The notes beneath the pieces are model-generated. The model was not told where the DNA came from. It ran no database searches and saw only the letters and a list, made by a program, of their open reading frames with translations. A program made the position numbers and the translations under genes. A stretch of DNA of 64,000 nt from an uncultured Rhodobacterales bacterium (lineage in GTDB: Bacteria > Pseudomonadota > Alphaproteobacteria > Rhodobacterales > Rhodobacteraceae): positions 618-64,617 of the forward strand of contig CAYRKW010000003.1 of assembly GCA_964425135.1 (NCBI GenBank), given 5' to 3'. Positions within the stretch are counted from its first letter, which is position 1, and the number at the start of each line of letters is the position of its first letter. This document shows positions 1 to 64,000 of the stretch, in pieces.

Positions 1-2
1 TT

Positions 3-2684
3 GACGTTGTCCTCACTGAAATTGCGGATGTCGCAGGCGACGCAACAACTTCGGCCACGCTTGAGGTTGATGGAGCAATCGAAGGGACGATTGCCTATCA
101 GGGGGACACGGACTGGATCCGCGTCGACCTTGAGCCTGGAAGGATTTACACAGCTGAGGCGACCGGCAATGTCAGCTTTGGGTTTACGACAGAGACGTCT
201 CCCTTTTCGTCCGGTCCAACGTCATTTTCCCCCGATCCGGGCGAGACATATTTCCTTGCGGTGACCAGTACGACCATAGGCGACTATTCGGTGAATTTGC
301 GCGAGGAACCCGATGTCCCCGGAGATACATCGACGCAAAATACGCTTGAGCTTGGTGTGGAGACTGTCAGCGCGCTTGTGTCCGGGGAAGATAGCGACTG
401 GTATCGCGTCGATCTTGAAGCAGGTGAAAATTACACGGTCACAATAAGCGGATTTCAAAATCTCGCGTTGCGCGATGCAACCGGCAATCTCATCAAGCAG
501 GCTGCTCAGGGTCTATCGCATGTCGCGCAGTATGACGGTGTCCATTTTGTCTCGGTTGAAGATGAAAATCTTGAAACGCCTATGCAATATGCCTTGCGGA
601 TCGAGCGGAGCGACGACCTTCCCGCTGACGCTTCAACGCCGCTCACAATCTCGCCTGATGAAACTGTAAGCGTTAGCGGACGCATAGATTTTACCGGAGA
701 TATTGATTGGATCCGTTTGGATGTCGATGCGGGACGCAGCTATCAGATTATTGATGAGAGCCTTCCCAACCTTGAGATTGTCGATAAGGACGGAAACCTC
801 CTCTACATGTCCTTTTCGTTTCAGAACCTCAGATTTGATGGCGACGAAGGCACGGAAGTCTACTTGCGTGTGGGGTCAGATATCATTTCTGACTACAGTT
901 TCACCTTCCGTGAGATAGCCGATATCCCCGACGATAACTCCACGCAGGAGACCGTCACCATTGGCACAACAACAAGTGTATCGTCTGAATTCTCCGGCGA
1001 CGAAGATTGGTATCGTGTGACGTTGGAAGCAGGCCAATCCTATCTGGCCCAAGCCGATGATGCTGACATTGCGTTCTACGGTCCGGACGGGGAGGAGATT
1101 GGTTTCGACAACCGAACCCTGGAATTCACGGTACCTGAGGATGGCGACTATTTCATCGGTGTGAGTGTCTGGGAGGCCTTCACCAGTTCTTCTCTTACGA
1201 TCTCGGAGGTGTTCGAAGTTCCCGGAAACAATGCATCCACCGAAAACTTGGCAGTTGGTGAAACCATTTCGGTTGAGATCGGCTTTGAAGGAGATCGGGA
1301 CTGGTATCGCGTCTCGGTGCGCGAAGGGCAATCCTACAAATTGACAACGGAAACAGGCGTATTCACTGAGTTTGAACAATTCGAGCCAGTTGGATTTGTG
1401 ACCGATACCAACGTTGGCCCTGTCTTCTTTGCGCAAACGGATGGTGAGATATTTGCAAGTTTCTTTGGGTTTGAAGAAGGCTCGTATACTGCATCTTTGG
1501 AAGAGTTCTTTGATGTCCCCGACGGATACGAAACGCCGTTCCGATTGACATTGGATGAGACACTAACCGGTCGCATCGATTTCCAATCAGACCATGACAG
1601 CTACAAAGTCGCGTTGAATGAAGGTGAGGACTACTTGCTTTCGATTGTTGGAGCTCAAAGAGCGTCAGTGCAAGCGCCGGGCGGAACTTTTCTACCTGTG
1701 CCAAATGGAACGACGTCTTACACCTTCACCGCAGGCGAAAGCGGTGACTGGTTGATCATGTATAGAGGGCTGCAAGAAGAGGATTATTCCCTGACAATCG
1801 AAGCTCTGACCGAGCTGCCGCCTGATCCGACCGCTCCAGAACCGACGAGCACTCAAGACTATGAAAATCTGTTCGTCGGCGATGAGGGCGACAATCCGAT
1901 CGTCGGCACGCCGGATGCGGATTGGATCGTCGGCGGCGTTGGTCGCGACGACATTCAAGGGCTGGACGGTGACGACTACATTGCTGCGGGTGCTGGTAAT
2001 GACTGGCATGTGCGCGGCGGTGCCGGTGCAGATATCTATCAATTCGGGTTTGGCGATAATGACATTGTGATCACCGATTGGCAGGCAGGCATCGACAAAA
2101 TTCGCTTGATGGATGGGTTGAACCTTGATGATTTGTCCGTCACGCAAGCGACATTCGGCGGTTTGGCGCGCACCTATCTGTCAACGTCTCATGGGGACCG
2201 TTTGATCCTCGTCAACCAAACGGCCGCGGCGCTGTCGGTGGATGATTTTGTCTCGTTTGAGAGCGGCTCTGGCTTGCAACTTTCCGACTATGACAGCCTG
2301 TTTGTGGGTGATGATCTGAACAATCCGCTTATCGGCACGGATCAAGCCGATTGGATCGTTGGTGGGGCAGGTCGTGATGATATCCAAGCACGTGATGGCG
2401 ATGATTATATTGCCGCAGGCTCGGGCAATGATTGGCATGTTCGCGGTGGGACTGGGGCGGATATCTACCAGTTTGGTCCGGGCGACAACGATATCGCGGT
2501 AACGGATTGGCAAGCCGGGATCGACAAAATTCACCTGTCAGACGGCTTGGCCCTTGATGATCTGACGGTCATCGAAGCGACGTTTGGCGGTGTGACGCGA
2601 ACCACCCTTTCAACAGAGCAAGGGGACCGTTTGATCCTGATCAACCAGCAAGCTGCAGACATTTCACAAGACGATTTTATTTGA
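3..2684 (+). CDS. Secreted repeat protein, 5-prime truncated by the window edge: at least 6 PPC (pre-peptidase C-terminal)-like modules of about 100 aa, followed by two RTX/hemolysin-type Ca-binding modules of about 135 aa; probable type I secretion substrate
   Basis: Frame 3 is open from nt 3, with no stop before the listed GTG at 261. A DWYRV/DWIRVD/DWIRLD motif recurs about every 100 aa after a D-[VIL]-P-x-D-x-S-T lead-in. The C-terminus carries GGxGxD runs (GGVGRDDIQGLDGDDYIAAGAGND and GGAGRDDIQARDGDDYIAAGSGND) in two tandem copies at about 1861-2265 and 2290-2684. The protein is acidic and Cys-free. Confidence 0.8.
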   Translation, partial: DVVLTEIADVAGDATTSATLEVDGAIEGTIAYQGDTDWIRVDLEPGRIYTAEATGNVSFGFTTETSPFSSGPTSFSPDPGETYFLAVTSTTIGDYSVNLREEPDVPGDTSTQNTLELGVETVSALVSGEDSDWYRVDLEAGENYTVTISGFQNLALRDATGNLIKQAAQGLSHVAQYDGVHFVSVEDENLETPMQYALRIERSDDLPADASTPLTISPDETVSVSGRIDFTGDIDWIRLDVDAGRSYQIIDESLPNLEIVDKDGNLLYMSFSFQNLRFDGDEGTEVYLRVGSDIISDYSFTFREIADIPDDNSTQETVTIGTTTSVSSEFSGDEDWYRVTLEAGQSYLAQADDADIAFYGPDGEEIGFDNRTLEFTVPEDGDYFIGVSVWEAFTSSSLTISEVFEVPGNNASTENLAVGETISVEIGFEGDRDWYRVSVREGQSYKLTTETGVFTEFEQFEPVGFVTDTNVGPVFFAQTDGEIFASFFGFEEGSYTASLEEFFDVPDGYETPFRLTLDETLTGRIDFQSDHDSYKVALNEGEDYLLSIVGAQRASVQAPGGTFLPVPNGTTSYTFTAGESGDWLIMYRGLQEEDYSLTIEALTELPPDPTAPEPTSTQDYENLFVGDEGDNPIVGTPDADWIVGGVGRDDIQGLDGDDYIAAGAGNDWHVRGGAGADIYQFGFGDNDIVITDWQAGIDKIRLMDGLNLDDLSVTQATFGGLARTYLSTSHGDRLILVNQTAAALSVDDFVSFESGSGLQLSDYDSLFVGDDLNNPLIGTDQADWIVGGAGRDDIQARDGDDYIAAGSGNDWHVRGGTGADIYQFGPGDNDIAVTDWQAGIDKIHLSDGLALDDLTVIEATFGGVTRTTLSTEQGDRLILINQQAADISQDDFI

Positions 2685-2780
2685 TGTGACTTGGACAGGC
2701 GGCAAACGATGCTTTTTGACCGGGCCTTTGAGCAGCATTATCGCCCGGACAATCAATCGCGCACGAAAGTGACGTCGTTC

Positions 2781-3044
2781 TCATACCACGATGCAGGTTC
2801 GAGGCACGCCATCCACTTTGAGCGTCTGTCCGGTCACGAATGCAGAAGAGCCCGCGGCAAAGAACAAAGCCGTGCCGACGATGTCTTGCGGTGCCGTGGT
2901 CTCGCGACTTTGGTTGTGAAGCGGCGGATCAAGGCGATTTAGACGCTCAAGGCCGAAGGTGTGGGGATTGAGCAATTCACCGAATTGGCGCTTTCGATTT
3001 GCGAACACGCGATTATTATGCGCACCTTCGAAGTGATTTAACAA
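2781..3044 (-). pseudogene. Possible degenerate remnant of a short-chain dehydrogenase C-terminus
   Basis: The ORF ends ...PQDIVGTALFFAAGSSAFVTGQTLKVDGV, which resembles the conserved SDR C-terminal block (DIA..v.FLaSd.asfvTGq.l.VDGG). No Rossmann N-terminus is present. It lies in a 437-nt gap. Confidence 0.35.
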
Positions 3045-3121
3045 GGCGCTTCGAAGGTGTTACGGGACACGCCCGAAGCGCTTGAAAAAGGTATTTTGGC
3101 GCCCAGGACGACAGGTAATCG

Positions 3122-4606
3122 ATGGATCAAGCACAGATTGACGCATTGCGCGCAGCCCCCGTTCCGCCAGGACAGCTTTGGATCAACGGACAGCACAGGG
3201 ACGCGCAGGACAATGCCGTGCTCGATGTGATGTCTCCGCTGAATGGCACGGTTTTGACAACCATTGCACGCGGCTCTGCGGCGGATATGGACAGCGCGAT
3301 TTCGGCGGCGCGCGTGGCCTTTGATGATGGGCGCTGGTCCGACATGGCGCCAGCGGCACGCAAGGCGATCTTGCTGAAATGGGCCGCGCTGATTGAAGAC
3401 AACGCGCTCGAACTGGCTGTTTTGGGCGTTCGGGATAATGGCACCGAGATTGGCATGGCATTGAAGGCTGAACCAATGTCAGCGGCCAGCACGATCCGCT
3501 ATGCGGCTGAGGCGATTGACAAGCTCTACGGTCAGATTGCGCCGACTGACACCAGCACCCTTGGCCTTGTACACCGCGAACCGGTGGGGGTGGTCGGCGC
3601 AATTGTGCCGTGGAACTTTCCGCTGATGATCGGTGCGTGGAAGCTTGGTCCCGCTCTGGCGGCGGGCAATACGGTGGTGATCAAACCGCCTGAGACCGCC
3701 TCACTCACGCTGCTGCGGATCGCTGAGTTGGCTGGTCAGGCGGGTTTGCCCGATGGCGTTTTGAACGTTGTTACCGGCTTGGGTGCCGAGGCGGGCGAGG
3801 CGCTGTCGTTGTCGATGGACGTGGACGTGATCGCCTTCACCGGCTCCGGTCCGGTGGGCAAACGTTTGATGGCAAATGCGGCGGCGTCGAATTTCAAACG
3901 GGTTTATCTGGAGCTGGGAGGCAAATCGCCCAACGTCGTCTTCGCCGATGCGCCCGATCTGGAGGAGGCCGCAAAGACCGCTGCTTTTGGCGTGTTTCGC
4001 AATGCAGGTCAGGTGTGCATCGCGGGCACACGGCTCTTGGTCGAACGCCCGATCCATGATGATTTCGTGGCCCGCATGGTGGCCATCACCGAAGAGATGG
4101 TGCTGGGTGATCCGCTCGACATTCGCACAATGGCGGGGGCCGTGAATAATGCCGCGCAGCTGGAGCAGAACCTGAAATTCGTCTCAGACGCCCGCGCCGC
4201 TGGTGCTACGATCTGCACAGGTGGCCAGCGCATTCTTCAGGACACAGGCGGCTATTTTATGGCCCCGACGATTATATCCAATCTTAAAACCACCGACCCT
4301 GTCGTGCGCAAAGAGGTGTTTGGCCCGATCCTCGCGGTGATCCCGTTTGATACCGAAGAGGAGGCGGTTGCGCTTGCAAATGACACGGAATACGGCCTCG
4401 CGGCCGGTGTCTGGACGGCAAACCTGTCGCGTGCGCACCGGATGGTGCGCAAAATCAAGGCCGGTGTTGTGCATGTCAACACTTACGGCGGAGCGGATGG
4501 GTCTGTGCCGCTTGGCGGGCATAAACAGTCAGGCAACGGGTCTGACAAATCGTTGCATGCTTTTGATAAATTCCTGAACCTCAAGACGGCCTGGATCAAA
4601 CTATGA
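3122..4606 (+). CDS. NAD(P)-dependent aldehyde dehydrogenase family protein
   Basis: 494 aa with ALDH motifs VPWNFPL, ELGGKSP and the catalytic Cys context FRNAGQVCIAGTRLLV. Confidence 0.9.
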   Translation: MDQAQIDALRAAPVPPGQLWINGQHRDAQDNAVLDVMSPLNGTVLTTIARGSAADMDSAISAARVAFDDGRWSDMAPAARKAILLKWAALIEDNALELAVLGVRDNGTEIGMALKAEPMSAASTIRYAAEAIDKLYGQIAPTDTSTLGLVHREPVGVVGAIVPWNFPLMIGAWKLGPALAAGNTVVIKPPETASLTLLRIAELAGQAGLPDGVLNVVTGLGAEAGEALSLSMDVDVIAFTGSGPVGKRLMANAAASNFKRVYLELGGKSPNVVFADAPDLEEAAKTAAFGVFRNAGQVCIAGTRLLVERPIHDDFVARMVAITEEMVLGDPLDIRTMAGAVNNAAQLEQNLKFVSDARAAGATICTGGQRILQDTGGYFMAPTIISNLKTTDPVVRKEVFGPILAVIPFDTEEEAVALANDTEYGLAAGVWTANLSRAHRMVRKIKAGVVHVNTYGGADGSVPLGGHKQSGNGSDKSLHAFDKFLNLKTAWIKL

Positions 4607-4714
4607 TCGAACCGGTTAAGCCGCCGGTTGGGATATCATCGCTGAATACTGCTGAAACAAAATAGCGTGTCGCGGCTGATGCGTTACGCGTCTTTGGCAC
4701 TATGACATCAAGGG

Positions 4715-5443
4715 TCAGACGGCAGTGAACCCGCCGTCGATTGGGAGGGCGACGCCCGAAATCATCGACGCCGCATCGCTCAGCAGAAATACGATAGGCG
4801 CTGCAATTTCGTCTTCTGTTGCCCAACGTCCCAACGGCATTGTCTCAAGGAACGGCTTTTCGATGTCTTCACGTCCCCAATACCACGCCGACATCGGGGT
4901 CATCACGACCGTCGGCTGCACGCCGTTAACGCGAATGTTGTACTGGCCCAGCTCCAATGCCGAGACACGCGTGATATTGTCGAGGGCCGCTTTGGACGAT
5001 CCGTAAGAGATATGACCCTTCAGCGCCACAAGGCTTGCCTGGCTTGAGACATTGACAATGGAGCCGCCTTTGCCCAGACGGATCATCGATTGCGAGGCGT
5101 ATTTCGTCACCAAAAGCGATCCGCGCGCATTGATCGAGATGACCTTGTCGAACACGTCAATGTCGGTGTCCATCGGGGTTGCGATCTCGCCGCCAAAGCC
5201 GCCGCAATTGACAACCCCGTAAAGGTCGAGCCCCTCCAGCGCATCTTTAACACTGTCCTCAAGCGTCAGATCAAAGGGCAGCGCGCGGCATCCGGTCTCT
5301 TTGGCCAAGGCCTCCAGCGCTTCCTCGTTGCGACCGCTGGCAATCACATCGGCCCCGGCCTCAACCAGTTGGCGAACGGTGGCACCGCCAATTCCGCCGC
5401 TTGCACCTGTGACCAGAATTGCGCCCTTGTCTAAGCCTTTCAT
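4715..5443 (-). CDS. SDR family oxidoreductase
   Basis: 242 aa; TGASGGIG cofactor motif, YGSSKAAL (YxxxK) catalytic motif, and a C-terminal PIDGGF block. Confidence 0.9.
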   Translation of the reverse strand: MKGLDKGAILVTGASGGIGGATVRQLVEAGADVIASGRNEEALEALAKETGCRALPFDLTLEDSVKDALEGLDLYGVVNCGGFGGEIATPMDTDIDVFDKVISINARGSLLVTKYASQSMIRLGKGGSIVNVSSQASLVALKGHISYGSSKAALDNITRVSALELGQYNIRVNGVQPTVVMTPMSAWYWGREDIEKPFLETMPLGRWATEDEIAAPIVFLLSDAASMISGVALPIDGGFTAV

Positions 5444-5476
5444 TTCAAGTCCTTTCCTTGCAGCGCTGTCTCTGCC

Positions 5477-6553
5477 TTACGTGTTAGCATAAAGTGCCGC
5501 GCCGCTTTGCGCGTCGAAGATCGGCGCTTTTTCCAACGTGACATGAAAGTTTTGTTCGGTGCCCAAGGCAATATCCACACCGGCCGGCAGGCGCGCCATC
5601 ACCCGCTCGCCATTGACGCGCAATGACGCGTAGACATCGGGGCCGGTCGGCTCGATCAGTTCAGCCGTTGCACGCAAGGGCGCGCCGCGACCTTCCAGAT
5701 TGATCCATTCGGGGCGCAGACCCAGCATCACAGATTGTCCTGCCGAAGGGGGCGCGGCGATCTGCGAGAGCGGTAGCGATTGATCGCCTATCTTGATCGC
5801 ACTTGCGTCCGCCCCGCCTTCGGCTGGGATCAGATTCATCGCGGGCGAGCCCATAAAGGTCGCGACAAAGGTATTGGCGGGTCTGTCGTAAATCTCGGCC
5901 GGGGTGCCAAGCTGCTGGATCAGACCGCCCTCCATCACGGCGATCCGGCTGGCCATGGTCATGGCTTCAACCTGATCGTGGGTCACATAGACCATGGTTT
6001 TGCCCAGCCGCTGGTGCAGTAATTTGATCTCTGTGCGCATATCGACCCGCAGCTTGGCGTCAAGGTTCGACAGCGGCTCATCAAAGAGAAAGAGCTTGGG
6101 GTCCCGCACCAATGCGCGCCCCATCGCGACCCGCTGACGTTGCCCGCCAGAGAGCGCGGCAGGCTTGCGTTTCAAGAGATGACCGATCTGCAAAAGCTCG
6201 GCGACGTCGTTGACTGTCGCGGTCTGCTCGGCTTTGGGCACCCCGGCCATACGCAGCGGAAACGCCATGTTCTTTTCGACCGTCATCGATGGGTAAAGCG
6301 CGTAGGACTGGAACACCATCGCGATGTTGCGGTCTTTGGGTTCTTGATTGTCGATCCGGTCTCCATCGAGGCGGATTTCGCCGCCCGAGGGGTTCAGAAG
6401 ACCTGCGATCATGTTGAGCAAGGTGGATTTGCCGCAGCCTGATGGGCCGACGAGGACGATCAACTCACCTTCGTCGATGTCGATGCTGACCTCTTTGAGC
6501 ACTTCGGTCATGCCGAAGGACTTGGACACGCGGTCGATGATAAGTTGCGTCAT
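5477..6553 (-). CDS. Sugar-type ABC transporter ATP-binding protein (MalK/UgpC-like)
   Basis: Walker A GPSGCGKST, signature LSGGQRQRV, Walker B LFLFDEPLS, and a C-terminal regulatory-domain extension. Confidence 0.9.
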   Translation of the reverse strand: MTQLIIDRVSKSFGMTEVLKEVSIDIDEGELIVLVGPSGCGKSTLLNMIAGLLNPSGGEIRLDGDRIDNQEPKDRNIAMVFQSYALYPSMTVEKNMAFPLRMAGVPKAEQTATVNDVAELLQIGHLLKRKPAALSGGQRQRVAMGRALVRDPKLFLFDEPLSNLDAKLRVDMRTEIKLLHQRLGKTMVYVTHDQVEAMTMASRIAVMEGGLIQQLGTPAEIYDRPANTFVATFMGSPAMNLIPAEGGADASAIKIGDQSLPLSQIAAPPSAGQSVMLGLRPEWINLEGRGAPLRATAELIEPTGPDVYASLRVNGERVMARLPAGVDIALGTEQNFHVTLEKAPIFDAQSGAALYANT

Positions 6554-6556
6554 GGT

Positions 6557-7441
6557 TTATCCCTTTACCGCGCCAGAGGTGAGACCACGCACGAAGTATC
6601 GTCCGCCCACGATGTAGACGAGCATGGTCGGCAAGGCCGCGATCATCGCGCCTGCCATATCGATGTTATAGGCTTTGGTCCCTGTCGAGGTGTTCACCAG
6701 ATTGTTGAGCGCGACCATCAGGGGCCGCGCATCCGCGCCTGCAAAGGACGCGCCAAAGAGGAAGTCGTTCCACACGCCCGTGAATTGCCAGATGATCGCG
6801 ACCACAAAGATCGGCGCGGAGATCGGCACGAGGATCAAAAAGAAGATCGCCCAGAACCCGGCGCCGTCGATGCGGGCGGCCTTCACCAATTCATCGGGGA
6901 TCGTGACGTAAAAGTTGCGGAAGAACAGCGTGGTGAATGGAACGCCGTAGCACACATGCACAAAGACAAGTCCCGGAATGGTGCCCGCGATGTCCAGAAT
7001 GCCCAATAATCGCGCCATTGGGATCAGCACGATCTGAAACGGGATGAAGCAGCCAAACAGCAGCATGCCGAAGATGATGTTGTCACCGCGAAACCGCCAT
7101 TTCGACAAAACATAACCGTTCACAGCGCCCAGCATCACGGAAAAGAAAACCGCAAAGATCACCATCAGTGTCGAGTTCCAGAAATAGGACCGCAGTCCCT
7201 CGCAGGCGACAGCAATACAGGCCGATGACCAGGCCGCGCCCCAGGCTGCCGTTGACGGATCCTGGGGTGGTGTGAGGATCGTGTTGTTCTCAAACCCTGC
7301 CGCCCCTGTGATTTCCGGCATGGTTTTCAGGGATGTGAAAATCATGGCCATGAGCGGCATCAGGAAAAACGCTGCGCTGACCAGCAGGACGAAATAGACA
7401 AACGCCCTTTCGATTGTGAAGCGCGTTTTAACGGTCTCCAT
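6557..7441 (-). CDS. Carbohydrate ABC transporter permease
   Basis: 294-aa polytopic protein, operonic with the ATPase, containing an EAA-like loop (VKAARIDGAG). Confidence 0.85.
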   Translation of the reverse strand: METVKTRFTIERAFVYFVLLVSAAFFLMPLMAMIFTSLKTMPEITGAAGFENNTILTPPQDPSTAAWGAAWSSACIAVACEGLRSYFWNSTLMVIFAVFFSVMLGAVNGYVLSKWRFRGDNIIFGMLLFGCFIPFQIVLIPMARLLGILDIAGTIPGLVFVHVCYGVPFTTLFFRNFYVTIPDELVKAARIDGAGFWAIFFLILVPISAPIFVVAIIWQFTGVWNDFLFGASFAGADARPLMVALNNLVNTSTGTKAYNIDMAGAMIAALPTMLVYIVGGRYFVRGLTSGAVKG

Positions 7442-8324
7442 CGCGCAGCTCCGAATAAAGGTAGGGGACGATGAGGATCATGATCAGGACCAGCATCATC
7501 ACAGCCGACGACGCGCCAACCGCCATCTCGTTTCGAGAAAAGGTAAATTCGTACATAAAGGTCGATGGCAATTCGGTCGCAAAGCCCGGGCCACCACCCG
7601 TCAAAGCGACCACAAGGTCATAGCTTTTGATGGCCAAATGTCCCTGAACAACGATTGCGGTCAAAAACGCAGGGCGCAGGGCAGGCACAATCACGTGCCA
7701 GTATATGCGCGGCCTTGATGCGCCATCAATGCTGGCCGCGGCCAGAATTTCCGGGTTGATCCCGCGAAGGGCCGCCAGAAACAGCGCCATGACAAACCCG
7801 CTCGCCTGCCAGACCCCGGCAATCACAACGCAGTAGATCGCCATATCCGACTGGGTGATCCAATTAAACTCAAAGCTCTCCCAACCCCAGATTTGAAAGG
7901 CCCGCTCCAGCCCCAGATCGGGCGTCATGATCCATTGCCAGGCCACGCCCGTCACAATGAAGCTGAGCGCCATGGGATAGAGATAGATCGTCCGCAGCGC
8001 GCCTTCGGCCCGGATTTTTTGGTCGAGAAAAATCGCCAGCAACAGCCCGATGATGAGGGAGCCGCCAATGTAGAGAATGCCGAAGACCAGGAAATTGTCC
8101 ATCGCCACCTCCCAGCGGGGATGGTTCCACACGCGGGCGTAGTTGCTAAAGCCCTCCCATCGGTCAAACTGGGGCAGCATCCGCGATTTGGTGAAAGACA
8201 GGACAATCGTGACTGCGATGAAGCCATAGACGGTCACGGTGACCAGAATGAGGCTTGGCAGCAGCGTCAGTTGTGGGCCTAATTCCCGAAGTTTTCGCAT
8301 CGGACCTCTCGCAAGCCAAAGCAT
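7428..8324 (-). CDS. Carbohydrate ABC transporter permease (start uncertain; an internal Met at about 8300 is possible)
   Basis: 298-aa polytopic protein with EAA-like loop AASIDGASRPRIYWHV. It overlaps the downstream permease gene by 14 nt. Confidence 0.85.
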   Translation of the reverse strand: MLWLARGPMRKLRELGPQLTLLPSLILVTVTVYGFIAVTIVLSFTKSRMLPQFDRWEGFSNYARVWNHPRWEVAMDNFLVFGILYIGGSLIIGLLLAIFLDQKIRAEGALRTIYLYPMALSFIVTGVAWQWIMTPDLGLERAFQIWGWESFEFNWITQSDMAIYCVVIAGVWQASGFVMALFLAALRGINPEILAAASIDGASRPRIYWHVIVPALRPAFLTAIVVQGHLAIKSYDLVVALTGGGPGFATELPSTFMYEFTFSRNEMAVGASSAVMMLVLIMILIVPYLYSELRDGDR

Positions 8325-8366
8325 CGAAACGGCGCGGGGGCGGCATTTCTCACGTGGTCAAAAACT

Positions 8367-8392
8367 GCGGGCGACGATCGTTTGTCGCCCGC
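8367..8392 (-). terminator. Intercistronic hairpin/attenuator just downstream of the sugar SBP gene
   Basis: 9-bp perfect stem GCGGGCGAC/GTCGCCCGC with an 8-nt loop, followed on the minus strand by AGTTTTTG. Confidence 0.5.
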
Positions 8393-8414
8393 GCGGGGGG
8401 GGCAGTAATGGGGG

Positions 8415-9662
8415 TTACTGCGCGGCCGCAACCGATGTGACGAGCGCTGCAACAGCATCTTCAGCGGACTGATCAGAGTTCGCGAAGGCGGTTACAACAT
8501 CAAGATAGGCACCCTGGATCGAGGGAGGTTGACCATGACCATGGGCAAGCGAGCCATAAAGCTGATCCGCAGCCGTGGCTTCCGCCAAGTCCGCCATTGA
8601 GGTCTGTGCGCAGGCGTCAAAATTGTCCTGTGGCACATCTGTGCGGGCCGGGATCGAGCCTTTGGTCAGATTGAACGTCTCCTGAAAGGACACGGACATC
8701 ACCGATTGGGCCATGTTCTGCTGCGCTTCAACACGGTCTTCGCCTACGTCGAACATCGCAAAAAAGTCTGTGTTAAAGAGGAACGAGCCCTGCGTGCCCG
8801 GCACAACCGCACAGAGCACTTCGACGCCGGGTGTCAGGCCAGCTGCGACAACTTCGCCCTTCGCCCAATCCCCCATGATCTGCATGCCAGCTTCGCCGTT
8901 GATCACCATGGCCGTGGTCAGGTTCCAATCCCGCCCGGCATATCCATCATCTGCGTAGGACAGGATTTTACGGTAAATCTCAAAGGCTTCGACCATCTGA
9001 TCCGAGCCAAGCGCATCAGCATCCGCTTCGATAATGGCGGATTGATAAAGCTGAGGGTCAATGCTCAGGACAATGGCTTCCCAGATCGTGGCTTCCTGCC
9101 ACGCCTGTCCGCCCTGTGCGACAGCGGTGTAGCCAGCGGCTTCCATCGCGTCGGCTGCGGCAAAGAACTCATCCCAGTTTGTTGGCATCTCAAGGCCAAG
9201 CTCTTCGAAAATCGCAGCAGAGCCCCAGACCCAGTGTGGACGGTGCATGTTCACCGGCGCGGCCACCCAGTCACCTTCGTATTTACCGAAAGCCTGCACG
9301 GCAGGGGGGACAACGTCGTCCCAGCCCTCTGCGGCTGCGATTTCGTTCAAGCTGCCAAGAAAGCCTTCATCGGCCCACGCACGCACATTCATGCCCAGCA
9401 TCTGCGCCGCCGTTGGCGGATCGCCCGCAGTCACGCGCGCGCGCAGGGTGGTCATTGCGGCGTCTCCGCCGCCGCCTGCGATGGCCATATCGACCCAGCC
9501 TGTACCTTTGCCTGCAAGATCTTCTTTCAAAACAGACACAGCGGCCGCTTCGCCGCCCGAGGTCCACCAGTGCAAAACTTCAACATCATCCGCGGATACT
9601 GCTGTCGCACCGACCAGTCCGATTGTGAGCGCAGCAAATGCGCAGGTTGATTTCAGTTTCAT
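8415..9662 (-). CDS. ABC transporter extracellular solute-binding protein (sugar family)
   Basis: Start placed at the internal Met MKLKSTCAFAALTIGLVGATAVSA, which gives a signal peptide. Size is about 415 aa and it is operonic with the two permeases and the ATPase. Confidence 0.85.
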   Translation of the reverse strand: MKLKSTCAFAALTIGLVGATAVSADDVEVLHWWTSGGEAAAVSVLKEDLAGKGTGWVDMAIAGGGGDAAMTTLRARVTAGDPPTAAQMLGMNVRAWADEGFLGSLNEIAAAEGWDDVVPPAVQAFGKYEGDWVAAPVNMHRPHWVWGSAAIFEELGLEMPTNWDEFFAAADAMEAAGYTAVAQGGQAWQEATIWEAIVLSIDPQLYQSAIIEADADALGSDQMVEAFEIYRKILSYADDGYAGRDWNLTTAMVINGEAGMQIMGDWAKGEVVAAGLTPGVEVLCAVVPGTQGSFLFNTDFFAMFDVGEDRVEAQQNMAQSVMSVSFQETFNLTKGSIPARTDVPQDNFDACAQTSMADLAEATAADQLYGSLAHGHGQPPSIQGAYLDVVTAFANSDQSAEDAVAALVTSVAAAQ

Positions 9663-9718
9663 ATTGAGTTCTCCCAAAGTGAATGTAATTTGTATTGTAG
9701 CAATACAAAACAAATTCT

Positions 9719-10924
9719 GTGAATGTCAAGCCGTCCGCCCCCGCACGGGAGGCCGACAGACCAGCTGAACGCGCCAACTGCCGAGGAACAACAGTGCGAA
9801 CAAAGTCAAATGCTCCGACAGAAGCACGTCTGCTGCACGAACTTGTGCGCCACGGTCCGCAAAGCCGGGCCAAGCTGGCGAGCAGCCTAGGCGTGATGCG
9901 TTCGACTGTCGGAACGCAGGTAAATAAGCTCTTAAAGTCCGGTTTGCTGCGGGATGCGCACATGGCCGACACAGAGCAGACGGGCGCTGGCAGGCCTGGG
10001 TCCTTGCTTGATATCAATCCACACCATCGCTCGTTCATCGGGATAGATCTTGGCGTAGGTCACCTGCGCGGGGTTCTTGTGGATATGGCCGGTCACATGC
10101 TGGCCGAAACCTCCGAAGAGGTGCCTTTCGCGGATCAGACGCCCAGAGAAATGAGCACGCGAATCGCCCGGATTCTCACGCGTCTCAAGCGCAAGGCCCC
10201 CGCATTGGACGGCGCAATGATCAGCGTTCCGGGCATTGTGAATTCCGCCGGCACCATCGTGCGTCTGCCGCGTCTGGACTGGCAAGATGTCTGCCTGCTG
10301 GACTATTTGACCGAAGAATTGCCAGATTTTGGACCCATCGACATAGACAATGACGCCAATGTTTTTGCGCGCGGTGAATTGCTGTCTGTCGATGAACACG
10401 ACGGATCTATCATCTATTTCTGGATGGATTCCGGCATCGGTGCAGGCATCGTTGTGAACAACACGCTGCTGGCAGGCGCGAACGGGCAGGCGGGCGAAAT
10501 GGGGCATATGTTCGCCAGAGCGCTTGGCGGACAGACCCGCGCCCGGCTCGATGACATCACGAGCGTTCCGGCGATCTTGCGGCATGCCAGATCAAACGGT
10601 TTGCCGGTTGAAACAATCGCGGATTTGGTCGCCAGGGTAGACCAAAACGATCCAAAAGCGCTACAGGTCCTAGAGGCCTGGGCAGATACAATGAGTGAAA
10701 CATTCTCTTCGCTGGCAAGTCTATTTGACCCCAAGTCGATGATCCTGTCAGGCCCGCTGGCGGCATTGCTTGAGCATGCCTTGCCTCAAGTTGAACAGAA
10801 AACGCGCGATCTGTTGTATCATGGCACAGTGATGCCAGCGCTCATTGTCCGCAAACACCGCAAATCCCGACTCGCGATGGCCTGCGCGACAATCCGGCGC
10901 AATGCCTTCTTGAGCGGCGCGTGA
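9719..10924 (+). CDS. ROK family transcriptional regulator (true start probably downstream of 9719)
   Basis: N-terminal wHTH (LLHELVRHGPQSRAKLASSLGVMRSTVGTQVNKLLKSGLL) followed by a sugar-kinase-like ROK body (GIDLGVGH..., GAGIVVNN, GEMGHM). It is divergent from the sugar ABC operon. Confidence 0.8.
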   Translation: MNVKPSAPAREADRPAERANCRGTTVRTKSNAPTEARLLHELVRHGPQSRAKLASSLGVMRSTVGTQVNKLLKSGLLRDAHMADTEQTGAGRPGSLLDINPHHRSFIGIDLGVGHLRGVLVDMAGHMLAETSEEVPFADQTPREMSTRIARILTRLKRKAPALDGAMISVPGIVNSAGTIVRLPRLDWQDVCLLDYLTEELPDFGPIDIDNDANVFARGELLSVDEHDGSIIYFWMDSGIGAGIVVNNTLLAGANGQAGEMGHMFARALGGQTRARLDDITSVPAILRHARSNGLPVETIADLVARVDQNDPKALQVLEAWADTMSETFSSLASLFDPKSMILSGPLAALLEHALPQVEQKTRDLLYHGTVMPALIVRKHRKSRLAMACATIRRNAFLSGA

Positions 10925-10928
10925 CCTC

Positions 10929-10983
10929 CGGGGCAGGGGGCGGGTCCGGGGCGGGGGTCGAGGTCGAGGTCGGGGTCGGGGAC
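10929..10983 (+). repeat. G-rich tract containing five tandem hexamers (GGGGTC GAGGTC GAGGTC GGGGTC GGGGAC); G-quadruplex-capable
   Basis: Read directly. At least 7 runs of three or more G within 55 nt, starting 5 nt after the ROK gene stop codon. Confidence 0.6.
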
Positions 10984-11050
10984 GAAAATACGGCATTGGC
11001 AGCGCTGGAGCGAACAACAGCAAGCTCTGACAGCACTCGCGCAGGACCGG

Positions 11051-11084
11051 AAAAGCGCCGCCGACCCGTTTTGTTGGACGGCGC
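11051..11084 (-). terminator. Candidate rho-independent terminator for the tct/atuA-like operon
   Basis: Stem GCGCCG(C)C / G(A)CGGCGC followed on the minus strand by TTTT. It lies 37 nt downstream of the DUF4387 gene stop. Confidence 0.45.
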
Positions 11085-11120
11085 GCAAACGAAGAGGTTC
11101 AGACTTACCGCACCACGCCT

Positions 11121-11447
11121 CTACCTCAATCGATCTGACGGCGGACACTCAACCTCCGCCAAAAGCGCCGCATAGGACGCGCCGTGCATGTCCCGATCAT
11201 CGCGCGATCCTTGCACCGCCGGGCGCGGCAGGCTGAACTTCACGACGTTCAGATCGGCGATATCGAACCGTTTGATATCCTCCACATTCGCCCCCAACAC
11301 CTCAGCCACCCGCGCGCTCGTCAGCCCGTTTGACACCCTCTCAAAGACCGCGCGCTCGCCGCAGAAAATATCAATCGTCAGCCAGAACGGGCCTGCGTTT
11401 TTCGAGCGCAATTTGTGAACGATGGACCCCAGATCAGCCAATATCAT
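11121..11447 (-). CDS. DUF4387-like small protein (usual partner of AtuA-family proteins)
   Basis: About 108 aa from Met MILADLGSIVHKLRSKNAGPFWLTIDIF. It overlaps the end of the upstream DUF1446 gene by 14 nt. The family assignment is from memory of the conserved pairing. Confidence 0.65.
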   Translation of the reverse strand: MILADLGSIVHKLRSKNAGPFWLTIDIFCGERAVFERVSNGLTSARVAEVLGANVEDIKRFDIADLNVVKFSLPRPAVQGSRDDRDMHGASYAALLAEVECPPSDRLR

Positions 11448-12783
11448 GCACCTCCAGCTCAAAGGCATCCATCGGATCATCCAGTTCAAGCACATGGTTC
11501 AGCGCAAACTCAAACACCTGCCCGCGCGAGATCTGCGAGGGCGAGAAGGGGAAGGCAAATGTCGGCTGCTCTTCCTCCACCGTTAACGGATGATGCAGCA
11601 AGTAGGGGTCGAGCATCTTGCCAATCTCGTCGCACATCGCCTCCGTAGGTGCTGTGACAATCCCCATCACACCCACCTCCGTCGGCGTAATATGCTTGCT
11701 CTCCAGCGCCCCGAAACTGGCGTTTTGCCCGATTATCCGCAGCTCAATCGCATAGTCTTCGGCGTCCAATCCCAGCCGATCCTTTATCTTCGCATTGCAC
11801 TTCATCGAAATATCATCGACCCAGGCGCGGGCGTTCTCCACGTAATGCCGATCGCGCAAAAGCGACATCAAAACGCTCTGATACCCCGCCGCCCGCGCGC
11901 CTTCGAGCTTGACGGTATAGACCTTTGAAGGCACCCATTTCGAACCCGTCACCCGGACCGAGCGCGCGTCAATCGCCTCGTATTTCGCCGCCGTCACATC
12001 CAGATACCCGCCCGGCTCATAGAGTATAAACGGATCGCTGTTCTCATAAAGCATATGCGCCGACACTGTATGCGGCGTCGCGTTGGCACCATCGGCAAGA
12101 GGGGTCACAGTGAAACCCTCCGCATCAAATTCCACAACGATAACGCCCGATTGCGGATTGCTGGCACACAACGCGCCGCACTCCCCGATTTTCGCCCCGT
12201 GCCAAGCGCCGCCCGCATGATTGCCGTTTTGCAGGGGAAGCGCCGCGATAATCGCGGTGTCCGTCGTGCGCCCTGCGATTATAATGTCAGCGCCGGTGTT
12301 TAGCGCGGCCTGAATTTGCTCCGCACCCGCCAAGGCGACGATGTTCGAGCAGTCACGCAGCGTATCTGGCGAGATGTCAGGCGCAGGGTCGAGCGGGGTG
12401 ATCTTGGCAAAATCCCGCGCCAACGCATCGCCCGATTGCGAGGATTTGAGCGTTGCGACCTTCACCCGTTCCCCGCGCTCGGCTGCAATCTCTCGCGTGA
12501 TCTCCAGCATCCAGTCCACAGTTGCATCCGTCCCGCACGTGCCCGCGGTTCCGATCACCAAAGGCACGCCCGCCTTCGCTCGCGCCGCCATCAGGCCGGC
12601 CCATTCGATCTTGGTGGAGGCGCGCGAGTATTTCGACACTCCGCGTCCCAGATAGGCCGGACCACTATCGGTCGAGCCGCCATCAATCGCGATGATATCG
12701 GGGCGCATCGCCAAGCCGCGTTCCAGCGCCACTTTGTCGTAGTTGAGACCCAGCGCGCCCGACGGGATCAGCACGCGCGTCAT
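11434..12783 (-). CDS. Acyclic terpene utilisation AtuA-family (DUF1446) protein
   Basis: 449 aa. The N-terminus (MTRVLIPSGALG...IAIDGGSTDSGPAYLG) is typical of DUF1446, and it is followed by a DUF4387-like ORF. Confidence 0.7.
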   Translation of the reverse strand: MTRVLIPSGALGLNYDKVALERGLAMRPDIIAIDGGSTDSGPAYLGRGVSKYSRASTKIEWAGLMAARAKAGVPLVIGTAGTCGTDATVDWMLEITREIAAERGERVKVATLKSSQSGDALARDFAKITPLDPAPDISPDTLRDCSNIVALAGAEQIQAALNTGADIIIAGRTTDTAIIAALPLQNGNHAGGAWHGAKIGECGALCASNPQSGVIVVEFDAEGFTVTPLADGANATPHTVSAHMLYENSDPFILYEPGGYLDVTAAKYEAIDARSVRVTGSKWVPSKVYTVKLEGARAAGYQSVLMSLLRDRHYVENARAWVDDISMKCNAKIKDRLGLDAEDYAIELRIIGQNASFGALESKHITPTEVGVMGIVTAPTEAMCDEIGKMLDPYLLHHPLTVEEEQPTFAFPFSPSQISRGQVFEFALNHVLELDDPMDAFELEVHDIG

Positions 12784-13133
12784 TCCGCCTTGTCCGCGTT
12801 GCGATCAAAGAGCCACATGAACAGATCATAAGCGACGACAAAGGACAGGATTGCGAGCAGCAGATTGATGATATTTTGCGCCATCAACCCGCCCGACATC
12901 GCCCACAGAACATGAATGATGCAGGCAGCCATGACCACCAGGGCAACCGCGAGCAAGCCACGCTGCACCCCCGCCCGTGCCAGCCATATCGCCGCGACAA
13001 TAAGCGCGCCTGTCAGCACAGTGCGCCCCGCCAGCGCCATATCTCCATCGGCCAGCGCCAGCCCCGCGAGTGCTGCGAACACCACCCCATGGGCGATCAT
13101 CATGTATCGCAGTGTTTTGAGCGCCAAATACAC
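12780..13133 (-). CDS. Small integral membrane protein, function unknown (about 4 TM)
   Basis: 117 aa and highly hydrophobic. There is an ATGA overlap with the atuA-like start, and it lies 5 nt after tctA. Confidence 0.55.
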   Translation of the reverse strand: MYLALKTLRYMMIAHGVVFAALAGLALADGDMALAGRTVLTGALIVAAIWLARAGVQRGLLAVALVVMAACIIHVLWAMSGGLMAQNIINLLLAILSFVVAYDLFMWLFDRNADKAE

Positions 13134-13137
13134 CGGT

Positions 13138-14643
13138 CTAATCCGTCACCGCTTGCGGCTTTTTCAACAAACCGCGCAGGAACATCGGTGCGATGAAACC
13201 GGCAACCGCTGCAATCCAAAGTCCAATCGCAATCGGCGTCGAGAAGAGGTACAGAACATCCCCATCCGACAGCACCATCGCCCGCCGCAGCGCATTCTCC
13301 ATATGCCCGCCCAACAAAATACCCAGGATCACAGGCACGGTCGGTACATCCAGCTTGCGCAGGAAATACCCCAGCACCCCAAACGCGACCATAAGGAGCA
13401 GATCGAAATAGCTTCCTGATAGCGAGTAGATTCCTACAAACGAAATCATCGTCACTCCCGGCAGCAGCACCCATGCAGGCACGCTCAGCACTTTGACGAA
13501 AATCTTCACCATCGGCACATTCATCAGCAAAAGCACGATATTGGCGATCAAAAGCGATGCGATCAGCCCCCAGACAACCTCCGGCCTGTCGGTAAACAGC
13601 GTCGGTCCCGGCGTGATATTCAGTGTCATCAATAGCGCGAGCAGCACCGCTGTCGTCCCCGACCCCGGCACGCCCAACGTCAGCATGGGCACCAGCGCAC
13701 CGCCCGCCGCTGCGTTATTGCCAGCCTCCGGTGCCGCGACGCCCTTGGCCACGCCCGTGCCAAAACCTGCCTCCGGCCCAGCGACGGATTTTTCCGACAT
13801 ATAGGCCAGAAAACTCCCCAGTGACGCACCCGCCCCCGGCAAAATCCCTGCGATAAACCCAACGCCAGAGGCGCGCAGCATTGTCCATTTCGTCGCGATA
13901 ATATCGCGCCACGGGATTGTCACCCGCTCCAGCTTCACGCCGATGGACGAGCCTTTGCCGTGGCTTTCGATGAAGAAAAACACCTCCGCAATCGCGAACA
14001 GGCCAACGATGGCGACAAGGAAATCGACACCGTCCATCAGGTGCATGTTGCCCCCCGTCAGGCGCGGCAGGCCCGAAGAGTTATCCACCCCGATCATCGC
14101 AATCCCCAGCCCCAGACAGGCGGCAATCGCGGATTTTGCCTGATTGTTCGAGGCCATCCCGCCAAGCGTGCAAAACGCCAGCAGATAGAGCGCGAAATAC
14201 TCCGCCGGGCCAAAGAGATAGGCGACACGCGCCAAGAGCGGTGCAAGCAGCATCAGGCCGACCGTGGCCAGAAACGCTCCAACAAAGCTCGCAACACCCG
14301 ATAGCACCAGCGCATCGCCCGCGCGCCCTGCTTTGGCCATCGGATAGCCATCGAGCGTTGTCATCAGCGCCGGCTCGTCTCCGGGAATGTTGAGCAGAAT
14401 GGACGAAATCCGCCCGCCATACATCGCACCGTAGTAGACAGCGGTCATCAGAACCAGCGCCGAGGTCGCGTCAAGGCCAAGCGAGAAGGTCAGCGGGATC
14501 AGGATCGCCACGCCATTCGATGGCCCAAGCCCCGGAAGCGCGCCGATGATGGTGCCTAAAAAGCACCCGATCACCGCTAGCATCAGCGTGTAGGGCGTGA
14601 GCGCGATTGAAAAACCGAGCGCCAGGTTTGCAAGAATATCCAT
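13138..14643 (-). CDS. tctA: Tripartite tricarboxylate transporter permease TctA
   Basis: 501-aa polytopic protein in the tctC-tctB-tctA gene order. Confidence 0.9.
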   Translation of the reverse strand: MDILANLALGFSIALTPYTLMLAVIGCFLGTIIGALPGLGPSNGVAILIPLTFSLGLDATSALVLMTAVYYGAMYGGRISSILLNIPGDEPALMTTLDGYPMAKAGRAGDALVLSGVASFVGAFLATVGLMLLAPLLARVAYLFGPAEYFALYLLAFCTLGGMASNNQAKSAIAACLGLGIAMIGVDNSSGLPRLTGGNMHLMDGVDFLVAIVGLFAIAEVFFFIESHGKGSSIGVKLERVTIPWRDIIATKWTMLRASGVGFIAGILPGAGASLGSFLAYMSEKSVAGPEAGFGTGVAKGVAAPEAGNNAAAGGALVPMLTLGVPGSGTTAVLLALLMTLNITPGPTLFTDRPEVVWGLIASLLIANIVLLLMNVPMVKIFVKVLSVPAWVLLPGVTMISFVGIYSLSGSYFDLLLMVAFGVLGYFLRKLDVPTVPVILGILLGGHMENALRRAMVLSDGDVLYLFSTPIAIGLWIAAVAGFIAPMFLRGLLKKPQAVTD

Positions 14644-15084
14644 TTAGCCGAGCCATCCTTTCGGGAAGGCCACAAGCCCAAGATCAAGCGCGTATTTGAA
14701 CAAAATGAATAGCCCAACCGACAAGCCAATGCCCGTCAGCGCGGCCGGAACGGGGCGCGGCGATATCTGATAGCTCAGAATGCCAGCTGCGAAAATCGTC
14801 GGGATGATAAAGCCCAGCGGCTTGAGGAGGTAGGCGTAGATCACCAGCACAATGACCGCGATCAGGATCGCGCCGAAGGTGCGAAACGCGGGCCAATTGG
14901 GGTCGGGGTCGGGCTTGAAAATCAGCACCAGCGCCGAGATCGCCGAAACAATGCCGACAAGGATGGGGAAGGCTTTGGGGCCAACCGGGTCGGACAGAAA
15001 ACTTGTCTGAATCTGTGTGGCGCTCGCGATATACGCGCGCGCCGTCATCAATATGACCAGACCGAAAATCCGGTCAGAGGCCAT
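14644..15084 (-). CDS. tctB: Tripartite tricarboxylate transporter TctB family small membrane subunit
   Basis: 146 aa, 4 TM, located between tctC and tctA. The junction with tctC is a TAATG stop/start overlap. Confidence 0.75.
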   Translation of the reverse strand: MASDRIFGLVILMTARAYIASATQIQTSFLSDPVGPKAFPILVGIVSAISALVLIFKPDPDPNWPAFRTFGAILIAVIVLVIYAYLLKPLGFIIPTIFAAGILSYQISPRPVPAALTGIGLSVGLFILFKYALDLGLVAFPKGWLG

Positions 15085-16052
15085 TACTGGATAACCCCGA
15101 TGTCTTTCGAGAGCTGGTTAATCTCAGCAACAAGACCGTCCACGTAGGACTGGAAATCACCGCCAACTTTGGTGAATGGCGCCAGACCGTTTGCGGCCAT
15201 CGCCTCTTTCCACTCAGCGCTATCGGCAACCATTTGCAACTTGTCGGCCCAGGAGTTGAACACATCGTCCGAGACACCGCGCGGAATATAAAGCCCGCGC
15301 CAGTTCACTGCGACAACGTCAAAGCCTTGCTCTTTGGCTGTCGGGATGTCGTCAAAACCCGGCACACGCTCGTCGGTCAGAACCGCCAAAGCCCGCACTT
15401 CGCCTGCTTTGAGGAAGCCCACGATCTCGGACATATCGCCGGTCATCGCCTGGGTGAACCCGCCAACGGTCTGCGTGATCGCATCCGCACCGCCATCAAC
15501 GCCGATGTATTTCACGGCTGTGATGTCGGTAAAGCCCGCGCGTTGCAGGATCATCAAAGGCTTAAGGTGGTCAAACCCGCCAACAGCAGAGCCGCCAGCA
15601 AAAGCCACCGACGAAGGATCCGCCTTGATCGCATCGACCAGATCGCCCAGCGATTGGTGAGGGCTGTCAGCGGCCACAACGATCACGCCCGGATCAGCAC
15701 CGATTGCACCCACAAAACGCACCTGATCGGCGGTCATGCCCGCATAGGCGTTTTGCGCCAGCCGTGTCGAGGTCGCCGAAGAGGCCGCCACGATCAGATC
15801 CGCGTCCTCATTGCGCTCAGTGACAACGTGACCATAGGCCAGACCGCCACCGGCACCGGCCATATTGGTGACCTGGATAGGCTTATCAACGGCGCCAATG
15901 TCGTGCATGATCTTGCCGATCTGACGACAAGTGAAGTCCCAGCCACCGCCCGGGTTAGCAGGCGCAATGCACTCTGCGGCCACCGACGGGGTCACGCTGC
16001 CAAATGTGATGGCCGCACCAATCAGTGCCGCCTTGAAAAAACGAGGTGTCAT
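15084..16052 (-). CDS. tctC: Tripartite tricarboxylate transporter substrate-binding protein (TctC/Bug family)
   Basis: Start placed at the internal Met MTPRFFKAALIGAAITFGSVTPSVAA, which gives a signal peptide. About 322 aa, the typical Bug size. Confidence 0.85.
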   Translation of the reverse strand: MTPRFFKAALIGAAITFGSVTPSVAAECIAPANPGGGWDFTCRQIGKIMHDIGAVDKPIQVTNMAGAGGGLAYGHVVTERNEDADLIVAASSATSTRLAQNAYAGMTADQVRFVGAIGADPGVIVVAADSPHQSLGDLVDAIKADPSSVAFAGGSAVGGFDHLKPLMILQRAGFTDITAVKYIGVDGGADAITQTVGGFTQAMTGDMSEIVGFLKAGEVRALAVLTDERVPGFDDIPTAKEQGFDVVAVNWRGLYIPRGVSDDVFNSWADKLQMVADSAEWKEAMAANGLAPFTKVGGDFQSYVDGLVAEINQLSKDIGVIQ

Positions 16053-16230
16053 GATCTTCTCCCTAAGAATGCAGCTCTTGAGGCTGCCTTTCATACTGCC
16101 AGACCGAACCATCGTATGAACCGCATCTGGCGCATGTAATCGAGTATGGTCGTTTTGCACGTGATGACAATGTAATTTCGCAAGGGCAGTATTGACCGGC
16201 GATGCGATGCGACGGGATCAGGGGGAGCGG

Positions 16231-16307
16231 TGGTAGGCCCGGAGGGACTCGAACCCCCAACCAAAGCGTTATGAGCGCTCTGCTCTAACCAATTGAGCTA
16301 CAGGCCC
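16231..16307 (-). tRNA. tRNA with CAT anticodon (elongator Met, or Ile2 if lysidine-modified; not initiator-like)
   Basis: The reverse complement GGGCCTGTAGCTCAATTGGTTAGAGCAGAGCGCTCATAACGCTTTGGTTGGGGGTTCGAGTCCCTCCGGGCCTACCA folds as a cloverleaf with anticodon loop CTCATAA, a TTCGAGT T-loop and an encoded CCA. Confidence 0.9.
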
Positions 16308-16419
16308 GCCTGACCGCCCTGATAGGCGCGTGGTGCCAAAGCGTCAAGAACTGCGTTTTCAAGCGCGCGATCATGCGCTAAGGGGCGCGCAAGATGCACA
16401 TGATCCAAGGACCAGCCGC

Positions 16420-17460
16420 ATGACCGACGCCAAGCACTCCCTGACCTATGCCGACGCAGGCGTGGACATCGATGCGGGCAACGCGCTGGTGGAACGGATC
16501 AAACCTGCGGCCAGACGCACCAATCGCAGCGGCGTAATGGCAGGTCTGGGCGGCTTTGGCGCGCTCTTTGATCTTAAGGGCGCAGGCTACGAAGACCCGA
16601 TCCTCGTCGCTGCCACCGACGGCGTTGGGACAAAGCTGCGCATCGCAATTGATACGGGCGTTCTGGATGGCATTGGCCGCGATCTGGTGGCGATGTGCGT
16701 CAATGATCTGATCTGTCAAGGCGCCGAGCCGCTCTTCTTTCTGGATTATTTTGCGACCGGCAAACTCGATCTGGACGCCGCCACCGCCATCATCGGCGGC
16801 ATTGCCGATGGCTGCGCCGATGCTGGCTGCGCGCTTATTGGCGGTGAGACGGCGGAAATGCCGGGCATGTATGCTGCCGATGATTTCGATCTCGCCGGAT
16901 TTTCCGTCGGCGCGATGGAACGGGGCGGGGCCTACCCCAAAGACGTGGGTGAGGGTGACGTCCTTATCGGGCTCAACTCAGATGGCGTACACTCCAATGG
17001 CTATTCGCTTGTGCGCCGTGTGGTGGAACGCGAGGGCCTCGCATGGTCGGACCCGGCGCCTTTCGCCGATGAGCCGCTCGGTCAAGCGCTTCTGCGCCCG
17101 ACGAAAATATACGTCAAATCCGCCCTCTCGGTCTTGCCGCACGTGAACGCGCTCGCCCATATCACCGGCGGCGGCCTGACCGAAAACCTGCCGCGCGTTC
17201 TGCCCGATGGCCTTGGCGCGCAAATCGATCTCAATAGCTGGGCGCTCCCACCCGTCTTCCGCTGGCTCTGCGATGCAGCCAAAATCGAAGCGGCCGAGGC
17301 GCTCAAAACCTTCAACTGCGGCATCGGCATGGTTCTGGTTGCGCCAAGCGGCAACGCGAAAGCCGTTATGGATCAACTGGCAGAGCAAGGCGAGACCGCG
17401 CAAATCATCGGCGCTGTTACCGCCACATCCGGCGTGACTTACAGCGGATCGCTGGGGTGA
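16420..17460 (+). CDS. purM: Phosphoribosylformylglycinamidine cyclo-ligase (AIR synthetase)
   Basis: Start at MTDAKHSLTYADAGVDIDAGN. PurM family, followed by purN with a 4-nt overlap. Confidence 0.95.
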   Translation: MTDAKHSLTYADAGVDIDAGNALVERIKPAARRTNRSGVMAGLGGFGALFDLKGAGYEDPILVAATDGVGTKLRIAIDTGVLDGIGRDLVAMCVNDLICQGAEPLFFLDYFATGKLDLDAATAIIGGIADGCADAGCALIGGETAEMPGMYAADDFDLAGFSVGAMERGGAYPKDVGEGDVLIGLNSDGVHSNGYSLVRRVVEREGLAWSDPAPFADEPLGQALLRPTKIYVKSALSVLPHVNALAHITGGGLTENLPRVLPDGLGAQIDLNSWALPPVFRWLCDAAKIEAAEALKTFNCGIGMVLVAPSGNAKAVMDQLAEQGETAQIIGAVTATSGVTYSGSLG

Positions 17461-18065
17461 ATACCGCTATCCTCATCTCCGGCAGCGGCTCGAACATGGT
17501 TGCGCTGGTCGAGGCGATGCAAAGCGGTCTGGCCCAAGCAACGCCCAAACTTGTCCTGTCGAACAAAAGCGATGCGGGCGGTCTGGCCAAAGCGCAGGCG
17601 ATGGGCGTGCCCACCCAAGTGCTCGACCATCGCGGCTATCAAAGCCGAGGCGCGTTCGAGACCGCGCTGCATGATCTGCTGACCGATCATGCCATCGACC
17701 TCATTTGCCTGGCCGGTTTCATGCGCATCCTGGGCGCTGAGTTTGTTGGCAAATGGCAGGGCCGCATGCTCAACGTCCATCCCTCCATTCTGCCCGCCCT
17801 GCGCGGCCTTGAAACCCATGCCCGCGCGCTGGACGAAGGCTGGGTGCATCACGGCTGCACGGTCCATGAGGTCACGCCCGAACTCGATGAAGGCCCGATT
17901 GTCGGGCAGGGCATCGTCCCGGTTCACCCCGATGATGATCCCCAAACCCTGGCGCGGCGTGTGCTGGCGATGGAACATCGTCTCTACCCGCAGGCCTTGG
18001 CGCGGTTTGTCTCCGGCGACCGGACGATCCTACGTCTGGTCGATGACAGCATAACCGCCGGATAA
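17457..18065 (+). CDS. purN: Phosphoribosylglycinamide formyltransferase
   Basis: 202 aa with ISGSGSN and NVHPSILP motifs, in the purMN arrangement. Confidence 0.9.
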   Translation: MNTAILISGSGSNMVALVEAMQSGLAQATPKLVLSNKSDAGGLAKAQAMGVPTQVLDHRGYQSRGAFETALHDLLTDHAIDLICLAGFMRILGAEFVGKWQGRMLNVHPSILPALRGLETHARALDEGWVHHGCTVHEVTPELDEGPIVGQGIVPVHPDDDPQTLARRVLAMEHRLYPQALARFVSGDRTILRLVDDSITAG

Positions 18066-18209
18066 TACCTCTCCCACCTCAAATTGGTCCTTAATTGGTG
18101 CAATAAATTCGCTGTTTGGTTTTGAACTGGTTTCGCGGTATGGTGCTGATGTGCGTCATTCCGACGCAACAAGAAACAGAACCGATCAACCTCAACAGGG
18201 ACGAGGATA

Positions 18210-19616
18210 ATGGAAGAACAACTCGCACAGCTGACGGCGCAAGTCGCAGCGTTGGAGGCTAAGGCAAACGTGACGAACACGATGTTTGCCGAGACCTACT
18301 ACTATTTAACGATTCCACTGATGGTTATCATCCACGCCGGGTTTTTGGCGTATGAAATGGGGGCGTCGCGCCAGAAAAACGTGCTTGCGTCAGGTGTGAA
18401 AAACATTCTCGCTTTTGCGTTCATGGTGCCGACCTTCTATTTCTTCGGCTGGTGGATTTACTGGGGTTTCCCAACAGGTCTGTCGTTTTCCGCTGGTGAA
18501 TGGGGCATTTCAGGCGCCGAATACGCAGCCTTTGCACTGCCGTGGTCCGAAAGCATGGGACCAAACCTCGCCGATCAGTCCACAGGTGTTTTCTGGGGCG
18601 CCTTCACGCTGTTTGCCGCCACCACCGCATCAATCATGTCAGGTGCTGTGATTGAGCGTATTCAGGTCGTCGGATTCGTCGTTCTCGCCATCGTTCTTGG
18701 CTCCTTCGCGTGGGTCGTGGCTGCTGCCTGGGGTTGGCATGCAGACGGCTGGCTGGTGACCCAATGGGGCGTTCACGACTTCGGCGCGGCCGGTCTTGTT
18801 CACGCCGTCGCAGGCTTCTTTGCGCTCGGTGTTTTGATCAACCTTGGACCGCGCATCGGCAAGTTTAATCCCGATGGCACGGCCAATGACATTTCCGGTC
18901 ACAACCTGCCGCTGACACTGGTTGGCCTGATGCTGATCATCGTCGGCTTCTGGGGCTTCCTGATGGCCTGTGTGATCGTGCCGAATGAAGGATGGAGCTG
19001 GTATATCACCGATGGCGCAGGCGCCGCCGGTTACGCCGCGACCATCTACGGCACGCCCATGACGCTGAGCGCGCTTGCCTTCAACATCCTCATGGGGTTT
19101 GCAGGCGGTATCATCGGCGCATGGTGGGTGACACGCGATCCGTTCTGGATGATGTCGGGTGGTCTTGCGGGCATCATTGCATGTGCCTCCGGCCTCGACG
19201 TCTACTGGCCACCGCTTGCCTTTATCATGGGCGCTGCAGGCGGGGCCTTGCTCAAGCCATGCGCAAGCTGGCTGGAGCGGCGCGGCATTGACGATGCGGT
19301 TGGCGCGGTCACAGTCCACGGCACCATCGGCCTCTTCGGTCTGATCATGTTCGGCGTCTGGGGATCGGGCCTGCCCGCGCTTCAGGATGCGGCTGGCGAT
19401 GGTCTGGCGCATGTCTCGATCATCGGCCAGCTCGTGGGCGCTGTCGTCTTCTTCCTTTTGGGGTTCGTCCCCGGTTATGTGGTCTCCTTGATCCTCAACA
19501 TGCTCGGACTGCTCCGTGTGAGTGAGGATGCAGAGATCGCCGGTCTCGATCTGACCAAAGTGCCGGTGCAAGCCTATCCCGAAGGTATCAACATCTCACC
19601 CAATCCAGCCGAATGA
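18210..19616 (+). CDS. amt: Ammonium/methylammonium transporter (Amt family), divergent, with a short N-terminal coiled segment
   Basis: Amt signatures HDFGAAGLVHAVAG and IDDAVGAVTVHGTIGLFG; about 11 TM. Confidence 0.85.
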   Translation: MEEQLAQLTAQVAALEAKANVTNTMFAETYYYLTIPLMVIIHAGFLAYEMGASRQKNVLASGVKNILAFAFMVPTFYFFGWWIYWGFPTGLSFSAGEWGISGAEYAAFALPWSESMGPNLADQSTGVFWGAFTLFAATTASIMSGAVIERIQVVGFVVLAIVLGSFAWVVAAAWGWHADGWLVTQWGVHDFGAAGLVHAVAGFFALGVLINLGPRIGKFNPDGTANDISGHNLPLTLVGLMLIIVGFWGFLMACVIVPNEGWSWYITDGAGAAGYAATIYGTPMTLSALAFNILMGFAGGIIGAWWVTRDPFWMMSGGLAGIIACASGLDVYWPPLAFIMGAAGGALLKPCASWLERRGIDDAVGAVTVHGTIGLFGLIMFGVWGSGLPALQDAAGDGLAHVSIIGQLVGAVVFFLLGFVPGYVVSLILNMLGLLRVSEDAEIAGLDLTKVPVQAYPEGINISPNPAE

Positions 19617-19652
19617 GCTGCGATAGGTTTATGAAAAACAAGGAGACCCAAC

Positions 19653-19823
19653 ATGGGATATGATCTGGAAAACTGGGACGGCATCGAAGGCCCGATCTAC
19701 ATCGGCGCAGGCAGCGCAGAAATGATCTGGCTTATCATCGCCATCGTGATCTGTGTGGTCGCCTGCATCTCCGGCAGCCGCCACGAGCTACACGCCTACC
19801 GCAAATTGCGCGACCGGAAATAA
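19653..19823 (+). CDS. 56-aa single-pass membrane micro-protein (below the ORF-track size cutoff)
   Basis: ATG preceded by AAGGAG at -13 to -8. Translation is MGYDLENWDGIEGPIYIGAGSAEMIWLIIAIVICVVACISGSRHELHAYRKLRDRK. Third-position G+C is about 76% by hand count, and a strong terminator follows. Confidence 0.6.
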   Translation: MGYDLENWDGIEGPIYIGAGSAEMIWLIIAIVICVVACISGSRHELHAYRKLRDRK

Positions 19824-19848
19824 GCGCAAGGCGTGAGATGAAACCAAG

Positions 19849-19877
19849 AAGGCCGCTCCTACGGGGGCGGCCTTTTT
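19849..19877 (+). terminator. Rho-independent terminator after the amt/micro-ORF pair
   Basis: GGCCGCTCC-TACG-GGGGCGGCC (9-bp stem) followed by TTTTT. Confidence 0.75.
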
Positions 19878-20023
19878 CTGTGACACCAATGAATGCCATC
19901 GGGCGAGCGTCAGCGAGACCAATCGAGGCGTTCGATCGGCCCAAACGCCTTCGGTCGGACCGCTCTCAATTCGCGCTCTAAACAAGGATTAAACAACCCG
20001 CCCGCTACATGCACCACGATCCA

Positions 20024-21925
20024 CTACCGCATCTGCTCGGGCAGCCACGTCGCAAGCCCCGGAAACGCCGTCAGTATCCCGACCATCACAACCATGATTG
20101 CAAACATCGGCAGTGCCGTTTTCGCGATATAGGTGATGTCGTGCCGTGTCATGCCCTGCAGCACGAAAAGGTTGAACCCAATCGGCGGCGTGATCTGTGC
20201 CATCTCCACCACCACAACAATGAAAATCCCGAACCAGATCAGATCAATCCCGGCGGCGCGTATCATCGGCTCAATAATCGCCATGGTCAGCACCACGGCG
20301 GAAATTCCGTCTAGGAACATGCCGATGATGATGTAAAACACCGTCAGCGCCGCAATCAGCGCAAAGGGCGACAGCTCTAGCGCCGCGATATATTCGGCCA
20401 AAGCGCGCGGCAGTCCGGTAAAGCCCATCGACAGCGACAAGAAGAACGCGCCCATCAGGATCAGCGCGATCATGCAGGAGGTGCGGGTTGCGCCCAAGAG
20501 GCTCTCCTTGAACGTGGTGATCGTCAGTGATCCCTGGATCAGCGCGAGCACCAGCGCACCAATTACGCCAAACGCCGCCGCCTCTGTTGCAGTGGCATAA
20601 CCTGCATACATCGACCCGATCACCAAGAGCACGAGCGCAATCACAGGGATCAGCAATGTCGAGTTTTTCAGCGCTTTGACGAACCCAATCCGCGGCTCCG
20701 GCTCTGGCCTCTGATCCGGGCGCAAATAGTACCACGCGACGATATAAAGCATGAAAAGCGAGGCCAGCACCAAACCGGGCACGACACCGGCTATAAAGAG
20801 CTTGGTGATACTCTCCTTCACCGTCACCCCGTAGACGATCAAGGTCAGCGACGGCGGGATCATCAGACCCAGCGTCGCCGCCCCCGCCAGCGTACCAATC
20901 GTCATGAACTCAGGATAGCCGCGCGCCCGCAACTCCGGGATCGACATCTTGCCCACCGTGGTCAGTGTCGCAGCCGATGAGCCGGAAACCGCTGCAAAGA
21001 CCGTACACCCGACAACATTCGTATGCAGCAGCCCGCCGGGAATGCGCGCAAGCCAGGGCGCCAGCCCCTTGAACATGTCCTCGGACAGCCGCGTGCGGAA
21101 CAGGATCTCGCCCATCCAGATGAACAGGGGCAGGGCGGTCAGCGTCCAGCTCGATGCGCCGGTCCAAACCGTGATGATCATCGAATTGCCCGGGTTGCGC
21201 GTCGTAAACCCGATCATCCCCATATAGGCCACACCCATCAGCGCGAGGCCAACCCAGATGCCGGACCCGAGCAGGAAAAAGAGGACAAAGAGGAAAATGC
21301 CGATCTTCAGCGCAACCGCATCGCGATCAAAGCCGGTCATCATCACCAGCGCTGAATAGACAACCAGCAGGAACGCCCCCGACAGCAGCATCCGTGCCTG
21401 CTTTGAGGCGAACAGATGCGCCGTCCAGGGCTGCGCATCCTCATCATCAACGCCCTGCCAAGACGTCATCAGAATGCGCACCAGATTATCCACCACCGCA
21501 ATCGCAAAGATCACCGATCCGATGGCCATAAACGTCTGCGGGATCCACAGGGGCGTTGCATCCTGCCCTTGCGATATATCGTTGATCTTGGCGCTCAGCC
21601 GCGTGGCTTTGACCGCGTAATACGCCAGAAAACACGCCACCAGCGAAGCGATGGTGTAGCACCATATCTCCATCCCGCGCCGCCACCGGCCTGATTTGGT
21701 GACAAAGAGCGAAACGCGAATATGGGCGTTGTGATTGAAGGTATAGGCGAGCGCGAGAAACGACGTCGTCGACATCGCATAGCCCGCATAGTTGGCCCCG
21801 CCTGTAAAGATCGCGCCCGACCAGCGGGTCACCATCTGCGCTGTGACAAGCACCAGAATGGCAAGCAGCGATATAGCGGCGGCATAGCCGGAAATTCGGT
21901 ATAGACCATCAAGCGCGGATCGCAT
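20024..21925 (-). CDS. TRAP transporter fused small/large permease (DctQ-DctM fusion)
   Basis: 633 aa: an N-terminal region of about 170 aa with 4 TM, plus a large polytopic domain of about 430 aa. It lies downstream of a DctP-type SBP gene. Confidence 0.9.
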   Translation of the reverse strand: MRSALDGLYRISGYAAAISLLAILVLVTAQMVTRWSGAIFTGGANYAGYAMSTTSFLALAYTFNHNAHIRVSLFVTKSGRWRRGMEIWCYTIASLVACFLAYYAVKATRLSAKINDISQGQDATPLWIPQTFMAIGSVIFAIAVVDNLVRILMTSWQGVDDEDAQPWTAHLFASKQARMLLSGAFLLVVYSALVMMTGFDRDAVALKIGIFLFVLFFLLGSGIWVGLALMGVAYMGMIGFTTRNPGNSMIITVWTGASSWTLTALPLFIWMGEILFRTRLSEDMFKGLAPWLARIPGGLLHTNVVGCTVFAAVSGSSAATLTTVGKMSIPELRARGYPEFMTIGTLAGAATLGLMIPPSLTLIVYGVTVKESITKLFIAGVVPGLVLASLFMLYIVAWYYLRPDQRPEPEPRIGFVKALKNSTLLIPVIALVLLVIGSMYAGYATATEAAAFGVIGALVLALIQGSLTITTFKESLLGATRTSCMIALILMGAFFLSLSMGFTGLPRALAEYIAALELSPFALIAALTVFYIIIGMFLDGISAVVLTMAIIEPMIRAAGIDLIWFGIFIVVVVEMAQITPPIGFNLFVLQGMTRHDITYIAKTALPMFAIMVVMVGILTAFPGLATWLPEQMR

Positions 21926-21993
21926 TGGCGCTGCTCCTTAGATATTGTGCAACGTCGGCATGCGTTACTTACTTACTTCCGGCGAGCGAAAAT

Positions 21994-22020
21994 CCCCTGC
22001 TCACGCACGGCGCGCAGGGG
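21994..22020 (-). terminator. Intercistronic hairpin downstream of the TRAP SBP gene
   Basis: Stem CCCCTGC/GCAGGGG with a 13-nt loop, followed on the minus strand by ATTTTCG. Confidence 0.4.
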
Positions 22021-22040
22021 GCGTTTGTGGGTGGGATTAC

Positions 22041-23012
22041 CTATTTGTAGGCGTCCACAATGGCCGCACCGTCAGCGCCGGCGTTCTCCAGCCACTCGCC
22101 GGTCATTGTCGCGCCGATCTCTGCCAGATCAGCGGCCAAAGCGTCACCGGGTGCTGCGACATTCATGCCATTATCCGCAAGCGTCTTGAGGAACCCTTCG
22201 GCAAGCTCAGCAGCGGTTGCAGTTCCGACGGCTTCGGCCTTGGCAGCCTCTTCCATCAGGCAGTTTTGCGACGCTTCTGGCAGCGCGTTATAGGCTTCTG
22301 TGTTCACGAAGATCGAATTGCGCGGCAGCCATGCCTTGGCATCGTAGAAGTGGGACAGGTCTTCCCAAACCTTTTCATCCACACCGGTCGAGCCGGACGA
22401 GATGAACGCCGAGACCACGCCTGTCGCCAGCGCTTGCTTCAGCTCTGCCGCTTCGATCTGCGCCGGGATCATGCCCGCAAGTTCTGCAACCCGCGCAGTC
22501 GCCGCGTTATAGGCGCGGAATTTCACGCCCTCCACATCCGATGTACTCGCAACTTCCTGCGCGAAATAGAGCCCTTGTGGCGGCCAGGGCACCGAGTAAA
22601 GCAGCGTCAGACCCTGATCGTTGAGAATTTTGTTCAGCGTCGGCTTGGCTGCATCCCGCAGCTTGTCGGACGCCTCAAACGATGTGGCAAGGAACGGCAC
22701 GGAATCGTAGCCGAAAACCGCGTTTTCATTGGCATGGGCCGACAAAAGCCGCTCACCGATCTGCGCTTCGCCAACCTGAACCGCACGCTTGATCTCACCG
22801 CCCTTGAAGAGCGAGCCACCAGCGTGAATGGTGATTTTCAGCTCGCCGCCGGTGCAGGCATCCACAGCTTCCACGAATTTTTGAGCATTTTCCGTGTGAT
22901 AGTTATTTGCCGGATAGGCCATCGGCATATCCCAGTTTTCCGCAGCAAAGCCTGCACCGGCAAGCGCTGTGGACAGCGCGGTCGCGCCAAGAAGTGATTT
23001 TGCGAGTTTCAT
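22041..23012 (-). CDS. TRAP transporter substrate-binding protein (DctP family)
   Basis: 323 aa with signal peptide MKLAKSLLGATALSTALAGAGFAA, operonic with the fused DctQM permease. Confidence 0.9.
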   Translation of the reverse strand: MKLAKSLLGATALSTALAGAGFAAENWDMPMAYPANNYHTENAQKFVEAVDACTGGELKITIHAGGSLFKGGEIKRAVQVGEAQIGERLLSAHANENAVFGYDSVPFLATSFEASDKLRDAAKPTLNKILNDQGLTLLYSVPWPPQGLYFAQEVASTSDVEGVKFRAYNAATARVAELAGMIPAQIEAAELKQALATGVVSAFISSGSTGVDEKVWEDLSHFYDAKAWLPRNSIFVNTEAYNALPEASQNCLMEEAAKAEAVGTATAAELAEGFLKTLADNGMNVAAPGDALAADLAEIGATMTGEWLENAGADGAAIVDAYK

Positions 23013-23088
23013 TTGAGTTCTCCCTTGAACAGTGCCGCAGTTAAGCGCGATTCGCAGCAGGGGTGCAAGGAAGTGACCCTAGGGCAAC

Positions 23089-24033
23089 TCAGCCCGGTAC
23101 CGGCGAGCCCGCATACGTATTGCGCGCCGCACTTTCGCGGATCAACCAACCGGTCACAATATCCCGCTTCGCATTCCGCCCGCTCTTGGTGCGCTCCAGC
23201 AGATAATACCCAAACGGCGTGCGCGTGTGCAGATCGCCCAACGGGCGCACAAGCTGACCGCTCTCCAGCAGATGATCCACCAGATGCCCCCATCCCAATG
23301 CCACGCCCACACCCTCAACCGCCGCCTGAATAGCGTATGGATAGGTGTTGAATATCGACCGTTTCGACAACTCCGGCACATGCGCAAGATGATCGCGCAG
23401 CCATGTGTTCCAATTCATCCACTCCGAATGATTGCTCGAAACCTCGATCAAGGGCACATCGAGCAGCGACACCGGTTCGCGCAGCGACGGATTACGCTCC
23501 AGAAACTCCGGCGCGCAAACCGGGAAAATGATCTCTCCAAAGAGCTTTGTCGCATCGTGCTCTGGCCATTTGCCATTGCCCCGCAGGATCGACAGATCGA
23601 CACTGTCCGCCAAACACTCCGCATCATCATCCGAGGCAACCAGCATAATGTTCAGCTGATTGTTGGCCTGCGAAAACTGCCGCATCTTCGGGATCAACCA
23701 AAGGCTCGCCACCGAATTGGTCGCCGCCAGCGTGATCTCCGACACCGCTGTTTTGCCCGCCACACTTTCCGAGACATCACGCAACGTCTGCATCGCGGGT
23801 GCAATCCGCTCCAGAAGCGATGTGCCTTGCTGTGTCAGCGTGACCGACTTGTGACCGCGCTCAAACAGTGCAATGCCATAGTGCGTCTCCAAGAGCCGCA
23901 CCTTCCGGCTGATCGCGCTTTCACTCACCCCAAGCTCTTTGGAAGCGGAGGCAAAACTCTGCCAGCGCGCTGCAACTTCGAATGTGTGCAGATAGCTCAA
24001 CGGTGGCAGTGGATCTGTTTTGCGTCGCATCAT
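23089..24033 (-). CDS. LysR family transcriptional regulator
   Basis: N-terminal HTH (LSYLHTFEVAARWQSFASASKELGVSESAISRKVRLLE) plus a LysR substrate-binding domain. Start placed at Met11 of the listed ORF. Confidence 0.85.
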   Translation of the reverse strand: MMRRKTDPLPPLSYLHTFEVAARWQSFASASKELGVSESAISRKVRLLETHYGIALFERGHKSVTLTQQGTSLLERIAPAMQTLRDVSESVAGKTAVSEITLAATNSVASLWLIPKMRQFSQANNQLNIMLVASDDDAECLADSVDLSILRGNGKWPEHDATKLFGEIIFPVCAPEFLERNPSLREPVSLLDVPLIEVSSNHSEWMNWNTWLRDHLAHVPELSKRSIFNTYPYAIQAAVEGVGVALGWGHLVDHLLESGQLVRPLGDLHTRTPFGYYLLERTKSGRNAKRDIVTGWLIRESAARNTYAGSPVPG

Positions 24034-24071
24034 CACCTTCGCGCCGGTCCGACGTCCCGACACCCCAAAGA

Positions 24072-24087
24072 CTGTAGTAAACTATAG
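24072..24087. promoter_or_regulatory. Imperfect inverted repeat CTGTAGT-AA-ACTATAG; candidate regulator operator in the LysR/tmoX divergent region
   Basis: Read directly. 6 of 7 arm positions match. It lies about 40 nt upstream of the LysR start. Confidence 0.3.
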
Positions 24088-24287
24088 CAACGCCGCCTCC
24101 ATTTGCCACTAAAAAGTGAGGGCAAAGACCCTCAAGAATATGTGGTGACAAAGATCACGAGCGTGGCATGATGTGGCGGTCCGGGCAGTGCTTACCCACC
24201 GTCTGAGCCAAGAAAATCAGTGAAGCGAGAGCTGTCAATTCATCCCATCGATGAAATGCGCAGGTCCGATACCACAGGGAGAAAACT

Positions 24288-25232
24288 ATGAAATTGTTTG
24301 ATAAAAAAGCGATTGCAGCCACAGTTGCCTTGTCCATGGCAACAGCCTCCGGCGCGGCTTTCGCTCAAGATTCGGCCAAGCCCATTGTTATTCCGACACA
24401 CAACTGGTCCAGCCAGGTCGTGATGGCCTATGTCATCGGCGGCATTTTTGAGAGCATGGGCAACAACGTCGAATATGTCCCCGCCGACACCCAAGGCGTC
24501 TACGAGGCGATCCGCAACGACGACGTGACCATCTCCCATGAAGTTTGGCAGTCCACGTTCGGCGCGTCCTTCTACAACGCCATGGAAAAAGGCGGCGTGA
24601 TCGATGCTGGTAACCACGCCGCGACGACCTTGGAAGAAATGGGCGTTCCGGGCTATGTGATCGAGCAGAATCTCTGCCCCGGTCTGCCAAATTGGGAAGC
24701 GCTCAAAGACTGCCCGGAGGTTTTCGCCACGGCCGATTCTGACGGCAAGGGCCGCTGGCTCGAAGGACCGCAAAGCTGGCACGGCGATCTGATGCCCGAC
24801 CGCATCAAGGCGCTGGGTCTTGAAGATCTCTACACCGTGAAATTCGCCGGTGGCGCTGACGCGCTTTGGGCCGAACTTGATTCTGCCAAGAAAGAAGGCC
24901 GCGGGATCATCACCTTCAACTGGACGCCAAACTTCACAGACGCGGACGGCTTCGTCTTCATCGAATTCCCCGAATATTACGATGGCTGCCGGATCGAGGA
25001 CGGTGGTGACGGAAAATGTGGTTCGCCCAAAGGCTGGCTGAAAAAAGCGGCGAATTACAAATTCCCCAAAACACACCCGCTTGCCTATAAAGCCTACACT
25101 AAAATCTCGTTCACCACGACGCAGATCGGTCAAATGGCCGCCCTCGTTGACATCGACAAGATGAGCCATCAGGACGCTGCGACCAAATGGCTGGCCGATA
25201 ACGAAGACGTTTGGAAGCCTTTCACTCAGTAA
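24288..25232 (+). CDS. tmoX: Glycine-betaine-type periplasmic substrate-binding protein, probable TMAO-binding TmoX
   Basis: 314 aa with signal peptide and an OpuAC-like fold. It is the first gene of an SBP-ATPase-fused permease-tdm operon, matching the tmoXWV-tdm arrangement reported in Roseobacters. Confidence 0.75.
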   Translation: MKLFDKKAIAATVALSMATASGAAFAQDSAKPIVIPTHNWSSQVVMAYVIGGIFESMGNNVEYVPADTQGVYEAIRNDDVTISHEVWQSTFGASFYNAMEKGGVIDAGNHAATTLEEMGVPGYVIEQNLCPGLPNWEALKDCPEVFATADSDGKGRWLEGPQSWHGDLMPDRIKALGLEDLYTVKFAGGADALWAELDSAKKEGRGIITFNWTPNFTDADGFVFIEFPEYYDGCRIEDGGDGKCGSPKGWLKKAANYKFPKTHPLAYKAYTKISFTTTQIGQMAALVDIDKMSHQDAATKWLADNEDVWKPFTQ

Positions 25233-25249
25233 CATCGAGCAAGCAATAG

Positions 25250-25284
25250 CGCTGCGCCCGTGCGAACATCTCGCGGGCGCAGCG
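25250..25284 (+). terminator. Strong intercistronic hairpin between tmoX and tmoW
   Basis: 11-bp perfect stem CGCTGCGCCCG/CGGGCGCAGCG with a 13-nt loop and no clear U-tract. A partial attenuator or stabiliser is more likely than a full terminator. Confidence 0.5.
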
Positions 25285-25356
25285 TGTCAAATGCAAGCGC
25301 GCCGCGCTTGAGGTATGGATTGCGTAGTGAAATTAATGCCTTCAGGACACCCCACA

Positions 25357-26406
25357 ATGGGATCAGCACAAACACCAACCGCCAGCGCTCCGGTCATCAA
25401 ATGTGACAGCGTTTACAAGATTTTCGGGGACGGTGCGGCGCGGCTGTTACGTGACGCCAATGGCGTCGTGGATGCCCAGAAATTTCAGGACGCGGGCTGC
25501 GTCGTTGGCGTGAACAACGCCTCCTTTGAGGTCCATAAGGGCGAGATGCTGATTGTCATGGGGCTCTCTGGCTCCGGCAAATCGACGCTTCTGCGCTGTA
25601 TCTCCCGCCTCACCGAAGCCACCGCTGGCGATGTTTATATCGACGGCGAAAATATCGTGAAGATGAACGCCAAGCAGCTGATCCAACTGCGCCGCAACAA
25701 GATGGGCATGGTGTTCCAGAGCTTTGCGCTTTTGCCGCAAAAGACCGTTCTGGAAAACATCGCCTTCCCCCTTCAAATCAAGGGAACGCCGACCAAGGAC
25801 GCCATGCTGCGCGCCAAGGAAATGGTCGATCTTGTCAGCCTTTCGGGCCGCGAGAATTATTATCCACGCCAGCTTTCGGGCGGTCAGCAGCAGCGCGTCG
25901 GCATTGCCCGCTCGCTCGCGGTCGAGCCGGACATCTGGTTCCTCGATGAGCCATTCTCCGCCCTCGATCCGCTGATCCGCAAGGAAATGCAGGACGAATT
26001 CTTGCGCCTCCAGGGCGTGCTCAACAAGACCATCCTGTTTGTCACGCATGATTTTTCCGAAGCGCTCCGCCTTGCCGACCGGATAGCGATCATGAAAGAC
26101 GGGATCATTGAGCAGTTGGATACGCCCGCCAATATCGTGCTCAACCCGGCCACAGACTACGTTCATAAATTCACCGAAGAAGTGCCGCGCGAGAAGGTGC
26201 TGAAAGTCAAATCGGTGATGGATGCGGTAGATCCACAAGGCGATTATGCTGATTTCACCGTGCCGGGCGATGCGATTATCGAGACAGTGATGGAAGGGGT
26301 GCTCTCCCAACAAAAGCCGGTGCGCGTTGCAGATGAAAACGGTGGCGTGATCGGCTCGATCCACGCATCGAGCATGATCCATATGCTGTTTGGCAAAGAC
26401 CGATAG
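25357..26406 (+). CDS. tmoW: Betaine/TMAO-type ABC transporter ATP-binding protein with C-terminal CBS-like region
   Basis: Walker A GLSGSGKST, signature LSGGQQQRV, Walker B IWFLDEPFS. ProV-like. The start could instead be 25315. Confidence 0.8.
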   Translation: MGSAQTPTASAPVIKCDSVYKIFGDGAARLLRDANGVVDAQKFQDAGCVVGVNNASFEVHKGEMLIVMGLSGSGKSTLLRCISRLTEATAGDVYIDGENIVKMNAKQLIQLRRNKMGMVFQSFALLPQKTVLENIAFPLQIKGTPTKDAMLRAKEMVDLVSLSGRENYYPRQLSGGQQQRVGIARSLAVEPDIWFLDEPFSALDPLIRKEMQDEFLRLQGVLNKTILFVTHDFSEALRLADRIAIMKDGIIEQLDTPANIVLNPATDYVHKFTEEVPREKVLKVKSVMDAVDPQGDYADFTVPGDAIIETVMEGVLSQQKPVRVADENGGVIGSIHASSMIHMLFGKDR

Positions 26407-26408
26407 GC

Positions 26409-28469
26409 ATGGAGTTTTATCGCACACATCCCAAGCTGACGCAGTTCATCGGGCTGCTGGTTGTCTTCTTCGTGCTCGTCGCTCTGGTGCCGCGCAACGA
26501 GGATAACGTCTTGTGGCGTCTGCCTCCGCTTTTGGCGTGGCTGCCGGGCTGGGTGAATGATTTCGCCGAATATCTGATGTTCGAGTTTCTGCCCATCGAG
26601 GTCTACGATCCCGAACTTGACGATACCGAAACCTCGACCCTTCTGCGCGAAGTAACGCGCGGTTTTTCCGCCTTCATTCTTGTGCTGATTGAATTCATCC
26701 GCGAAATTTTGGTGGGTGGTCGCAAAACCATCGTGCTCTTCACCGGCTGGGAGTTTGTGCGCGAAAACCCGTGGGCGGTCTGGCCCGCCCTGCCGTGGAC
26801 CGTTGTGACCGCAGGCACGATGATCCTGGGCTATGCGCTCAGCGGTCGCGGTCTTGCGCTTCTGGCAGGCGCGGCCCTGACCTACATTTCCGTTTTCGGC
26901 CAGTGGGAGCCCGCGATGGAGACACTCTCCTTCGTCCTTGTCGCCGCGCCTGTTTCTGTCGTTTTGGGCATCCTCTTCGGCATTCTCGCCTTCAAAAGCA
27001 AAACCTTCGAGAAAATCCTCGCCCCGCTTTTGAACATCGCGCAAACCATGCCGCATTTCTCGTTTCTGGTGCCCGTGACCGTGTTCTTCGGCGTCGGCGA
27101 CCACGCAGGTGCGATTGCCACCGTGATCTTCGCGACCCCGCCCATGATCCGCCTGACGCTTCTGGGCCTCAAGAAAGTCCCGCCAGAGGTGATCGAGGCC
27201 GGAATGATGAGCGGCTGCAACGCCCGCCAGATCCTGCGCAACGTCCTGATCCCAACCGCCCGCCGCGATATCCTGATCGGCATCAATCAGGTCATCATGC
27301 AGTGCCTCGCCATGGCCGTCATCGCCTCTTTCATCGGTGCCAAAGGCCTCGGTTTCAACCTCCTGCTCGCGCTGAACGGCTTGCGCATCGGTCTTGCGCT
27401 GGAGCTTGGCATCTGCATCGTCCTGATCGCGGTTGTCCTGGACAAACTCTCACTCGCATGGGCCAACAAGCAAACCGACTACTTCGCCGACCTCAGCTAT
27501 TTCCAGCGCCACGCCCACCTCTTCCTCTTCCTCGCGGTTGCCGCCATCGGCATCCTCCTTGCCGTCTTGGGTAAATTTATCTTCGGCGACGGCGTGAACT
27601 ACCTCTACCTGATCCCCCATAACAAAGGCATCACGACCGAAGCGTTTTGGCAATCCGGCGTCGATTGGATGGTCGAGACCTGGTACTCCAGCCTCCAGGT
27701 CTTCAATGTCTTTTTGATCACCCAAGTCCTGCAACCGATGAAAAAAGCCTATCTCGCCATGCCCGTCAGCGCGACATTCCTTCTGGTCATGGGCATCGGC
27801 TATCTCGTGGGCGGCATCCGCTCGGCGCTCGTGGTCGGGGCGTTCCTTTTGTTCATCGCGCTTACCGAATGGTGGGACCGCGCTCTAATCACCGCCTACA
27901 TGGCCTCCTTCGGCGTGATCGTCTCGGTCACCATCGGCCTCATCGTCGGCTCGCTCTGCGCGCAATCAAACTGGGCGACCAAGTTCATGCTGCTGGTCTG
28001 CGACACCTTCCAGACCTTCCCGTCCTTCATCTACCTGATCCCGGTCATCATGCTCTTTGGCGTCACCGATACCTCCGTGCTGCTGGCCGTGATCATCTAC
28101 GCAACCATCCCCGCCACCCGTTACACCATCGAAGGCCTGCGCAATGTGCCGCCCGCGCTTGTCGATGCGGGCCTCATGTCCGGCGTCACCCGCCTGCAAA
28201 AATGGTTCAAAATCGAAATGCCACTCGCCTTTCCGCACATCATGCTGGGCGTCAATCAAACGGTCATCTTCGCCCTGTTCATGGTCATCATCGGCGCGAT
28301 GATCGGGACCGAGGATCTGGGCCAGTTCATCCTCAAGGCCCTTTCGGACAAGCAAGGCATCGGCAACGGCATCCTCTTGGGCTTTTGCGTCGCCTTCATC
28401 GGCCTTGCGGTCGATCACATCATCACGCGCTGGGCGCATCAGCGTAGCGTCCAATTGGGGCTGGCATGA
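26409..28469 (+). CDS. tmoV: Betaine/TMAO-type ABC transporter fused (double) permease
   Basis: 686-aa polytopic protein with two permease halves and an ATGA overlap with tdm. Confidence 0.8.
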   Translation: MEFYRTHPKLTQFIGLLVVFFVLVALVPRNEDNVLWRLPPLLAWLPGWVNDFAEYLMFEFLPIEVYDPELDDTETSTLLREVTRGFSAFILVLIEFIREILVGGRKTIVLFTGWEFVRENPWAVWPALPWTVVTAGTMILGYALSGRGLALLAGAALTYISVFGQWEPAMETLSFVLVAAPVSVVLGILFGILAFKSKTFEKILAPLLNIAQTMPHFSFLVPVTVFFGVGDHAGAIATVIFATPPMIRLTLLGLKKVPPEVIEAGMMSGCNARQILRNVLIPTARRDILIGINQVIMQCLAMAVIASFIGAKGLGFNLLLALNGLRIGLALELGICIVLIAVVLDKLSLAWANKQTDYFADLSYFQRHAHLFLFLAVAAIGILLAVLGKFIFGDGVNYLYLIPHNKGITTEAFWQSGVDWMVETWYSSLQVFNVFLITQVLQPMKKAYLAMPVSATFLLVMGIGYLVGGIRSALVVGAFLLFIALTEWWDRALITAYMASFGVIVSVTIGLIVGSLCAQSNWATKFMLLVCDTFQTFPSFIYLIPVIMLFGVTDTSVLLAVIIYATIPATRYTIEGLRNVPPALVDAGLMSGVTRLQKWFKIEMPLAFPHIMLGVNQTVIFALFMVIIGAMIGTEDLGQFILKALSDKQGIGNGILLGFCVAFIGLAVDHIITRWAHQRSVQLGLA

Positions 28470-30838
28470 GCTTCGATCTCCCCTTTGAAGAAAAGTCGCG
28501 CATCGGCAAAGTGCTCGTGCCGGGCCTTCCGGTGCTGCCCCATGGCGTCGAGCGTCACCCGATACAAGGCAGTGGCTCGCGCGCTGTCCAAATCGAGGCC
28601 GGCGACGAGATCACCATCGTCGATCGCGAAGGCCTGCAACCGGTCGAGATGGTCTTCTTCACCCCGGACGGCGCATCTGACGCACGCAAAATCGGCGCAA
28701 AAGGCGGCCATGACCCGGCGGGCCTGCAAAGCTCGCTCACAAACGGTGACATATCCGGCCGCAAAGTGCTCACCGCATTGCAGGCAGCAGGCTTTGACAT
28801 AGGCCGCGCGGACGGCACACTCCTCTTCGCCGAAGGCTCGCGCGCAGGCGACAGCGAGTGCTTCACCGCCTGCGAAGACGGCCTGCTGATTGTCTGCGCC
28901 GCTGGCACGGCCATGGACGCGCATAACCAGGATGTGCCGACCGAGGTGGATCTCTACATCCGCCGCGCCAACCCCTCCGAAGGCGTGGGCGGGATCAAAC
29001 CGGCGGACCCTCTGGCCGATCCGATCCTGGATGAAAACATCCAACCCGGCCACGCCACCGCCTATAACGTGCGCAAAGGCCAGTTCATCCAGATCATGGA
29101 CGTGCAGGGCCGCGAATGTACCGATTTCCAGTGCTTTGACGCCCGCGCGCTCGACAAACGGATCGAGCGGGACATCAACATGCAAACCACCCGCTCGCTG
29201 ACCGGCGTCGATTATCCGGTGCCGGGCCTCCACTCAAAATTCTGGTCCGTTGATCAGCAACCGCTCGTTGAGATCGTGCAAGACACCTGCGGGCGCCACG
29301 ACGCTTACGGCCTGTCGTGCTACCCGCGTTACTACGATGATGCAGGCTATCCGGGCCATATCAATTGCTCGGACAGCATCAACCGCGCCCTGAAACCCCA
29401 TGGCGTGGCGCACCGCGTCGGCTGGCCGTCGATCAACTTCTTCTTCAACACCATGCTCGATGACACCCATGTGCTGGGCCTTGACGATCCATGGTCGCGC
29501 CCTGGCGATTATGTGATGCTGCAAGCGCAAACCGATCTGGTCTGCGTCTCCACGGCCTGCCCCTGCGATATCGATGCGACAAATGCGTGGAACCCCACCG
29601 ATATTCAGGTGCGGGTCTATAAAGAAAACGAAAATTTCCAGCGCTCGATAGGGTGGCGCAAGACACCGGAGGCAGATGTGGAACAGACCAAGGAAACCGG
29701 CTTTCATCCCTGTTTCGCAAAGCACACGGGCGATTTTGTCGAATATAACGGCTATTGGCTCGCCAATACGATGAACCAACACGGCGCGATTGCCGAATAC
29801 TGGGCCGCCCGCGAAAAAGCGGTGATTATGGACCTCTCGCCCTTGCGCAAATTCGAAGTGACCGGACCGGACGCAGAGGCACTTATGCAGATGTGCCTGA
29901 CGCGGAACATCAAGAAGCTTTCGAACGGCGGCATCTTCTATACCGCGATGTGTTACGAACACGGCGGCATGATCGATGATGGCACCGTGTTCCGGCTTGG
30001 CGATAACAATTTTCGCTGGATCGGCGGCAATGACACCTCCGGTAAATGGCTGCGCGATCAGGCGGAAAAGCACGGGCTGAACGCCTGGGTCAAATCCTCA
30101 ACCGACCATCACCACAACATCGCCGTCCAGGGCCCGCTCTCGCGCGACATTCTCAGCCAAGTGCTCTGGACCCATCCGGCCCATTCAACCGTCGAAGATC
30201 TGGCGTGGTTCCGCTTCACCCCCGCCCGTATCGGCGATCTGCAAGGCATCCCCGTTGTCCTCAGCCGCACAGGATACTCAGGCGAATTGGGCTATGAGGT
30301 CTTCTGCCACCCCCGCGATGCGGTGAAGGTGTTCGAGGCGATCTGGAAAGTTGGCGAGCCCATGGGCCTGACGCCCCTTGGTCTGGAAGCGCTCGACATG
30401 CTGCGCATCGAAGCGGGTCTGATCTTCGCCAATTACGAGTTCTCCGACCAGACCGACCCGTTCGAGGCCGGGATCGGTTTCACCACTCCGCTCAAGACCC
30501 AGGACGACGACTTCATCGGCCGCGCCGCCATAGAAGAGCGCAAAGCCCACCCGCAAAAGAAACTTGTCGGTCTCGATATTATCGGAAATCAGGTGCCCGC
30601 CCACGGTGATTGTATCCGCGATGGCAAAGCGCAGGTCGGTGAGATCACCTCAGCAATGAAATCTCCCTATCTTGGCAAAGTCATTGCGCTGGCGCGGGTC
30701 GATGTGGGCTACGCGCAGATCGGCACTCAGGTCGAAGTTGGCCAACTCGACGGCGAGCAAAAACGCCTTCAGGCGACCGTTGTGCGCTTCCCCCATTTCG
30801 ACCCCACCAAAGAGCGCGTCAAAGGCAATTACGACTAA
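28466..30838 (+). CDS. tdm: Trimethylamine N-oxide demethylase (N-terminal DUF1989-like domain plus C-terminal GcvT/aminomethyltransferase tetrahydrofolate-binding domain)
   Basis: 790 aa. The C-terminal half carries GcvT-like motifs (RTGYSGELGYEVF, LEALDMLRIEAG). Size, architecture and linkage to tmoXWV and tmm match Tdm. Confidence 0.8.
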   Translation: MSFDLPFEEKSRIGKVLVPGLPVLPHGVERHPIQGSGSRAVQIEAGDEITIVDREGLQPVEMVFFTPDGASDARKIGAKGGHDPAGLQSSLTNGDISGRKVLTALQAAGFDIGRADGTLLFAEGSRAGDSECFTACEDGLLIVCAAGTAMDAHNQDVPTEVDLYIRRANPSEGVGGIKPADPLADPILDENIQPGHATAYNVRKGQFIQIMDVQGRECTDFQCFDARALDKRIERDINMQTTRSLTGVDYPVPGLHSKFWSVDQQPLVEIVQDTCGRHDAYGLSCYPRYYDDAGYPGHINCSDSINRALKPHGVAHRVGWPSINFFFNTMLDDTHVLGLDDPWSRPGDYVMLQAQTDLVCVSTACPCDIDATNAWNPTDIQVRVYKENENFQRSIGWRKTPEADVEQTKETGFHPCFAKHTGDFVEYNGYWLANTMNQHGAIAEYWAAREKAVIMDLSPLRKFEVTGPDAEALMQMCLTRNIKKLSNGGIFYTAMCYEHGGMIDDGTVFRLGDNNFRWIGGNDTSGKWLRDQAEKHGLNAWVKSSTDHHHNIAVQGPLSRDILSQVLWTHPAHSTVEDLAWFRFTPARIGDLQGIPVVLSRTGYSGELGYEVFCHPRDAVKVFEAIWKVGEPMGLTPLGLEALDMLRIEAGLIFANYEFSDQTDPFEAGIGFTTPLKTQDDDFIGRAAIEERKAHPQKKLVGLDIIGNQVPAHGDCIRDGKAQVGEITSAMKSPYLGKVIALARVDVGYAQIGTQVEVGQLDGEQKRLQATVVRFPHFDPTKERVKGNYD

Positions 30839-30891
30839 CCCCGTTGCCATCGCGTCCAATCAACCGCCCGCTCCGGTTAAGATCTGGCGAC

Positions 30892-30943
30892 CGTGCATCC
30901 GACTGTGCATAGATTGTGCATGGATTGTGCATGCAATGCGCAT
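30892..30943 (+). repeat. Five phased copies of (T/C)G(T/C)GCAT at 11-nt spacing
   Basis: CGTGCAT at 30892, TGTGCAT at 30904, 30915 and 30926, and TGCGCAT at 30937. Read directly in the tdm/tmm convergent gap. Confidence 0.7.
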
Positions 30944-31046
30944 CCCGCTCGCCGCCATTAACCCTTTAAAACAAGGCAATCCCGCATCGTTAACGATTTA
31001 CCGATGCGCAGCAGCCATCCAAACCGCCAAACACCCGCAAAAACAG

Positions 31047-31117
31047 CTTCTTTGGTTCAAAAATATCCCGCTGCGCGCGCAAGCGCAAAACAAAGACGCG
31101 CGCCGCGCCAGCGGCGC
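31047..31117 (-). repeat. Dispersed element placed just after a stop codon, copy A (immediately downstream of the tmm stop)
   Basis: It shares the invariant blocks CTTCTTTGGTTC and CCCGCTGCGCGCGCAAGCGCA with copies at 62140-62211 and 42979-43055. Its hairpin is GCGCCGC-GCCA-GCGGCGC. Confidence 0.7.
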
Positions 31118-31132
31118 ACCGCAAGACCAAAC

Positions 31133-32467
31133 TCAGGTCTGCAAATAACTCTCCAAACTGTCATCCAGCGCATCCTTCCAGGCCGTATGATGCGCCGGCG
31201 CTTTGGTGCCAGTCATGGGTGAGACGTACCCGTGATTGCGAAACTCCATGATCCCTTTTTTCTTGTGCTTCTTCCACTCATAAAACGCCTGATTGGCCGC
31301 TTCGATGTCAAAGGAGGGATAATCCGTCTCGTCAATCAGCTCTTTGGTGTAAGCCCCCTGATAGGCAATGCAGGCATAGTCATCCTCAAGCGCTGCCTCC
31401 GCTGCCTGCCGCGCCGCCACATCTGCCTCGCGTGACTTCAAATCAGGCACATCAATGCGCCCCATGATGATATCGCGCACGTACCAGGCTTGGGCATCGA
31501 ACATGTTGAACGTGTACCATTGATCCTGCATGCCCAGATAGAAAAGCTCAGGATTGCCGTTCCAAACCACGCCTTTGTAAAGATCGTCCGACGCCAGAAC
31601 ATTCGGCGTCTTGAGCCGCAACTCATCGGGCAAAAACGGGAAGTGATGCTTGTAGCCGGTGCACAGAACAATCGCATCAACTTCATGGGATGATCCATCG
31701 ATGAAATGCGCAACCTTGCCCTCCATGCGATCAAGGCCAGACACTTCCGTCCAATTGTCCGGCCACGCATATCCGGTCCCACCTGAACGGCTCGATTGCA
31801 CTATGGATTTGACGCCGTATTTCCAAAGCTGCGATCCGATGTCCTCCGCCGAATAAGACGTCCCCATGATCATCACGCGTTGCCCTGCAAACTCACGCGC
31901 ATCACGGAAATCATGGGCGTGCAGAATGCGACCATTAAAGCGCTCAAAGCCGGGATATTCGGGCACATTTGGCACCGAAAAATGCCCCGTCGCCACCACC
32001 ACATTGTCAAAAACCTCACGGGCTTCTGTATCATTGATCTCATCGCGCACGGTTACGCTAAATCTGCCATCCTCAAAGCGCACATCGCGGACAATATGAT
32101 CGAATTTGATCCAGTCGCGAATGCCCGCCTTCTCCACGCGCCCCTTAATATAATCGAATAAAACCGCGCGCGGCGGGTAGGAGGCAATGGGCTTTCCGAA
32201 ATGCTCTTCAAAGGTGTAATCGGCGAACTCCAGACCCTCTTTGGGCCCGTTTGACCACAAATAGCGATACATCGATCCATGGCACTGATTGCCATGCTCA
32301 TCCACGCCGGTGCGCCAAGTGTAATTCCACAAACCGCCCCAATCCGACTGCTTCTCATAGCAGACAATTTCCGGAATATCCGCACCTTTTGCCTTGGCTG
32401 ATTGAAAGGCCCGAAGCTGCGCCAGACCCGATGGTCCTGCACCAATGATGGCGATCCGTTTTCCCAT
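31133..32467 (-). CDS. tmm: Trimethylamine monooxygenase (bacterial flavin-containing monooxygenase)
   Basis: Start at [14 protein letters not shown] (RBS GAGGGAG). FMO motif [11 protein letters not shown] (FxGxxxHxxxF), second dinucleotide motif GTSYSA, 444 aa. Confidence 0.85.
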
Positions 32468-32469
32468 TT

Positions 32470-32760
32470 TCAAACTCCCTCGACGATTGTTTGGACTGAG
32501 GTTGATGCTGACATGCGCACTTTCTTTGCGCCAGCATATTCCTTTGAATGATACCACGCCTGCGCGGCGTCATAGGACGGGAAGCGGATGATCACATTCC
32601 GCTCTCCGGGAGGGACACCTTCATAGCTTTGCGATGTGCCTCCGCGTACCAGAAACTCACCCCCGAATTGATCAAGGATCGGCTGGACCTGCGCGACATA
32701 GGTTCTGTAGATTTCAGGGTCGGTGACCGTGATCTGCGCGATGACATACCCGAAGGCCAT
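32470..32760 (-). CDS. DUF1330 domain protein
   Basis: 96 aa, [22 protein letters not shown]...[16 protein letters not shown], a typical DUF1330 alpha+beta barrel. There is an ATGA overlap upstream, and its stop is 2 nt before the tmm ATG. Confidence 0.75.
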
Positions 32761-33356
32761 CAGAGCCCCAAGGGGGAGGGAACCGCGCTACTCGCGTCCC
32801 AGTCCGGCTCAAATCCCAAAATGGTCGTATCGGCTGTAAGTGACGGATTAAACAGCGCATTATGCCAATAGGTTGACTGATAAAGCGGATTTTTCTCAGT
32901 CAGTTTCCACACTTTGCAATCAAGCGTGAACTCCTGATTATAGGCACTGAAGTAGAGCGTCACCCGATCCGCTTGCCGGATGGCCTGCGCGCCTTTGCTC
33001 TTGGGCGGAAAGGTCGCGGTGAGCGTGTCAGAAAACTCGCGCGCCTTTTGGTAATGGGTCGATGAGAAAAATTGGATCGCCTTGTCACGCCGCTGCGCCG
33101 GATCATTGGTGCGCTTGACCATATGCTGCATCTCGGGCGTAACCGAATAGGCGGGCAGCTTGTTAATGAGCGTGATGATATGGCCCATCGGCTCATCCGC
33201 GCCCTTAAGCGTGAGGGCCGGCATGATGCTGTCGTCAGGGCGGCCGTCAAACTCGCGCATTGCCATTTGCCGCACACGGCACTGCCATTTCAAAAACGCA
33301 TCGCGCAGCGGGTGTTGTTGCGGGGCCTGCCCCAAAATCTGAGCAACGGCGCTCAT
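32760..33356 (-). CDS. Hypothetical protein (orf198), no recognisable motif
   Basis: 198-aa ORF with ATGA overlaps at both ends, so it is translationally coupled within the operon. Confidence 0.6.
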   Translation of the reverse strand: MSAVAQILGQAPQQHPLRDAFLKWQCRVRQMAMREFDGRPDDSIMPALTLKGADEPMGHIITLINKLPAYSVTPEMQHMVKRTNDPAQRRDKAIQFFSSTHYQKAREFSDTLTATFPPKSKGAQAIRQADRVTLYFSAYNQEFTLDCKVWKLTEKNPLYQSTYWHNALFNPSLTADTTILGFEPDWDASSAVPSPLGL

Positions 33357-34201
33357 GCGACATCCTTTTTCGCTGGAGGCGTCAGATCAAAGGTAACATC
33401 ATGTTGCAGCGACGGAATACGGCCCCGCGCCTTGGCAACCTCGTCCAGATCAATCGTCGCCTGAACCACGCCTCGAAGCGCGCCGCCATCGGCCACAACG
33501 CGGCCCCATGGATCAACGATGAGCGAATGGCCGTAGCTTTCGCCGCCGCCCTCGACCGGACCGATTGCACAGGGCGAGATGACAAACGCACCGTTCTCAA
33601 TTGCGCGCGCACGGTTGAGCACATGCCAATGCGCCTCACCGGTTTTCTTGGTGAAGGCAGCGGGCACTGCAAGGATTTCCGCGCCATCCTGCGCCAGTTC
33701 CCGATAAAGCTGCGCAAACCGCAAATCATAGCAAATCGTATGCCCAATTTTCGCAAAGGGCGTCTCGATCAGCGTCGTCGCATCGCCGGGGATCACCCGC
33801 GCGCTTTCGCGGTAGACTTCGGTTTCCGAAAGTTGAATATCGAACAGGTGCAGTTTGTCATAACGGCTTCGGATCTCCCCGTCAGGGCCAATCATAAAGC
33901 CACGATTGTAAAACTTTCCGTCCCGCCCTGTGATCGCAATCGAGCCGATCATGATCCACAAGGATTTGTCGCGCGCATAATCCCGAATTCCGTTCAGGAA
34001 CGGATGATCGCTCTCGCGCGCGTGGGGCGGGGCGAAGAGCGCGCCATCGGTGCGCAATCCGCCGCAGTATTCTGGCAGCGCCAACATTTGCGCGCCTGCA
34101 CCCCGCGCAGCTTCGGCCAATGACAAGGCTTCATTCAGCGCTGTGCCAAAGTCTGGTTTGGGACGGGTTTGCAGGCAGGCAATGTTGAACGGGCGGGACA
34201 T
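33353..34201 (-). CDS. Carbon-nitrogen hydrolase (nitrilase superfamily; omega-amidase/Nit-like)
   Basis: 282 aa with the E-K-C triad contexts LALPEY, YDKLHLFD and GHTICYDLRF. Confidence 0.85.
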   Translation of the reverse strand: MSRPFNIACLQTRPKPDFGTALNEALSLAEAARGAGAQMLALPEYCGGLRTDGALFAPPHARESDHPFLNGIRDYARDKSLWIMIGSIAITGRDGKFYNRGFMIGPDGEIRSRYDKLHLFDIQLSETEVYRESARVIPGDATTLIETPFAKIGHTICYDLRFAQLYRELAQDGAEILAVPAAFTKKTGEAHWHVLNRARAIENGAFVISPCAIGPVEGGGESYGHSLIVDPWGRVVADGGALRGVVQATIDLDEVAKARGRIPSLQHDVTFDLTPPAKKDVA

Positions 34202-34614
34202 CAGAATTTCATGTAAGCCTTGCGCAAGCTGACCAGAGGGTGACGGTCCGACATCTGGAATTTGATCAGCAATTCGCGCGCAATCATGTCGCGATCCTGC
34301 TGATTATCCGGCAGTTTGATACTGTCCGGCACGCGCACCCAGCCGTTGATATTGCGATCAAACACCGCAGGCATGCCGTCCTCGTAGCCCATATGAACGT
34401 CTTCGAGCCAGTTCAGATCGTCCCAGCCCATCACTTCCATATATTCGGTCAAAAACGGCGTGATCCGCGCGTAGTCGGGGACGAGGTTAACGTCGTATCG
34501 ATAGCCGATATGCTGGCCGATTTCCTTTTCACGCTCGCTCTCGAGCCCGTCTTTATCTTTCAAAAACTGGTCGACATCCTTGATCTCGGAGCCGCGATAT
34601 TGTGTTCCAGCCAT
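34201..34614 (-). CDS. Hypothetical acidic protein (orf137), no recognisable motif
   Basis: 137-aa ORF with a strong RBS (GAGGAGA 6 nt upstream) and an ATGA overlap with the downstream hydrolase gene. Confidence 0.6.
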   Translation of the reverse strand: MAGTQYRGSEIKDVDQFLKDKDGLESEREKEIGQHIGYRYDVNLVPDYARITPFLTEYMEVMGWDDLNWLEDVHMGYEDGMPAVFDRNINGWVRVPDSIKLPDNQQDRDMIARELLIKFQMSDRHPLVSLRKAYMKF

Positions 34615-34639
34615 GTGTTGTCTCCTCGTGAGGGAAGAG

Positions 34640-34661
34640 GCCCCGGATCCGGGTCCGGGGC
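34640..34661 (-). repeat. Intercistronic GC hairpin GCCCCGGA-N6-TCCGGGGC (mgsC/orf137 gap)
   Basis: Read directly. 8-bp perfect stem. Confidence 0.6.
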
Positions 34662-34671
34662 GGGTTGTTGC

Positions 34672-36036
34672 TTAAAGGTGATGGTAGTCTTCAACGCCAA
34701 CCGTGTGGTTGGTGCCCGCAAGCGGAACGCCTGCCATGGCGGATGCTTCCATCGTGAGCGCTGCCAGATCTTCCGGCTCAAGGCTGTGCAGATTGGTCTT
34801 ACCACAGGCGCGGGCAAAGAGCTGCGCTTCGATGGTTAGCGTGTGCAGGAAGTTGTAGACCCGCTCGGCGGCTTCATCGGGATCAAGACGCTCGCGCAGT
34901 TTTGGGTCTTGCGTGGCCACGCCGACCGGACAACGGCCTGTGTGACAGTGATAGCAATAGCCTGGCTCTGCGCCAATTTCCTCAGGGTAGTTCGCCTCCG
35001 GGATATCCTTATTGCAATTGAGCGCCATCATCACCGAGTGACCCAGAGCAATCGCATCCGCGCCCAAAGCAATCGCCTTGGCCACATCCGCACCGTTACG
35101 CACACCGCCCGCGTAGATCAGGCTGATCTCGCCGCGCTTGCCCAGATCGTCGATGGCCTTGCGGGCCTGACGGATCGCAGCAATGCCCGGAACGCCGGTA
35201 TCTTCGGTGGCAAGGTGCGGACCAGCGCCGGTGCCGCCTTCCATACCATCAATATATATGCTGTCCGGGTTACATTTGACCGCCATGCGCACGTCATCAT
35301 AGACCCGCGCCGCGCCCAGTTTGAGCTGGATCGGAATCTGGCCGTTGGTCACTTCGCGGATTTCCTCGATCTTCAGCGCCAGATCGTCCGGTCCCAGCCA
35401 ATCCGGGTGACGGGCAGGGGAGCGTTGGTCGATACCAGCAGGCAGGGAGCGCATCTCGGCAACCTGATCGGTGACTTTTTGACCCATCAAGTGACCGCCA
35501 AGGCCAACTTTGCAGCCCTGGCCGATGAAGAATTCGCATCCGTCTGCAAGAACAAGGTGGTTGGGGTTAAAGCCGTAGCGCGACTGAATGCACTGGTAGA
35601 ACCATTTCGAGCTATAGCGCCGCTCGTCCGGGATCATCCCGCCTTCGCCTGAGCAGGTCGCAGTACCCGCCATGGTCGCACCGCGCGCCAGCGCCGTTTT
35701 GGCTTCATAGGAAAGCGCGCCGAAGCTCATGCCCGTCACATAGACCGGAATGTCCAGATCAAGCGGACGTCCCGCATTTGGCCCGATGATCGTGCGGGTT
35801 TCACATTTCTCCCGATATCCCTCGATGACAAAGCGGGTCAGGGTGCCCGGCAGAAATGTCAGATCATCCCAATGCGGGATTTTCTTGAACAGCGAAAAGC
35901 CCCGCATCCGATACCGGCCCAGCTCGGCCTTGATATGGATGTCGTCCATGACGCGCGGCGGAAAGACAAAGCTCTCTCCAAGCCGGTTAACATCACGGGG
36001 CAGGGCGGGTTTGCGTGGCATGTCTCCGTCGGCCAT
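34672..36036 (-). CDS. mgsC: N-methylglutamate synthase subunit C (FMN-binding glutamate-synthase domain-2 family)
   Basis: Start placed at MADGDMPRK (RBS AAAGGAAA). FMN/TIM-barrel motif ISLIYAGGVRNGADVAKAIALGADAIALG. It is linked to mgsA, mgsB and gmaS. Confidence 0.85.
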   Translation of the reverse strand: MADGDMPRKPALPRDVNRLGESFVFPPRVMDDIHIKAELGRYRMRGFSLFKKIPHWDDLTFLPGTLTRFVIEGYREKCETRTIIGPNAGRPLDLDIPVYVTGMSFGALSYEAKTALARGATMAGTATCSGEGGMIPDERRYSSKWFYQCIQSRYGFNPNHLVLADGCEFFIGQGCKVGLGGHLMGQKVTDQVAEMRSLPAGIDQRSPARHPDWLGPDDLALKIEEIREVTNGQIPIQLKLGAARVYDDVRMAVKCNPDSIYIDGMEGGTGAGPHLATEDTGVPGIAAIRQARKAIDDLGKRGEISLIYAGGVRNGADVAKAIALGADAIALGHSVMMALNCNKDIPEANYPEEIGAEPGYCYHCHTGRCPVGVATQDPKLRERLDPDEAAERVYNFLHTLTIEAQLFARACGKTNLHSLEPEDLAALTMEASAMAGVPLAGTNHTVGVEDYHHL

Positions 36037-36085
36037 TTGTATTTCCTTTCGGTGCGTACCCATCAGGCACGAGAATTCTGGAGGA

Positions 36086-36109
36086 GGCCCCGGATCGATG
36101 TCCGGGGCC
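36086..36109 (-). repeat. Intercistronic GC hairpin GGCCCCGGA-N6-TCCGGGGCC (mgsB/mgsC gap)
   Basis: Read directly. 9-bp perfect stem. Confidence 0.6.
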
Positions 36110-36124
36110 GCGTTGCAACGTTGC

Positions 36125-36994
36125 TTACAAGATCAGCTTCTTCTCGTTTGGCTCGAGATTGTCGTAGTTCCAAAGCTGCTTGCCTGCGACGATCTTGGTG
36201 AAGTGATCCACGCCCTTGTCGGGCATCATGCCGTATTGGGTCAGCTTGCGCGTGAGCCACGCCTTGTCGAGATCGGTGAGTTCGGCCTCGACAGCATCCA
36301 CACCGCAAGAGGCAATATCACCGCCGATGTAGATGGTGCCGTCATACATACTATCGCCAAGGTTTTTGCCTGCATTGCCGCAGACCACCATCCGGCCTCG
36401 CTGCATCATAAAGCCCGACAGCGCGCCGGTGTCGCCACCCACGATGATCGTGCCGCCCTTCATATCGATGCCTGTGCGCGAGCCGACAGAGCCGCGACAC
36501 ACCAGATCACCGCCGCGGATCGCCGCACCAAAGGTGGAGCCTGCGTTCTTTTCGATCATCACTGTGCCGGACATCATGTTCTCTCCACAAGACCAGCCAA
36601 CGCGGCCATTGATGCGCACATTCGGCCCGTCGATCAGACCAACGCCGAAGTATCCGGTTGATCCTTCGATGATCAGGTTGAGCTTTGAGAGGATCCCCAC
36701 GCCCAGCGAGTGCATGCCGCGTGGGTTCTGGATGACAATCGTGCCGTATCCCTCAGCCATCAACTCGCGGATCGCGCTGTTGATTTGGGTCGTTGTTTTG
36801 CCATCCGCGTCAATCTCGGTGCGCTTGTTGAAATCAACATCCGGCGCCCATGGGTAGGTGAAGCGCTCGGACGCATCCTCATCAAACTCGATGTAGAGCG
36901 AGCGACCGGTAAGCTGTTCGGTGGTCATGCCCAGAGCAGCCACCCGCTCCTCCTGGGTCATCTGCTTAAGTTCGGCGTCAGATACGGCTGCCAT
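36125..36994 (-). CDS. mgsB: N-methylglutamate synthase subunit B (GXGXG-motif, glutamate-synthase domain-3-like)
   Basis: 289 aa with repeated GxGxG beta-helix motifs (GSTGYFGVG, GSVGSRTGI, GGDTGALSG, GNAGKNLG). Confidence 0.85.
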   Translation of the reverse strand: MAAVSDAELKQMTQEERVAALGMTTEQLTGRSLYIEFDEDASERFTYPWAPDVDFNKRTEIDADGKTTTQINSAIRELMAEGYGTIVIQNPRGMHSLGVGILSKLNLIIEGSTGYFGVGLIDGPNVRINGRVGWSCGENMMSGTVMIEKNAGSTFGAAIRGGDLVCRGSVGSRTGIDMKGGTIIVGGDTGALSGFMMQRGRMVVCGNAGKNLGDSMYDGTIYIGGDIASCGVDAVEAELTDLDKAWLTRKLTQYGMMPDKGVDHFTKIVAGKQLWNYDNLEPNEKKLIL

Positions 36995-37026
36995 TTGGCC
37001 CCTCCGTCAGTGTTGATGTCGTGCCC

Positions 37027-37082
37027 GCCCCGGGCTTGACCCGGGGCCTCGCGTTCAGGAGGTCCCGGATCAGGTCCGGGAC
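37027..37082 (-). repeat. Two adjacent intercistronic GC hairpins (GCCCCGGG-N5-CCCGGGGC and GTCCCGGA-N5-TCCGGGAC) in the mgsA/mgsB gap
   Basis: Read directly. Two 8-bp perfect stems. Confidence 0.6.
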
Positions 37083-37093
37083 GCGCCCGTCTA

Positions 37094-38032
37094 CTAAGCC
37101 TGCCATACCCGAACCTCCTCGTCATATGGGTCTGTTGTATCGATTTCTTGGGGCAAAATCGCGCGAATGGCGACTTCTTCGGAGGCCATGGCGATCAGAT
37201 CGTCCGACTCGTAAAGGACGAGCGGTTTCGCTGCCATAGTGTCCTTGGCCATACCAAGCTGATCCTTGGTTGCCACCAGATAGGTGAACACGCCGTCGAT
37301 ATCTTCAATAGACGCACGAAGGGTGTCCTCAAGTGACTTCCCGTTGGCCATGTGATGCGCGACATAGACCGCCAAAAGCTCGCTATCACAGTTGGACTGG
37401 AAGCGATGGCCCTTGCGTTCCATTTCCCGTCGCATGATCCAGTAGTTGGTGATCTGTCCGTTGTGAACGACGCTCACATCGTTGTAGGGGAATGCCCAGT
37501 AGGGGTGGGCCGAACGGATATCGACGTCCGATTCCGTGGCCATGCGTGTGTGGCCGATCCCATGGGTGCCTTTGAACTTATCAAGATCATAGGCCTCGGA
37601 TACATCTGTTGCATCGCCTAGATCCTTGATCAACTCCAGACCGGAGCCGATCGAGAGGATTTCCACGCCTTCCTGCTCTTCCAGATGCGTGGCCAGGTCT
37701 TCCATTTCACCGTCAAATGACATCTCTATGCGCATGGCATAGGCGGTGTCTTCGGATTTTTTCTTGATCTTGACCTTATGCTCTTTGAGGACCGCATCCA
37801 CGGCAGCCTTGCGCTCTTCGAGCACCGCATGAATGCCGCGACCGCGGTCCATATCTTCGGCCTCCGCCACTTTGAGGCGCATGATATATTCGCCCTGTTT
37901 CAACGGCTCGCCATAGACCGCGTAGCCAGTGCTGTCTGGTCCACGGTGTTTTAACGCTTGCAACATCGAGGTCATCTGCGCCCCGACATCCGCCTTTTTG
38001 CCTTTGTGAATAAGGCCTGCAATTCCGCACAT
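37094..38032 (-). CDS. mgsA: N-methylglutamate synthase subunit A (class-II glutamine amidotransferase-like)
   Basis: 312 aa with N-terminal nucleophile MCGIAGL and RBS AAGGAG. Confidence 0.85.
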   Translation of the reverse strand: MCGIAGLIHKGKKADVGAQMTSMLQALKHRGPDSTGYAVYGEPLKQGEYIMRLKVAEAEDMDRGRGIHAVLEERKAAVDAVLKEHKVKIKKKSEDTAYAMRIEMSFDGEMEDLATHLEEQEGVEILSIGSGLELIKDLGDATDVSEAYDLDKFKGTHGIGHTRMATESDVDIRSAHPYWAFPYNDVSVVHNGQITNYWIMRREMERKGHRFQSNCDSELLAVYVAHHMANGKSLEDTLRASIEDIDGVFTYLVATKDQLGMAKDTMAAKPLVLYESDDLIAMASEEVAIRAILPQEIDTTDPYDEEVRVWQA

Positions 38033-38050
38033 AGCGTATATACTCCTTGA

Positions 38051-38194
38051 TCAGTCGGCAAACGGTGGGCTTGATCCGCCACCATCACCTGCCTCGCGGC
38101 ACTGTTTTTCCGAATGGATGCATTTATTGTTGTTGCAGTATCCCTCAGCACTGATGCCAGCGCCGCATTTAGGGCATGTGCTTACGGTAGGCAT
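38051..38194 (-). CDS. Candidate 47-aa Cys-rich (zinc-ribbon-like) micro-protein between gmaS and mgsA
   Basis: The ATG overlaps the gmaS stop codon (TAATG). Translation is MPTVSTCPKCGAGISAEGYCNNNKCIHSEKQCREAGDGGGSSPPFAD (CxxC-x9-CxxxxC-x6-C). The stop lies just before the mgsA RBS. Caveat: third-position G+C is only about 52% by hand count, lower than I expect for the flanking genes, whose GC3 I did not count. Confidence 0.45.
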   Translation of the reverse strand: MPTVSTCPKCGAGISAEGYCNNNKCIHSEKQCREAGDGGGSSPPFAD

Positions 38195-39672
38195 TACGGC
38201 AGACACTCCATGTAAGTTTCGTTGTCCCAATCGGTCACAGTGGACATGAAGCGGGCATATTCGTCGTGCTTGTACTCGTGGAAGAGACGGTACATCTCGC
38301 CGGGCATACCGCGACGAACAACATCGCTGTTCTCCAGATGCGCAAGCGCTTCGCCCAGAGACATCGGCAGCTTTTTGACATCCTTGCCGTCTTTGATGGC
38401 GTCGTAGATGTTGCGCTCTTCGGGCTCGCCCGGATCAAGCTGGTTGTCGATACCGTCATCCATGGCTGCCAAAAGCGTGGTGCCCATCAGGTACGGGTTC
38501 ACCATACTATCGACCGAGCGGTACTCGAAACGACCCGGTGCCGAGACCCGCAAGCCTGTTGTCCGGTTCTGGAAGCCCCAATCGGCAAAGACCGGCGCCC
38601 AGAAACCCGTATCCCACAGGCGACGGTAAGAGTTGACCGTCGAACAGCCCACAGCCGTCAAAGCCTGCAGGTGTGTCACCACACCGCCGATGGCCTCAAG
38701 CCCTTCTTTGCCGGGCATTTGCGGATCATCATCGTCGGGCATGAAGGTGTTCTCGCCGCCCTTCACATACATGTAGTTTTCGGCCATGCCGGGCAGATCT
38801 TTTGGATCGTTTCCGCATTTGACCAATTCATCCTCACCGCCGCGCCAGAGCGACATGTTGTGGTGACAGCCAGAGGCTGAAACGCCCATGAAGGGTTTGG
38901 TCATGAAACAGGCGAAAATGCCGTTTTCACGGGCAACCTGCGCACAGATTTGACGATACGTTGTCAGGCGGTCCGCGTTGCGCAGCACATCGTCGAACAT
39001 CCAGTTCAGCTCCAACTGACCCGGCGCATCCTCGTGATCGCCCTGGATCATATCGAGACCCATTTTGCGGGCATAGCGGATCACCTGCATGGAGACAGGG
39101 CGCAGGCTCTCGAACTGGTCGATGTGATAGCAATATGGCTTCGAATACCCGTCCTTGGGCTTGCCGTTCTCATCAAACTTGAGCCACATCATCTCCGGCT
39201 CGGTTCCGATCCGCAGGCTGCGTCCGTGCTTTTTCTTGAAGTCATCATGCATGCGGCGCAGATTGCCCCGGCAATCGGCAGTCAGATAGCCGCCAGGATC
39301 AACCTTTTCCTCGCGATTGCGGAAAAGCGTGCAGTAAAACCGTCCAATGGTGGGGGCCCATGGCAATTGCATGAAGGTTTCTGGCTCAGGAATACCGACC
39401 AGCTCGGCAGCTTCGGGACCGTAGCCCAGATAATTGCCTGCGCGGTCTGTGAACAGGTTCACCGTTGCGCCGTAAACGAGCTGGAAGCCCTTTTTGGCAA
39501 CGCTTTCCCAGTGGTCGGACGGGATGCCTTTGCCCATGATCTTGCCGGTCACAGAGACGAATTGCAGATAGAGATATTCGATCCCCATCGCATCAATCAT
39601 CTTTCGGACTTCTTTGATTTTCTCGTCGCGACCCTTCGCGTCTACAAACCGTTCAAGATCAGTCTCAGCCAC
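38194..39672 (-). CDS. gmaS: Gamma-glutamylmethylamide synthetase (glutamine-synthetase-like)
   Basis: 492-aa GS catalytic-domain protein (KPFMGVSASGCHHNMSLW) with a GTG start and RBS AGGGAGAG. It lies immediately upstream of mgsABC, as in described NMG-pathway clusters. Confidence 0.8.
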   Translation of the reverse strand: MAETDLERFVDAKGRDEKIKEVRKMIDAMGIEYLYLQFVSVTGKIMGKGIPSDHWESVAKKGFQLVYGATVNLFTDRAGNYLGYGPEAAELVGIPEPETFMQLPWAPTIGRFYCTLFRNREEKVDPGGYLTADCRGNLRRMHDDFKKKHGRSLRIGTEPEMMWLKFDENGKPKDGYSKPYCYHIDQFESLRPVSMQVIRYARKMGLDMIQGDHEDAPGQLELNWMFDDVLRNADRLTTYRQICAQVARENGIFACFMTKPFMGVSASGCHHNMSLWRGGEDELVKCGNDPKDLPGMAENYMYVKGGENTFMPDDDDPQMPGKEGLEAIGGVVTHLQALTAVGCSTVNSYRRLWDTGFWAPVFADWGFQNRTTGLRVSAPGRFEYRSVDSMVNPYLMGTTLLAAMDDGIDNQLDPGEPEERNIYDAIKDGKDVKKLPMSLGEALAHLENSDVVRRGMPGEMYRLFHEYKHDEYARFMSTVTDWDNETYMECLP

Positions 39673-39739
39673 AATGTCTCTCCCTTGCTGTTGTTATGCG
39701 GGCTTTTTGCCCGTCATTATTTATGCGTTGTGCCGGGTA

Positions 39740-41083
39740 TCAGCTCCACGGATAGGGGCTGTTGGAAACCGGATGCAGATTGCCCTTTTCGAACCGGTCA
39801 AAGCGGAACGGCTCAAGCAATGATTGCGTTTCTCCCATCACCTCGTCGGCAGTCAAATGGCCAACGCCGATCATTTTCCAGCCGTGGTTGCTGTCGGCAA
39901 TCACATGCACGTTCTCGCGAAACTTGTCGAAAACCGGGAAACTGTCGGCCGTAAAGCACCCGATACCGCCCGAGGCTTCGCGGTGATATTTGGGCATCAT
40001 ACCCTCATAACGCTTCTGGCAATGCGCCAAGGCGCTCACCCACATATGCGCAAACTCCGGACCGGAGACGAACTCAGGGCTCGACGGACCATAGGGATCA
40101 ATCGCGACCTTATCGACGGGCGTCTCAACCTTGTAAGGGCTCGCTCCGCCCTGAATGCCGCCGAAATGATGATCGGGCTTATAGTAAATGCCCCACATCT
40201 CTTCGGTGATGATCGAGCCGTCCACGTCAGAGATCAGCGGCGCGTCCGTGTCCACATGGATCACCGGCGCCATAGTGCCATCATCGGCATAGCCAAGCTC
40301 TGGATCAATGTTCAGCACACCTTCCTCAAGCTGCCAATAGCGCCACATATCGACATTCTCATGCACCTCGCCGCTCAGATCCTTGACGGTGATCTGTTTG
40401 GGCATATCGAGCATATCCCAGAAGTCGCGGACCCAAGGGCCAGCGCCAATGATCAGCTGGCCGCAGGCAATCGTGCCTTTGTCAGTCTCAACCGCTGAAA
40501 CTGCGCCGGTACCATTTGACGAGACCAGCTCCTTGACCGTCACGCCCGTGATGATGCGCACGCCCAACTCCTCGACTTTGCTGGCAAGCCCGTACATGGA
40601 TTTGGTGTTGTTCGAGTATCCGCCGCGCTTTTCGTGCAAGACCGACGTGATATTCTGCGCCTGCCAGTCGCCAAAATAGCCGCGCATATAAGACGTGCTC
40701 TCGTTAGCGCCCTCGATGAATGTGCTTTCATAGCCGATGGCCTGCTGTTGCTCATAGATCGAGCGGACGTCCTCGCGCATGCTTTCAGAGCTGATCTGCA
40801 TGTAGCCAACCGGATGATAGCTGAGCACCTCTGCGTCGCTTTCCCAAACATCGACCGAATGCGCCATCAACTCGCGCATCGCTGGCTGGAAGTAGTTGTT
40901 GCGCACAACGCCGCAGGCAATCCCGCTGGCACCCGCTGCAATGCCGGATTTTTCGAGGACAACGATTTTACCTTCGACCGCTTTCCCTTTGGCTGCCAGC
41001 CGCTCGGCCAGACGCCATGCAGTTGATAGACCATGGATGCCAGCCCCGATGATCAGGTATTCGGCGTGCTCTGGAAATGCCAT
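39740..41083 (-). CDS. FAD-dependent oxidoreductase, DAO/sarcosine-oxidase-beta-like
   Basis: 447 aa with N-terminal dinucleotide fold YLIIGAGIHGLSTAWRLAE. It is the first gene of the minus-strand methylamine operon. Confidence 0.85.
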   Translation of the reverse strand: MAFPEHAEYLIIGAGIHGLSTAWRLAERLAAKGKAVEGKIVVLEKSGIAAGASGIACGVVRNNYFQPAMRELMAHSVDVWESDAEVLSYHPVGYMQISSESMREDVRSIYEQQQAIGYESTFIEGANESTSYMRGYFGDWQAQNITSVLHEKRGGYSNNTKSMYGLASKVEELGVRIITGVTVKELVSSNGTGAVSAVETDKGTIACGQLIIGAGPWVRDFWDMLDMPKQITVKDLSGEVHENVDMWRYWQLEEGVLNIDPELGYADDGTMAPVIHVDTDAPLISDVDGSIITEEMWGIYYKPDHHFGGIQGGASPYKVETPVDKVAIDPYGPSSPEFVSGPEFAHMWVSALAHCQKRYEGMMPKYHREASGGIGCFTADSFPVFDKFRENVHVIADSNHGWKMIGVGHLTADEVMGETQSLLEPFRFDRFEKGNLHPVSNSPYPWS

Positions 41084-41252
41084 GACTTGTCCTTTTTGTC
41101 CCGCGAGCCGAATCTTCGCTCGGCGCTCAAATCCAGCTCAGACCGTATGCGATTCGTACCAAAAATCAACCCATTCTGATCCAGTTTGAACGTTACGCTT
41201 GCGGCTTAGGTTATATTGGTATAAAAATGGACTAGTTAGTTAGGATCCCTAG

Positions 41253-41936
41253 ATGAACCAGCCCATCAAGATTGGTGCCGCGGAAGTCGCGTCACTATTG
41301 CGCCGCGATATCCTCGATGGGGTGCGCAGCTTTAAGGACCGTCTTCCGTCAGAACGCGACCTTGCCGCGACCCATGGGGTTGCGCGCGGGACGGTGCGCG
41401 AAGCGCTCAATCGCCTGGCGGATGACGGGCTGATCGAGATCAAACGTGGCTCTGGCGCTTATGTCAGTTATCAGGACGAGGTTGCGGCCAATTCAGTCGT
41501 CGCGAATGCTCGCCCGCTGGAGCTGATCGACGCACGTTTCGCGCTGGAGCCGCATATTTGCCGTCTGGCGGTCCTACACGCCCGTCCCTCCGACCTCGAT
41601 CACGCCGAGGCGATCCTGTCCAAGATGGAACAGGATGTGGAAAATCACACGCAATTTGCTGAAAACGACAAAGCGTTTCACAGTCTTCTGGCCGAGATCA
41701 CCGGCAACAGCCTGCTGATCTGGATCATGGCGCAAATCAACACAGTACGCGGCGAGGATCAATGGGCGCAGATGCGTCAGATCACGCTCGATCCGCAGAT
41801 GATCGCGACCTACAACCTGCAGCACCGGCAAATTCTCAATGCGATCAAAACCCGCGAGGCGGAGCGGGCTGCGGTTCTGATGAAAGAGCATCTGGAATCT
41901 GCGCGCACGTCCCTTACACGCGCGATTGCCACCTAA
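41253..41936 (+). CDS. GntR family (FadR/FCD subfamily) transcriptional regulator
   Basis: N-terminal wHTH LPSERDLAATHGVARGTVREALNRLADDGLIEIKRGSGAYV plus a helical FCD-type C-terminal domain. It is divergent from the methylamine operon. Confidence 0.85.
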   Translation: MNQPIKIGAAEVASLLRRDILDGVRSFKDRLPSERDLAATHGVARGTVREALNRLADDGLIEIKRGSGAYVSYQDEVAANSVVANARPLELIDARFALEPHICRLAVLHARPSDLDHAEAILSKMEQDVENHTQFAENDKAFHSLLAEITGNSLLIWIMAQINTVRGEDQWAQMRQITLDPQMIATYNLQHRQILNAIKTREAERAAVLMKEHLESARTSLTRAIAT

Positions 41937-42000
41937 CACGAAAAACGGTTTCGCAGCCGTTGCGACATGTTAGGGTGGCGGCAAAAAGGATGCTGTCGTC

Positions 42001-42969
42001 ATGTCTGACCCGTTTTTCCAACCCGTCTCGGGCTTTGATCTGCCCCGCTTTGCAGGCGTTCCGAGCTTTATGCGCCTTCCTGTTGTCTCAATCGATGCGC
42101 CGATTGCTCGGGATGTGCAACTTGGGCTGATCGGTGTGCCTTGGGATGCGGGCACGACCAATCGCCCCGGCCCAAGGCATGGTCCGCGCCAGATGCGCGA
42201 CTATTCGACGATGATCCGGCGGATCAATCCAGCCACAGGCGTTGATCCGTTTGATCTGGTAAACTGCGCGGATCTGGGCGATGTCGGGCCGAACCCGGCG
42301 GATTTGCAAGACAGTATGGACCGGATTACGGCGTTTTATCGCGCAGTGCGCGAGGCGGGAATTGTGCCGATGTCGGTTGGTGGGGATCATTTGTGCTCGC
42401 TGCCGATCCTGCGTGGCCTTGCGGACAACGGACCGCTGGCGATGATCCATTTCGATGCGCATACGGATTTGTTCGAGAGTTATTTCGGTGGGTTCAAATA
42501 CACGCACGGCACGCCGTTCCGCCGCGCCATCGAAGAAGGCCTGCTTGATCCCAAAAAGGTCGTGCAGATCGGTATTCGGGGCACCATGTATGATGGCGAG
42601 GATATCGAGTTCGGCCGTTCGGTCGGGGTGCGGATCATTATGATCGAGGAGGTGTTCGAGCGTGGGATTGCCGATGTCATGGCCGAAGCGCGGCAGATCG
42701 TTGGCGACAGACCGACCTATTGCTCTTATGACATCGACTTTATCGATCCTGCTTTTGCGCCCGGAACGGGGACGCCGGAAATCGGCGGGCCGAACAGCTT
42801 TCAGGCCCAGCAGGTTGTGCGTGCCCTGGAAGGCGTCAATCTGATTGGTGCGGATTTGGTAGAAGTGTCACCGCCGTTTGATCAAAGTGGCGGGACGGCA
42901 TGGCTTGGCATATCGATTGTGTTTGAGTTGATGTGCGTTCTTGCCCAAGCCATCGAGCGGCGCGGGTAA
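42001..42969 (+). CDS. Agmatinase/ureohydrolase (arginase superfamily) protein
   Basis: Mn-binding motifs GGDHLCSLP, HFDAHTDL and SYDIDFIDPAFAPGTGTPEIGG. Confidence 0.85.
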   Translation: MSDPFFQPVSGFDLPRFAGVPSFMRLPVVSIDAPIARDVQLGLIGVPWDAGTTNRPGPRHGPRQMRDYSTMIRRINPATGVDPFDLVNCADLGDVGPNPADLQDSMDRITAFYRAVREAGIVPMSVGGDHLCSLPILRGLADNGPLAMIHFDAHTDLFESYFGGFKYTHGTPFRRAIEEGLLDPKKVVQIGIRGTMYDGEDIEFGRSVGVRIIMIEEVFERGIADVMAEARQIVGDRPTYCSYDIDFIDPAFAPGTGTPEIGGPNSFQAQQVVRALEGVNLIGADLVEVSPPFDQSGGTAWLGISIVFELMCVLAQAIERRG

Positions 42970-42978
42970 GTCAGCAGA

Positions 42979-43055
42979 GAGGCGATCTGGCGATCGCCTC
43001 GCGTCATTTGATATGCGCTTGCGCGCGCAGCGGGATATTTTCCGAACCAAAGAAG
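42979..43055 (+). repeat. Dispersed element placed just after a stop codon, copy C (fills the agmatinase/GGT convergent gap)
   Basis: Hairpin GAGGCGATC-TGGC-GATCGCCTC, then GCGTCATTTGATATGCGCTTGCGCGCGCAGCGGGATATTTTCCGAACCAAAGAAG. This is the reverse complement of the core seen at 31047 and 62140. Confidence 0.7.
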
Positions 43056-43056
43056 C

Positions 43057-44619
43057 TTAATACCCTAATGCGCAGCCGTCTTTGCGCGGGTCTGATGCGC
43101 CGATCAGCACATCGCCGTCGATCATGATGGCCTGTGCGCCGCCTATAGCGGTGTCGGGGGTGCTGACCGCGTGGCCGCGATTGATCAGTTCTGCGCGTAC
43201 CTCAACTGCGTAGCCGCGCTCGACTTTCATATCGCCTGCGTCCCAGAAGCAGCGGGGGGCATCAATCGCGGTTTGGATGTCCATGCCGAAATCGGCGATG
43301 TTCGAGAGGAAGCGCGCGTGGCCGTTGGGTTGGTACTGGCCACCCATCACGCCAAATGGCATCACCATATCGCTCCGCTTCAACAGGCCGGGGATGATTG
43401 TGTGCATGGGGCGCTTGCCCCCCTTTGCCTCATTGGGATGGTCTTTGATGAGGTTGAAGCCTGCGCCGCGGTTCTGGAACAATATTCCGAATTTATCTGT
43501 CGCGATGCGTGATCCGAAGCTGTGAAAGATCGAGTAGATCAGCGAGACGGCCGTGCGGTCTTTGTCGACAACGGTGATATAGATCGTGTCCTTATGGACG
43601 TTGTCGGATGCCTTTGCAGCTGAGGGCATTGCCCGTTCGGGATCGATCAGCGATGCGAGCGATTTGGCGGTGTCCGTGCTCAACAAGTGATCCAGGCGCG
43701 GCGCGCCATCGGCGACGAACCTGTCGCGTGCATCATACGCGAGTTTTGCGGCCTCCGCTTCGATATGGGCGCGATCGGCGCCTGAGGGGTCCATGGAGGC
43801 AATGTCGAACTGCGACAGGATGTTTGCCATCATGATCGCCGTTGCGCCGTGACCGTTTGGCGGCAGTTCGATCAGGTCATATCCTTTGTAGCTGCCCTGG
43901 ATTGGGGTGATATACTCGGATCGGCACTGCGCAAAATCATCGAGCGTGTGGACCCCGCCGAGCGCTGCGAGCGCCGAATGCATATCTTCGGCGATCTCGC
44001 CTGTGTAAAATCCGTTGCGTCCTTCGGCTGCGATCTTGCGCAAGACATCCGCTTGGCTTGCGGCCCGGAAAATCTGGCCTGCGCGGGCGGGTTTTCCGTC
44101 CATCAGGTATAGCTTTGCTGCGGTGCCCGACATATCCGCGCAATGCGACAAGTCGTCCGCAACGCGCGGGGCAACGGGCACGCCCTCTTCGGCGTAATGG
44201 ATCGTCGGAGCCAGAACATGGTCGAGGCCGAGCTTGCCGTGATCTGCGCTGAGCGTGCAAAACGCGTCAATCGCGCCGGGAATGGTGACTGATGCCGGAT
44301 TGTCGTAAAGTGGCATCTGCGTGTGCCCGCTCGCGCGCAAGGCCTCCGCATCAAGGGCAGCAGGTGCGCGGCCCGAGCCGTTAAGACCAACCACAGCTTG
44401 GCCGGGCCTATCGATCAGCGCAAAGCAATCACCGCCGATCCCGGTCATTTGCGGCTCGCAAATCCCCAGCAGCACCGCACCTGCAATTGCTGCATCGACC
44501 GCGTTGCCGCCCGCGGCGAGAATATCGACTGCCGCTTTGGCGGCCAATGGATGCGAGGTCGCACACATGCCGTTCTTGGCATATACCAGCGAGCGTCCGG
44601 GGAGATGAAAATTGCGCAT
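43057..44619 (-). CDS. Gamma-glutamyltransferase family protein (no obvious signal peptide)
   Basis: About 520 aa from MRNFHLPGRS. GGT-family N-terminus ATSHPLAAKAAVDILAAGGNAVDAAIA. Confidence 0.85.
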   Translation of the reverse strand: MRNFHLPGRSLVYAKNGMCATSHPLAAKAAVDILAAGGNAVDAAIAGAVLLGICEPQMTGIGGDCFALIDRPGQAVVGLNGSGRAPAALDAEALRASGHTQMPLYDNPASVTIPGAIDAFCTLSADHGKLGLDHVLAPTIHYAEEGVPVAPRVADDLSHCADMSGTAAKLYLMDGKPARAGQIFRAASQADVLRKIAAEGRNGFYTGEIAEDMHSALAALGGVHTLDDFAQCRSEYITPIQGSYKGYDLIELPPNGHGATAIMMANILSQFDIASMDPSGADRAHIEAEAAKLAYDARDRFVADGAPRLDHLLSTDTAKSLASLIDPERAMPSAAKASDNVHKDTIYITVVDKDRTAVSLIYSIFHSFGSRIATDKFGILFQNRGAGFNLIKDHPNEAKGGKRPMHTIIPGLLKRSDMVMPFGVMGGQYQPNGHARFLSNIADFGMDIQTAIDAPRCFWDAGDMKVERGYAVEVRAELINRGHAVSTPDTAIGGAQAIMIDGDVLIGASDPRKDGCALGY

Positions 44620-44675
44620 ATTGCGCCCCTTTGGTTGTGTCAGGCGCACTCTAGCGTGGGGGGTGAAAAATTAAA

Positions 44676-44716
44676 CCCCCGCCGTGTTGGGGTGGGGGCT
44701 GAACACACGGCGGGGG
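44676..44716. other. 12-bp perfect inverted repeat CCCCCGCCGTGT-N17-ACACGGCGGGGG in a 351-nt non-coding gap
   Basis: Read directly. The loop contains GGGGTGGGGGCTGAA, which recurs at 44756-44770. Confidence 0.5.
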
Positions 44717-44970
44717 CTTGAAACTCTGGTGCAAAGACTGCTCGGTGCCGCGTTAGGGGTGGGGGCTGAAAACCGCGTCACCGAGCTAGCTCTTCGCTAC
44801 AAGGAGAGGTATCGGCCGACAACTGGGCGCGTCTTGGGCGCGATTGTGGCAATGTCGTGGTTTTTGACATGTGAAAATTTCGGCAGAACCGACGGTTTCG
44901 AGACCATTCCCGCTTGTGCCTGTTTGCGACGCGGCCTAGCGTTGGGCAGGGGATGAATGAAGGTATCGCT

Positions 44971-45759
44971 ATGGGTTTGACCATTTGCACGTGGAATATA
45001 AATTCTGTGCGCTTGCGCGAAGGTCTGGTCCTCGATCTGTTGCGCACTGAGGCACCCGATGTTTTATGTCTGCAGGAAGCCAAATCGCCGGTTGAGAAAA
45101 TTCCGACCGAGAATTTTGCTGCGCTGGGCTACACCTACATGATTGCGCGCGGGCAAAAGGGGTACAATGGCGTTGTGATCCTGTCGCGGCAACCGATGAC
45201 AGATGCCGGCCACCGCGACTTTTGCGCGATGGGCGATGCACGTCATGTGGCCGGGCAATTGGAGAACGGGGTGACGGTGCATAATTTCTACGTGCCTGCA
45301 GGAGGCGATGAGCCTGATGTCGAGGCCAATCCCAAGTTTGCGCATAAACTGAACTTCCTGAACGAGATGCGCGACTGGTTTGCGCAGAGTGTGCCTGAAA
45401 AATCTGTGCTTGTTGGGGATTTGAACATAGCGCCGCGCGAAGATGATGTCTGGTCGCATCAGAAACTTTTGAAAGTGGTTTCGCACACGCCTATTGAAGT
45501 TGAGCATCTGGAGGCGGTGCGTGCGGCGGGTAACTGGGTTGATATCACCCGCAAGGATATCCCGGACGGTCAGCTTTATTCATGGTGGTCCTACCGCGCG
45601 CGAGACTGGGATGCGGCGGACAAAGGCCGCCGTCTTGACCACATCTGGGCCACGCCGGATCTTGTTTCGAACGATCACAAGTCACGGGTGTTTCGCGAGG
45701 CACGCGGGTGGGTTAAGCCCTCAGACCACGCGCCGGTGTTTGCGACATTTGATGTATGA
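44971..45759 (+). CDS. xthA: Exodeoxyribonuclease III
   Basis: Start at MGLTICTWNINS. Motifs LCLQE, GDLNIAP and SDHAPV. Confidence 0.85.
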   Translation: MGLTICTWNINSVRLREGLVLDLLRTEAPDVLCLQEAKSPVEKIPTENFAALGYTYMIARGQKGYNGVVILSRQPMTDAGHRDFCAMGDARHVAGQLENGVTVHNFYVPAGGDEPDVEANPKFAHKLNFLNEMRDWFAQSVPEKSVLVGDLNIAPREDDVWSHQKLLKVVSHTPIEVEHLEAVRAAGNWVDITRKDIPDGQLYSWWSYRARDWDAADKGRRLDHIWATPDLVSNDHKSRVFREARGWVKPSDHAPVFATFDV

Positions 45760-45766
45760 GACGCGC

Positions 45767-46360
45767 TTAGCGGCGTAGGGCGGCATCCGCGCGGCGAATG
45801 TCGAAAAGCTCATCCGAGACACTGCCAAGCACTTGTAGATCGTTCAAAATGACCGTCGTCTTGCGCCCAAGCTGGTCCTTCACCACCCATTGACGCAACT
45901 CAATCGGATTTGCTGTGAATACCATCGTGATGTTGCCGTTGCGCGGGTTTTGCGGATCGACAGCAACAATTTCGGTTTTCACACCATCCGACTTCACCGA
46001 TTTAACGGCACCAGTTGCGGAAAGATTAACGTTTCCGGCGAGAAGGATATCAAGCGGCGTCTTTTTCAGATCGTAAAGCTGCGCGCCGCGGTTTGATTTC
46101 TTATCAAAAATGCTCAGGAATGTGCCGTCTGCAATCACCAGTGAATCCGACGGAACCGTATATTCATATCTGATCCGGCCCGGCTTTTTGATATAAAGCA
46201 CACCTTGCGCGAGGGTCTTGTCAGGATTGGCCTGTACAAACTTGGCTTTGGCATTGCGCATCCCGTTCAAATAGGATGACACCGCCTCAAGCGAGAGCTT
46301 TTGCGCGTTGGCGTGGCTGGCTGTGAAGACCAGCGCGAGGATCAGGAGTACACGTGTCAT
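45767..46360 (-). CDS. lolA: Outer-membrane lipoprotein carrier protein LolA family
   Basis: Start at MTRVLLILALVFTASHANA (signal peptide). About 197 aa, LolA-like (KAKFVQ...LYIKKPGRIRYEY). Confidence 0.7.
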   Translation of the reverse strand: MTRVLLILALVFTASHANAQKLSLEAVSSYLNGMRNAKAKFVQANPDKTLAQGVLYIKKPGRIRYEYTVPSDSLVIADGTFLSIFDKKSNRGAQLYDLKKTPLDILLAGNVNLSATGAVKSVKSDGVKTEIVAVDPQNPRNGNITMVFTANPIELRQWVVKDQLGRKTTVILNDLQVLGSVSDELFDIRRADAALRR

Positions 46361-46498
46361 AGAGATGTAGCTAGTGCCAAAGTTTAACTCCTGCAACAGC
46401 GCTCAAGGAGGTGTGAGCGTATCATGTGCAAATTTCAGCTTAATTTTGTGTTCATTCACCCGTATGATCCTTAAAAAACGATAATTCGAGCAGATACT

Positions 46499-47161
46499 GT
46501 GAAAGAAACGCAGCTTTATGCGCCGGTCAAACGTTATCTCGAAGCGCGAGGCTACTGCGTGAAGGGGGAGATCGGCGCGTGTGATGTCATGGCCGTGAAG
46601 GGCGATGATGATCCGGTGATTATTGAGTTGAAGACCGGATTTTCGCTTTCACTGTTTCAACAGGGCATTGATCGGCAAAAGGTCACAGACGCCGTGTATC
46701 TGGCGGTGCCCAGAGGAACCACGCGGGCCTGGCGCAGTTCGTTGCGCGACAATCGTGCGCTCTGCCGCCGGTTGGGGCTCGGGTTGATCCTCATTCGCCT
46801 CAAAGACGGGCGCGTTGATGTGGTGTGTGACCCGGCGCCCTATCGTCCCCGCAAGATGAAGGCGCGAAAGCAGCGGTTGCTTGCGGAGTTCGAGCGGATC
46901 GAAGGCGATCCGAACACGGGCGGTTCGATCAAAGGCAAACGCATGACAGGCTACCGCCAAGATGCGTTGCGCGTTGCGATAGACGTGAATTGCGAGGGTC
47001 CATCAAAGGGCGCGATGGTCGCAAAACGGACCGGCGTTGAGATCGCGACGCGGATCATGTACGCAAATCACTACGGCTGGTTTGAGCGCAACGCAGATGG
47101 GTTTTATGGTCTGACCGAGCGCGGCCAAAAAGATGTCGACGCGCATCTGCGGTCGCAATAA
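46499..47161 (+). CDS. Conserved hypothetical protein with an N-terminal PD-(D/E)xK-like nuclease motif (DUF2161-like)
   Basis: 220 aa. The pattern D29...E43-L-K45 (ACDVMAV...VIIELK) resembles a restriction-endonuclease-fold core. The family name is from memory and is not verified. Confidence 0.5.
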   Translation: MKETQLYAPVKRYLEARGYCVKGEIGACDVMAVKGDDDPVIIELKTGFSLSLFQQGIDRQKVTDAVYLAVPRGTTRAWRSSLRDNRALCRRLGLGLILIRLKDGRVDVVCDPAPYRPRKMKARKQRLLAEFERIEGDPNTGGSIKGKRMTGYRQDALRVAIDVNCEGPSKGAMVAKRTGVEIATRIMYANHYGWFERNADGFYGLTERGQKDVDAHLRSQ

Positions 47162-47327
47162 CAGCTATTTTGTATCGGCCTGTCTCACATTGGGACGCAC
47201 TATCTAAGATTTTGTCTCAATTTTAACAAAATAAATTGCGATCTAAGGGGTGTGAGTGTTCCCCTCAGCGTCGCATTTTCCAAAACGCGCAAGGGGATGT
47301 GTAAAGAGTAGTCGTGAGGATTGTGAA

Positions 47328-47792
47328 ATGCGGTCAGCGTTTCTGGGGATACTATTATCAGCCTTTACCCTGGTTCTGAGCAGTAAAGCCGTTGTCGCGC
47401 TAACGCCGACGGAGCGGGTTGCCCAAGTTCTCGTCAATCAAGGCTTTGAAATTGAATCGGTCAAACGAACATGGACCGGTCGGATCAAGCTGACCGTGAC
47501 CAGAGCTGACTTTGAGCGGGTGATCACGATCAATGCGACCAGCGGCAAGGTGCTGGGCGATCACTGGGTCGAACTTTCGGACGAGGCGGGTGATGCGTCC
47601 AAGCGTGATCGTGATGCTGATGCGCAAGTCGAAGACGCATCTGCCAAATCGAGTGCCGCACCGGCGGAGAACGCCAAATCCGGTAAGTCCAAAAAGGACA
47701 ATTCCAAAGCGAAGAAAGATAAGGCCAAAAAAAACGACAAGGCCAAGCGCGAAAAGAAGGCCAAGCGCGACAAGAAGAGCAAGGACGAGTAA
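47328..47792 (+). CDS. Exported PepSY-like protein with a Lys/Asp-rich C-terminal tail
   Basis: Start at MRSAFLGILLSAFTLVLSSKAVVA (signal peptide). It has a small beta-rich domain and then a low-complexity tail KSKKDNSKAKKDKAKKNDKAKREKKAKRDKKSKDE. Confidence 0.55.
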   Translation: MRSAFLGILLSAFTLVLSSKAVVALTPTERVAQVLVNQGFEIESVKRTWTGRIKLTVTRADFERVITINATSGKVLGDHWVELSDEAGDASKRDRDADAQVEDASAKSSAAPAENAKSGKSKKDNSKAKKDKAKKNDKAKREKKAKRDKKSKDE

Positions 47793-47804
47793 TCACCTAG
47801 TCCC

Positions 47805-47853
47805 AAAAAAGTGCCCCGTTTCGAGTATGTGGGGGCATAACTCGAAACGGGGC
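47805..47853 (-). terminator. Rho-independent terminator for ccrM (hairpin in the convergent gap)
   Basis: 14-bp perfect stem GCCCCGTTTCGAGT/ACTCGAAACGGGGC, followed on the minus strand by CACTTTTTTGGG. Confidence 0.7.
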
Positions 47854-47892
47854 CTAAGGTGACGCACACGCAACAGCGCGGCGTCACGGCGG

Positions 47893-49084
<1,192 letters not shown>

Positions 49085-49086
<2 letters not shown>

Positions 49087-49708
49087 AGATGTTTACAAAG
49101 TTTCGTTGATACAAGATATTGTGGATCGGCTTGAAAGAGCGCCTATGATGTGGGGTGACACCGTTGCGCAAAAGACTCATATGGTGCTGTTTGGTCCCAT
49201 ATCCTTTGTTCGTGTGCCAGCCGTAGTCGGGGTAGGATTGTGCCAGATCGCACATGTACCGGTCGCGTGTGACTTTCGCGATAATGGAGGCGGCGGCGAT
49301 CGAAAGCGAGCGCCCATCACCCTTCACCACCGTTTGCGCCACGCATGTCAGATCCTTCGGCGCGCGATTGCCGTCGATGAGCGCCAGATCAGGTGGGCAG
49401 GGCAACGCCTCTATCGCGCGGGTCATGGCGCGGAAGGTGGCGGTCAGGATGTTCACATCATCAATTTCATCCACCTCGGATGAGCCAACACCTACGCGGC
49501 AGCTTTGCACGATCTGATCATAGAGCGCTTCGCGTTTTTTCTCCGACAGCTTCTTGCTGTCATTCAAGCCATCCGGACAGTTGGAGGGATCGATGATGAC
49601 CGCGGCTGCAAAGACCGGCCCGGCCCAGGGCCCGCGCCCTGCTTCATCCACACCTGCGATCAGCTTATGGGGCAGACCTTCCTCGATCTCGAAACTTGGC
49701 TGGCTCAT
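49085..49708 (-). CDS. rnhB: Ribonuclease HII
   Basis: 207 aa with GVDEAGRGPWAGPV catalytic motif. Confidence 0.9.
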
Positions 49709-50355
49709 GCGTTGCGTACCTCATACATGAAATCATCCAGCAGTTGCGCATCCAGAACGCCCTGTGGTCGAAGCCCCGAACAGATGTCTACGCCAAAGGG
49801 TCGTACCTGCCCGATTGCCTCAGCCACATTCGCCGGAGACAATCCGCCAGCAAGCCACACCGGCTTGTTCACCCGCTCGACGATCTTTCGCGATAGCTCC
49901 CAATTGTGGGTGCGCCCCGTGCCGCCAAGTTCTTTGACCGCCCCGTCCGGCGCGCCGCTATCGAGCAGAAGGTTATCGGCCCAGAGCGCGGCATTAAACG
50001 CAGCGTCCACATCCGCAATCCCGCGCACATGGATCACCTGGATGATCGTAAGATTCGCAAATCGCGCCCGCAGCGCCGCCGCCGTTCCCTCTTCGACGGT
50101 GTCCACAAGTTGCACAGCGCGGGTATGCGCCCGCGCGACATGCCGCACGATCTCGTAGGCACGGGTCTGGGACGTTAGCAAGACCGACATTTCTTCACGA
50201 TTGGCATCCGCGATATCCGCAATCACGGTATCATCAATCGGTCCCGGCCCGGACGGCATCTCGCCCACAAGCCCCAACGCATGTGCCCCCGCATCAAGCG
50301 CCATCCGCGCCTCAGCGCGCGATTGAATGCAACAAATTTTTACCCGCGTTGTCAT
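49705..50355 (-). CDS. Phosphoribosylanthranilate isomerase (TrpF) family protein
   Basis: 216 aa with VKICCI, GGTGRTHNW and LAGGLSPANV motifs. There is an ATGA overlap with rnhB. Confidence 0.7.
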   Translation of the reverse strand: MTTRVKICCIQSRAEARMALDAGAHALGLVGEMPSGPGPIDDTVIADIADANREEMSVLLTSQTRAYEIVRHVARAHTRAVQLVDTVEEGTAAALRARFANLTIIQVIHVRGIADVDAAFNAALWADNLLLDSGAPDGAVKELGGTGRTHNWELSRKIVERVNKPVWLAGGLSPANVAEAIGQVRPFGVDICSGLRPQGVLDAQLLDDFMYEVRNA

Positions 50356-50369
50356 ACGGCCTGTCGATC

Positions 50370-50446
50370 TGGCGACCCCGAGAGGATTCGAACCTCTGAC
50401 CTGCCGCTTAGGAGGCGGCTGCTCTATCCTGCTGAGCTACGGGGCC
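50370..50446 (-). tRNA. tRNA-Arg (CCT)
   Basis: The reverse complement GGCCCCGTAGCTCAGCAGGATAGAGCAGCCGCCTCCTAAGCGGCAGGTCAGAGGTTCGAATCCTCTCGGGGTCGCCA forms a full cloverleaf with anticodon loop CTCCTAA. Confidence 0.95.
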
Positions 50447-50622
50447 GGTTGTTAACGTGTCATCAACATACTACCCGCCTCGCCCAGGAGGTAGCGCAAA
50501 TGTTGGACTGACGCCGATTTGTGACTGGGCTTATCAAAATTTCACGGCTTGGGTTTATTAATCACCCGCACAAGCGTAAGCCGCGACGCAATCACACGTT
50601 TTTCAGGCAGGAGCCCCGACAG

Positions 50623-52506
50623 ATGGAGCCTATTGCGCTTTCAACCGAAATGATGGTGGTGCTTGGGCTGCTTGGGTTCACAGTGTTTCTGTTTGTCTCC
50701 GAAATCGTCCGCGTCGATCTGGCTGCGATCCTTGTCATGGTCCTTTTGGGTGCGCTTAGCTACGTCCCCGGATTGGGCGGTTTGGCGGATGTGAACCATA
50801 TCTTCGACGGATTTGCCTCAAACGCGGTGATCTCCATTATCGCGGTGATGATCATCGGCGCTGGTTTGGACAAGACCGGTCTGATGAGCAAAGTGGCCGC
50901 CTGGATTTTGCGCGTCGGCGGATCGACCGAGCAACGCATTGTGCCGATCATCTCGGGCACGGTCGGGTTTATCTCGTCGTTCATGCAAAACGTCGGCGCT
51001 GCTGCTTTATTTCTGCCGGTTGTCGCCCGCATCTCGGCGCGCACCGAAATTCCTCTGGGACGGTTGCTCATGCCTATGGGGTTTTGCGCGATTTTGGGGG
51101 GCACCATGACGATGGTTGGCTCCTCACCGCTCATTTTGCTCAATGATCTCATCGCCACATCCAACGCCGATTTGCCGGCAGACCAGCAAATGCAGCCCTT
51201 CAGCCTCTTTGATGTAACGCCAGTTGGTGTTGCGCTGGTGCTGACCGGCATCTTGTATTTCGTACTCTTTGGCCGCTGGGTTCTGCCGTCATCGCGCGCA
51301 GGCGCAGATGCAGCCTCTGGTCAGTCGATCAGCGAATATCTTGAGCGTATCTATGGGCTCAACTCGGATGTGTTTGAAGTGTTGGTTCCCGAGGGCAATC
51401 TATTGGTCGGCAAAGAGTTGACCGACATTATGGATGTGCATCATCTCTATATTATCGGCACGTATTACAACGGTATGCGCGTTGTCGCGCCGCAGGTGGA
51501 AACCGAGATCCTCGCACCCTGCCGCCTGGCCGTTCTGGGCCAGCGCAAGGTCGTTCAGGAAATGGTCGATATTTATGGGCTGGAGTTACGCCCGTCGCTC
51601 GAAATTTTCGCCGAGGAGTTTGCGCCGACCAAAGCGGGTGTGGCGGAGATCGTGATCCCGCCCGACAGTGCCATGATCGGGAAAGCAGCGCAGGATCTTC
51701 AGTTTCGTCAATCGCTCGGTCTGAACCTTTTGGCGATCCATCGCGGGGAGGAGACCTTCAGTCTTGTCGAAAGCGAAGATCACGAGCCCACCCGCATCGG
51801 TGCCATCCCCTTTTCCGCAGGCGATACGCTCGTTGTGCAAACCCAGTGGGAGGCGCTTACCAAGCTAAAGCGCGACCGCGACGTTGTGATCGTCACGCAG
51901 GACTTTCCGCAAGAGGATCTGCGCCCTAAGAAAGTTGGCTGGGCGCTGCTGTTCTTTGCCATTGCGCTTTTCATGATCCTGTTCACCGATGTGCGCCTGT
52001 CCCTGTGCCTTCTGACCGGCGCGGTGGGCATGATCATCACGCAGGTTCTCAATATCGACGAGGCGTATGAGGCGGTGGGGTGGAACACCGTCTTCCTGCT
52101 TGCTTCGCTCATCCCGCTGGGGCAAGCGGTTCAGTCTACCGGCACAGCCGAATGGATCGCGCAGCAAATCCTGTCGATCCTCGACGGCTGGCCAATTTGG
52201 GCTTTGCAGGCAGGTGTGGCAATCCTTGCAACTATATTCACGCTGGTGATGTCCAATGTCGGTGCAACAGTCCTTCTGGTCCCGCTTGCAGTCTCCATTG
52301 CGCTTGCCGCAGGTGGCGATCCGGCGATATTCGCGTTGACGGTTGCGATCTCCACGTCCAACAGCTTTCTGATCCCGACCCATCAGGTTAACGCCCTGAT
52401 TATGGGACCGGCGGGCTATCGCGTGATCGACTTTGTGCGCACGGGCGGGGTGATGACGCTCTTGTTCCTCGTGGTGTCTCTGAGTGTGCTTAATCTCATT
52501 TTCTAG
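50623..52506 (+). CDS. SLC13/DASS-family anion transporter with central TrkA-C (RCK_C) domains
   Basis: Start placed at MEPIALSTEMMVVLG. Two polytopic halves flank a soluble region of about 170 aa. Confidence 0.8.
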   Translation: MEPIALSTEMMVVLGLLGFTVFLFVSEIVRVDLAAILVMVLLGALSYVPGLGGLADVNHIFDGFASNAVISIIAVMIIGAGLDKTGLMSKVAAWILRVGGSTEQRIVPIISGTVGFISSFMQNVGAAALFLPVVARISARTEIPLGRLLMPMGFCAILGGTMTMVGSSPLILLNDLIATSNADLPADQQMQPFSLFDVTPVGVALVLTGILYFVLFGRWVLPSSRAGADAASGQSISEYLERIYGLNSDVFEVLVPEGNLLVGKELTDIMDVHHLYIIGTYYNGMRVVAPQVETEILAPCRLAVLGQRKVVQEMVDIYGLELRPSLEIFAEEFAPTKAGVAEIVIPPDSAMIGKAAQDLQFRQSLGLNLLAIHRGEETFSLVESEDHEPTRIGAIPFSAGDTLVVQTQWEALTKLKRDRDVVIVTQDFPQEDLRPKKVGWALLFFAIALFMILFTDVRLSLCLLTGAVGMIITQVLNIDEAYEAVGWNTVFLLASLIPLGQAVQSTGTAEWIAQQILSILDGWPIWALQAGVAILATIFTLVMSNVGATVLLVPLAVSIALAAGGDPAIFALTVAISTSNSFLIPTHQVNALIMGPAGYRVIDFVRTGGVMTLLFLVVSLSVLNLIF

Positions 52507-52724
52507 AGCGACTTGTTTGCTTCGAGCTAGCCGAGAGCTTCAAGAAACAAGGACGGCCCTCGACCTCAGAGTAAGAGCTGTCCGGCGGTGCCAGACACGT
52601 GAGCGTTGATTGGGTGTGCTTGGTGTCATATTGCGGTTTGTCGCAAAGTATCCAATCGCTGATCGGGAATGGACCACCACCGAAGGCTGCTCACCTCGTG
52701 CTTGCGACGATCCCGCCGTTGCCC

Positions 52725-54821
52725 TTAGTCACGCGCCGACTTAAATCTCAGGCCCACTTCGCTCGCCATCAGATCAAGCACCTGTTGGTCAAACCAGTAC
52801 CCCGTATGCCCATAGGGATAGATCGGGATGTTCTTTGGGAATTCCTCACTGTCCGATGGATCGAGCTTGCGCGATTTGATGTAGGTTCCGACGAAATCAT
52901 CGACGCGAAAGATGTTGACCCAGTTGCGCAACAGCGCTGGGTCGACATTGTCGATATTGAACTGCGTCGGGAAGTAATAGTGGTAAAGATGCGAGAAAGG
53001 CGAGCCCATTGTGATCAGCGTGTACGGCACTTTCCCAAGGCTCTGGAGCACATCTTTGCGCGACAATTGCGAGACGGAAATCATCGTGCCTTGCGAGTGA
53101 GAGACGATCAGAACCTCATCGGGTTTGAAGGCCTGCATCTTGGTATCAAGCACAATCCGAAAGCGTGTGTTAATCCGATGGCGCAACGTGAAGCTGGTCG
53201 CGCGGTCGGGATCTTCCATCATATCCTTGAAATTCTGGAGTGGCGATTTCTTGGGAACGCTATCTACAAAGTAGTTGATCACGTCCTTACCCACACCCAG
53301 ACCAACGCCAAGATGCTTTTGTAAGAACGGCCAGGCCAGCACGAATATCGTGCCCAAACCACCCGCAGCCACAGCCGCTATCTCATTAAAGCGGCCCTTC
53401 CAGAACGCCAGACTGTCCGGGTAGAAACAACTGAACGCATCCGGTGTCGGGTTTGGTTCGGCGCCGCACCCGCGATTAAGCGCGATCAAAACAGCGGTGC
53501 CCGCCATCGCCAAAAGGCAAATGGACATCACCCAACCCATCACCGAGTTGAGCAACAGGCGCGGCACCTCTTTGCCGCGTTTGGGCCAGACGGCAGGTTG
53601 TCCTTCTTGGCCGATCTCAGGATTGTCCGCCCGGGCCTGCGCTGTGATATGCGCCTCCGGGTAGGCCTTGATCCATTTGGCCCGGCGCATCGCTTCGACA
53701 ACGCCTGTGACAATCACCAGCGCCAGCGAGGCCATCGCCATGGTGAGCAAGCCCAACGCGCTCTTGAGATGCGCATCGAGCAACGTCTTCACATCACGAT
53801 TGGTCTCTGCCCAGGCACCAAGCGCGATCCAGAATATGCACGCCACGATCAGCCAGAACACCACCATCGCCGCAATGGTCTGCGGATAGACCATACGCGC
53901 CTTATTCTTCGGATTTGGCACCCCATTGAAAACCCAGAACAGCACCAGCACCGCCGCCATTAGCAGCATGACCAGCCAAGTGAGCTGCAAGACCGCCACC
54001 ACAATCGAGATGTAGAAATCGAAGATATCCGCCGATGCGATCAAACCGGTCATATGTCCAATGAGGCCACATGCCAGCAGCACAAACATCGCTACCCCGA
54101 TAAAGAACATCCAGTCTGCGCATTGCCTGAAAAGCCGGTTGGTCGGCCTCTTTAAATAGCCCAACCCGGTCGCAAATGCGCTGATCAGTGCAAAAACAGC
54201 ATGCGGAAAATACGGGTTATCCGTCTTTACCCAGTCATACGGGAGAAATTGGAAAAATACATAAGTCAGCAGCACACCAATCGCGAGCAGCAGGTTGAGC
54301 ACTGCATTTGGTCCATGCGCGAGCCAGACGAATATATCTGCGACGCGAATGCGCCAGTCTTTCTTGCCCATAGTCTGCGAAAACTGTGCGGCTGTGGGCA
54401 GCGATTGCGCATCTTCAGCCGCCGCATCAAGGTCAACCTCTTCGGCCCAATGTTCTTCGTTTTCGTGAACCTCCCGCACATTGGCGCGGATCAGATATCC
54501 CAACCCCAGAATGGTCTTGATAAATTCGAGTATCGTCGAAAATGCACCGGTTGGCCCTTGCGAAAGATCGGCCCAATAGACCTCCGAAAATAGCGTCTCA
54601 TCACCGCTTCCGTTTTCGCGGACGTGGCGTGTGTGGCAGGGAAAGGTATCGAGCGCGCGCGGGTTCTCGTTTTGGTGGTGTTCGCGCAGATACACCAGCT
54701 CGCTTTCGGTGCTGCCATCTACATTATTGGTTGCAGCACCAACAAAACTGTCAAGTGTGTCGCCAGCCGCTTGCTCGCCGACCCCGTGAACAACGAGCAC
54801 AAGTTTCTTTTTGTTGGCCAT
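52725..54821 (-). CDS. Membrane-embedded alpha/beta hydrolase: the HG oxyanion motif and the Ser-Asp-His region are separated by about 8-9 predicted TM helices
   Basis: 698 aa. VLVVHGVGEQ is at aa 8-17 and EVYWADL at 80-86, with hydrophobic helices from about aa 160-500. Nucleophile elbow VSHSQG is at 573-578, followed by MGSPFSHL, VDDFVG (about 640) and GHTGYW (about 671). Confidence 0.7.
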   Translation of the reverse strand: MANKKKLVLVVHGVGEQAAGDTLDSFVGAATNNVDGSTESELVYLREHHQNENPRALDTFPCHTRHVRENGSGDETLFSEVYWADLSQGPTGAFSTILEFIKTILGLGYLIRANVREVHENEEHWAEEVDLDAAAEDAQSLPTAAQFSQTMGKKDWRIRVADIFVWLAHGPNAVLNLLLAIGVLLTYVFFQFLPYDWVKTDNPYFPHAVFALISAFATGLGYLKRPTNRLFRQCADWMFFIGVAMFVLLACGLIGHMTGLIASADIFDFYISIVVAVLQLTWLVMLLMAAVLVLFWVFNGVPNPKNKARMVYPQTIAAMVVFWLIVACIFWIALGAWAETNRDVKTLLDAHLKSALGLLTMAMASLALVIVTGVVEAMRRAKWIKAYPEAHITAQARADNPEIGQEGQPAVWPKRGKEVPRLLLNSVMGWVMSICLLAMAGTAVLIALNRGCGAEPNPTPDAFSCFYPDSLAFWKGRFNEIAAVAAGGLGTIFVLAWPFLQKHLGVGLGVGKDVINYFVDSVPKKSPLQNFKDMMEDPDRATSFTLRHRINTRFRIVLDTKMQAFKPDEVLIVSHSQGTMISVSQLSRKDVLQSLGKVPYTLITMGSPFSHLYHYYFPTQFNIDNVDPALLRNWVNIFRVDDFVGTYIKSRKLDPSDSEEFPKNIPIYPYGHTGYWFDQQVLDLMASEVGLRFKSARD

Positions 54822-54913
54822 AAATTTCTACAAAATCGCATTGTGAAAGATGATGGCCAAAAGGTTAGCGACACATTCGGACTGTGTCTACGGGCGCAGG
54901 CGTGATTTGGCGA

Positions 54914-55549
54914 TCAGCCCATTTTTGTCAGGGCGGCAGTCAGGGCGGCAACCGAGCCGCCGTTGCGATCCAGAATAGCGCGAATTTCGTTGCGCTCTGC
55001 CGAGAGCAACTTCACACCTTCGATGATGATGTCGAAAAATTTCAATTGGCCGTCACTATTGATCACGTGCCATTCGACGGGGAAGGGCTCGGACCACTTT
55101 TTGGTCTCGACGAGCGATTGGACAATGATCCCCTTACGCCCATAGTCAGTCGAGCGCGAGATCTCGATAGATGCGCCTTTAAAATCGGCGAACTGCTTGC
55201 CGTATTTGCGCGCCAAATATCCGCTGAGCGCATCGACATACGCGTTCCGCTCTGCGCCAGAGGCTGCGCGCCAGGGTTGGCCCAAAATCGCACTCGCAAT
55301 ACGCGTGCGATCGCCATAGCGCTGGAAAATGCCTTCAAAATCGCGCAAAACCGCCGCTTGGGATTTGCCCGCGTTGATGATCGAGAGCACATCGCCCAAG
55401 ACGCGCTGAATAAGCGCTTCGGCATCTTTGACCGTCATCGCCTGAGCGGGCAGGGCGCTGACAAGCCCCGCCCCCAATGCCCCCGCACCAAAGGCGCGGC
55501 GTGACAGGTTACGGGTCGAAGGCGAAAGGGTCGTCAAGGTCTGCTTCAT
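54914..55549 (-). CDS. mlaC: MlaC/Ttg2D-family periplasmic phospholipid-binding protein
   Basis: 211 aa with Tat/Sec-like signal (SRRAFGAGALGAGLVSALPAQA) and family-typical WHVINSDGQLKFFDIIIEGVKLLSAERNE. Confidence 0.7.
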   Translation of the reverse strand: MKQTLTTLSPSTRNLSRRAFGAGALGAGLVSALPAQAMTVKDAEALIQRVLGDVLSIINAGKSQAAVLRDFEGIFQRYGDRTRIASAILGQPWRAASGAERNAYVDALSGYLARKYGKQFADFKGASIEISRSTDYGRKGIIVQSLVETKKWSEPFPVEWHVINSDGQLKFFDIIIEGVKLLSAERNEIRAILDRNGGSVAALTAALTKMG

Positions 55550-56267
55550 TCAATTCACCACCCCGAAGGGCGTTTCTCCTGTTCTGCAAATAGCCGATCT
55601 GTGCCGCCGTGTAGCTGTCCTCAGAGGCATAAAGCACACCGTCGATCACAACGCCCAACCTATGCCTGTTTCCAACTAAATCCAGCCCCCGCAGCACAGT
55701 TACAACCTCTTGCTCGCTTTCCGGCAACAAATTGCCCACAGGATTGATGGTCAAATCAACAATCCGGCCGAACCCATCACGAAGAGTTGACGGACCAAAC
55801 AGCGGTAACTCGATGTATGCGCCTTCACCCGCACCCCAGACATACAGTGTTTCGCCGAAATCGGTGCTGTCATCTGGTAAATCAAGCTGCGATGCCGGAT
55901 CGAAAATTCCCAGAATTCCGACGGTGGAGTTGATCAAAAACCGCCCCGACATCTTGAACGCAGCGCCCAAATCGCCTTGCAGCGTGTGATTAACGACGTC
56001 AGAGGGCAGCGACAGGTTTGACACTGTGTTTTGCAACGCAATATCAATTGGCTCTGGCGTCACAGCACCGTAAACCTGCGATGCGGGACGCAAAATCACC
56101 CGATCCAGACCTTTGTTGACCTGATGAACCGCACGGTTCACCGGCTCAATCGGATCGTTAACCGTATTCGCGCGATCGAGTTGCTGGCTACAAGCGGCCA
56201 GCGCGAATGAGGCCAATATCAGGAATCTCGCGAAAATTGGCCGAGTTTGATCGAAAAACTGTGACAA
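55509..56267 (-). CDS. mlaA: MlaA/VacJ family outer-membrane lipoprotein
   Basis: 252 aa with lipobox-like LAAC. VacJ motifs NDPIEPVNRAVHQVN, INSTVGILGIFDPA and GETLYVWG. Confidence 0.8.
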   Translation of the reverse strand: MSQFFDQTRPIFARFLILASFALAACSQQLDRANTVNDPIEPVNRAVHQVNKGLDRVILRPASQVYGAVTPEPIDIALQNTVSNLSLPSDVVNHTLQGDLGAAFKMSGRFLINSTVGILGIFDPASQLDLPDDSTDFGETLYVWGAGEGAYIELPLFGPSTLRDGFGRIVDLTINPVGNLLPESEQEVVTVLRGLDLVGNRHRLGVVIDGVLYASEDSYTAAQIGYLQNRRNALRGGELNEADLDDPFAFDP

Positions 56268-56469
56268 TGATTAACTCCGTTGGGCTTAATCCCTATATAG
56301 GGCTGATCGACAGGTCTCAAATTAACCATGATTTCAGTGTAGGACACTATCTGAAAGTAGAATACAAGCGCGAATACCCTCTATCGGATGAGATGAACAG
56401 TAGGCTAAAGGATCGCAGATTCTATGACTCGATCCGGATTCGCGTGCGCAACGAAGGGCAAGGACAGAA

Positions 56470-58203
56470 ATGGCAACTCAGTTTAAGCAAGGCCATAAAG
56501 AACTCACACAGGCACTTAAAACCGGTCGCGGGCTGTTTTTCTCGGTCGGCGTATTCAGTATGTTCGTAAACCTGCTGATGCTGACCGGACCGCTGTTCAT
56601 GTTGCAGGTCTATGACCGCGTTTTGGGCTCACGGTCCGAGGAAACGCTGGTCGCGCTTTTTGTGCTCGTTGGCTTCCTTTACCTGCTGATGGGATTTCTC
56701 GATCATGCACGGGGCCGGGTCCTTGCGCGCGTTGGTGCGGAATTCCAGACCGTGCTCGACAAGCGAGTGTTCGAGGCGGTGCTCAAACGTTCTGTTGTGC
56801 CGATGGAACGCTCTCGTCCCGCATCAGGTTTGCGCGATCTTGAATCTGTCCAGCGCCTGATGTCGTCACCGGCGCTTTTCGCTGTCTTTGACATGCCGTG
56901 GGTGCCGATATTCATGGGCGCGATTTTCATGTTCCACCCGTGGCTGGGCTACCTTGGCCTTGCAGGCGCTGTGATCATCATTTCGCTGACATTCTTCAAC
57001 CAATGGCTCACCCGCAAACCGGTTACAGAGGCGAACCAAAAGTCGGCTCAGGCGGAAGGGTTTGCCCAATCCATCCGCGAAGAAGGAGAAGTGATCCAGG
57101 GTCTTGGCATGCGCGGCGCAGTGCTTGAGCGTTGGCGCGCCAACCGCGACGTCGCGCTGGAGGCCCAGATTTCCGCTTCCGACAAGACCGGCACATTTTC
57201 CACATCGTCCAAGTCGTTCCGTATGTTCCTGCAGTCCGCCATGCTCGCACTGGGTGCCTATCTGGTGCTTCAGGGGCAGCTGACAGCGGGTGCGATGATC
57301 GCCGGTTCGATCCTGCTGGGCCGCGCGCTTGCGCCGGTTGAGCAGGCTATCGCACAATGGCCGAATGTGATCCGCGCGCGTGAGGGTTGGAGTAATCTGA
57401 CAGAACTTCTGGAAAAGACGCCAGAAGATCAGCCGCGCACAGAATTGCCCAAGCCACGGGCCATCATGGAAGCGCAACAAATCACTGTTGTTCCGCCGGG
57501 CGAACAGGTTGCGACCTTGCGTATGCTCTCTTTTCGGATCGAGCCGGGGCAAGCGATGGGCGTGATCGGGCCGTCAGGTGCGGGTAAATCCACGCTCGCG
57601 CGTGCGATCCTCGGGATTTGGCGACCTGCATCGGGCAAAATGCGTCTCGATGGGGCCTCGCTCGACAATTACGACAATGATGCACTGGGCAGCTACATCG
57701 GCTATTTGCCACAAGACGTGACGCTTTTTGCAGGCTCGATTGCCGAAAATATCGCCCGTATGTCCACATCGCCTGATCCTGCCAAAGTCGTCGAAGCGGC
57801 CAAGAAAGCGGGCGCGCATGACATGATCCTGAAAATGCCAGCAGGCTATGACACGCAGATCACCTCCGGCTCAGGTCGCCTGTCGGGCGGTCAGAAACAG
57901 CGGGTTGGTCTGGCGCGTGCCATGTACGGCGACCCGGTCCTTCTGGTCCTCGATGAGCCGAACTCCAATCTCGATAGCGCAGGCTCCGAAGCGCTCAACA
58001 CAGCGATCCGCCAGATGAAAGAGGACGGCAAATCGGTCATCATCATGGCCCACCGGCCTGCGGCAATCGCTGAGTGCGATCTGCTTCTCTATGTTGAAAA
58101 CGGCATGCGCAAGGCCTTCGGTCCGCGCGATGATGTCCTGCGCGAGCAGCTCAAAAACTACAATCAGGTCGCTGGTGCGATCAACAAACAGCAGGAGGCA
58201 TAG
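56470..58203 (+). CDS. Type I secretion system permease/ATPase (PrtD/AprD family)
   Basis: 577 aa: an N-terminal 6-TM domain without a C39 peptidase, Walker A GPSGAGKST, signature LSGGQKQRV and Walker B LLVLDEPNS. Confidence 0.9.
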   Translation: MATQFKQGHKELTQALKTGRGLFFSVGVFSMFVNLLMLTGPLFMLQVYDRVLGSRSEETLVALFVLVGFLYLLMGFLDHARGRVLARVGAEFQTVLDKRVFEAVLKRSVVPMERSRPASGLRDLESVQRLMSSPALFAVFDMPWVPIFMGAIFMFHPWLGYLGLAGAVIIISLTFFNQWLTRKPVTEANQKSAQAEGFAQSIREEGEVIQGLGMRGAVLERWRANRDVALEAQISASDKTGTFSTSSKSFRMFLQSAMLALGAYLVLQGQLTAGAMIAGSILLGRALAPVEQAIAQWPNVIRAREGWSNLTELLEKTPEDQPRTELPKPRAIMEAQQITVVPPGEQVATLRMLSFRIEPGQAMGVIGPSGAGKSTLARAILGIWRPASGKMRLDGASLDNYDNDALGSYIGYLPQDVTLFAGSIAENIARMSTSPDPAKVVEAAKKAGAHDMILKMPAGYDTQITSGSGRLSGGQKQRVGLARAMYGDPVLLVLDEPNSNLDSAGSEALNTAIRQMKEDGKSVIIMAHRPAAIAECDLLLYVENGMRKAFGPRDDVLREQLKNYNQVAGAINKQQEA

Positions 58204-58206
58204 CTC

Positions 58207-59541
58207 ATGGCTCAGCTTCAATTGCCCGGACCATCCAAGAAACCCAAACGCCAGTGGCGCGCCTCCAAACATATGTCCATCGGCTTCATCGCGCTCGCGG
58301 TGCTCGTTGCCGGACTTGGCGGTTGGGCGGTCATGGCCAATATCGCAGGCGCGATTGTCAGCTCCGGTAGCATCGAGGTCGAAGCCAACCGTCAGGTTGT
58401 CCAGCACCCCGAAGGCGGTGTCGTCGGCGAGATCAATGTCGTTGATGGCGATCTTGTTGAAGCCGGCACAGTCCTCATCCGATTTGATGACACATTGCTG
58501 CGCAGCGAACTTGCCGTGATCGAAGGCCAGCTCTTTGAGATCATCGCCCGAAAAGCCCGCCTGCGGGCAGAGCGTGACGGTGCTGACGAGATTACCTTCA
58601 CCGGCGAGTTGGAAGAGCTGGCGCGTGGGTCCGACATTGATATTGAGGAACTCAAGGAAGGTCAGCAACGCCTCTTCGAAGCGCGCCGCAAGTCGCTTGC
58701 GCAGGAAGCGGAACAACTTGGCGAGCGCAAGATTCAGATCGGCCAGCAGATCGAAGGGACGCAAGCCCAGCTGTCCTCGCTCACACGGCAGTTGGAGCTT
58801 CTGACCGAAGAACTCGCTGACCAGCAAGAGCTGTTGGACAAAGGCTTGGCGCAGGCCAGTCGCGTTCTGGCCTTGCAACGCGACGAAGCGCGTCTTTTTG
58901 GTCAGGTCGGCGAACTGCAGGCTGGTGTTGCCGAAGCGCGCGGACGGATTGCCGAAATTGAGATCGAACTTCTCAAGCTGCAAAGCAGTCTGCGCGAGGA
59001 GGCGATCACCACCTTGCGCGATCTTCAATACAACGAGATCGAGCTGAAAGAACGGCGGCTCACATCGCTCGAAACCCTCTCCCGCCTCGAAGTGCGCGCG
59101 CCACTCTCGGGTATCGTTTACGGTAAGGTTGTGCATGCGCTGCGCTCGGTCGTGCGCGCTGCCGAACCGATGATGTACATCGTCCCGCAAGACAGCCCGC
59201 TGGTGATCAGCTCGCGCATTGAAACGATCCACATCGACGAGGTTCAGGTGGGACAGGAGGCCAAGCTGGTTTTCTCTACATTCGATGCCCGTACAACGCC
59301 TGAGTTAAATGGCAAAGTGACCCGGGTGTCGGCGGATGTCATCACCGATGAAGTCACCGGAATGCCGTATTACGAGGCCGAAATCCTGCCTGACGAAGGT
59401 GAATTGGCGAAGCTCGAAGGCAAGGAACTGCTGCCCGGCATGCCGGTGGAGAGTTTCATCAAAACCCGCGACCGCACACCGCTCTCTTATCTGGTGAAAC
59501 CGCTGGCTGATTACTTCAACCGCGCTTTCCGCGAAAGCTGA
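58207..59541 (+). CDS. Type I secretion membrane fusion protein (HlyD family)
   Basis: 444 aa with an N-terminal TM, a long coiled-coil and a C-terminal beta-barrel (LLPGMPVESFIKT). It starts 4 nt after the ABC gene. Confidence 0.9.
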   Translation: MAQLQLPGPSKKPKRQWRASKHMSIGFIALAVLVAGLGGWAVMANIAGAIVSSGSIEVEANRQVVQHPEGGVVGEINVVDGDLVEAGTVLIRFDDTLLRSELAVIEGQLFEIIARKARLRAERDGADEITFTGELEELARGSDIDIEELKEGQQRLFEARRKSLAQEAEQLGERKIQIGQQIEGTQAQLSSLTRQLELLTEELADQQELLDKGLAQASRVLALQRDEARLFGQVGELQAGVAEARGRIAEIEIELLKLQSSLREEAITTLRDLQYNEIELKERRLTSLETLSRLEVRAPLSGIVYGKVVHALRSVVRAAEPMMYIVPQDSPLVISSRIETIHIDEVQVGQEAKLVFSTFDARTTPELNGKVTRVSADVITDEVTGMPYYEAEILPDEGELAKLEGKELLPGMPVESFIKTRDRTPLSYLVKPLADYFNRAFRES

Positions 59542-59643
59542 TCACGCAACAAATCCGCTGCGGTGCATGATTTTTGCATTTTATCCGTATCGCAGCGGGG
59601 GTACTGTCCCTCTGAAACTGGAATTTGAGAAGGACACGGACCC

Positions 59644-60111
59644 ATGGCCGGAACAATCGACGCGCGCCTCGCAGAGCTTGGTATTGAACTGCCGGACGCG
59701 CCCGCGCCTGCAGCGAACTACGTACCATACGTGCAATCGGGCAATTTGCTGTTCATCTCCGGCCAAATCTCCCGCGATGACAGTGGCCTGATCACTGGCA
59801 AGGTCGGCGCAGAACTGGATACAGCCCAAGGCGCAGCCGCTGCCCGCACCTGCGCGCTGGCGCTGATCGCCCAGGCCAAAGCGGCCTGCGACGGCGATCT
59901 GGGCAAGATCACCCGTGTCGTCAAACTCACCGGCTTTGTGAATTCCACGCCCGATTTCGCCGAACAACCGCAAGTGATCAACGGCGCATCCGATGTCATC
60001 GCGGATATTTTCGGCGACAAAATCGGCGCCCATGCCCGCGCCGCCGTCAGCGCAGGCGCTCTCCCGCTCGGCGTTGCGGTGGAGATCGAGGCGGTGTTCG
60101 AACTGGCATGA
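59644..60111 (+). CDS. RidA/YjgF family protein
   Basis: 155 aa; LLFISGQ ... AAVSAGALPLGVAVEIEAVFEL. Confidence 0.85.
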   Translation: MAGTIDARLAELGIELPDAPAPAANYVPYVQSGNLLFISGQISRDDSGLITGKVGAELDTAQGAAAARTCALALIAQAKAACDGDLGKITRVVKLTGFVNSTPDFAEQPQVINGASDVIADIFGDKIGAHARAAVSAGALPLGVAVEIEAVFELA

Positions 60112-60875
60112 CCGGCAGGCTCGACCTTCGATTTCTGGACGCCCCGCTTGCGCATCGCGGCCTGCATGACCGCGATGCGGGTATCATCGAAAACTCGATC
60201 TCAGCGGTGCGCGCTGCCGTCGATGCTGGCTTTGGGATCGAGATTGATATCCAAGCCGCCTCCGACGCCACCCCGATGGTATTCCATGACGACACGCTTG
60301 ATCGCCTGACAGGGCTCACTGGACCCATCGTTGTTCAACCCGTCGAGAAGCTCGAAGCAACAGCTTTGACCGGCGGCAGCGATTCTATCCACACGCTGGA
60401 AGATATTCTGGCGGAGGTGGCGGGACAGGTTCCCTTGCTCATCGAGATCAAGGATCAGGATGGGGCGCTCGGCCCCGATATGGGCGCGCTCCCCAAAACC
60501 ACTGCTGCGGCGCTCGCAGATTATGACGGCCCCCTCGCGGTCATGTCTTTCAACCCCCATGCGATTGCAGATTTTGCCCATCACGCCCCGCATATCGCGC
60601 GCGGGATTGTCACGGATCCGTTTAACGCAAACGATTGGCCGCATGTCTCGCAGCACCGCCGGTCCCAATTGCGCGAGGTGCCTGATGTTGAGACCCTCGA
60701 TCTTGATTTCATCTCGCACAATGTCCGCGACCTCAGCGCCCCGCCGGTCGCACGGGTCAAACGCAGCGGAAAGCCTGTCTTTTGCTGGACCGTTCGTGAT
60801 GCGCAGACAGAAGCACGGGCCCGCAAAATTGCCGACAATATCACCTTCGAAGGCTACCACCCGTCTGGACGCTGA
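60108..60875 (+). CDS. Glycerophosphodiester phosphodiesterase family protein
   Basis: AHRG...ENS...EIDIQ...VFHDDTLDR motifs, with a 4-nt overlap with the RidA gene. Confidence 0.8.
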   Translation: MTGRLDLRFLDAPLAHRGLHDRDAGIIENSISAVRAAVDAGFGIEIDIQAASDATPMVFHDDTLDRLTGLTGPIVVQPVEKLEATALTGGSDSIHTLEDILAEVAGQVPLLIEIKDQDGALGPDMGALPKTTAAALADYDGPLAVMSFNPHAIADFAHHAPHIARGIVTDPFNANDWPHVSQHRRSQLREVPDVETLDLDFISHNVRDLSAPPVARVKRSGKPVFCWTVRDAQTEARARKIADNITFEGYHPSGR

Positions 60876-60923
60876 CCCAAGGCAGCCTATTTAACCTATC
60901 GTGGCACGTAAAACCTAAGGCCA

Positions 60924-62111
60924 ATGGATCAAAGCACCATCGAAGTGAGTGTGATCGGCACGCTCGGCGACATCAGCCAGGCCGAGTGGGATGCCTGCGC
61001 GCGCGTCACACCGGATGGAAGCGCACGCGCGTTCGACCCCTTCACCCAATACGCATTCCTCAAAGCGCTCGAAGACAGCGGCTCTGTCGGAGATCGCACC
61101 GGCTGGATCCCACGCTATCTGATCGCCCGCAAGGGTGCTCAGGTCATTGGCGTCATGCCGCTCTACATCAAAATGCACAGTCAGGGCGAATACGTCTTCG
61201 ATCACAATTGGGCGCATGCCTATGAACAATCGGGCGCCGCCTACTATCCTAAACTGCAAGCCGCTGTCCCCTTCACCCCCGCATCGGGCCGTCGCTTGCT
61301 CGCCCGCCCCGGCTATGAGGCGATTGTCCAAGCCGCACTCGTCGAAGGCGCGGTGCAGGTGGCTGCACAAAATGACCTGTCGTCGGTCCATATCACCTTC
61401 TGCGATGCAGCGGAATATCAGGCTGCCGGTGCGCTGGGCCTCTTGCAACGTACCGGCCAGCAATTTCATTGGGTCAACGACGACTACGCCGATTTTGACG
61501 CCTTCCTTGCTGATCTGTCATCACGCAAACGCAAAAATATCCGCAAGGAACGCCGTTCAGCCCAGAGCTTTGGCGGCGAAATTATCCAGAAAAGCGGCGC
61601 GCAAATCACACCCGAAGACTGGGACGCCTTCTGGGTGTTCTACCAGGATACAGGCGCCCGCAAATGGGGTTCACCCTACCTCACCCGCAGCTTTTTTGAT
61701 CTGGTACAAGCTGCCCTTGGCGACGATCTGCTGCTGGTTCTGGCGATGCGCGACGGGCGCCCGATCGCAGGCGCGCTCAACCTGATCGGCGCGGAATGCC
61801 TTTACGGGCGCTACTGGGGCTGCACCGAGCATCACAACTGCCTGCATTTCGAAATCTGCTACTATCAAGCCATCGATTACGCCATCGCAAACGGATTAAA
61901 ACGCGTCGAGGCAGGCGCGCAGGGCCAACACAAACTCGCCAGAGGCTATATGCCCGCGCCAACCTATTCGCTGCACTGGATCGCCGACCCCCGCTTCAGA
62001 GACGCGGTTTCCAACTATCTCGATGCAGAACGCGCTGCAGTTGATGAGGAAATCGAAATCCTCACCGACTACGGCCCGTTCAAAACCGTCTCAATCGAAG
62101 AACAGGACTGA
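60924..62111 (+). CDS. GNAT-fold N-acyltransferase of the DUF482/FemAB-like family
   Basis: 395 aa. Family recognised from the N-terminal FLKALEDSGSVGDRTGW and C-terminal YWGC...HFEICYYQAIDYAI blocks. From memory and not verified. Confidence 0.65.
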   Translation: MDQSTIEVSVIGTLGDISQAEWDACARVTPDGSARAFDPFTQYAFLKALEDSGSVGDRTGWIPRYLIARKGAQVIGVMPLYIKMHSQGEYVFDHNWAHAYEQSGAAYYPKLQAAVPFTPASGRRLLARPGYEAIVQAALVEGAVQVAAQNDLSSVHITFCDAAEYQAAGALGLLQRTGQQFHWVNDDYADFDAFLADLSSRKRKNIRKERRSAQSFGGEIIQKSGAQITPEDWDAFWVFYQDTGARKWGSPYLTRSFFDLVQAALGDDLLLVLAMRDGRPIAGALNLIGAECLYGRYWGCTEHHNCLHFEICYYQAIDYAIANGLKRVEAGAQGQHKLARGYMPAPTYSLHWIADPRFRDAVSNYLDAERAAVDEEIEILTDYGPFKTVSIEEQD

Positions 62112-62139
62112 TGTCGCGCCCGCCAAGAGATGAGCGCAA

Positions 62140-62211
62140 CTTCTTTGGTTCGGAAAATTCCCGCTGCGCGCGCAAGCGCAAAACCAATGACGCGAGCCGC
62201 GTCAGCGGCTC
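62140..62211 (-). repeat. Dispersed element placed just after a stop codon, copy B (immediately downstream of the peroxiredoxin stop)
   Basis: CTTCTTTGGTTCGGAAAATTCCCGCTGCGCGCGCAAGCGCAAAACCAATGACGCG followed by hairpin GAGCCGC-GTCA-GCGGCTC. Confidence 0.7.
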
Positions 62212-62216
62212 ACGGA

Positions 62217-62705
62217 CTACATCGCCTCCAGCAGGCTCTCACCGGCAGAAATCGTGCATTCGCCTGGGCTGTCTTCGATCTGAAGATTGGACACAACCCC
62301 ATCCTCCACGACCATTGCAAACCGCTTCGAGCGATTGATCAGCCCAACCGGCTCTGCCGTGAAATCAAGCCCCATCGCCGCCGTGAAACTGCCATCCGCA
62401 TCCGAGAGCATCCGAATTCCGGCCTTATCCGCACCAACATCGCCGCCCCAGGCCTGCATGACAAACACATCATTAACTGACAAACAGATGATCTCATCCA
62501 CACCTTTGGCATCAAATCCGGCTTTGGTGCGGATAAACGATGGCAAATGCGCCGATGAACACGTCGGGGTGTAGGCACCCGGCAAACCAAACAGCACCAC
62601 CTTGCGCCCCTTGAACAGCGCATCGGTCGTATATTCCGCCGGACCATCGCCGGTCATCTCGCGCAAGGTTGCATTGGGAAGCGTATCGCCGTTTGAAATA
62701 GCCAT
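62217..62705 (-). CDS. Prx5-type peroxiredoxin
   Basis: Start placed at MAISNGDTLP (162 aa), with peroxidatic Cys context GLPGAYTPTCS. Confidence 0.85.
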   Translation of the reverse strand: MAISNGDTLPNATLREMTGDGPAEYTTDALFKGRKVVLFGLPGAYTPTCSSAHLPSFIRTKAGFDAKGVDEIICLSVNDVFVMQAWGGDVGADKAGIRMLSDADGSFTAAMGLDFTAEPVGLINRSKRFAMVVEDGVVSNLQIEDSPGECTISAGESLLEAM

Positions 62706-62813
62706 AATGAGGGTTCCTTGATGGGTTGAAGTCTTGCCAAATTCCTGAACTCTATTAAGCAAGTCAAAGCGGCAAGTGCCAGCAGGTTTTCCAATAGCAG
62801 GAGTAGCGCGCGA

Positions 62814-64000
62814 ATGAGCAGGATCGTTGTAATCGGCGCAGGTCAAGCCGGTGCCTCCCTCGTTGCCCGTCTGCGAAAACAGGGTTTTGACGGGGAAATC
62901 TGCCTTCTCGGGGCGGAGCCGGTGCTCCCCTATCAACGCCCGCCTTTGTCGAAAAAATACCTCACCGGTGAGATGGAGCTTGAGCGCCTCTTTTTGCGTC
63001 CTCGCAGCTTTTACGATCAGGAAAACATAGACCTGCGACTTGATACACAGGTCACGCAGATTAATCCCAGCGCCAAGACCATATCGCTCGGCGCGGAAAA
63101 ACTGGCCTATGATCAGCTTGCGCTGACCACAGGCTCCGTGCCGCGCAACCTGCCCGCATCCATCGGCGGCGCGCTGGGCGGCGTATATACTGTGCGAAAT
63201 CTTGCGGATGTGGATGCCATGGCCCCCGAATTTCGCGAAAATGCGCGCGTTTTGATCGTTGGCGGTGGCTATATAGGTCTTGAGGCGGCTTCAGTTGCGG
63301 CCTCTCGCGGTCTCAGTGTCACGCTCGTTGAGATGGCCGACCGTATCTTGCAACGGGTCGCATCACCACAAACGTCCGATTTCTTCCGCAATTTGCACCA
63401 AAGCCATGGCGTCGATATCCGCGAAGGCGTCGGTCTCGACCGCCTCACCGGCGAAACCCGTGTGCAGGGCGCGATCCTGACCAATGGCGATGAGATTGCA
63501 GTAGATTTTGTGATTGTGGGCGTCGGGATCGAGCCTGACATCGCGCTCGCGCAGGCCGCCGGTCTGGAGATTGAGAACGGAATTAAAGTCGATGCATTGG
63601 GCCGCACCTCCGACGCATCCATTTACGCCGCTGGCGATTGCTGCTCCTTCCCGCATGAAGGCGGCAGGCTCCGCCTCGAATCCGTTCCCAACGCCATCGA
63701 TCAGGCCGAAGCGGTCGCTGACGCGATGCTTGGCGGGACCGAACCCTACCTTCCAAATGTCTGGTTCTGGTCCGATCAATATGACGTCACGCTGCAAATC
63801 GCGGGACTCAACAGCAGTTACACGGATGTTGTGACGCGTAAGGATGGCGAGCGGATATCATTTTGGTATTTCAAAGACGAGACATTGCTCGCGGTCGATG
63901 CGGTGCGCGATGCGCGGGCTTATATGCTGGGCAAACGCTGGCTTGCGCAAGGTGTCTCACCTTCGCGCTTGGATGTTGCCGATCCATCGCTTGAGCTGAA
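62814..64000 (+). CDS. FAD-dependent pyridine-nucleotide-disulfide oxidoreductase, ferredoxin-reductase type (3-prime end runs off the window; absent from the ORF track)
   Basis: ATG at 62814, with frame 3 open to the window end. Translation begins MSRIVVIGAGQAGASLVARLRKQGFDGEICLLGAEPVLPYQRPPLSKKYL, and a second dinucleotide motif VLIVGGGYIGLEAA occurs at about 63250. Confidence 0.8.
   Translation, partial: MSRIVVIGAGQAGASLVARLRKQGFDGEICLLGAEPVLPYQRPPLSKKYLTGEMELERLFLRPRSFYDQENIDLRLDTQVTQINPSAKTISLGAEKLAYDQLALTTGSVPRNLPASIGGALGGVYTVRNLADVDAMAPEFRENARVLIVGGGYIGLEAASVAASRGLSVTLVEMADRILQRVASPQTSDFFRNLHQSHGVDIREGVGLDRLTGETRVQGAILTNGDEIAVDFVIVGVGIEPDIALAQAAGLEIENGIKVDALGRTSDASIYAAGDCCSFPHEGGRLRLESVPNAIDQAEAVADAMLGGTEPYLPNVWFWSDQYDVTLQIAGLNSSYTDVVTRKDGERISFWYFKDETLLAVDAVRDARAYMLGKRWLAQGVSPSRLDVADPSLEL

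Follow-up and report, generated by a model that had tools for sequence, protein, structure and literature searches.

The window, meaning the whole stretch of 64,000 nucleotides analysed, carries a string of ten genes on its minus strand, from a FAD oxidoreductase to tmm. The four genes studied here (orf137, a carbon-nitrogen hydrolase gene, orf198 and a DUF1330 gene) are the downstream part of this string, and the gene order is FAD oxidoreductase, GS-like ligase, MgsA-, MgsB- and MgsC-like proteins, orf137, amidase, orf198, DUF1330 and tmm. The features of the locus are the following:

41253..41936, plus strand: GntR/FCD regulator, divergent (PF00392 and PF07729)
39740..41083, minus strand: FAD-dependent (DAO-family) oxidoreductase, 447 aa (PF01266), heading the string
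38194..39672, minus strand: GS-like ligase (PF00120; 468–492 aa), a paralogue rather than an orthologue of GmaS
37094..38032, minus strand: MgsA-like class II (Ntn) glutamine amidotransferase (PF13522 and PF13537), N-terminus MCGIAG with N-terminal Cys
36125..36994, minus strand: MgsB-like GXGXG-domain protein (PF01493), about 60 aa longer than classical MgsB in the alignment
34672..36063, minus strand: MgsC-like FMN-binding glutamate-synthase-domain protein with a four-Cys motif (PF01645, 3e-89)
34615..34671, minus strand: mgsC-orf137 spacer with two hairpins (RNA fold −25.4 kcal/mol, z = −1.96)
34201..34614, minus strand: orf137, 137 aa, directly downstream of the MgsC-like gene
33353..34201, minus strand: carbon-nitrogen hydrolase of the Nit1/Nit2 branch (omega-amidase-like), 282 aa (PF00795)
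32760..33356, minus strand: orf198, 198 aa, predicted PNPOx-like split barrel
32470..32760, minus strand: DUF1330 protein, 96 aa (PF07045)
31133..32467, minus strand: tmm (trimethylamine monooxygenase), NCBIfam NF058570 equivalog, the final gene of the string
31098..31119, minus strand: intrinsic-terminator-like hairpin after tmm, 9-bp stem with 8 GC pairs, T-run
24288..30838, plus strand: tmoXWV-tdm (TMAO uptake and demethylation), convergent, its 3' end towards the 3' end of tmm

The four minus-strand ORFs were recovered where the preliminary description had placed them (34201–34614, 33353–34201, 32760–33356 and 32470–32760), as were the GAGGAGA sequence 7 nt 5' of the orf137 ATG, given there as its RBS, and the ATG of tmm at 32467, 2 nt past the DUF1330 stop. 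It had also reported three ATGA overlaps: the 4-nt ATGA between the hydrolase and orf198 genes was found, whereas at the orf137/hydrolase and orf198/DUF1330 junctions stop and start share a single nucleotide (TGATG). The DUF1330 gene is probably translationally coupled to tmm, and in RNA folding the second hairpin of the mgsC-orf137 spacer pairs with the orf137 RBS. Between the FAD oxidoreductase gene and tmm (41083–31133) no same-strand terminator-like site exceeded 6 stem pairs; the sole same-strand match inside the string, at 36429–36415 within mgsB, has 6 pairs, and terminator-like matches overall were not more frequent than in shuffles. The view of the block as a companion of the methylated-amine genes was thus sustained, as it is co-oriented, conserved and close-packed, with no strong internal terminator-like site. 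All four ORFs are under purifying selection. The names given to tmm and tdm were likewise correct, both proteins scoring over their NCBIfam equivalog cut-offs (784 vs 675 bits for tmm against NF058570 and 1166 vs 1100 bits for tdm). By Pfam, tmoX encodes an OpuAC protein on the plus strand (24288–25232), and ABC_tran and BPD_transp_1 domains occur among the tmoXWV-tdm ORFs.

The survey comprised 80 species-representative loci of marine bacterial species, SAR11-type contigs included, and spanned Rhodobacterales, Hyphomicrobiales, SAR116, Rhodospirillaceae and the gammaproteobacterial Granulosicoccaceae. The order GS-like, MgsA-, MgsB-, MgsC-like, orf137, (amidase), orf198 was kept in 80/80 loci, with tmm present or absent. 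orf198 was found in all 80 and orf137 lay directly after mgsC in 73/73 informative loci, while the amidase gene was present in 65/77 and DUF1330 in 15/72, 12 of these with tmm. orf137 and orf198 are therefore the invariant core of the block, and they accompany, invariably and at close spacing, a distinct 'marine-type' GS-like/glutamate-synthase-like operon; the description of the four genes as one unit does not hold. The amidase is not essential to this core, because it is missing from 12/77 loci. The DUF1330 gene is rare and usually stands directly before tmm. The GS-like/MgsABC-like operon accompanies orf137 and orf198 in 80/80 loci, but tmm does so in only 27/72. Across species the median gap is 14 nt between mgsC and orf137 and 4 nt between orf137 and the hydrolase gene; the hydrolase-orf198 junction is a 4-nt overlap in 53/72 loci and the DUF1330-tmm junction in 7/13.

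The flanks of the module hold classical mgdA, a TmaR-like regulator, tmoXWV-tdm and tmm; tdm was recorded in 36/59 loci, the FAD oxidoreductase 5' of the GS-like gene in 33/66, and the GntR/FCD regulator, divergent and upstream, in 68/80. On AT-rich marine contigs of SAR11 type, too, orf137 comes after mgsC. A homologue of orf198 with 35% identity adjoins there, co-oriented with classical GmaS and not with mgsC, and the gene at the position of the FAD oxidoreductase is 65% identical to it. Class I amidotransferase/Peptidase_C26 genes were observed near 29 loci and PuuC-like aldehyde dehydrogenase genes near 8.

The orf137 protein (137 aa) is acidic and has no Cys. As the preliminary description had stated, no motif could be assigned to orf137 or orf198, Pfam giving no match at E ≤ 1 for either, and no homology of the two to housekeeping families appeared in Pfam, NCBIfam, PDB-sequence or fold searches. 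For orf137, NCBIfam and PDB sequences were equally without a match, and its AF2 model gave no fold match, which says little because the model is poor (pLDDT 62). Homologues form more than 8000 clusters at 90% identity and occur in at least 591 species genomes; among 1.84 billion representatives there were only 308 matches, almost all of them fragments or with an identity of 65% or more. Across loci of Alpha- and Gammaproteobacteria orf137 is 84–94% identical, against 86–95% for MgsC, and 77 of its 137 columns are invariant. Few proteins of the locus are better conserved. Codon-position identities of 89/93/52% for orf137 and 64/72/41% for orf198 show that selection acts on the proteins. Residues 28–46 of orf137 carry an invariant IGQHIGYRYDVN motif with pLDDT below 50 in AF2, a low value that would be compatible with folding upon a partner. 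Neither orf137 nor orf198 could be identified as SoxD or SoxG (no Pfam match at E ≤ 1; queries with classical SoxD and SoxG missed both genes).

The orf198 protein (198 aa) is basic, with a pI of 8.5. Its window copy had no Pfam match at E ≤ 1, and a profile search against PDB sequences returned nothing. The confident AF2 model (pLDDT 92.9) points to a PNPOx-like split barrel, a fold typical of cofactor-binding, usually flavin-binding, proteins. All of the best 50 Foldseek matches in the PDB have the PNPOx-like/FMN-binding split-barrel fold, of flavin, F420 or heme types; the best is marginal (E 5e-4, about 10% identity, TM 0.71 by target length) and spans about half of the protein (TM 0.47 by query length). 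Membership by sequence of a PNPOx-clan Pfam family was rejected, since the window copy had no match and those of its homologues were weak (DUF7267 in 13/48; Pyridox_oxase_2 in 1/48, at 0.027).

The hydrolase matches Pfam CN_hydrolase (PF00795, 4e-53) over residues 7–259 of 282, and the E-K-C triad claimed for it is present as E44, K116 and C157 in the motifs LPEY, DKLHLF and ICYD. When motifs were simply counted in 68 homologues, with a Lys pattern too strict for reliable counting, the Glu motif was found in 68/68 and the Cys motif in 65/68. Its best PDB match over the full length is mouse Nit2 omega-amidase (2w1v, 1e-47), followed by relatives of Nit1 and Nit3 types, NitFhit and yeast Nit2/Nit3. 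Two closer identifications were discarded, namely equivalog of deaminated glutathione amidase (184 vs 500 bits with the best NCBIfam models) and PRK10438 amidohydrolase, which we take to be the E. coli YafV type (72 vs 249); a further equivalog model scored 141 vs 355, also under its cut-off. The protein belongs to the Nit1/Nit2 branch of the nitrilase superfamily. Nit2/omega-amidase and Nit1 enzymes hydrolyse 2-oxoglutaryl-amides arising by transamination of gamma-glutamyl compounds, and a Nit2 as closest solved relative would agree with the idea of a 2-oxoglutaramate-type substrate. The DUF1330 protein is a clear family member (PF07045, 2e-31, 108.9 bits vs a gathering score of 23), and its PDB matches 2fiu (1e-18) and 3lo3 are both uncharacterised.

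The flanking genes had been labelled gmaS and mgsABC, labels that require correction: they are divergent paralogues, 27–51% identical to the classical genes (GS-like 27–28%, MgsA-like 33%, MgsB-like 35–40% and MgsC-like 50–51% against classical clusters). The GS-like ligase was rejected as a GmaS orthologue, since it is 27–30% identical to classical GmaS/GlnT and scores no worse against archaeal GS (199 bits) than against solved GmaS (182 bits; 7cql, 9qur); it also falls under the TIGR03105 cut-off (297 vs 470). Its 'GFWAP' aligns with 'GYEAP' of GS and 'ATWAP' of classical GmaS, so that the flap 'EAP' has become 'WAP' and the ammonium-site flap Glu is lost as in classical GmaS. It keeps Asp50', unlike RhGmaS, and the validated GmaS enzymes are of the other, classical family (PMC7948447). 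All of the 254 plasmid MgsC matches were less than 60% identical. The Cys residues of 'LNC...CYHCHTGRCPVGVATQ' in the MgsC-like protein align with the 3Fe-4S region of GltS, and the four-Cys motif was found in 84/84 window-type loci. Betaproteobacterial glxD-type proteins also carry the motif without orf137 and orf198, and the four-Cys cluster by itself therefore needs neither. Similarity of the FAD oxidoreductase to SoxB/ThiO is weak and confined to the N-terminal half. Neither orf137 nor orf198 was found in the classical clusters of Thioclava, Aminobacter and Methylobacterium or in the betaproteobacterial glnT-glxBCD clusters. On these comparisons the GS-like/MgsABC-like operon is a paralogue of classical gmaS-mgsABC and a separate system.

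The window was said to contain neither mgdABCD nor dmmDABC. A search for SoxBDAG-type mgd genes in it was empty, and the window ORFs scanned with Pfam showed neither a further GcvT-domain protein of the DmmD kind nor any other dmm candidate. The same was true of the ten recurrent neighbour families that were annotated around the 80 loci, up to a distance of 10 kb. When the soxB-family gene in the soxBDAG cluster of Thioclava is taken as classical mgdA, a gene 71–78% identical to it adjoins the module at 14 loci or more. The block is therefore no replacement of NMG dehydrogenase, contrary to what had been suggested.

That the four genes are passengers unrelated to methylated-amine metabolism is highly improbable. 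Two of the proteins have no recognisable family and the amidase and DUF1330 genes are patchy, as passengers might be, but 80/80 species in two proteobacterial classes are co-linear, the overlaps are conserved, purifying selection is very strong, and the genes are retained on SAR11-type contigs. orf137 and/or orf198 might instead be non-catalytic, acting as regulators of the GS-like ligase or the synthase or as assembly or cofactor-insertion factors, which seems to us rather unlikely. Small inhibitory or activating proteins are known for glutamine synthetases; orf137 is small and acidic, its N-terminal segment is highly conserved yet poorly predicted, and orf198 lies in an apparent operon with classical GmaS on SAR11-type contigs. 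The mgsABC and gmaS genes used in Pseudomonas putida are presumably of the classical type, and classical and betaproteobacterial enzymes seem functional without such proteins; with mgsABC and gmaS, N-methylglutamate was reportedly obtained in that host (PMC6237917). On the other hand, regulators are seldom conserved like a catalytic subunit across classes, as orf137 is in comparison with MgsC, the overlaps and close spacing suggest synthesis in step with the enzymes, and the split barrel predicted for orf198 is typical of cofactor-binding enzymes.

A replacement pathway, which extends an idea of the preliminary description, would make the marine-type module (FAD oxidoreductase, GS-like ligase, MgsABC-like proteins, orf137, orf198 and amidase) a self-contained alternative methylated-amine route, for example for DMA in organisms without dmmDABC. 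In the DMA version, gamma-glutamylation would be followed by transfer to 2-oxoglutarate and demethylation by the FAD enzyme. The lack of dmm candidates by Pfam in the window ORFs and the recurrent 10-kb neighbour families speaks for it, and the module often stands beside tmoXWV-tdm, the product of which is DMA. Classical GmaS and the GS-like ligase, and the FAD enzyme and classical mgdA, can coexist per genome, which would fit two ligations and two demethylations. SAR11 is without dmmDABC, and an 'amine oxidase' induced by N limitation has been mooted there, its DMA activity being untried (PMC5520151, PMC3870248); judged by gene position, this 'amine oxidase' seems to correspond to the FAD enzyme. 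Nevertheless, such a pathway is quite unlikely. It has no biochemical precedent, and a literature search found no pathway through gamma-glutamyl-DMA or N,N-dimethylglutamate. The FAD enzyme is missing in half of the loci, many Roseovarius loci carry the module without tdm or tmm within 10 kb, orf137 and orf198 are unlike SoxD or SoxG, and as a substitute for NMG dehydrogenase the module fails on the adjoining mgdA.

The reading that we prefer, tentatively and at slightly less than an even chance, is that orf137 and orf198 are dedicated partners of the paralogous enzyme system and that the amidase salvages a 2-oxoglutaramate-type by-product. orf137 would be a dedicated small subunit or adaptor bound to the MgsC-like enzyme complex; this role is suggested because it is conserved like MgsC, always adjoins it, and has part of its most conserved stretch not predicted to fold by itself. 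orf198 may be a small flavin-binding partner, for redox input or upkeep of the FMN/Fe-S MgsC-like subunit, or may alternatively act on a gamma-glutamyl-amide intermediate. Together they would serve the transfer of a gamma-glutamyl-activated methylated amine to 2-oxoglutarate, giving an N-methylglutamate-type product. The putative amidase could hydrolyse the 2-oxo (transaminated) gamma-glutamyl-amide, N-methyl-2-oxoglutaramate or 2-oxoglutaramate being the proposed substrates, to 2-oxoglutarate and the amine, and DUF1330 might help Tmm in some way. In Ruegeria pomeroyi, which may or may not carry the module, TMA, DMA and MMA induce 31 genes of the TMA cluster (PMC13390433).

A bolder interpretation, unlikely in our estimation, takes the FAD oxidoreductase, GmaS-like ligase, Fe-S/FMN ABC enzyme, orf137, orf198 and Nit2-like amidase as an undescribed methylated-amine-nitrogen enzyme system of abundant ocean bacteria, with orf137 and orf198 as new obligatory subunits or electron-transfer partners. 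Such a system might bring methylamine reductively into glutamate, in a GS-GOGAT-like manner and without free ammonia, or might provide the missing dimethylamine route where dmmDABC is lacking, as in SAR11.

Methylated amines are significant as a nitrogen source in the sea and as aerosol precursors. The pathway for their use is regarded as solved save for a dimethylamine "bottleneck" in SAR11 and others (PMC5520151). In many marine genomes the genes beside tmm and tdm form a paralogous system distinct from the validated gmaS-mgsABC, and this system is always accompanied by two proteins of unknown family, orf137 and orf198. Counts of "gmaS" or "mgsABC" by BLAST with loose cut-offs may conflate both systems. 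A function for orf137 and orf198, once assigned, would close a gap in a globally abundant pathway and could reveal how dimethylamine is handled in bacteria without dmmDABC.

Among known systems, the Nit2/Nit1 salvage enzymes resemble the hydrolase over the full length (mouse Nit2, 1e-47) and in the E-K-C triad; it differs from them in scoring under all NCBIfam equivalog cut-offs and in the location of its gene inside an amine-catabolic operon. The predicted fold of orf198 is like that of PNPOx-like split barrels (PDB 3db0, 2i02, 2re7 and Rv2074), although with about 10% identity, an extra N-terminal helix and helical insertions. Pathways of the E. coli Puu type (ligase, FAD oxidase, aldehyde dehydrogenase and gamma-glutamyl hydrolase) likewise combine a ligase with a FAD enzyme, here of the DAO family and in one string, and the Peptidase_C26 and PuuC-like genes that recur near the loci are a further resemblance; these pathways have no glutamate-synthase-like ABC enzyme, and the GS-like ligase is far under the cut-off for gamma-glutamylputrescine synthetase (210 vs 650).

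The classical N-methylglutamate module of Methylobacterium, Aminobacter and Thioclava has the same domain set as the window operon (GS-family ligase, class II amidotransferase, GXGXG protein and FMN-binding glutamate-synthase domain), and both module types are associated with mgd and methylated-amine genes. The classical order is mgsA-mgsB-mgsC-gmaS next to soxBDAG-type mgd, whereas in the window type the ligase gene stands ahead of the MgsABC-like genes, with orf137 and orf198 behind them. The window-type proteins are longer than their classical counterparts, and the window-type MgsC keeps the four Cys that are replaced in alphaproteobacterial classical MgsC. In GltS, the amidotransferase, C-terminal GXGXG and FMN domains correspond to the MgsA-, MgsB- and MgsC-like proteins of the window, and the Cys residues of the latter align with the 3Fe-4S ligands beside CPVGVATQ. 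Unlike GltS, the window domains are on separate polypeptides, with no central domain and no GltD homologue; the MgsC-like protein has four Cys with an insertion of 17 residues, Cys is absent from orf137, and orf198 is unrelated to GltD. A separate small redox partner would be parallel to the GltS beta subunit or ferredoxin as electron donor.

The four genes of unknown role between mgsC and tmm were recovered as minus-strand open reading frames with exactly the coordinates that the preliminary description had assigned to them. They are listed below together with tmoX.

34201-34614, minus strand, orf137
33353-34201, minus strand, hydrolase (amidase), 282 aa
32760-33356, minus strand, orf198
32470-32760, minus strand, gene of a 96-aa DUF1330 protein
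24288-25232, plus strand, tmoX, OpuAC protein

The GAGGAGA ribosome-binding site of orf137, 7 nt 5' of its ATG, the tmm ATG at 32467, 2 nt past the DUF1330 stop, and the E-K-C triad of the hydrolase (E44/K116/C157) were likewise as described. Three ATGA junctions had been reported; all three are stop/start overlaps, but the 4-nt ATGA form occurs only between the hydrolase and orf198, the orf137/hydrolase and orf198/DUF1330 junctions being 1-nt TGATG overlaps. The assignments of tmm and tdm, both above the NCBIfam equivalog cut-offs, and of tmoXWV (tmoX, OpuAC protein on the plus strand; tmoW and tmoV, ABC components) stood. No sox-type mgd (NMG dehydrogenase) genes were found within the window, as had been claimed, and among those window ORFs that were scanned with Pfam there was no second GcvT-domain protein and no other candidate dmm gene. 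The longest ORF at the position of tmoX (24240-25235, minus strand) is a shadow ORF. The mechanical ORF list (31133-32557) starts tmm at an upstream GTG (32557), overlapping the DUF1330 gene; the conserved N-terminus begins at ATG 32467, not at this GTG. A 698-aa ORF at 52725-54821 (minus strand), which overlaps a shorter plus-strand ORF, had no Pfam match at 1e-5.

Inside the gene string the only minus-strand terminator-like match was a single weak one of 6 pairs, within mgsB, and a 9-pair GC-rich terminator-like hairpin lies 3' of tmm (31119-31098); across the region such matches were no commoner than in shuffled sequence. The block thus belongs to a ten-gene string, which starts at 41083 with a 447-aa FAD-dependent oxidoreductase. 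The 57-nt spacer between mgsC and orf137 (34615-34671, minus strand) folds into two adjacent hairpins (-25.4 kcal/mol, z only -1.96), the first with an 8-bp CCCCGGAC/GUCCGGGG stem and the second pairing CCUCUUC with the GAGGAG ribosome-binding site of orf137. As modelled, these hairpins may tune orf137 translation.

In a GTDB scan of one genome per species, orf137 was encoded in at least 591 species, and the best 80 of these species' loci were taken with 10-kb flanks and mapped with the window proteins by tblastn. Clustered at 90% identity, homologues formed more than 8000 clusters for orf137 and 1057 for orf198. Every one of the 80 loci was co-linear, in the order GS-like, MgsA-, MgsB- and MgsC-like (the genes first labelled gmaS and mgsABC), orf137, (hydrolase), orf198. 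The loci belonged to Rhodobacterales, Hyphomicrobiales, SAR116, Rhodospirillaceae and the gammaproteobacterial Granulosicoccaceae. mgsC stood directly 5' of orf137 wherever the upstream sequence sufficed (73/73), the GS-like gene was present in 69/69 loci and orf198 in 80/80. The hydrolase was found in 65 of 77 loci, tdm in 36 of 59, tmm in 27 of 72 and DUF1330 in 15 of 72, 12 of these 15 also carrying tmm; the FAD oxidoreductase preceded the GS-like gene in 33 of 66. The spacing was conserved among the loci, with median gaps of 14 nt from mgsC to orf137 and 4 nt from orf137 to the hydrolase; 4-nt overlaps joined the hydrolase to orf198 in 53/72 loci and DUF1330 to tmm in 7/13. Identities by codon position (89/93/52% for orf137, 64/72/41% for orf198) show purifying selection on both proteins. 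From these presence counts, spacings and codon identities, the block falls into three parts: orf137 and orf198, an invariant core that goes with the GS-like/MgsABC-like operon; an amidase, frequent but optional; and DUF1330, which usually lies just 5' of tmm. Representatives in which mgsC and orf137 appear fused (P0306, P0353) were left out, since they resemble gene calls that are chimeric or frameshifted.

AT-rich marine contigs of SAR11 type carry the FAD gene, the GS-like, A, B and C genes and orf137; a homologue of orf198, 35% identical, lies on the opposite strand. In three of these (L007-L009, 10420-12342) this 181-aa homologue is convergent with orf137 and lies directly 3' of, and on the same strand as, a classical-type GmaS (57% identical to that of Thioclava); because of this co-orientation, orf198 may belong with the gamma-glutamylmethylamide step and not with MgsC.

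The orf137 protein is acidic (pI 4.8) and has zero cysteine. Its conservation is exceptional: it is 84-94% identical among the 80 species, with 77 of 137 alignment columns invariant, and, compared with the SAR11-type branch, still about 70% identical overall and 77% in the conserved core. It had no Pfam match at E<=1 and none in NCBIfam, and when 1.84 billion cluster representatives were scanned in full with HMMER, only 308 hits came back, essentially all close relatives or fragments; no distant relatives of the family can be detected. A profile search of the PDB gave one chance-level match (0.022). Its AlphaFold model is weak (pLDDT 62, with residues 28-46, including the invariant IGQHIGYRYDVN motif, below 50), and Foldseek found no fold match for this weak model.

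Alone among the proteins of the gene string, the orf198 product is basic (pI 8.5); it, too, has no match in Pfam at E<=1 or in NCBIfam. Its model is confident (pLDDT 92.9), and its best 50 PDB fold matches are all PNPOx-like split-barrel proteins binding FMN, F420 or heme; these matches are statistically marginal, with a best E of 5e-4, about 10% sequence identity and a TM of 0.47 (query length) or 0.71 (target length), and the split barrel has faint sequence support. Neither orf137 nor orf198 can be equated with SoxD or SoxG, as Pfam gave no hit for either and searches with the classical SoxD and SoxG proteins came back empty. An equally placed 194-aa "amino acid synthesis family protein" of an Aquabacterium cluster is unrelated to orf198 (hhalign probability 0.1).

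The hydrolase belongs to Pfam CN_hydrolase (4e-53) and is closest over its full length to mouse Nit2, an omega-amidase (1e-47), followed by NitFhit and the yeast Nit proteins; it fell below every NCBIfam equivalog cut-off. The 96-aa protein matched Pfam DUF1330 (2e-31), and its two relatives with solved structures are both uncharacterised. A gene for TmoP, the TMAO permease, separates the amidase from orf198 in 4 of the 80 scan loci, represented by L044 (9736-11358; TmoP equivalog, 865 bits against a cut-off of 690), and also in four near-identical Roseovarius loci (L001-L004, about 11369-12985); the insertion disrupts the usual ATGA coupling of the two genes.

The block had been proposed as a possible replacement for NMG dehydrogenase. 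This is not supported, because mgd co-occurs with the module (the GS-like/MgsABC-like operon plus orf137 and orf198): at least 14 loci have, at their upstream edge, a classical mgdA sharing 71-78% identity with that of Thioclava. Homologues of soxB, soxD and soxA follow the module in one locus, and a classical GmaS (57-63% identical) occurs in a few, while classical mgsABC was found in none of the loci. One Marinosulfonomonas contig carries, in order, mgdA, a TmaR-like regulator, a class I amidotransferase, GntR, the FAD gene, GS-like, A, B, C, orf137, amidase, orf198, LysR, tmoXWV, tdm and a classical gmaS. Among the neighbours that recur, a class I amidotransferase occurred in 29 loci, a TmaR/GbdR-like regulator in 13, and a PuuC-like aldehyde dehydrogenase and an ammonium transporter in 8 each; TmoP is a further one.

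The FAD oxidoreductase of the window (39740-41083, minus strand) resembles SoxB, ThiO and L-amino-acid deaminase in its N-terminal half only and is 65% identical to the gene at the same position on the SAR11-type contigs. Beyond the GntR regulator lie an arginase-family gene (42001-42969, plus strand) and a gamma-glutamyltranspeptidase gene (43057-44649, minus strand); a class I amidotransferase/Peptidase_C26 gene occupies the corresponding place in many other loci. These may encode alternative gamma-glutamyl-amide hydrolases. About 6 kb downstream of the module, five loci (L023, 15977-17530, and four others) have a gene of the MttB (trimethylamine:corrinoid methyltransferase) family, at 288 bits under the cut-off of 525. 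DapA-like (5 loci) and PuuC-like aldehyde dehydrogenase (8 loci) genes also lie downstream, not necessarily in the same loci.

A literature search returned no description of these genes. Nit2 and Nit1 have known roles on 2-oxoglutaryl-amides, and hence the Nit2-like amidase would salvage a transaminated (2-oxo) gamma-glutamyl-amide, or 2-oxoglutaramate itself. orf137 would serve the MgsC-like enzyme complex as a dedicated adaptor or small subunit, orf198 would be a small flavin-binding partner, and DUF1330 a helper of Tmm. We prefer these four assignments jointly, though tentatively, their combined probability lying slightly short of even. Accessory genes and omega-amidase-type chemistry are thus retained from the preliminary description, but not the four genes as one unit, since the hydrolase is optional and DUF1330 mostly accompanies tmm.

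The invariant pair orf137 and orf198 might instead have regulatory or assembly roles, which we consider unlikely. The module could also provide a complete alternative route of its own, for instance one for DMA: SAR11 is without dmmDABC, and an amine oxidase induced by N limitation has been proposed there (PMC5520151, PMC3870248), of which the FAD enzyme appears, by gene position, to be the counterpart. We hold such a route to be distinctly improbable. That the four genes are unrelated passengers has next to no likelihood; two classes of proteobacteria share the linkage, so the original observation is real and far stronger than could be known from the window.

The main correction concerns the flanking "gmaS-mgsABC", which by its sequences is a paralogous system. 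The annotated classical clusters of Thioclava, Aminobacter and Methylobacterium have the order mgsA-mgsB-mgsC-glnT(gmaS), adjoin soxBDAG-type mgd genes and are without orf137 and orf198; the window proteins are 27-28% (ligase), 33% (MgsA-like), 35-40% (MgsB-like) and 50-51% (MgsC-like) identical to theirs. The window MgsC is 86-95% identical among the 80 marine species, and its 254 tblastn matches in plasmid records are all below 60% identity. The window ligase scored 182 bits against solved GmaS (7cql, 9qur) and 199 bits against an archaeal glutamine synthetase. With 61% identity to the 430-aa RhGmaS (PMC7948447), the validated GmaS of Ruegeria pomeroyi falls in the classical family; the window ligase scores no higher against RhGmaS (7cql) than against a generic glutamine synthetase. 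Since the window ligase has the flap glutamate replaced by tryptophan, as in GmaS, it is probably an amine ligase and not a true glutamine synthetase.

Four cysteines of the MgsC-like protein align with the 3Fe-4S ligand region of glutamate synthase and are kept in 84/84 window-type loci, whereas all four are replaced in the classical alphaproteobacterial MgsC (Thioclava, Aminobacter, Methylobacterium). Betaproteobacterial glnT-glxBCD clusters keep the motif (homologues at L094, 7959-9320, and L095, 7956-9320) and lack orf137 and orf198. Such glxD-type proteins of Burkholderia and Aquabacterium weaken the idea that the Fe-S motif explains the need for these two genes; the cysteine cluster alone does not account for them. 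The 'classical' NMG synthases thus differ among themselves as to a possible Fe-S cluster. Set beside them, the system of the window is a glutamate-synthase-like/GS-like amine module with two new, uncharacterised and invariant partners, orf137 and orf198.
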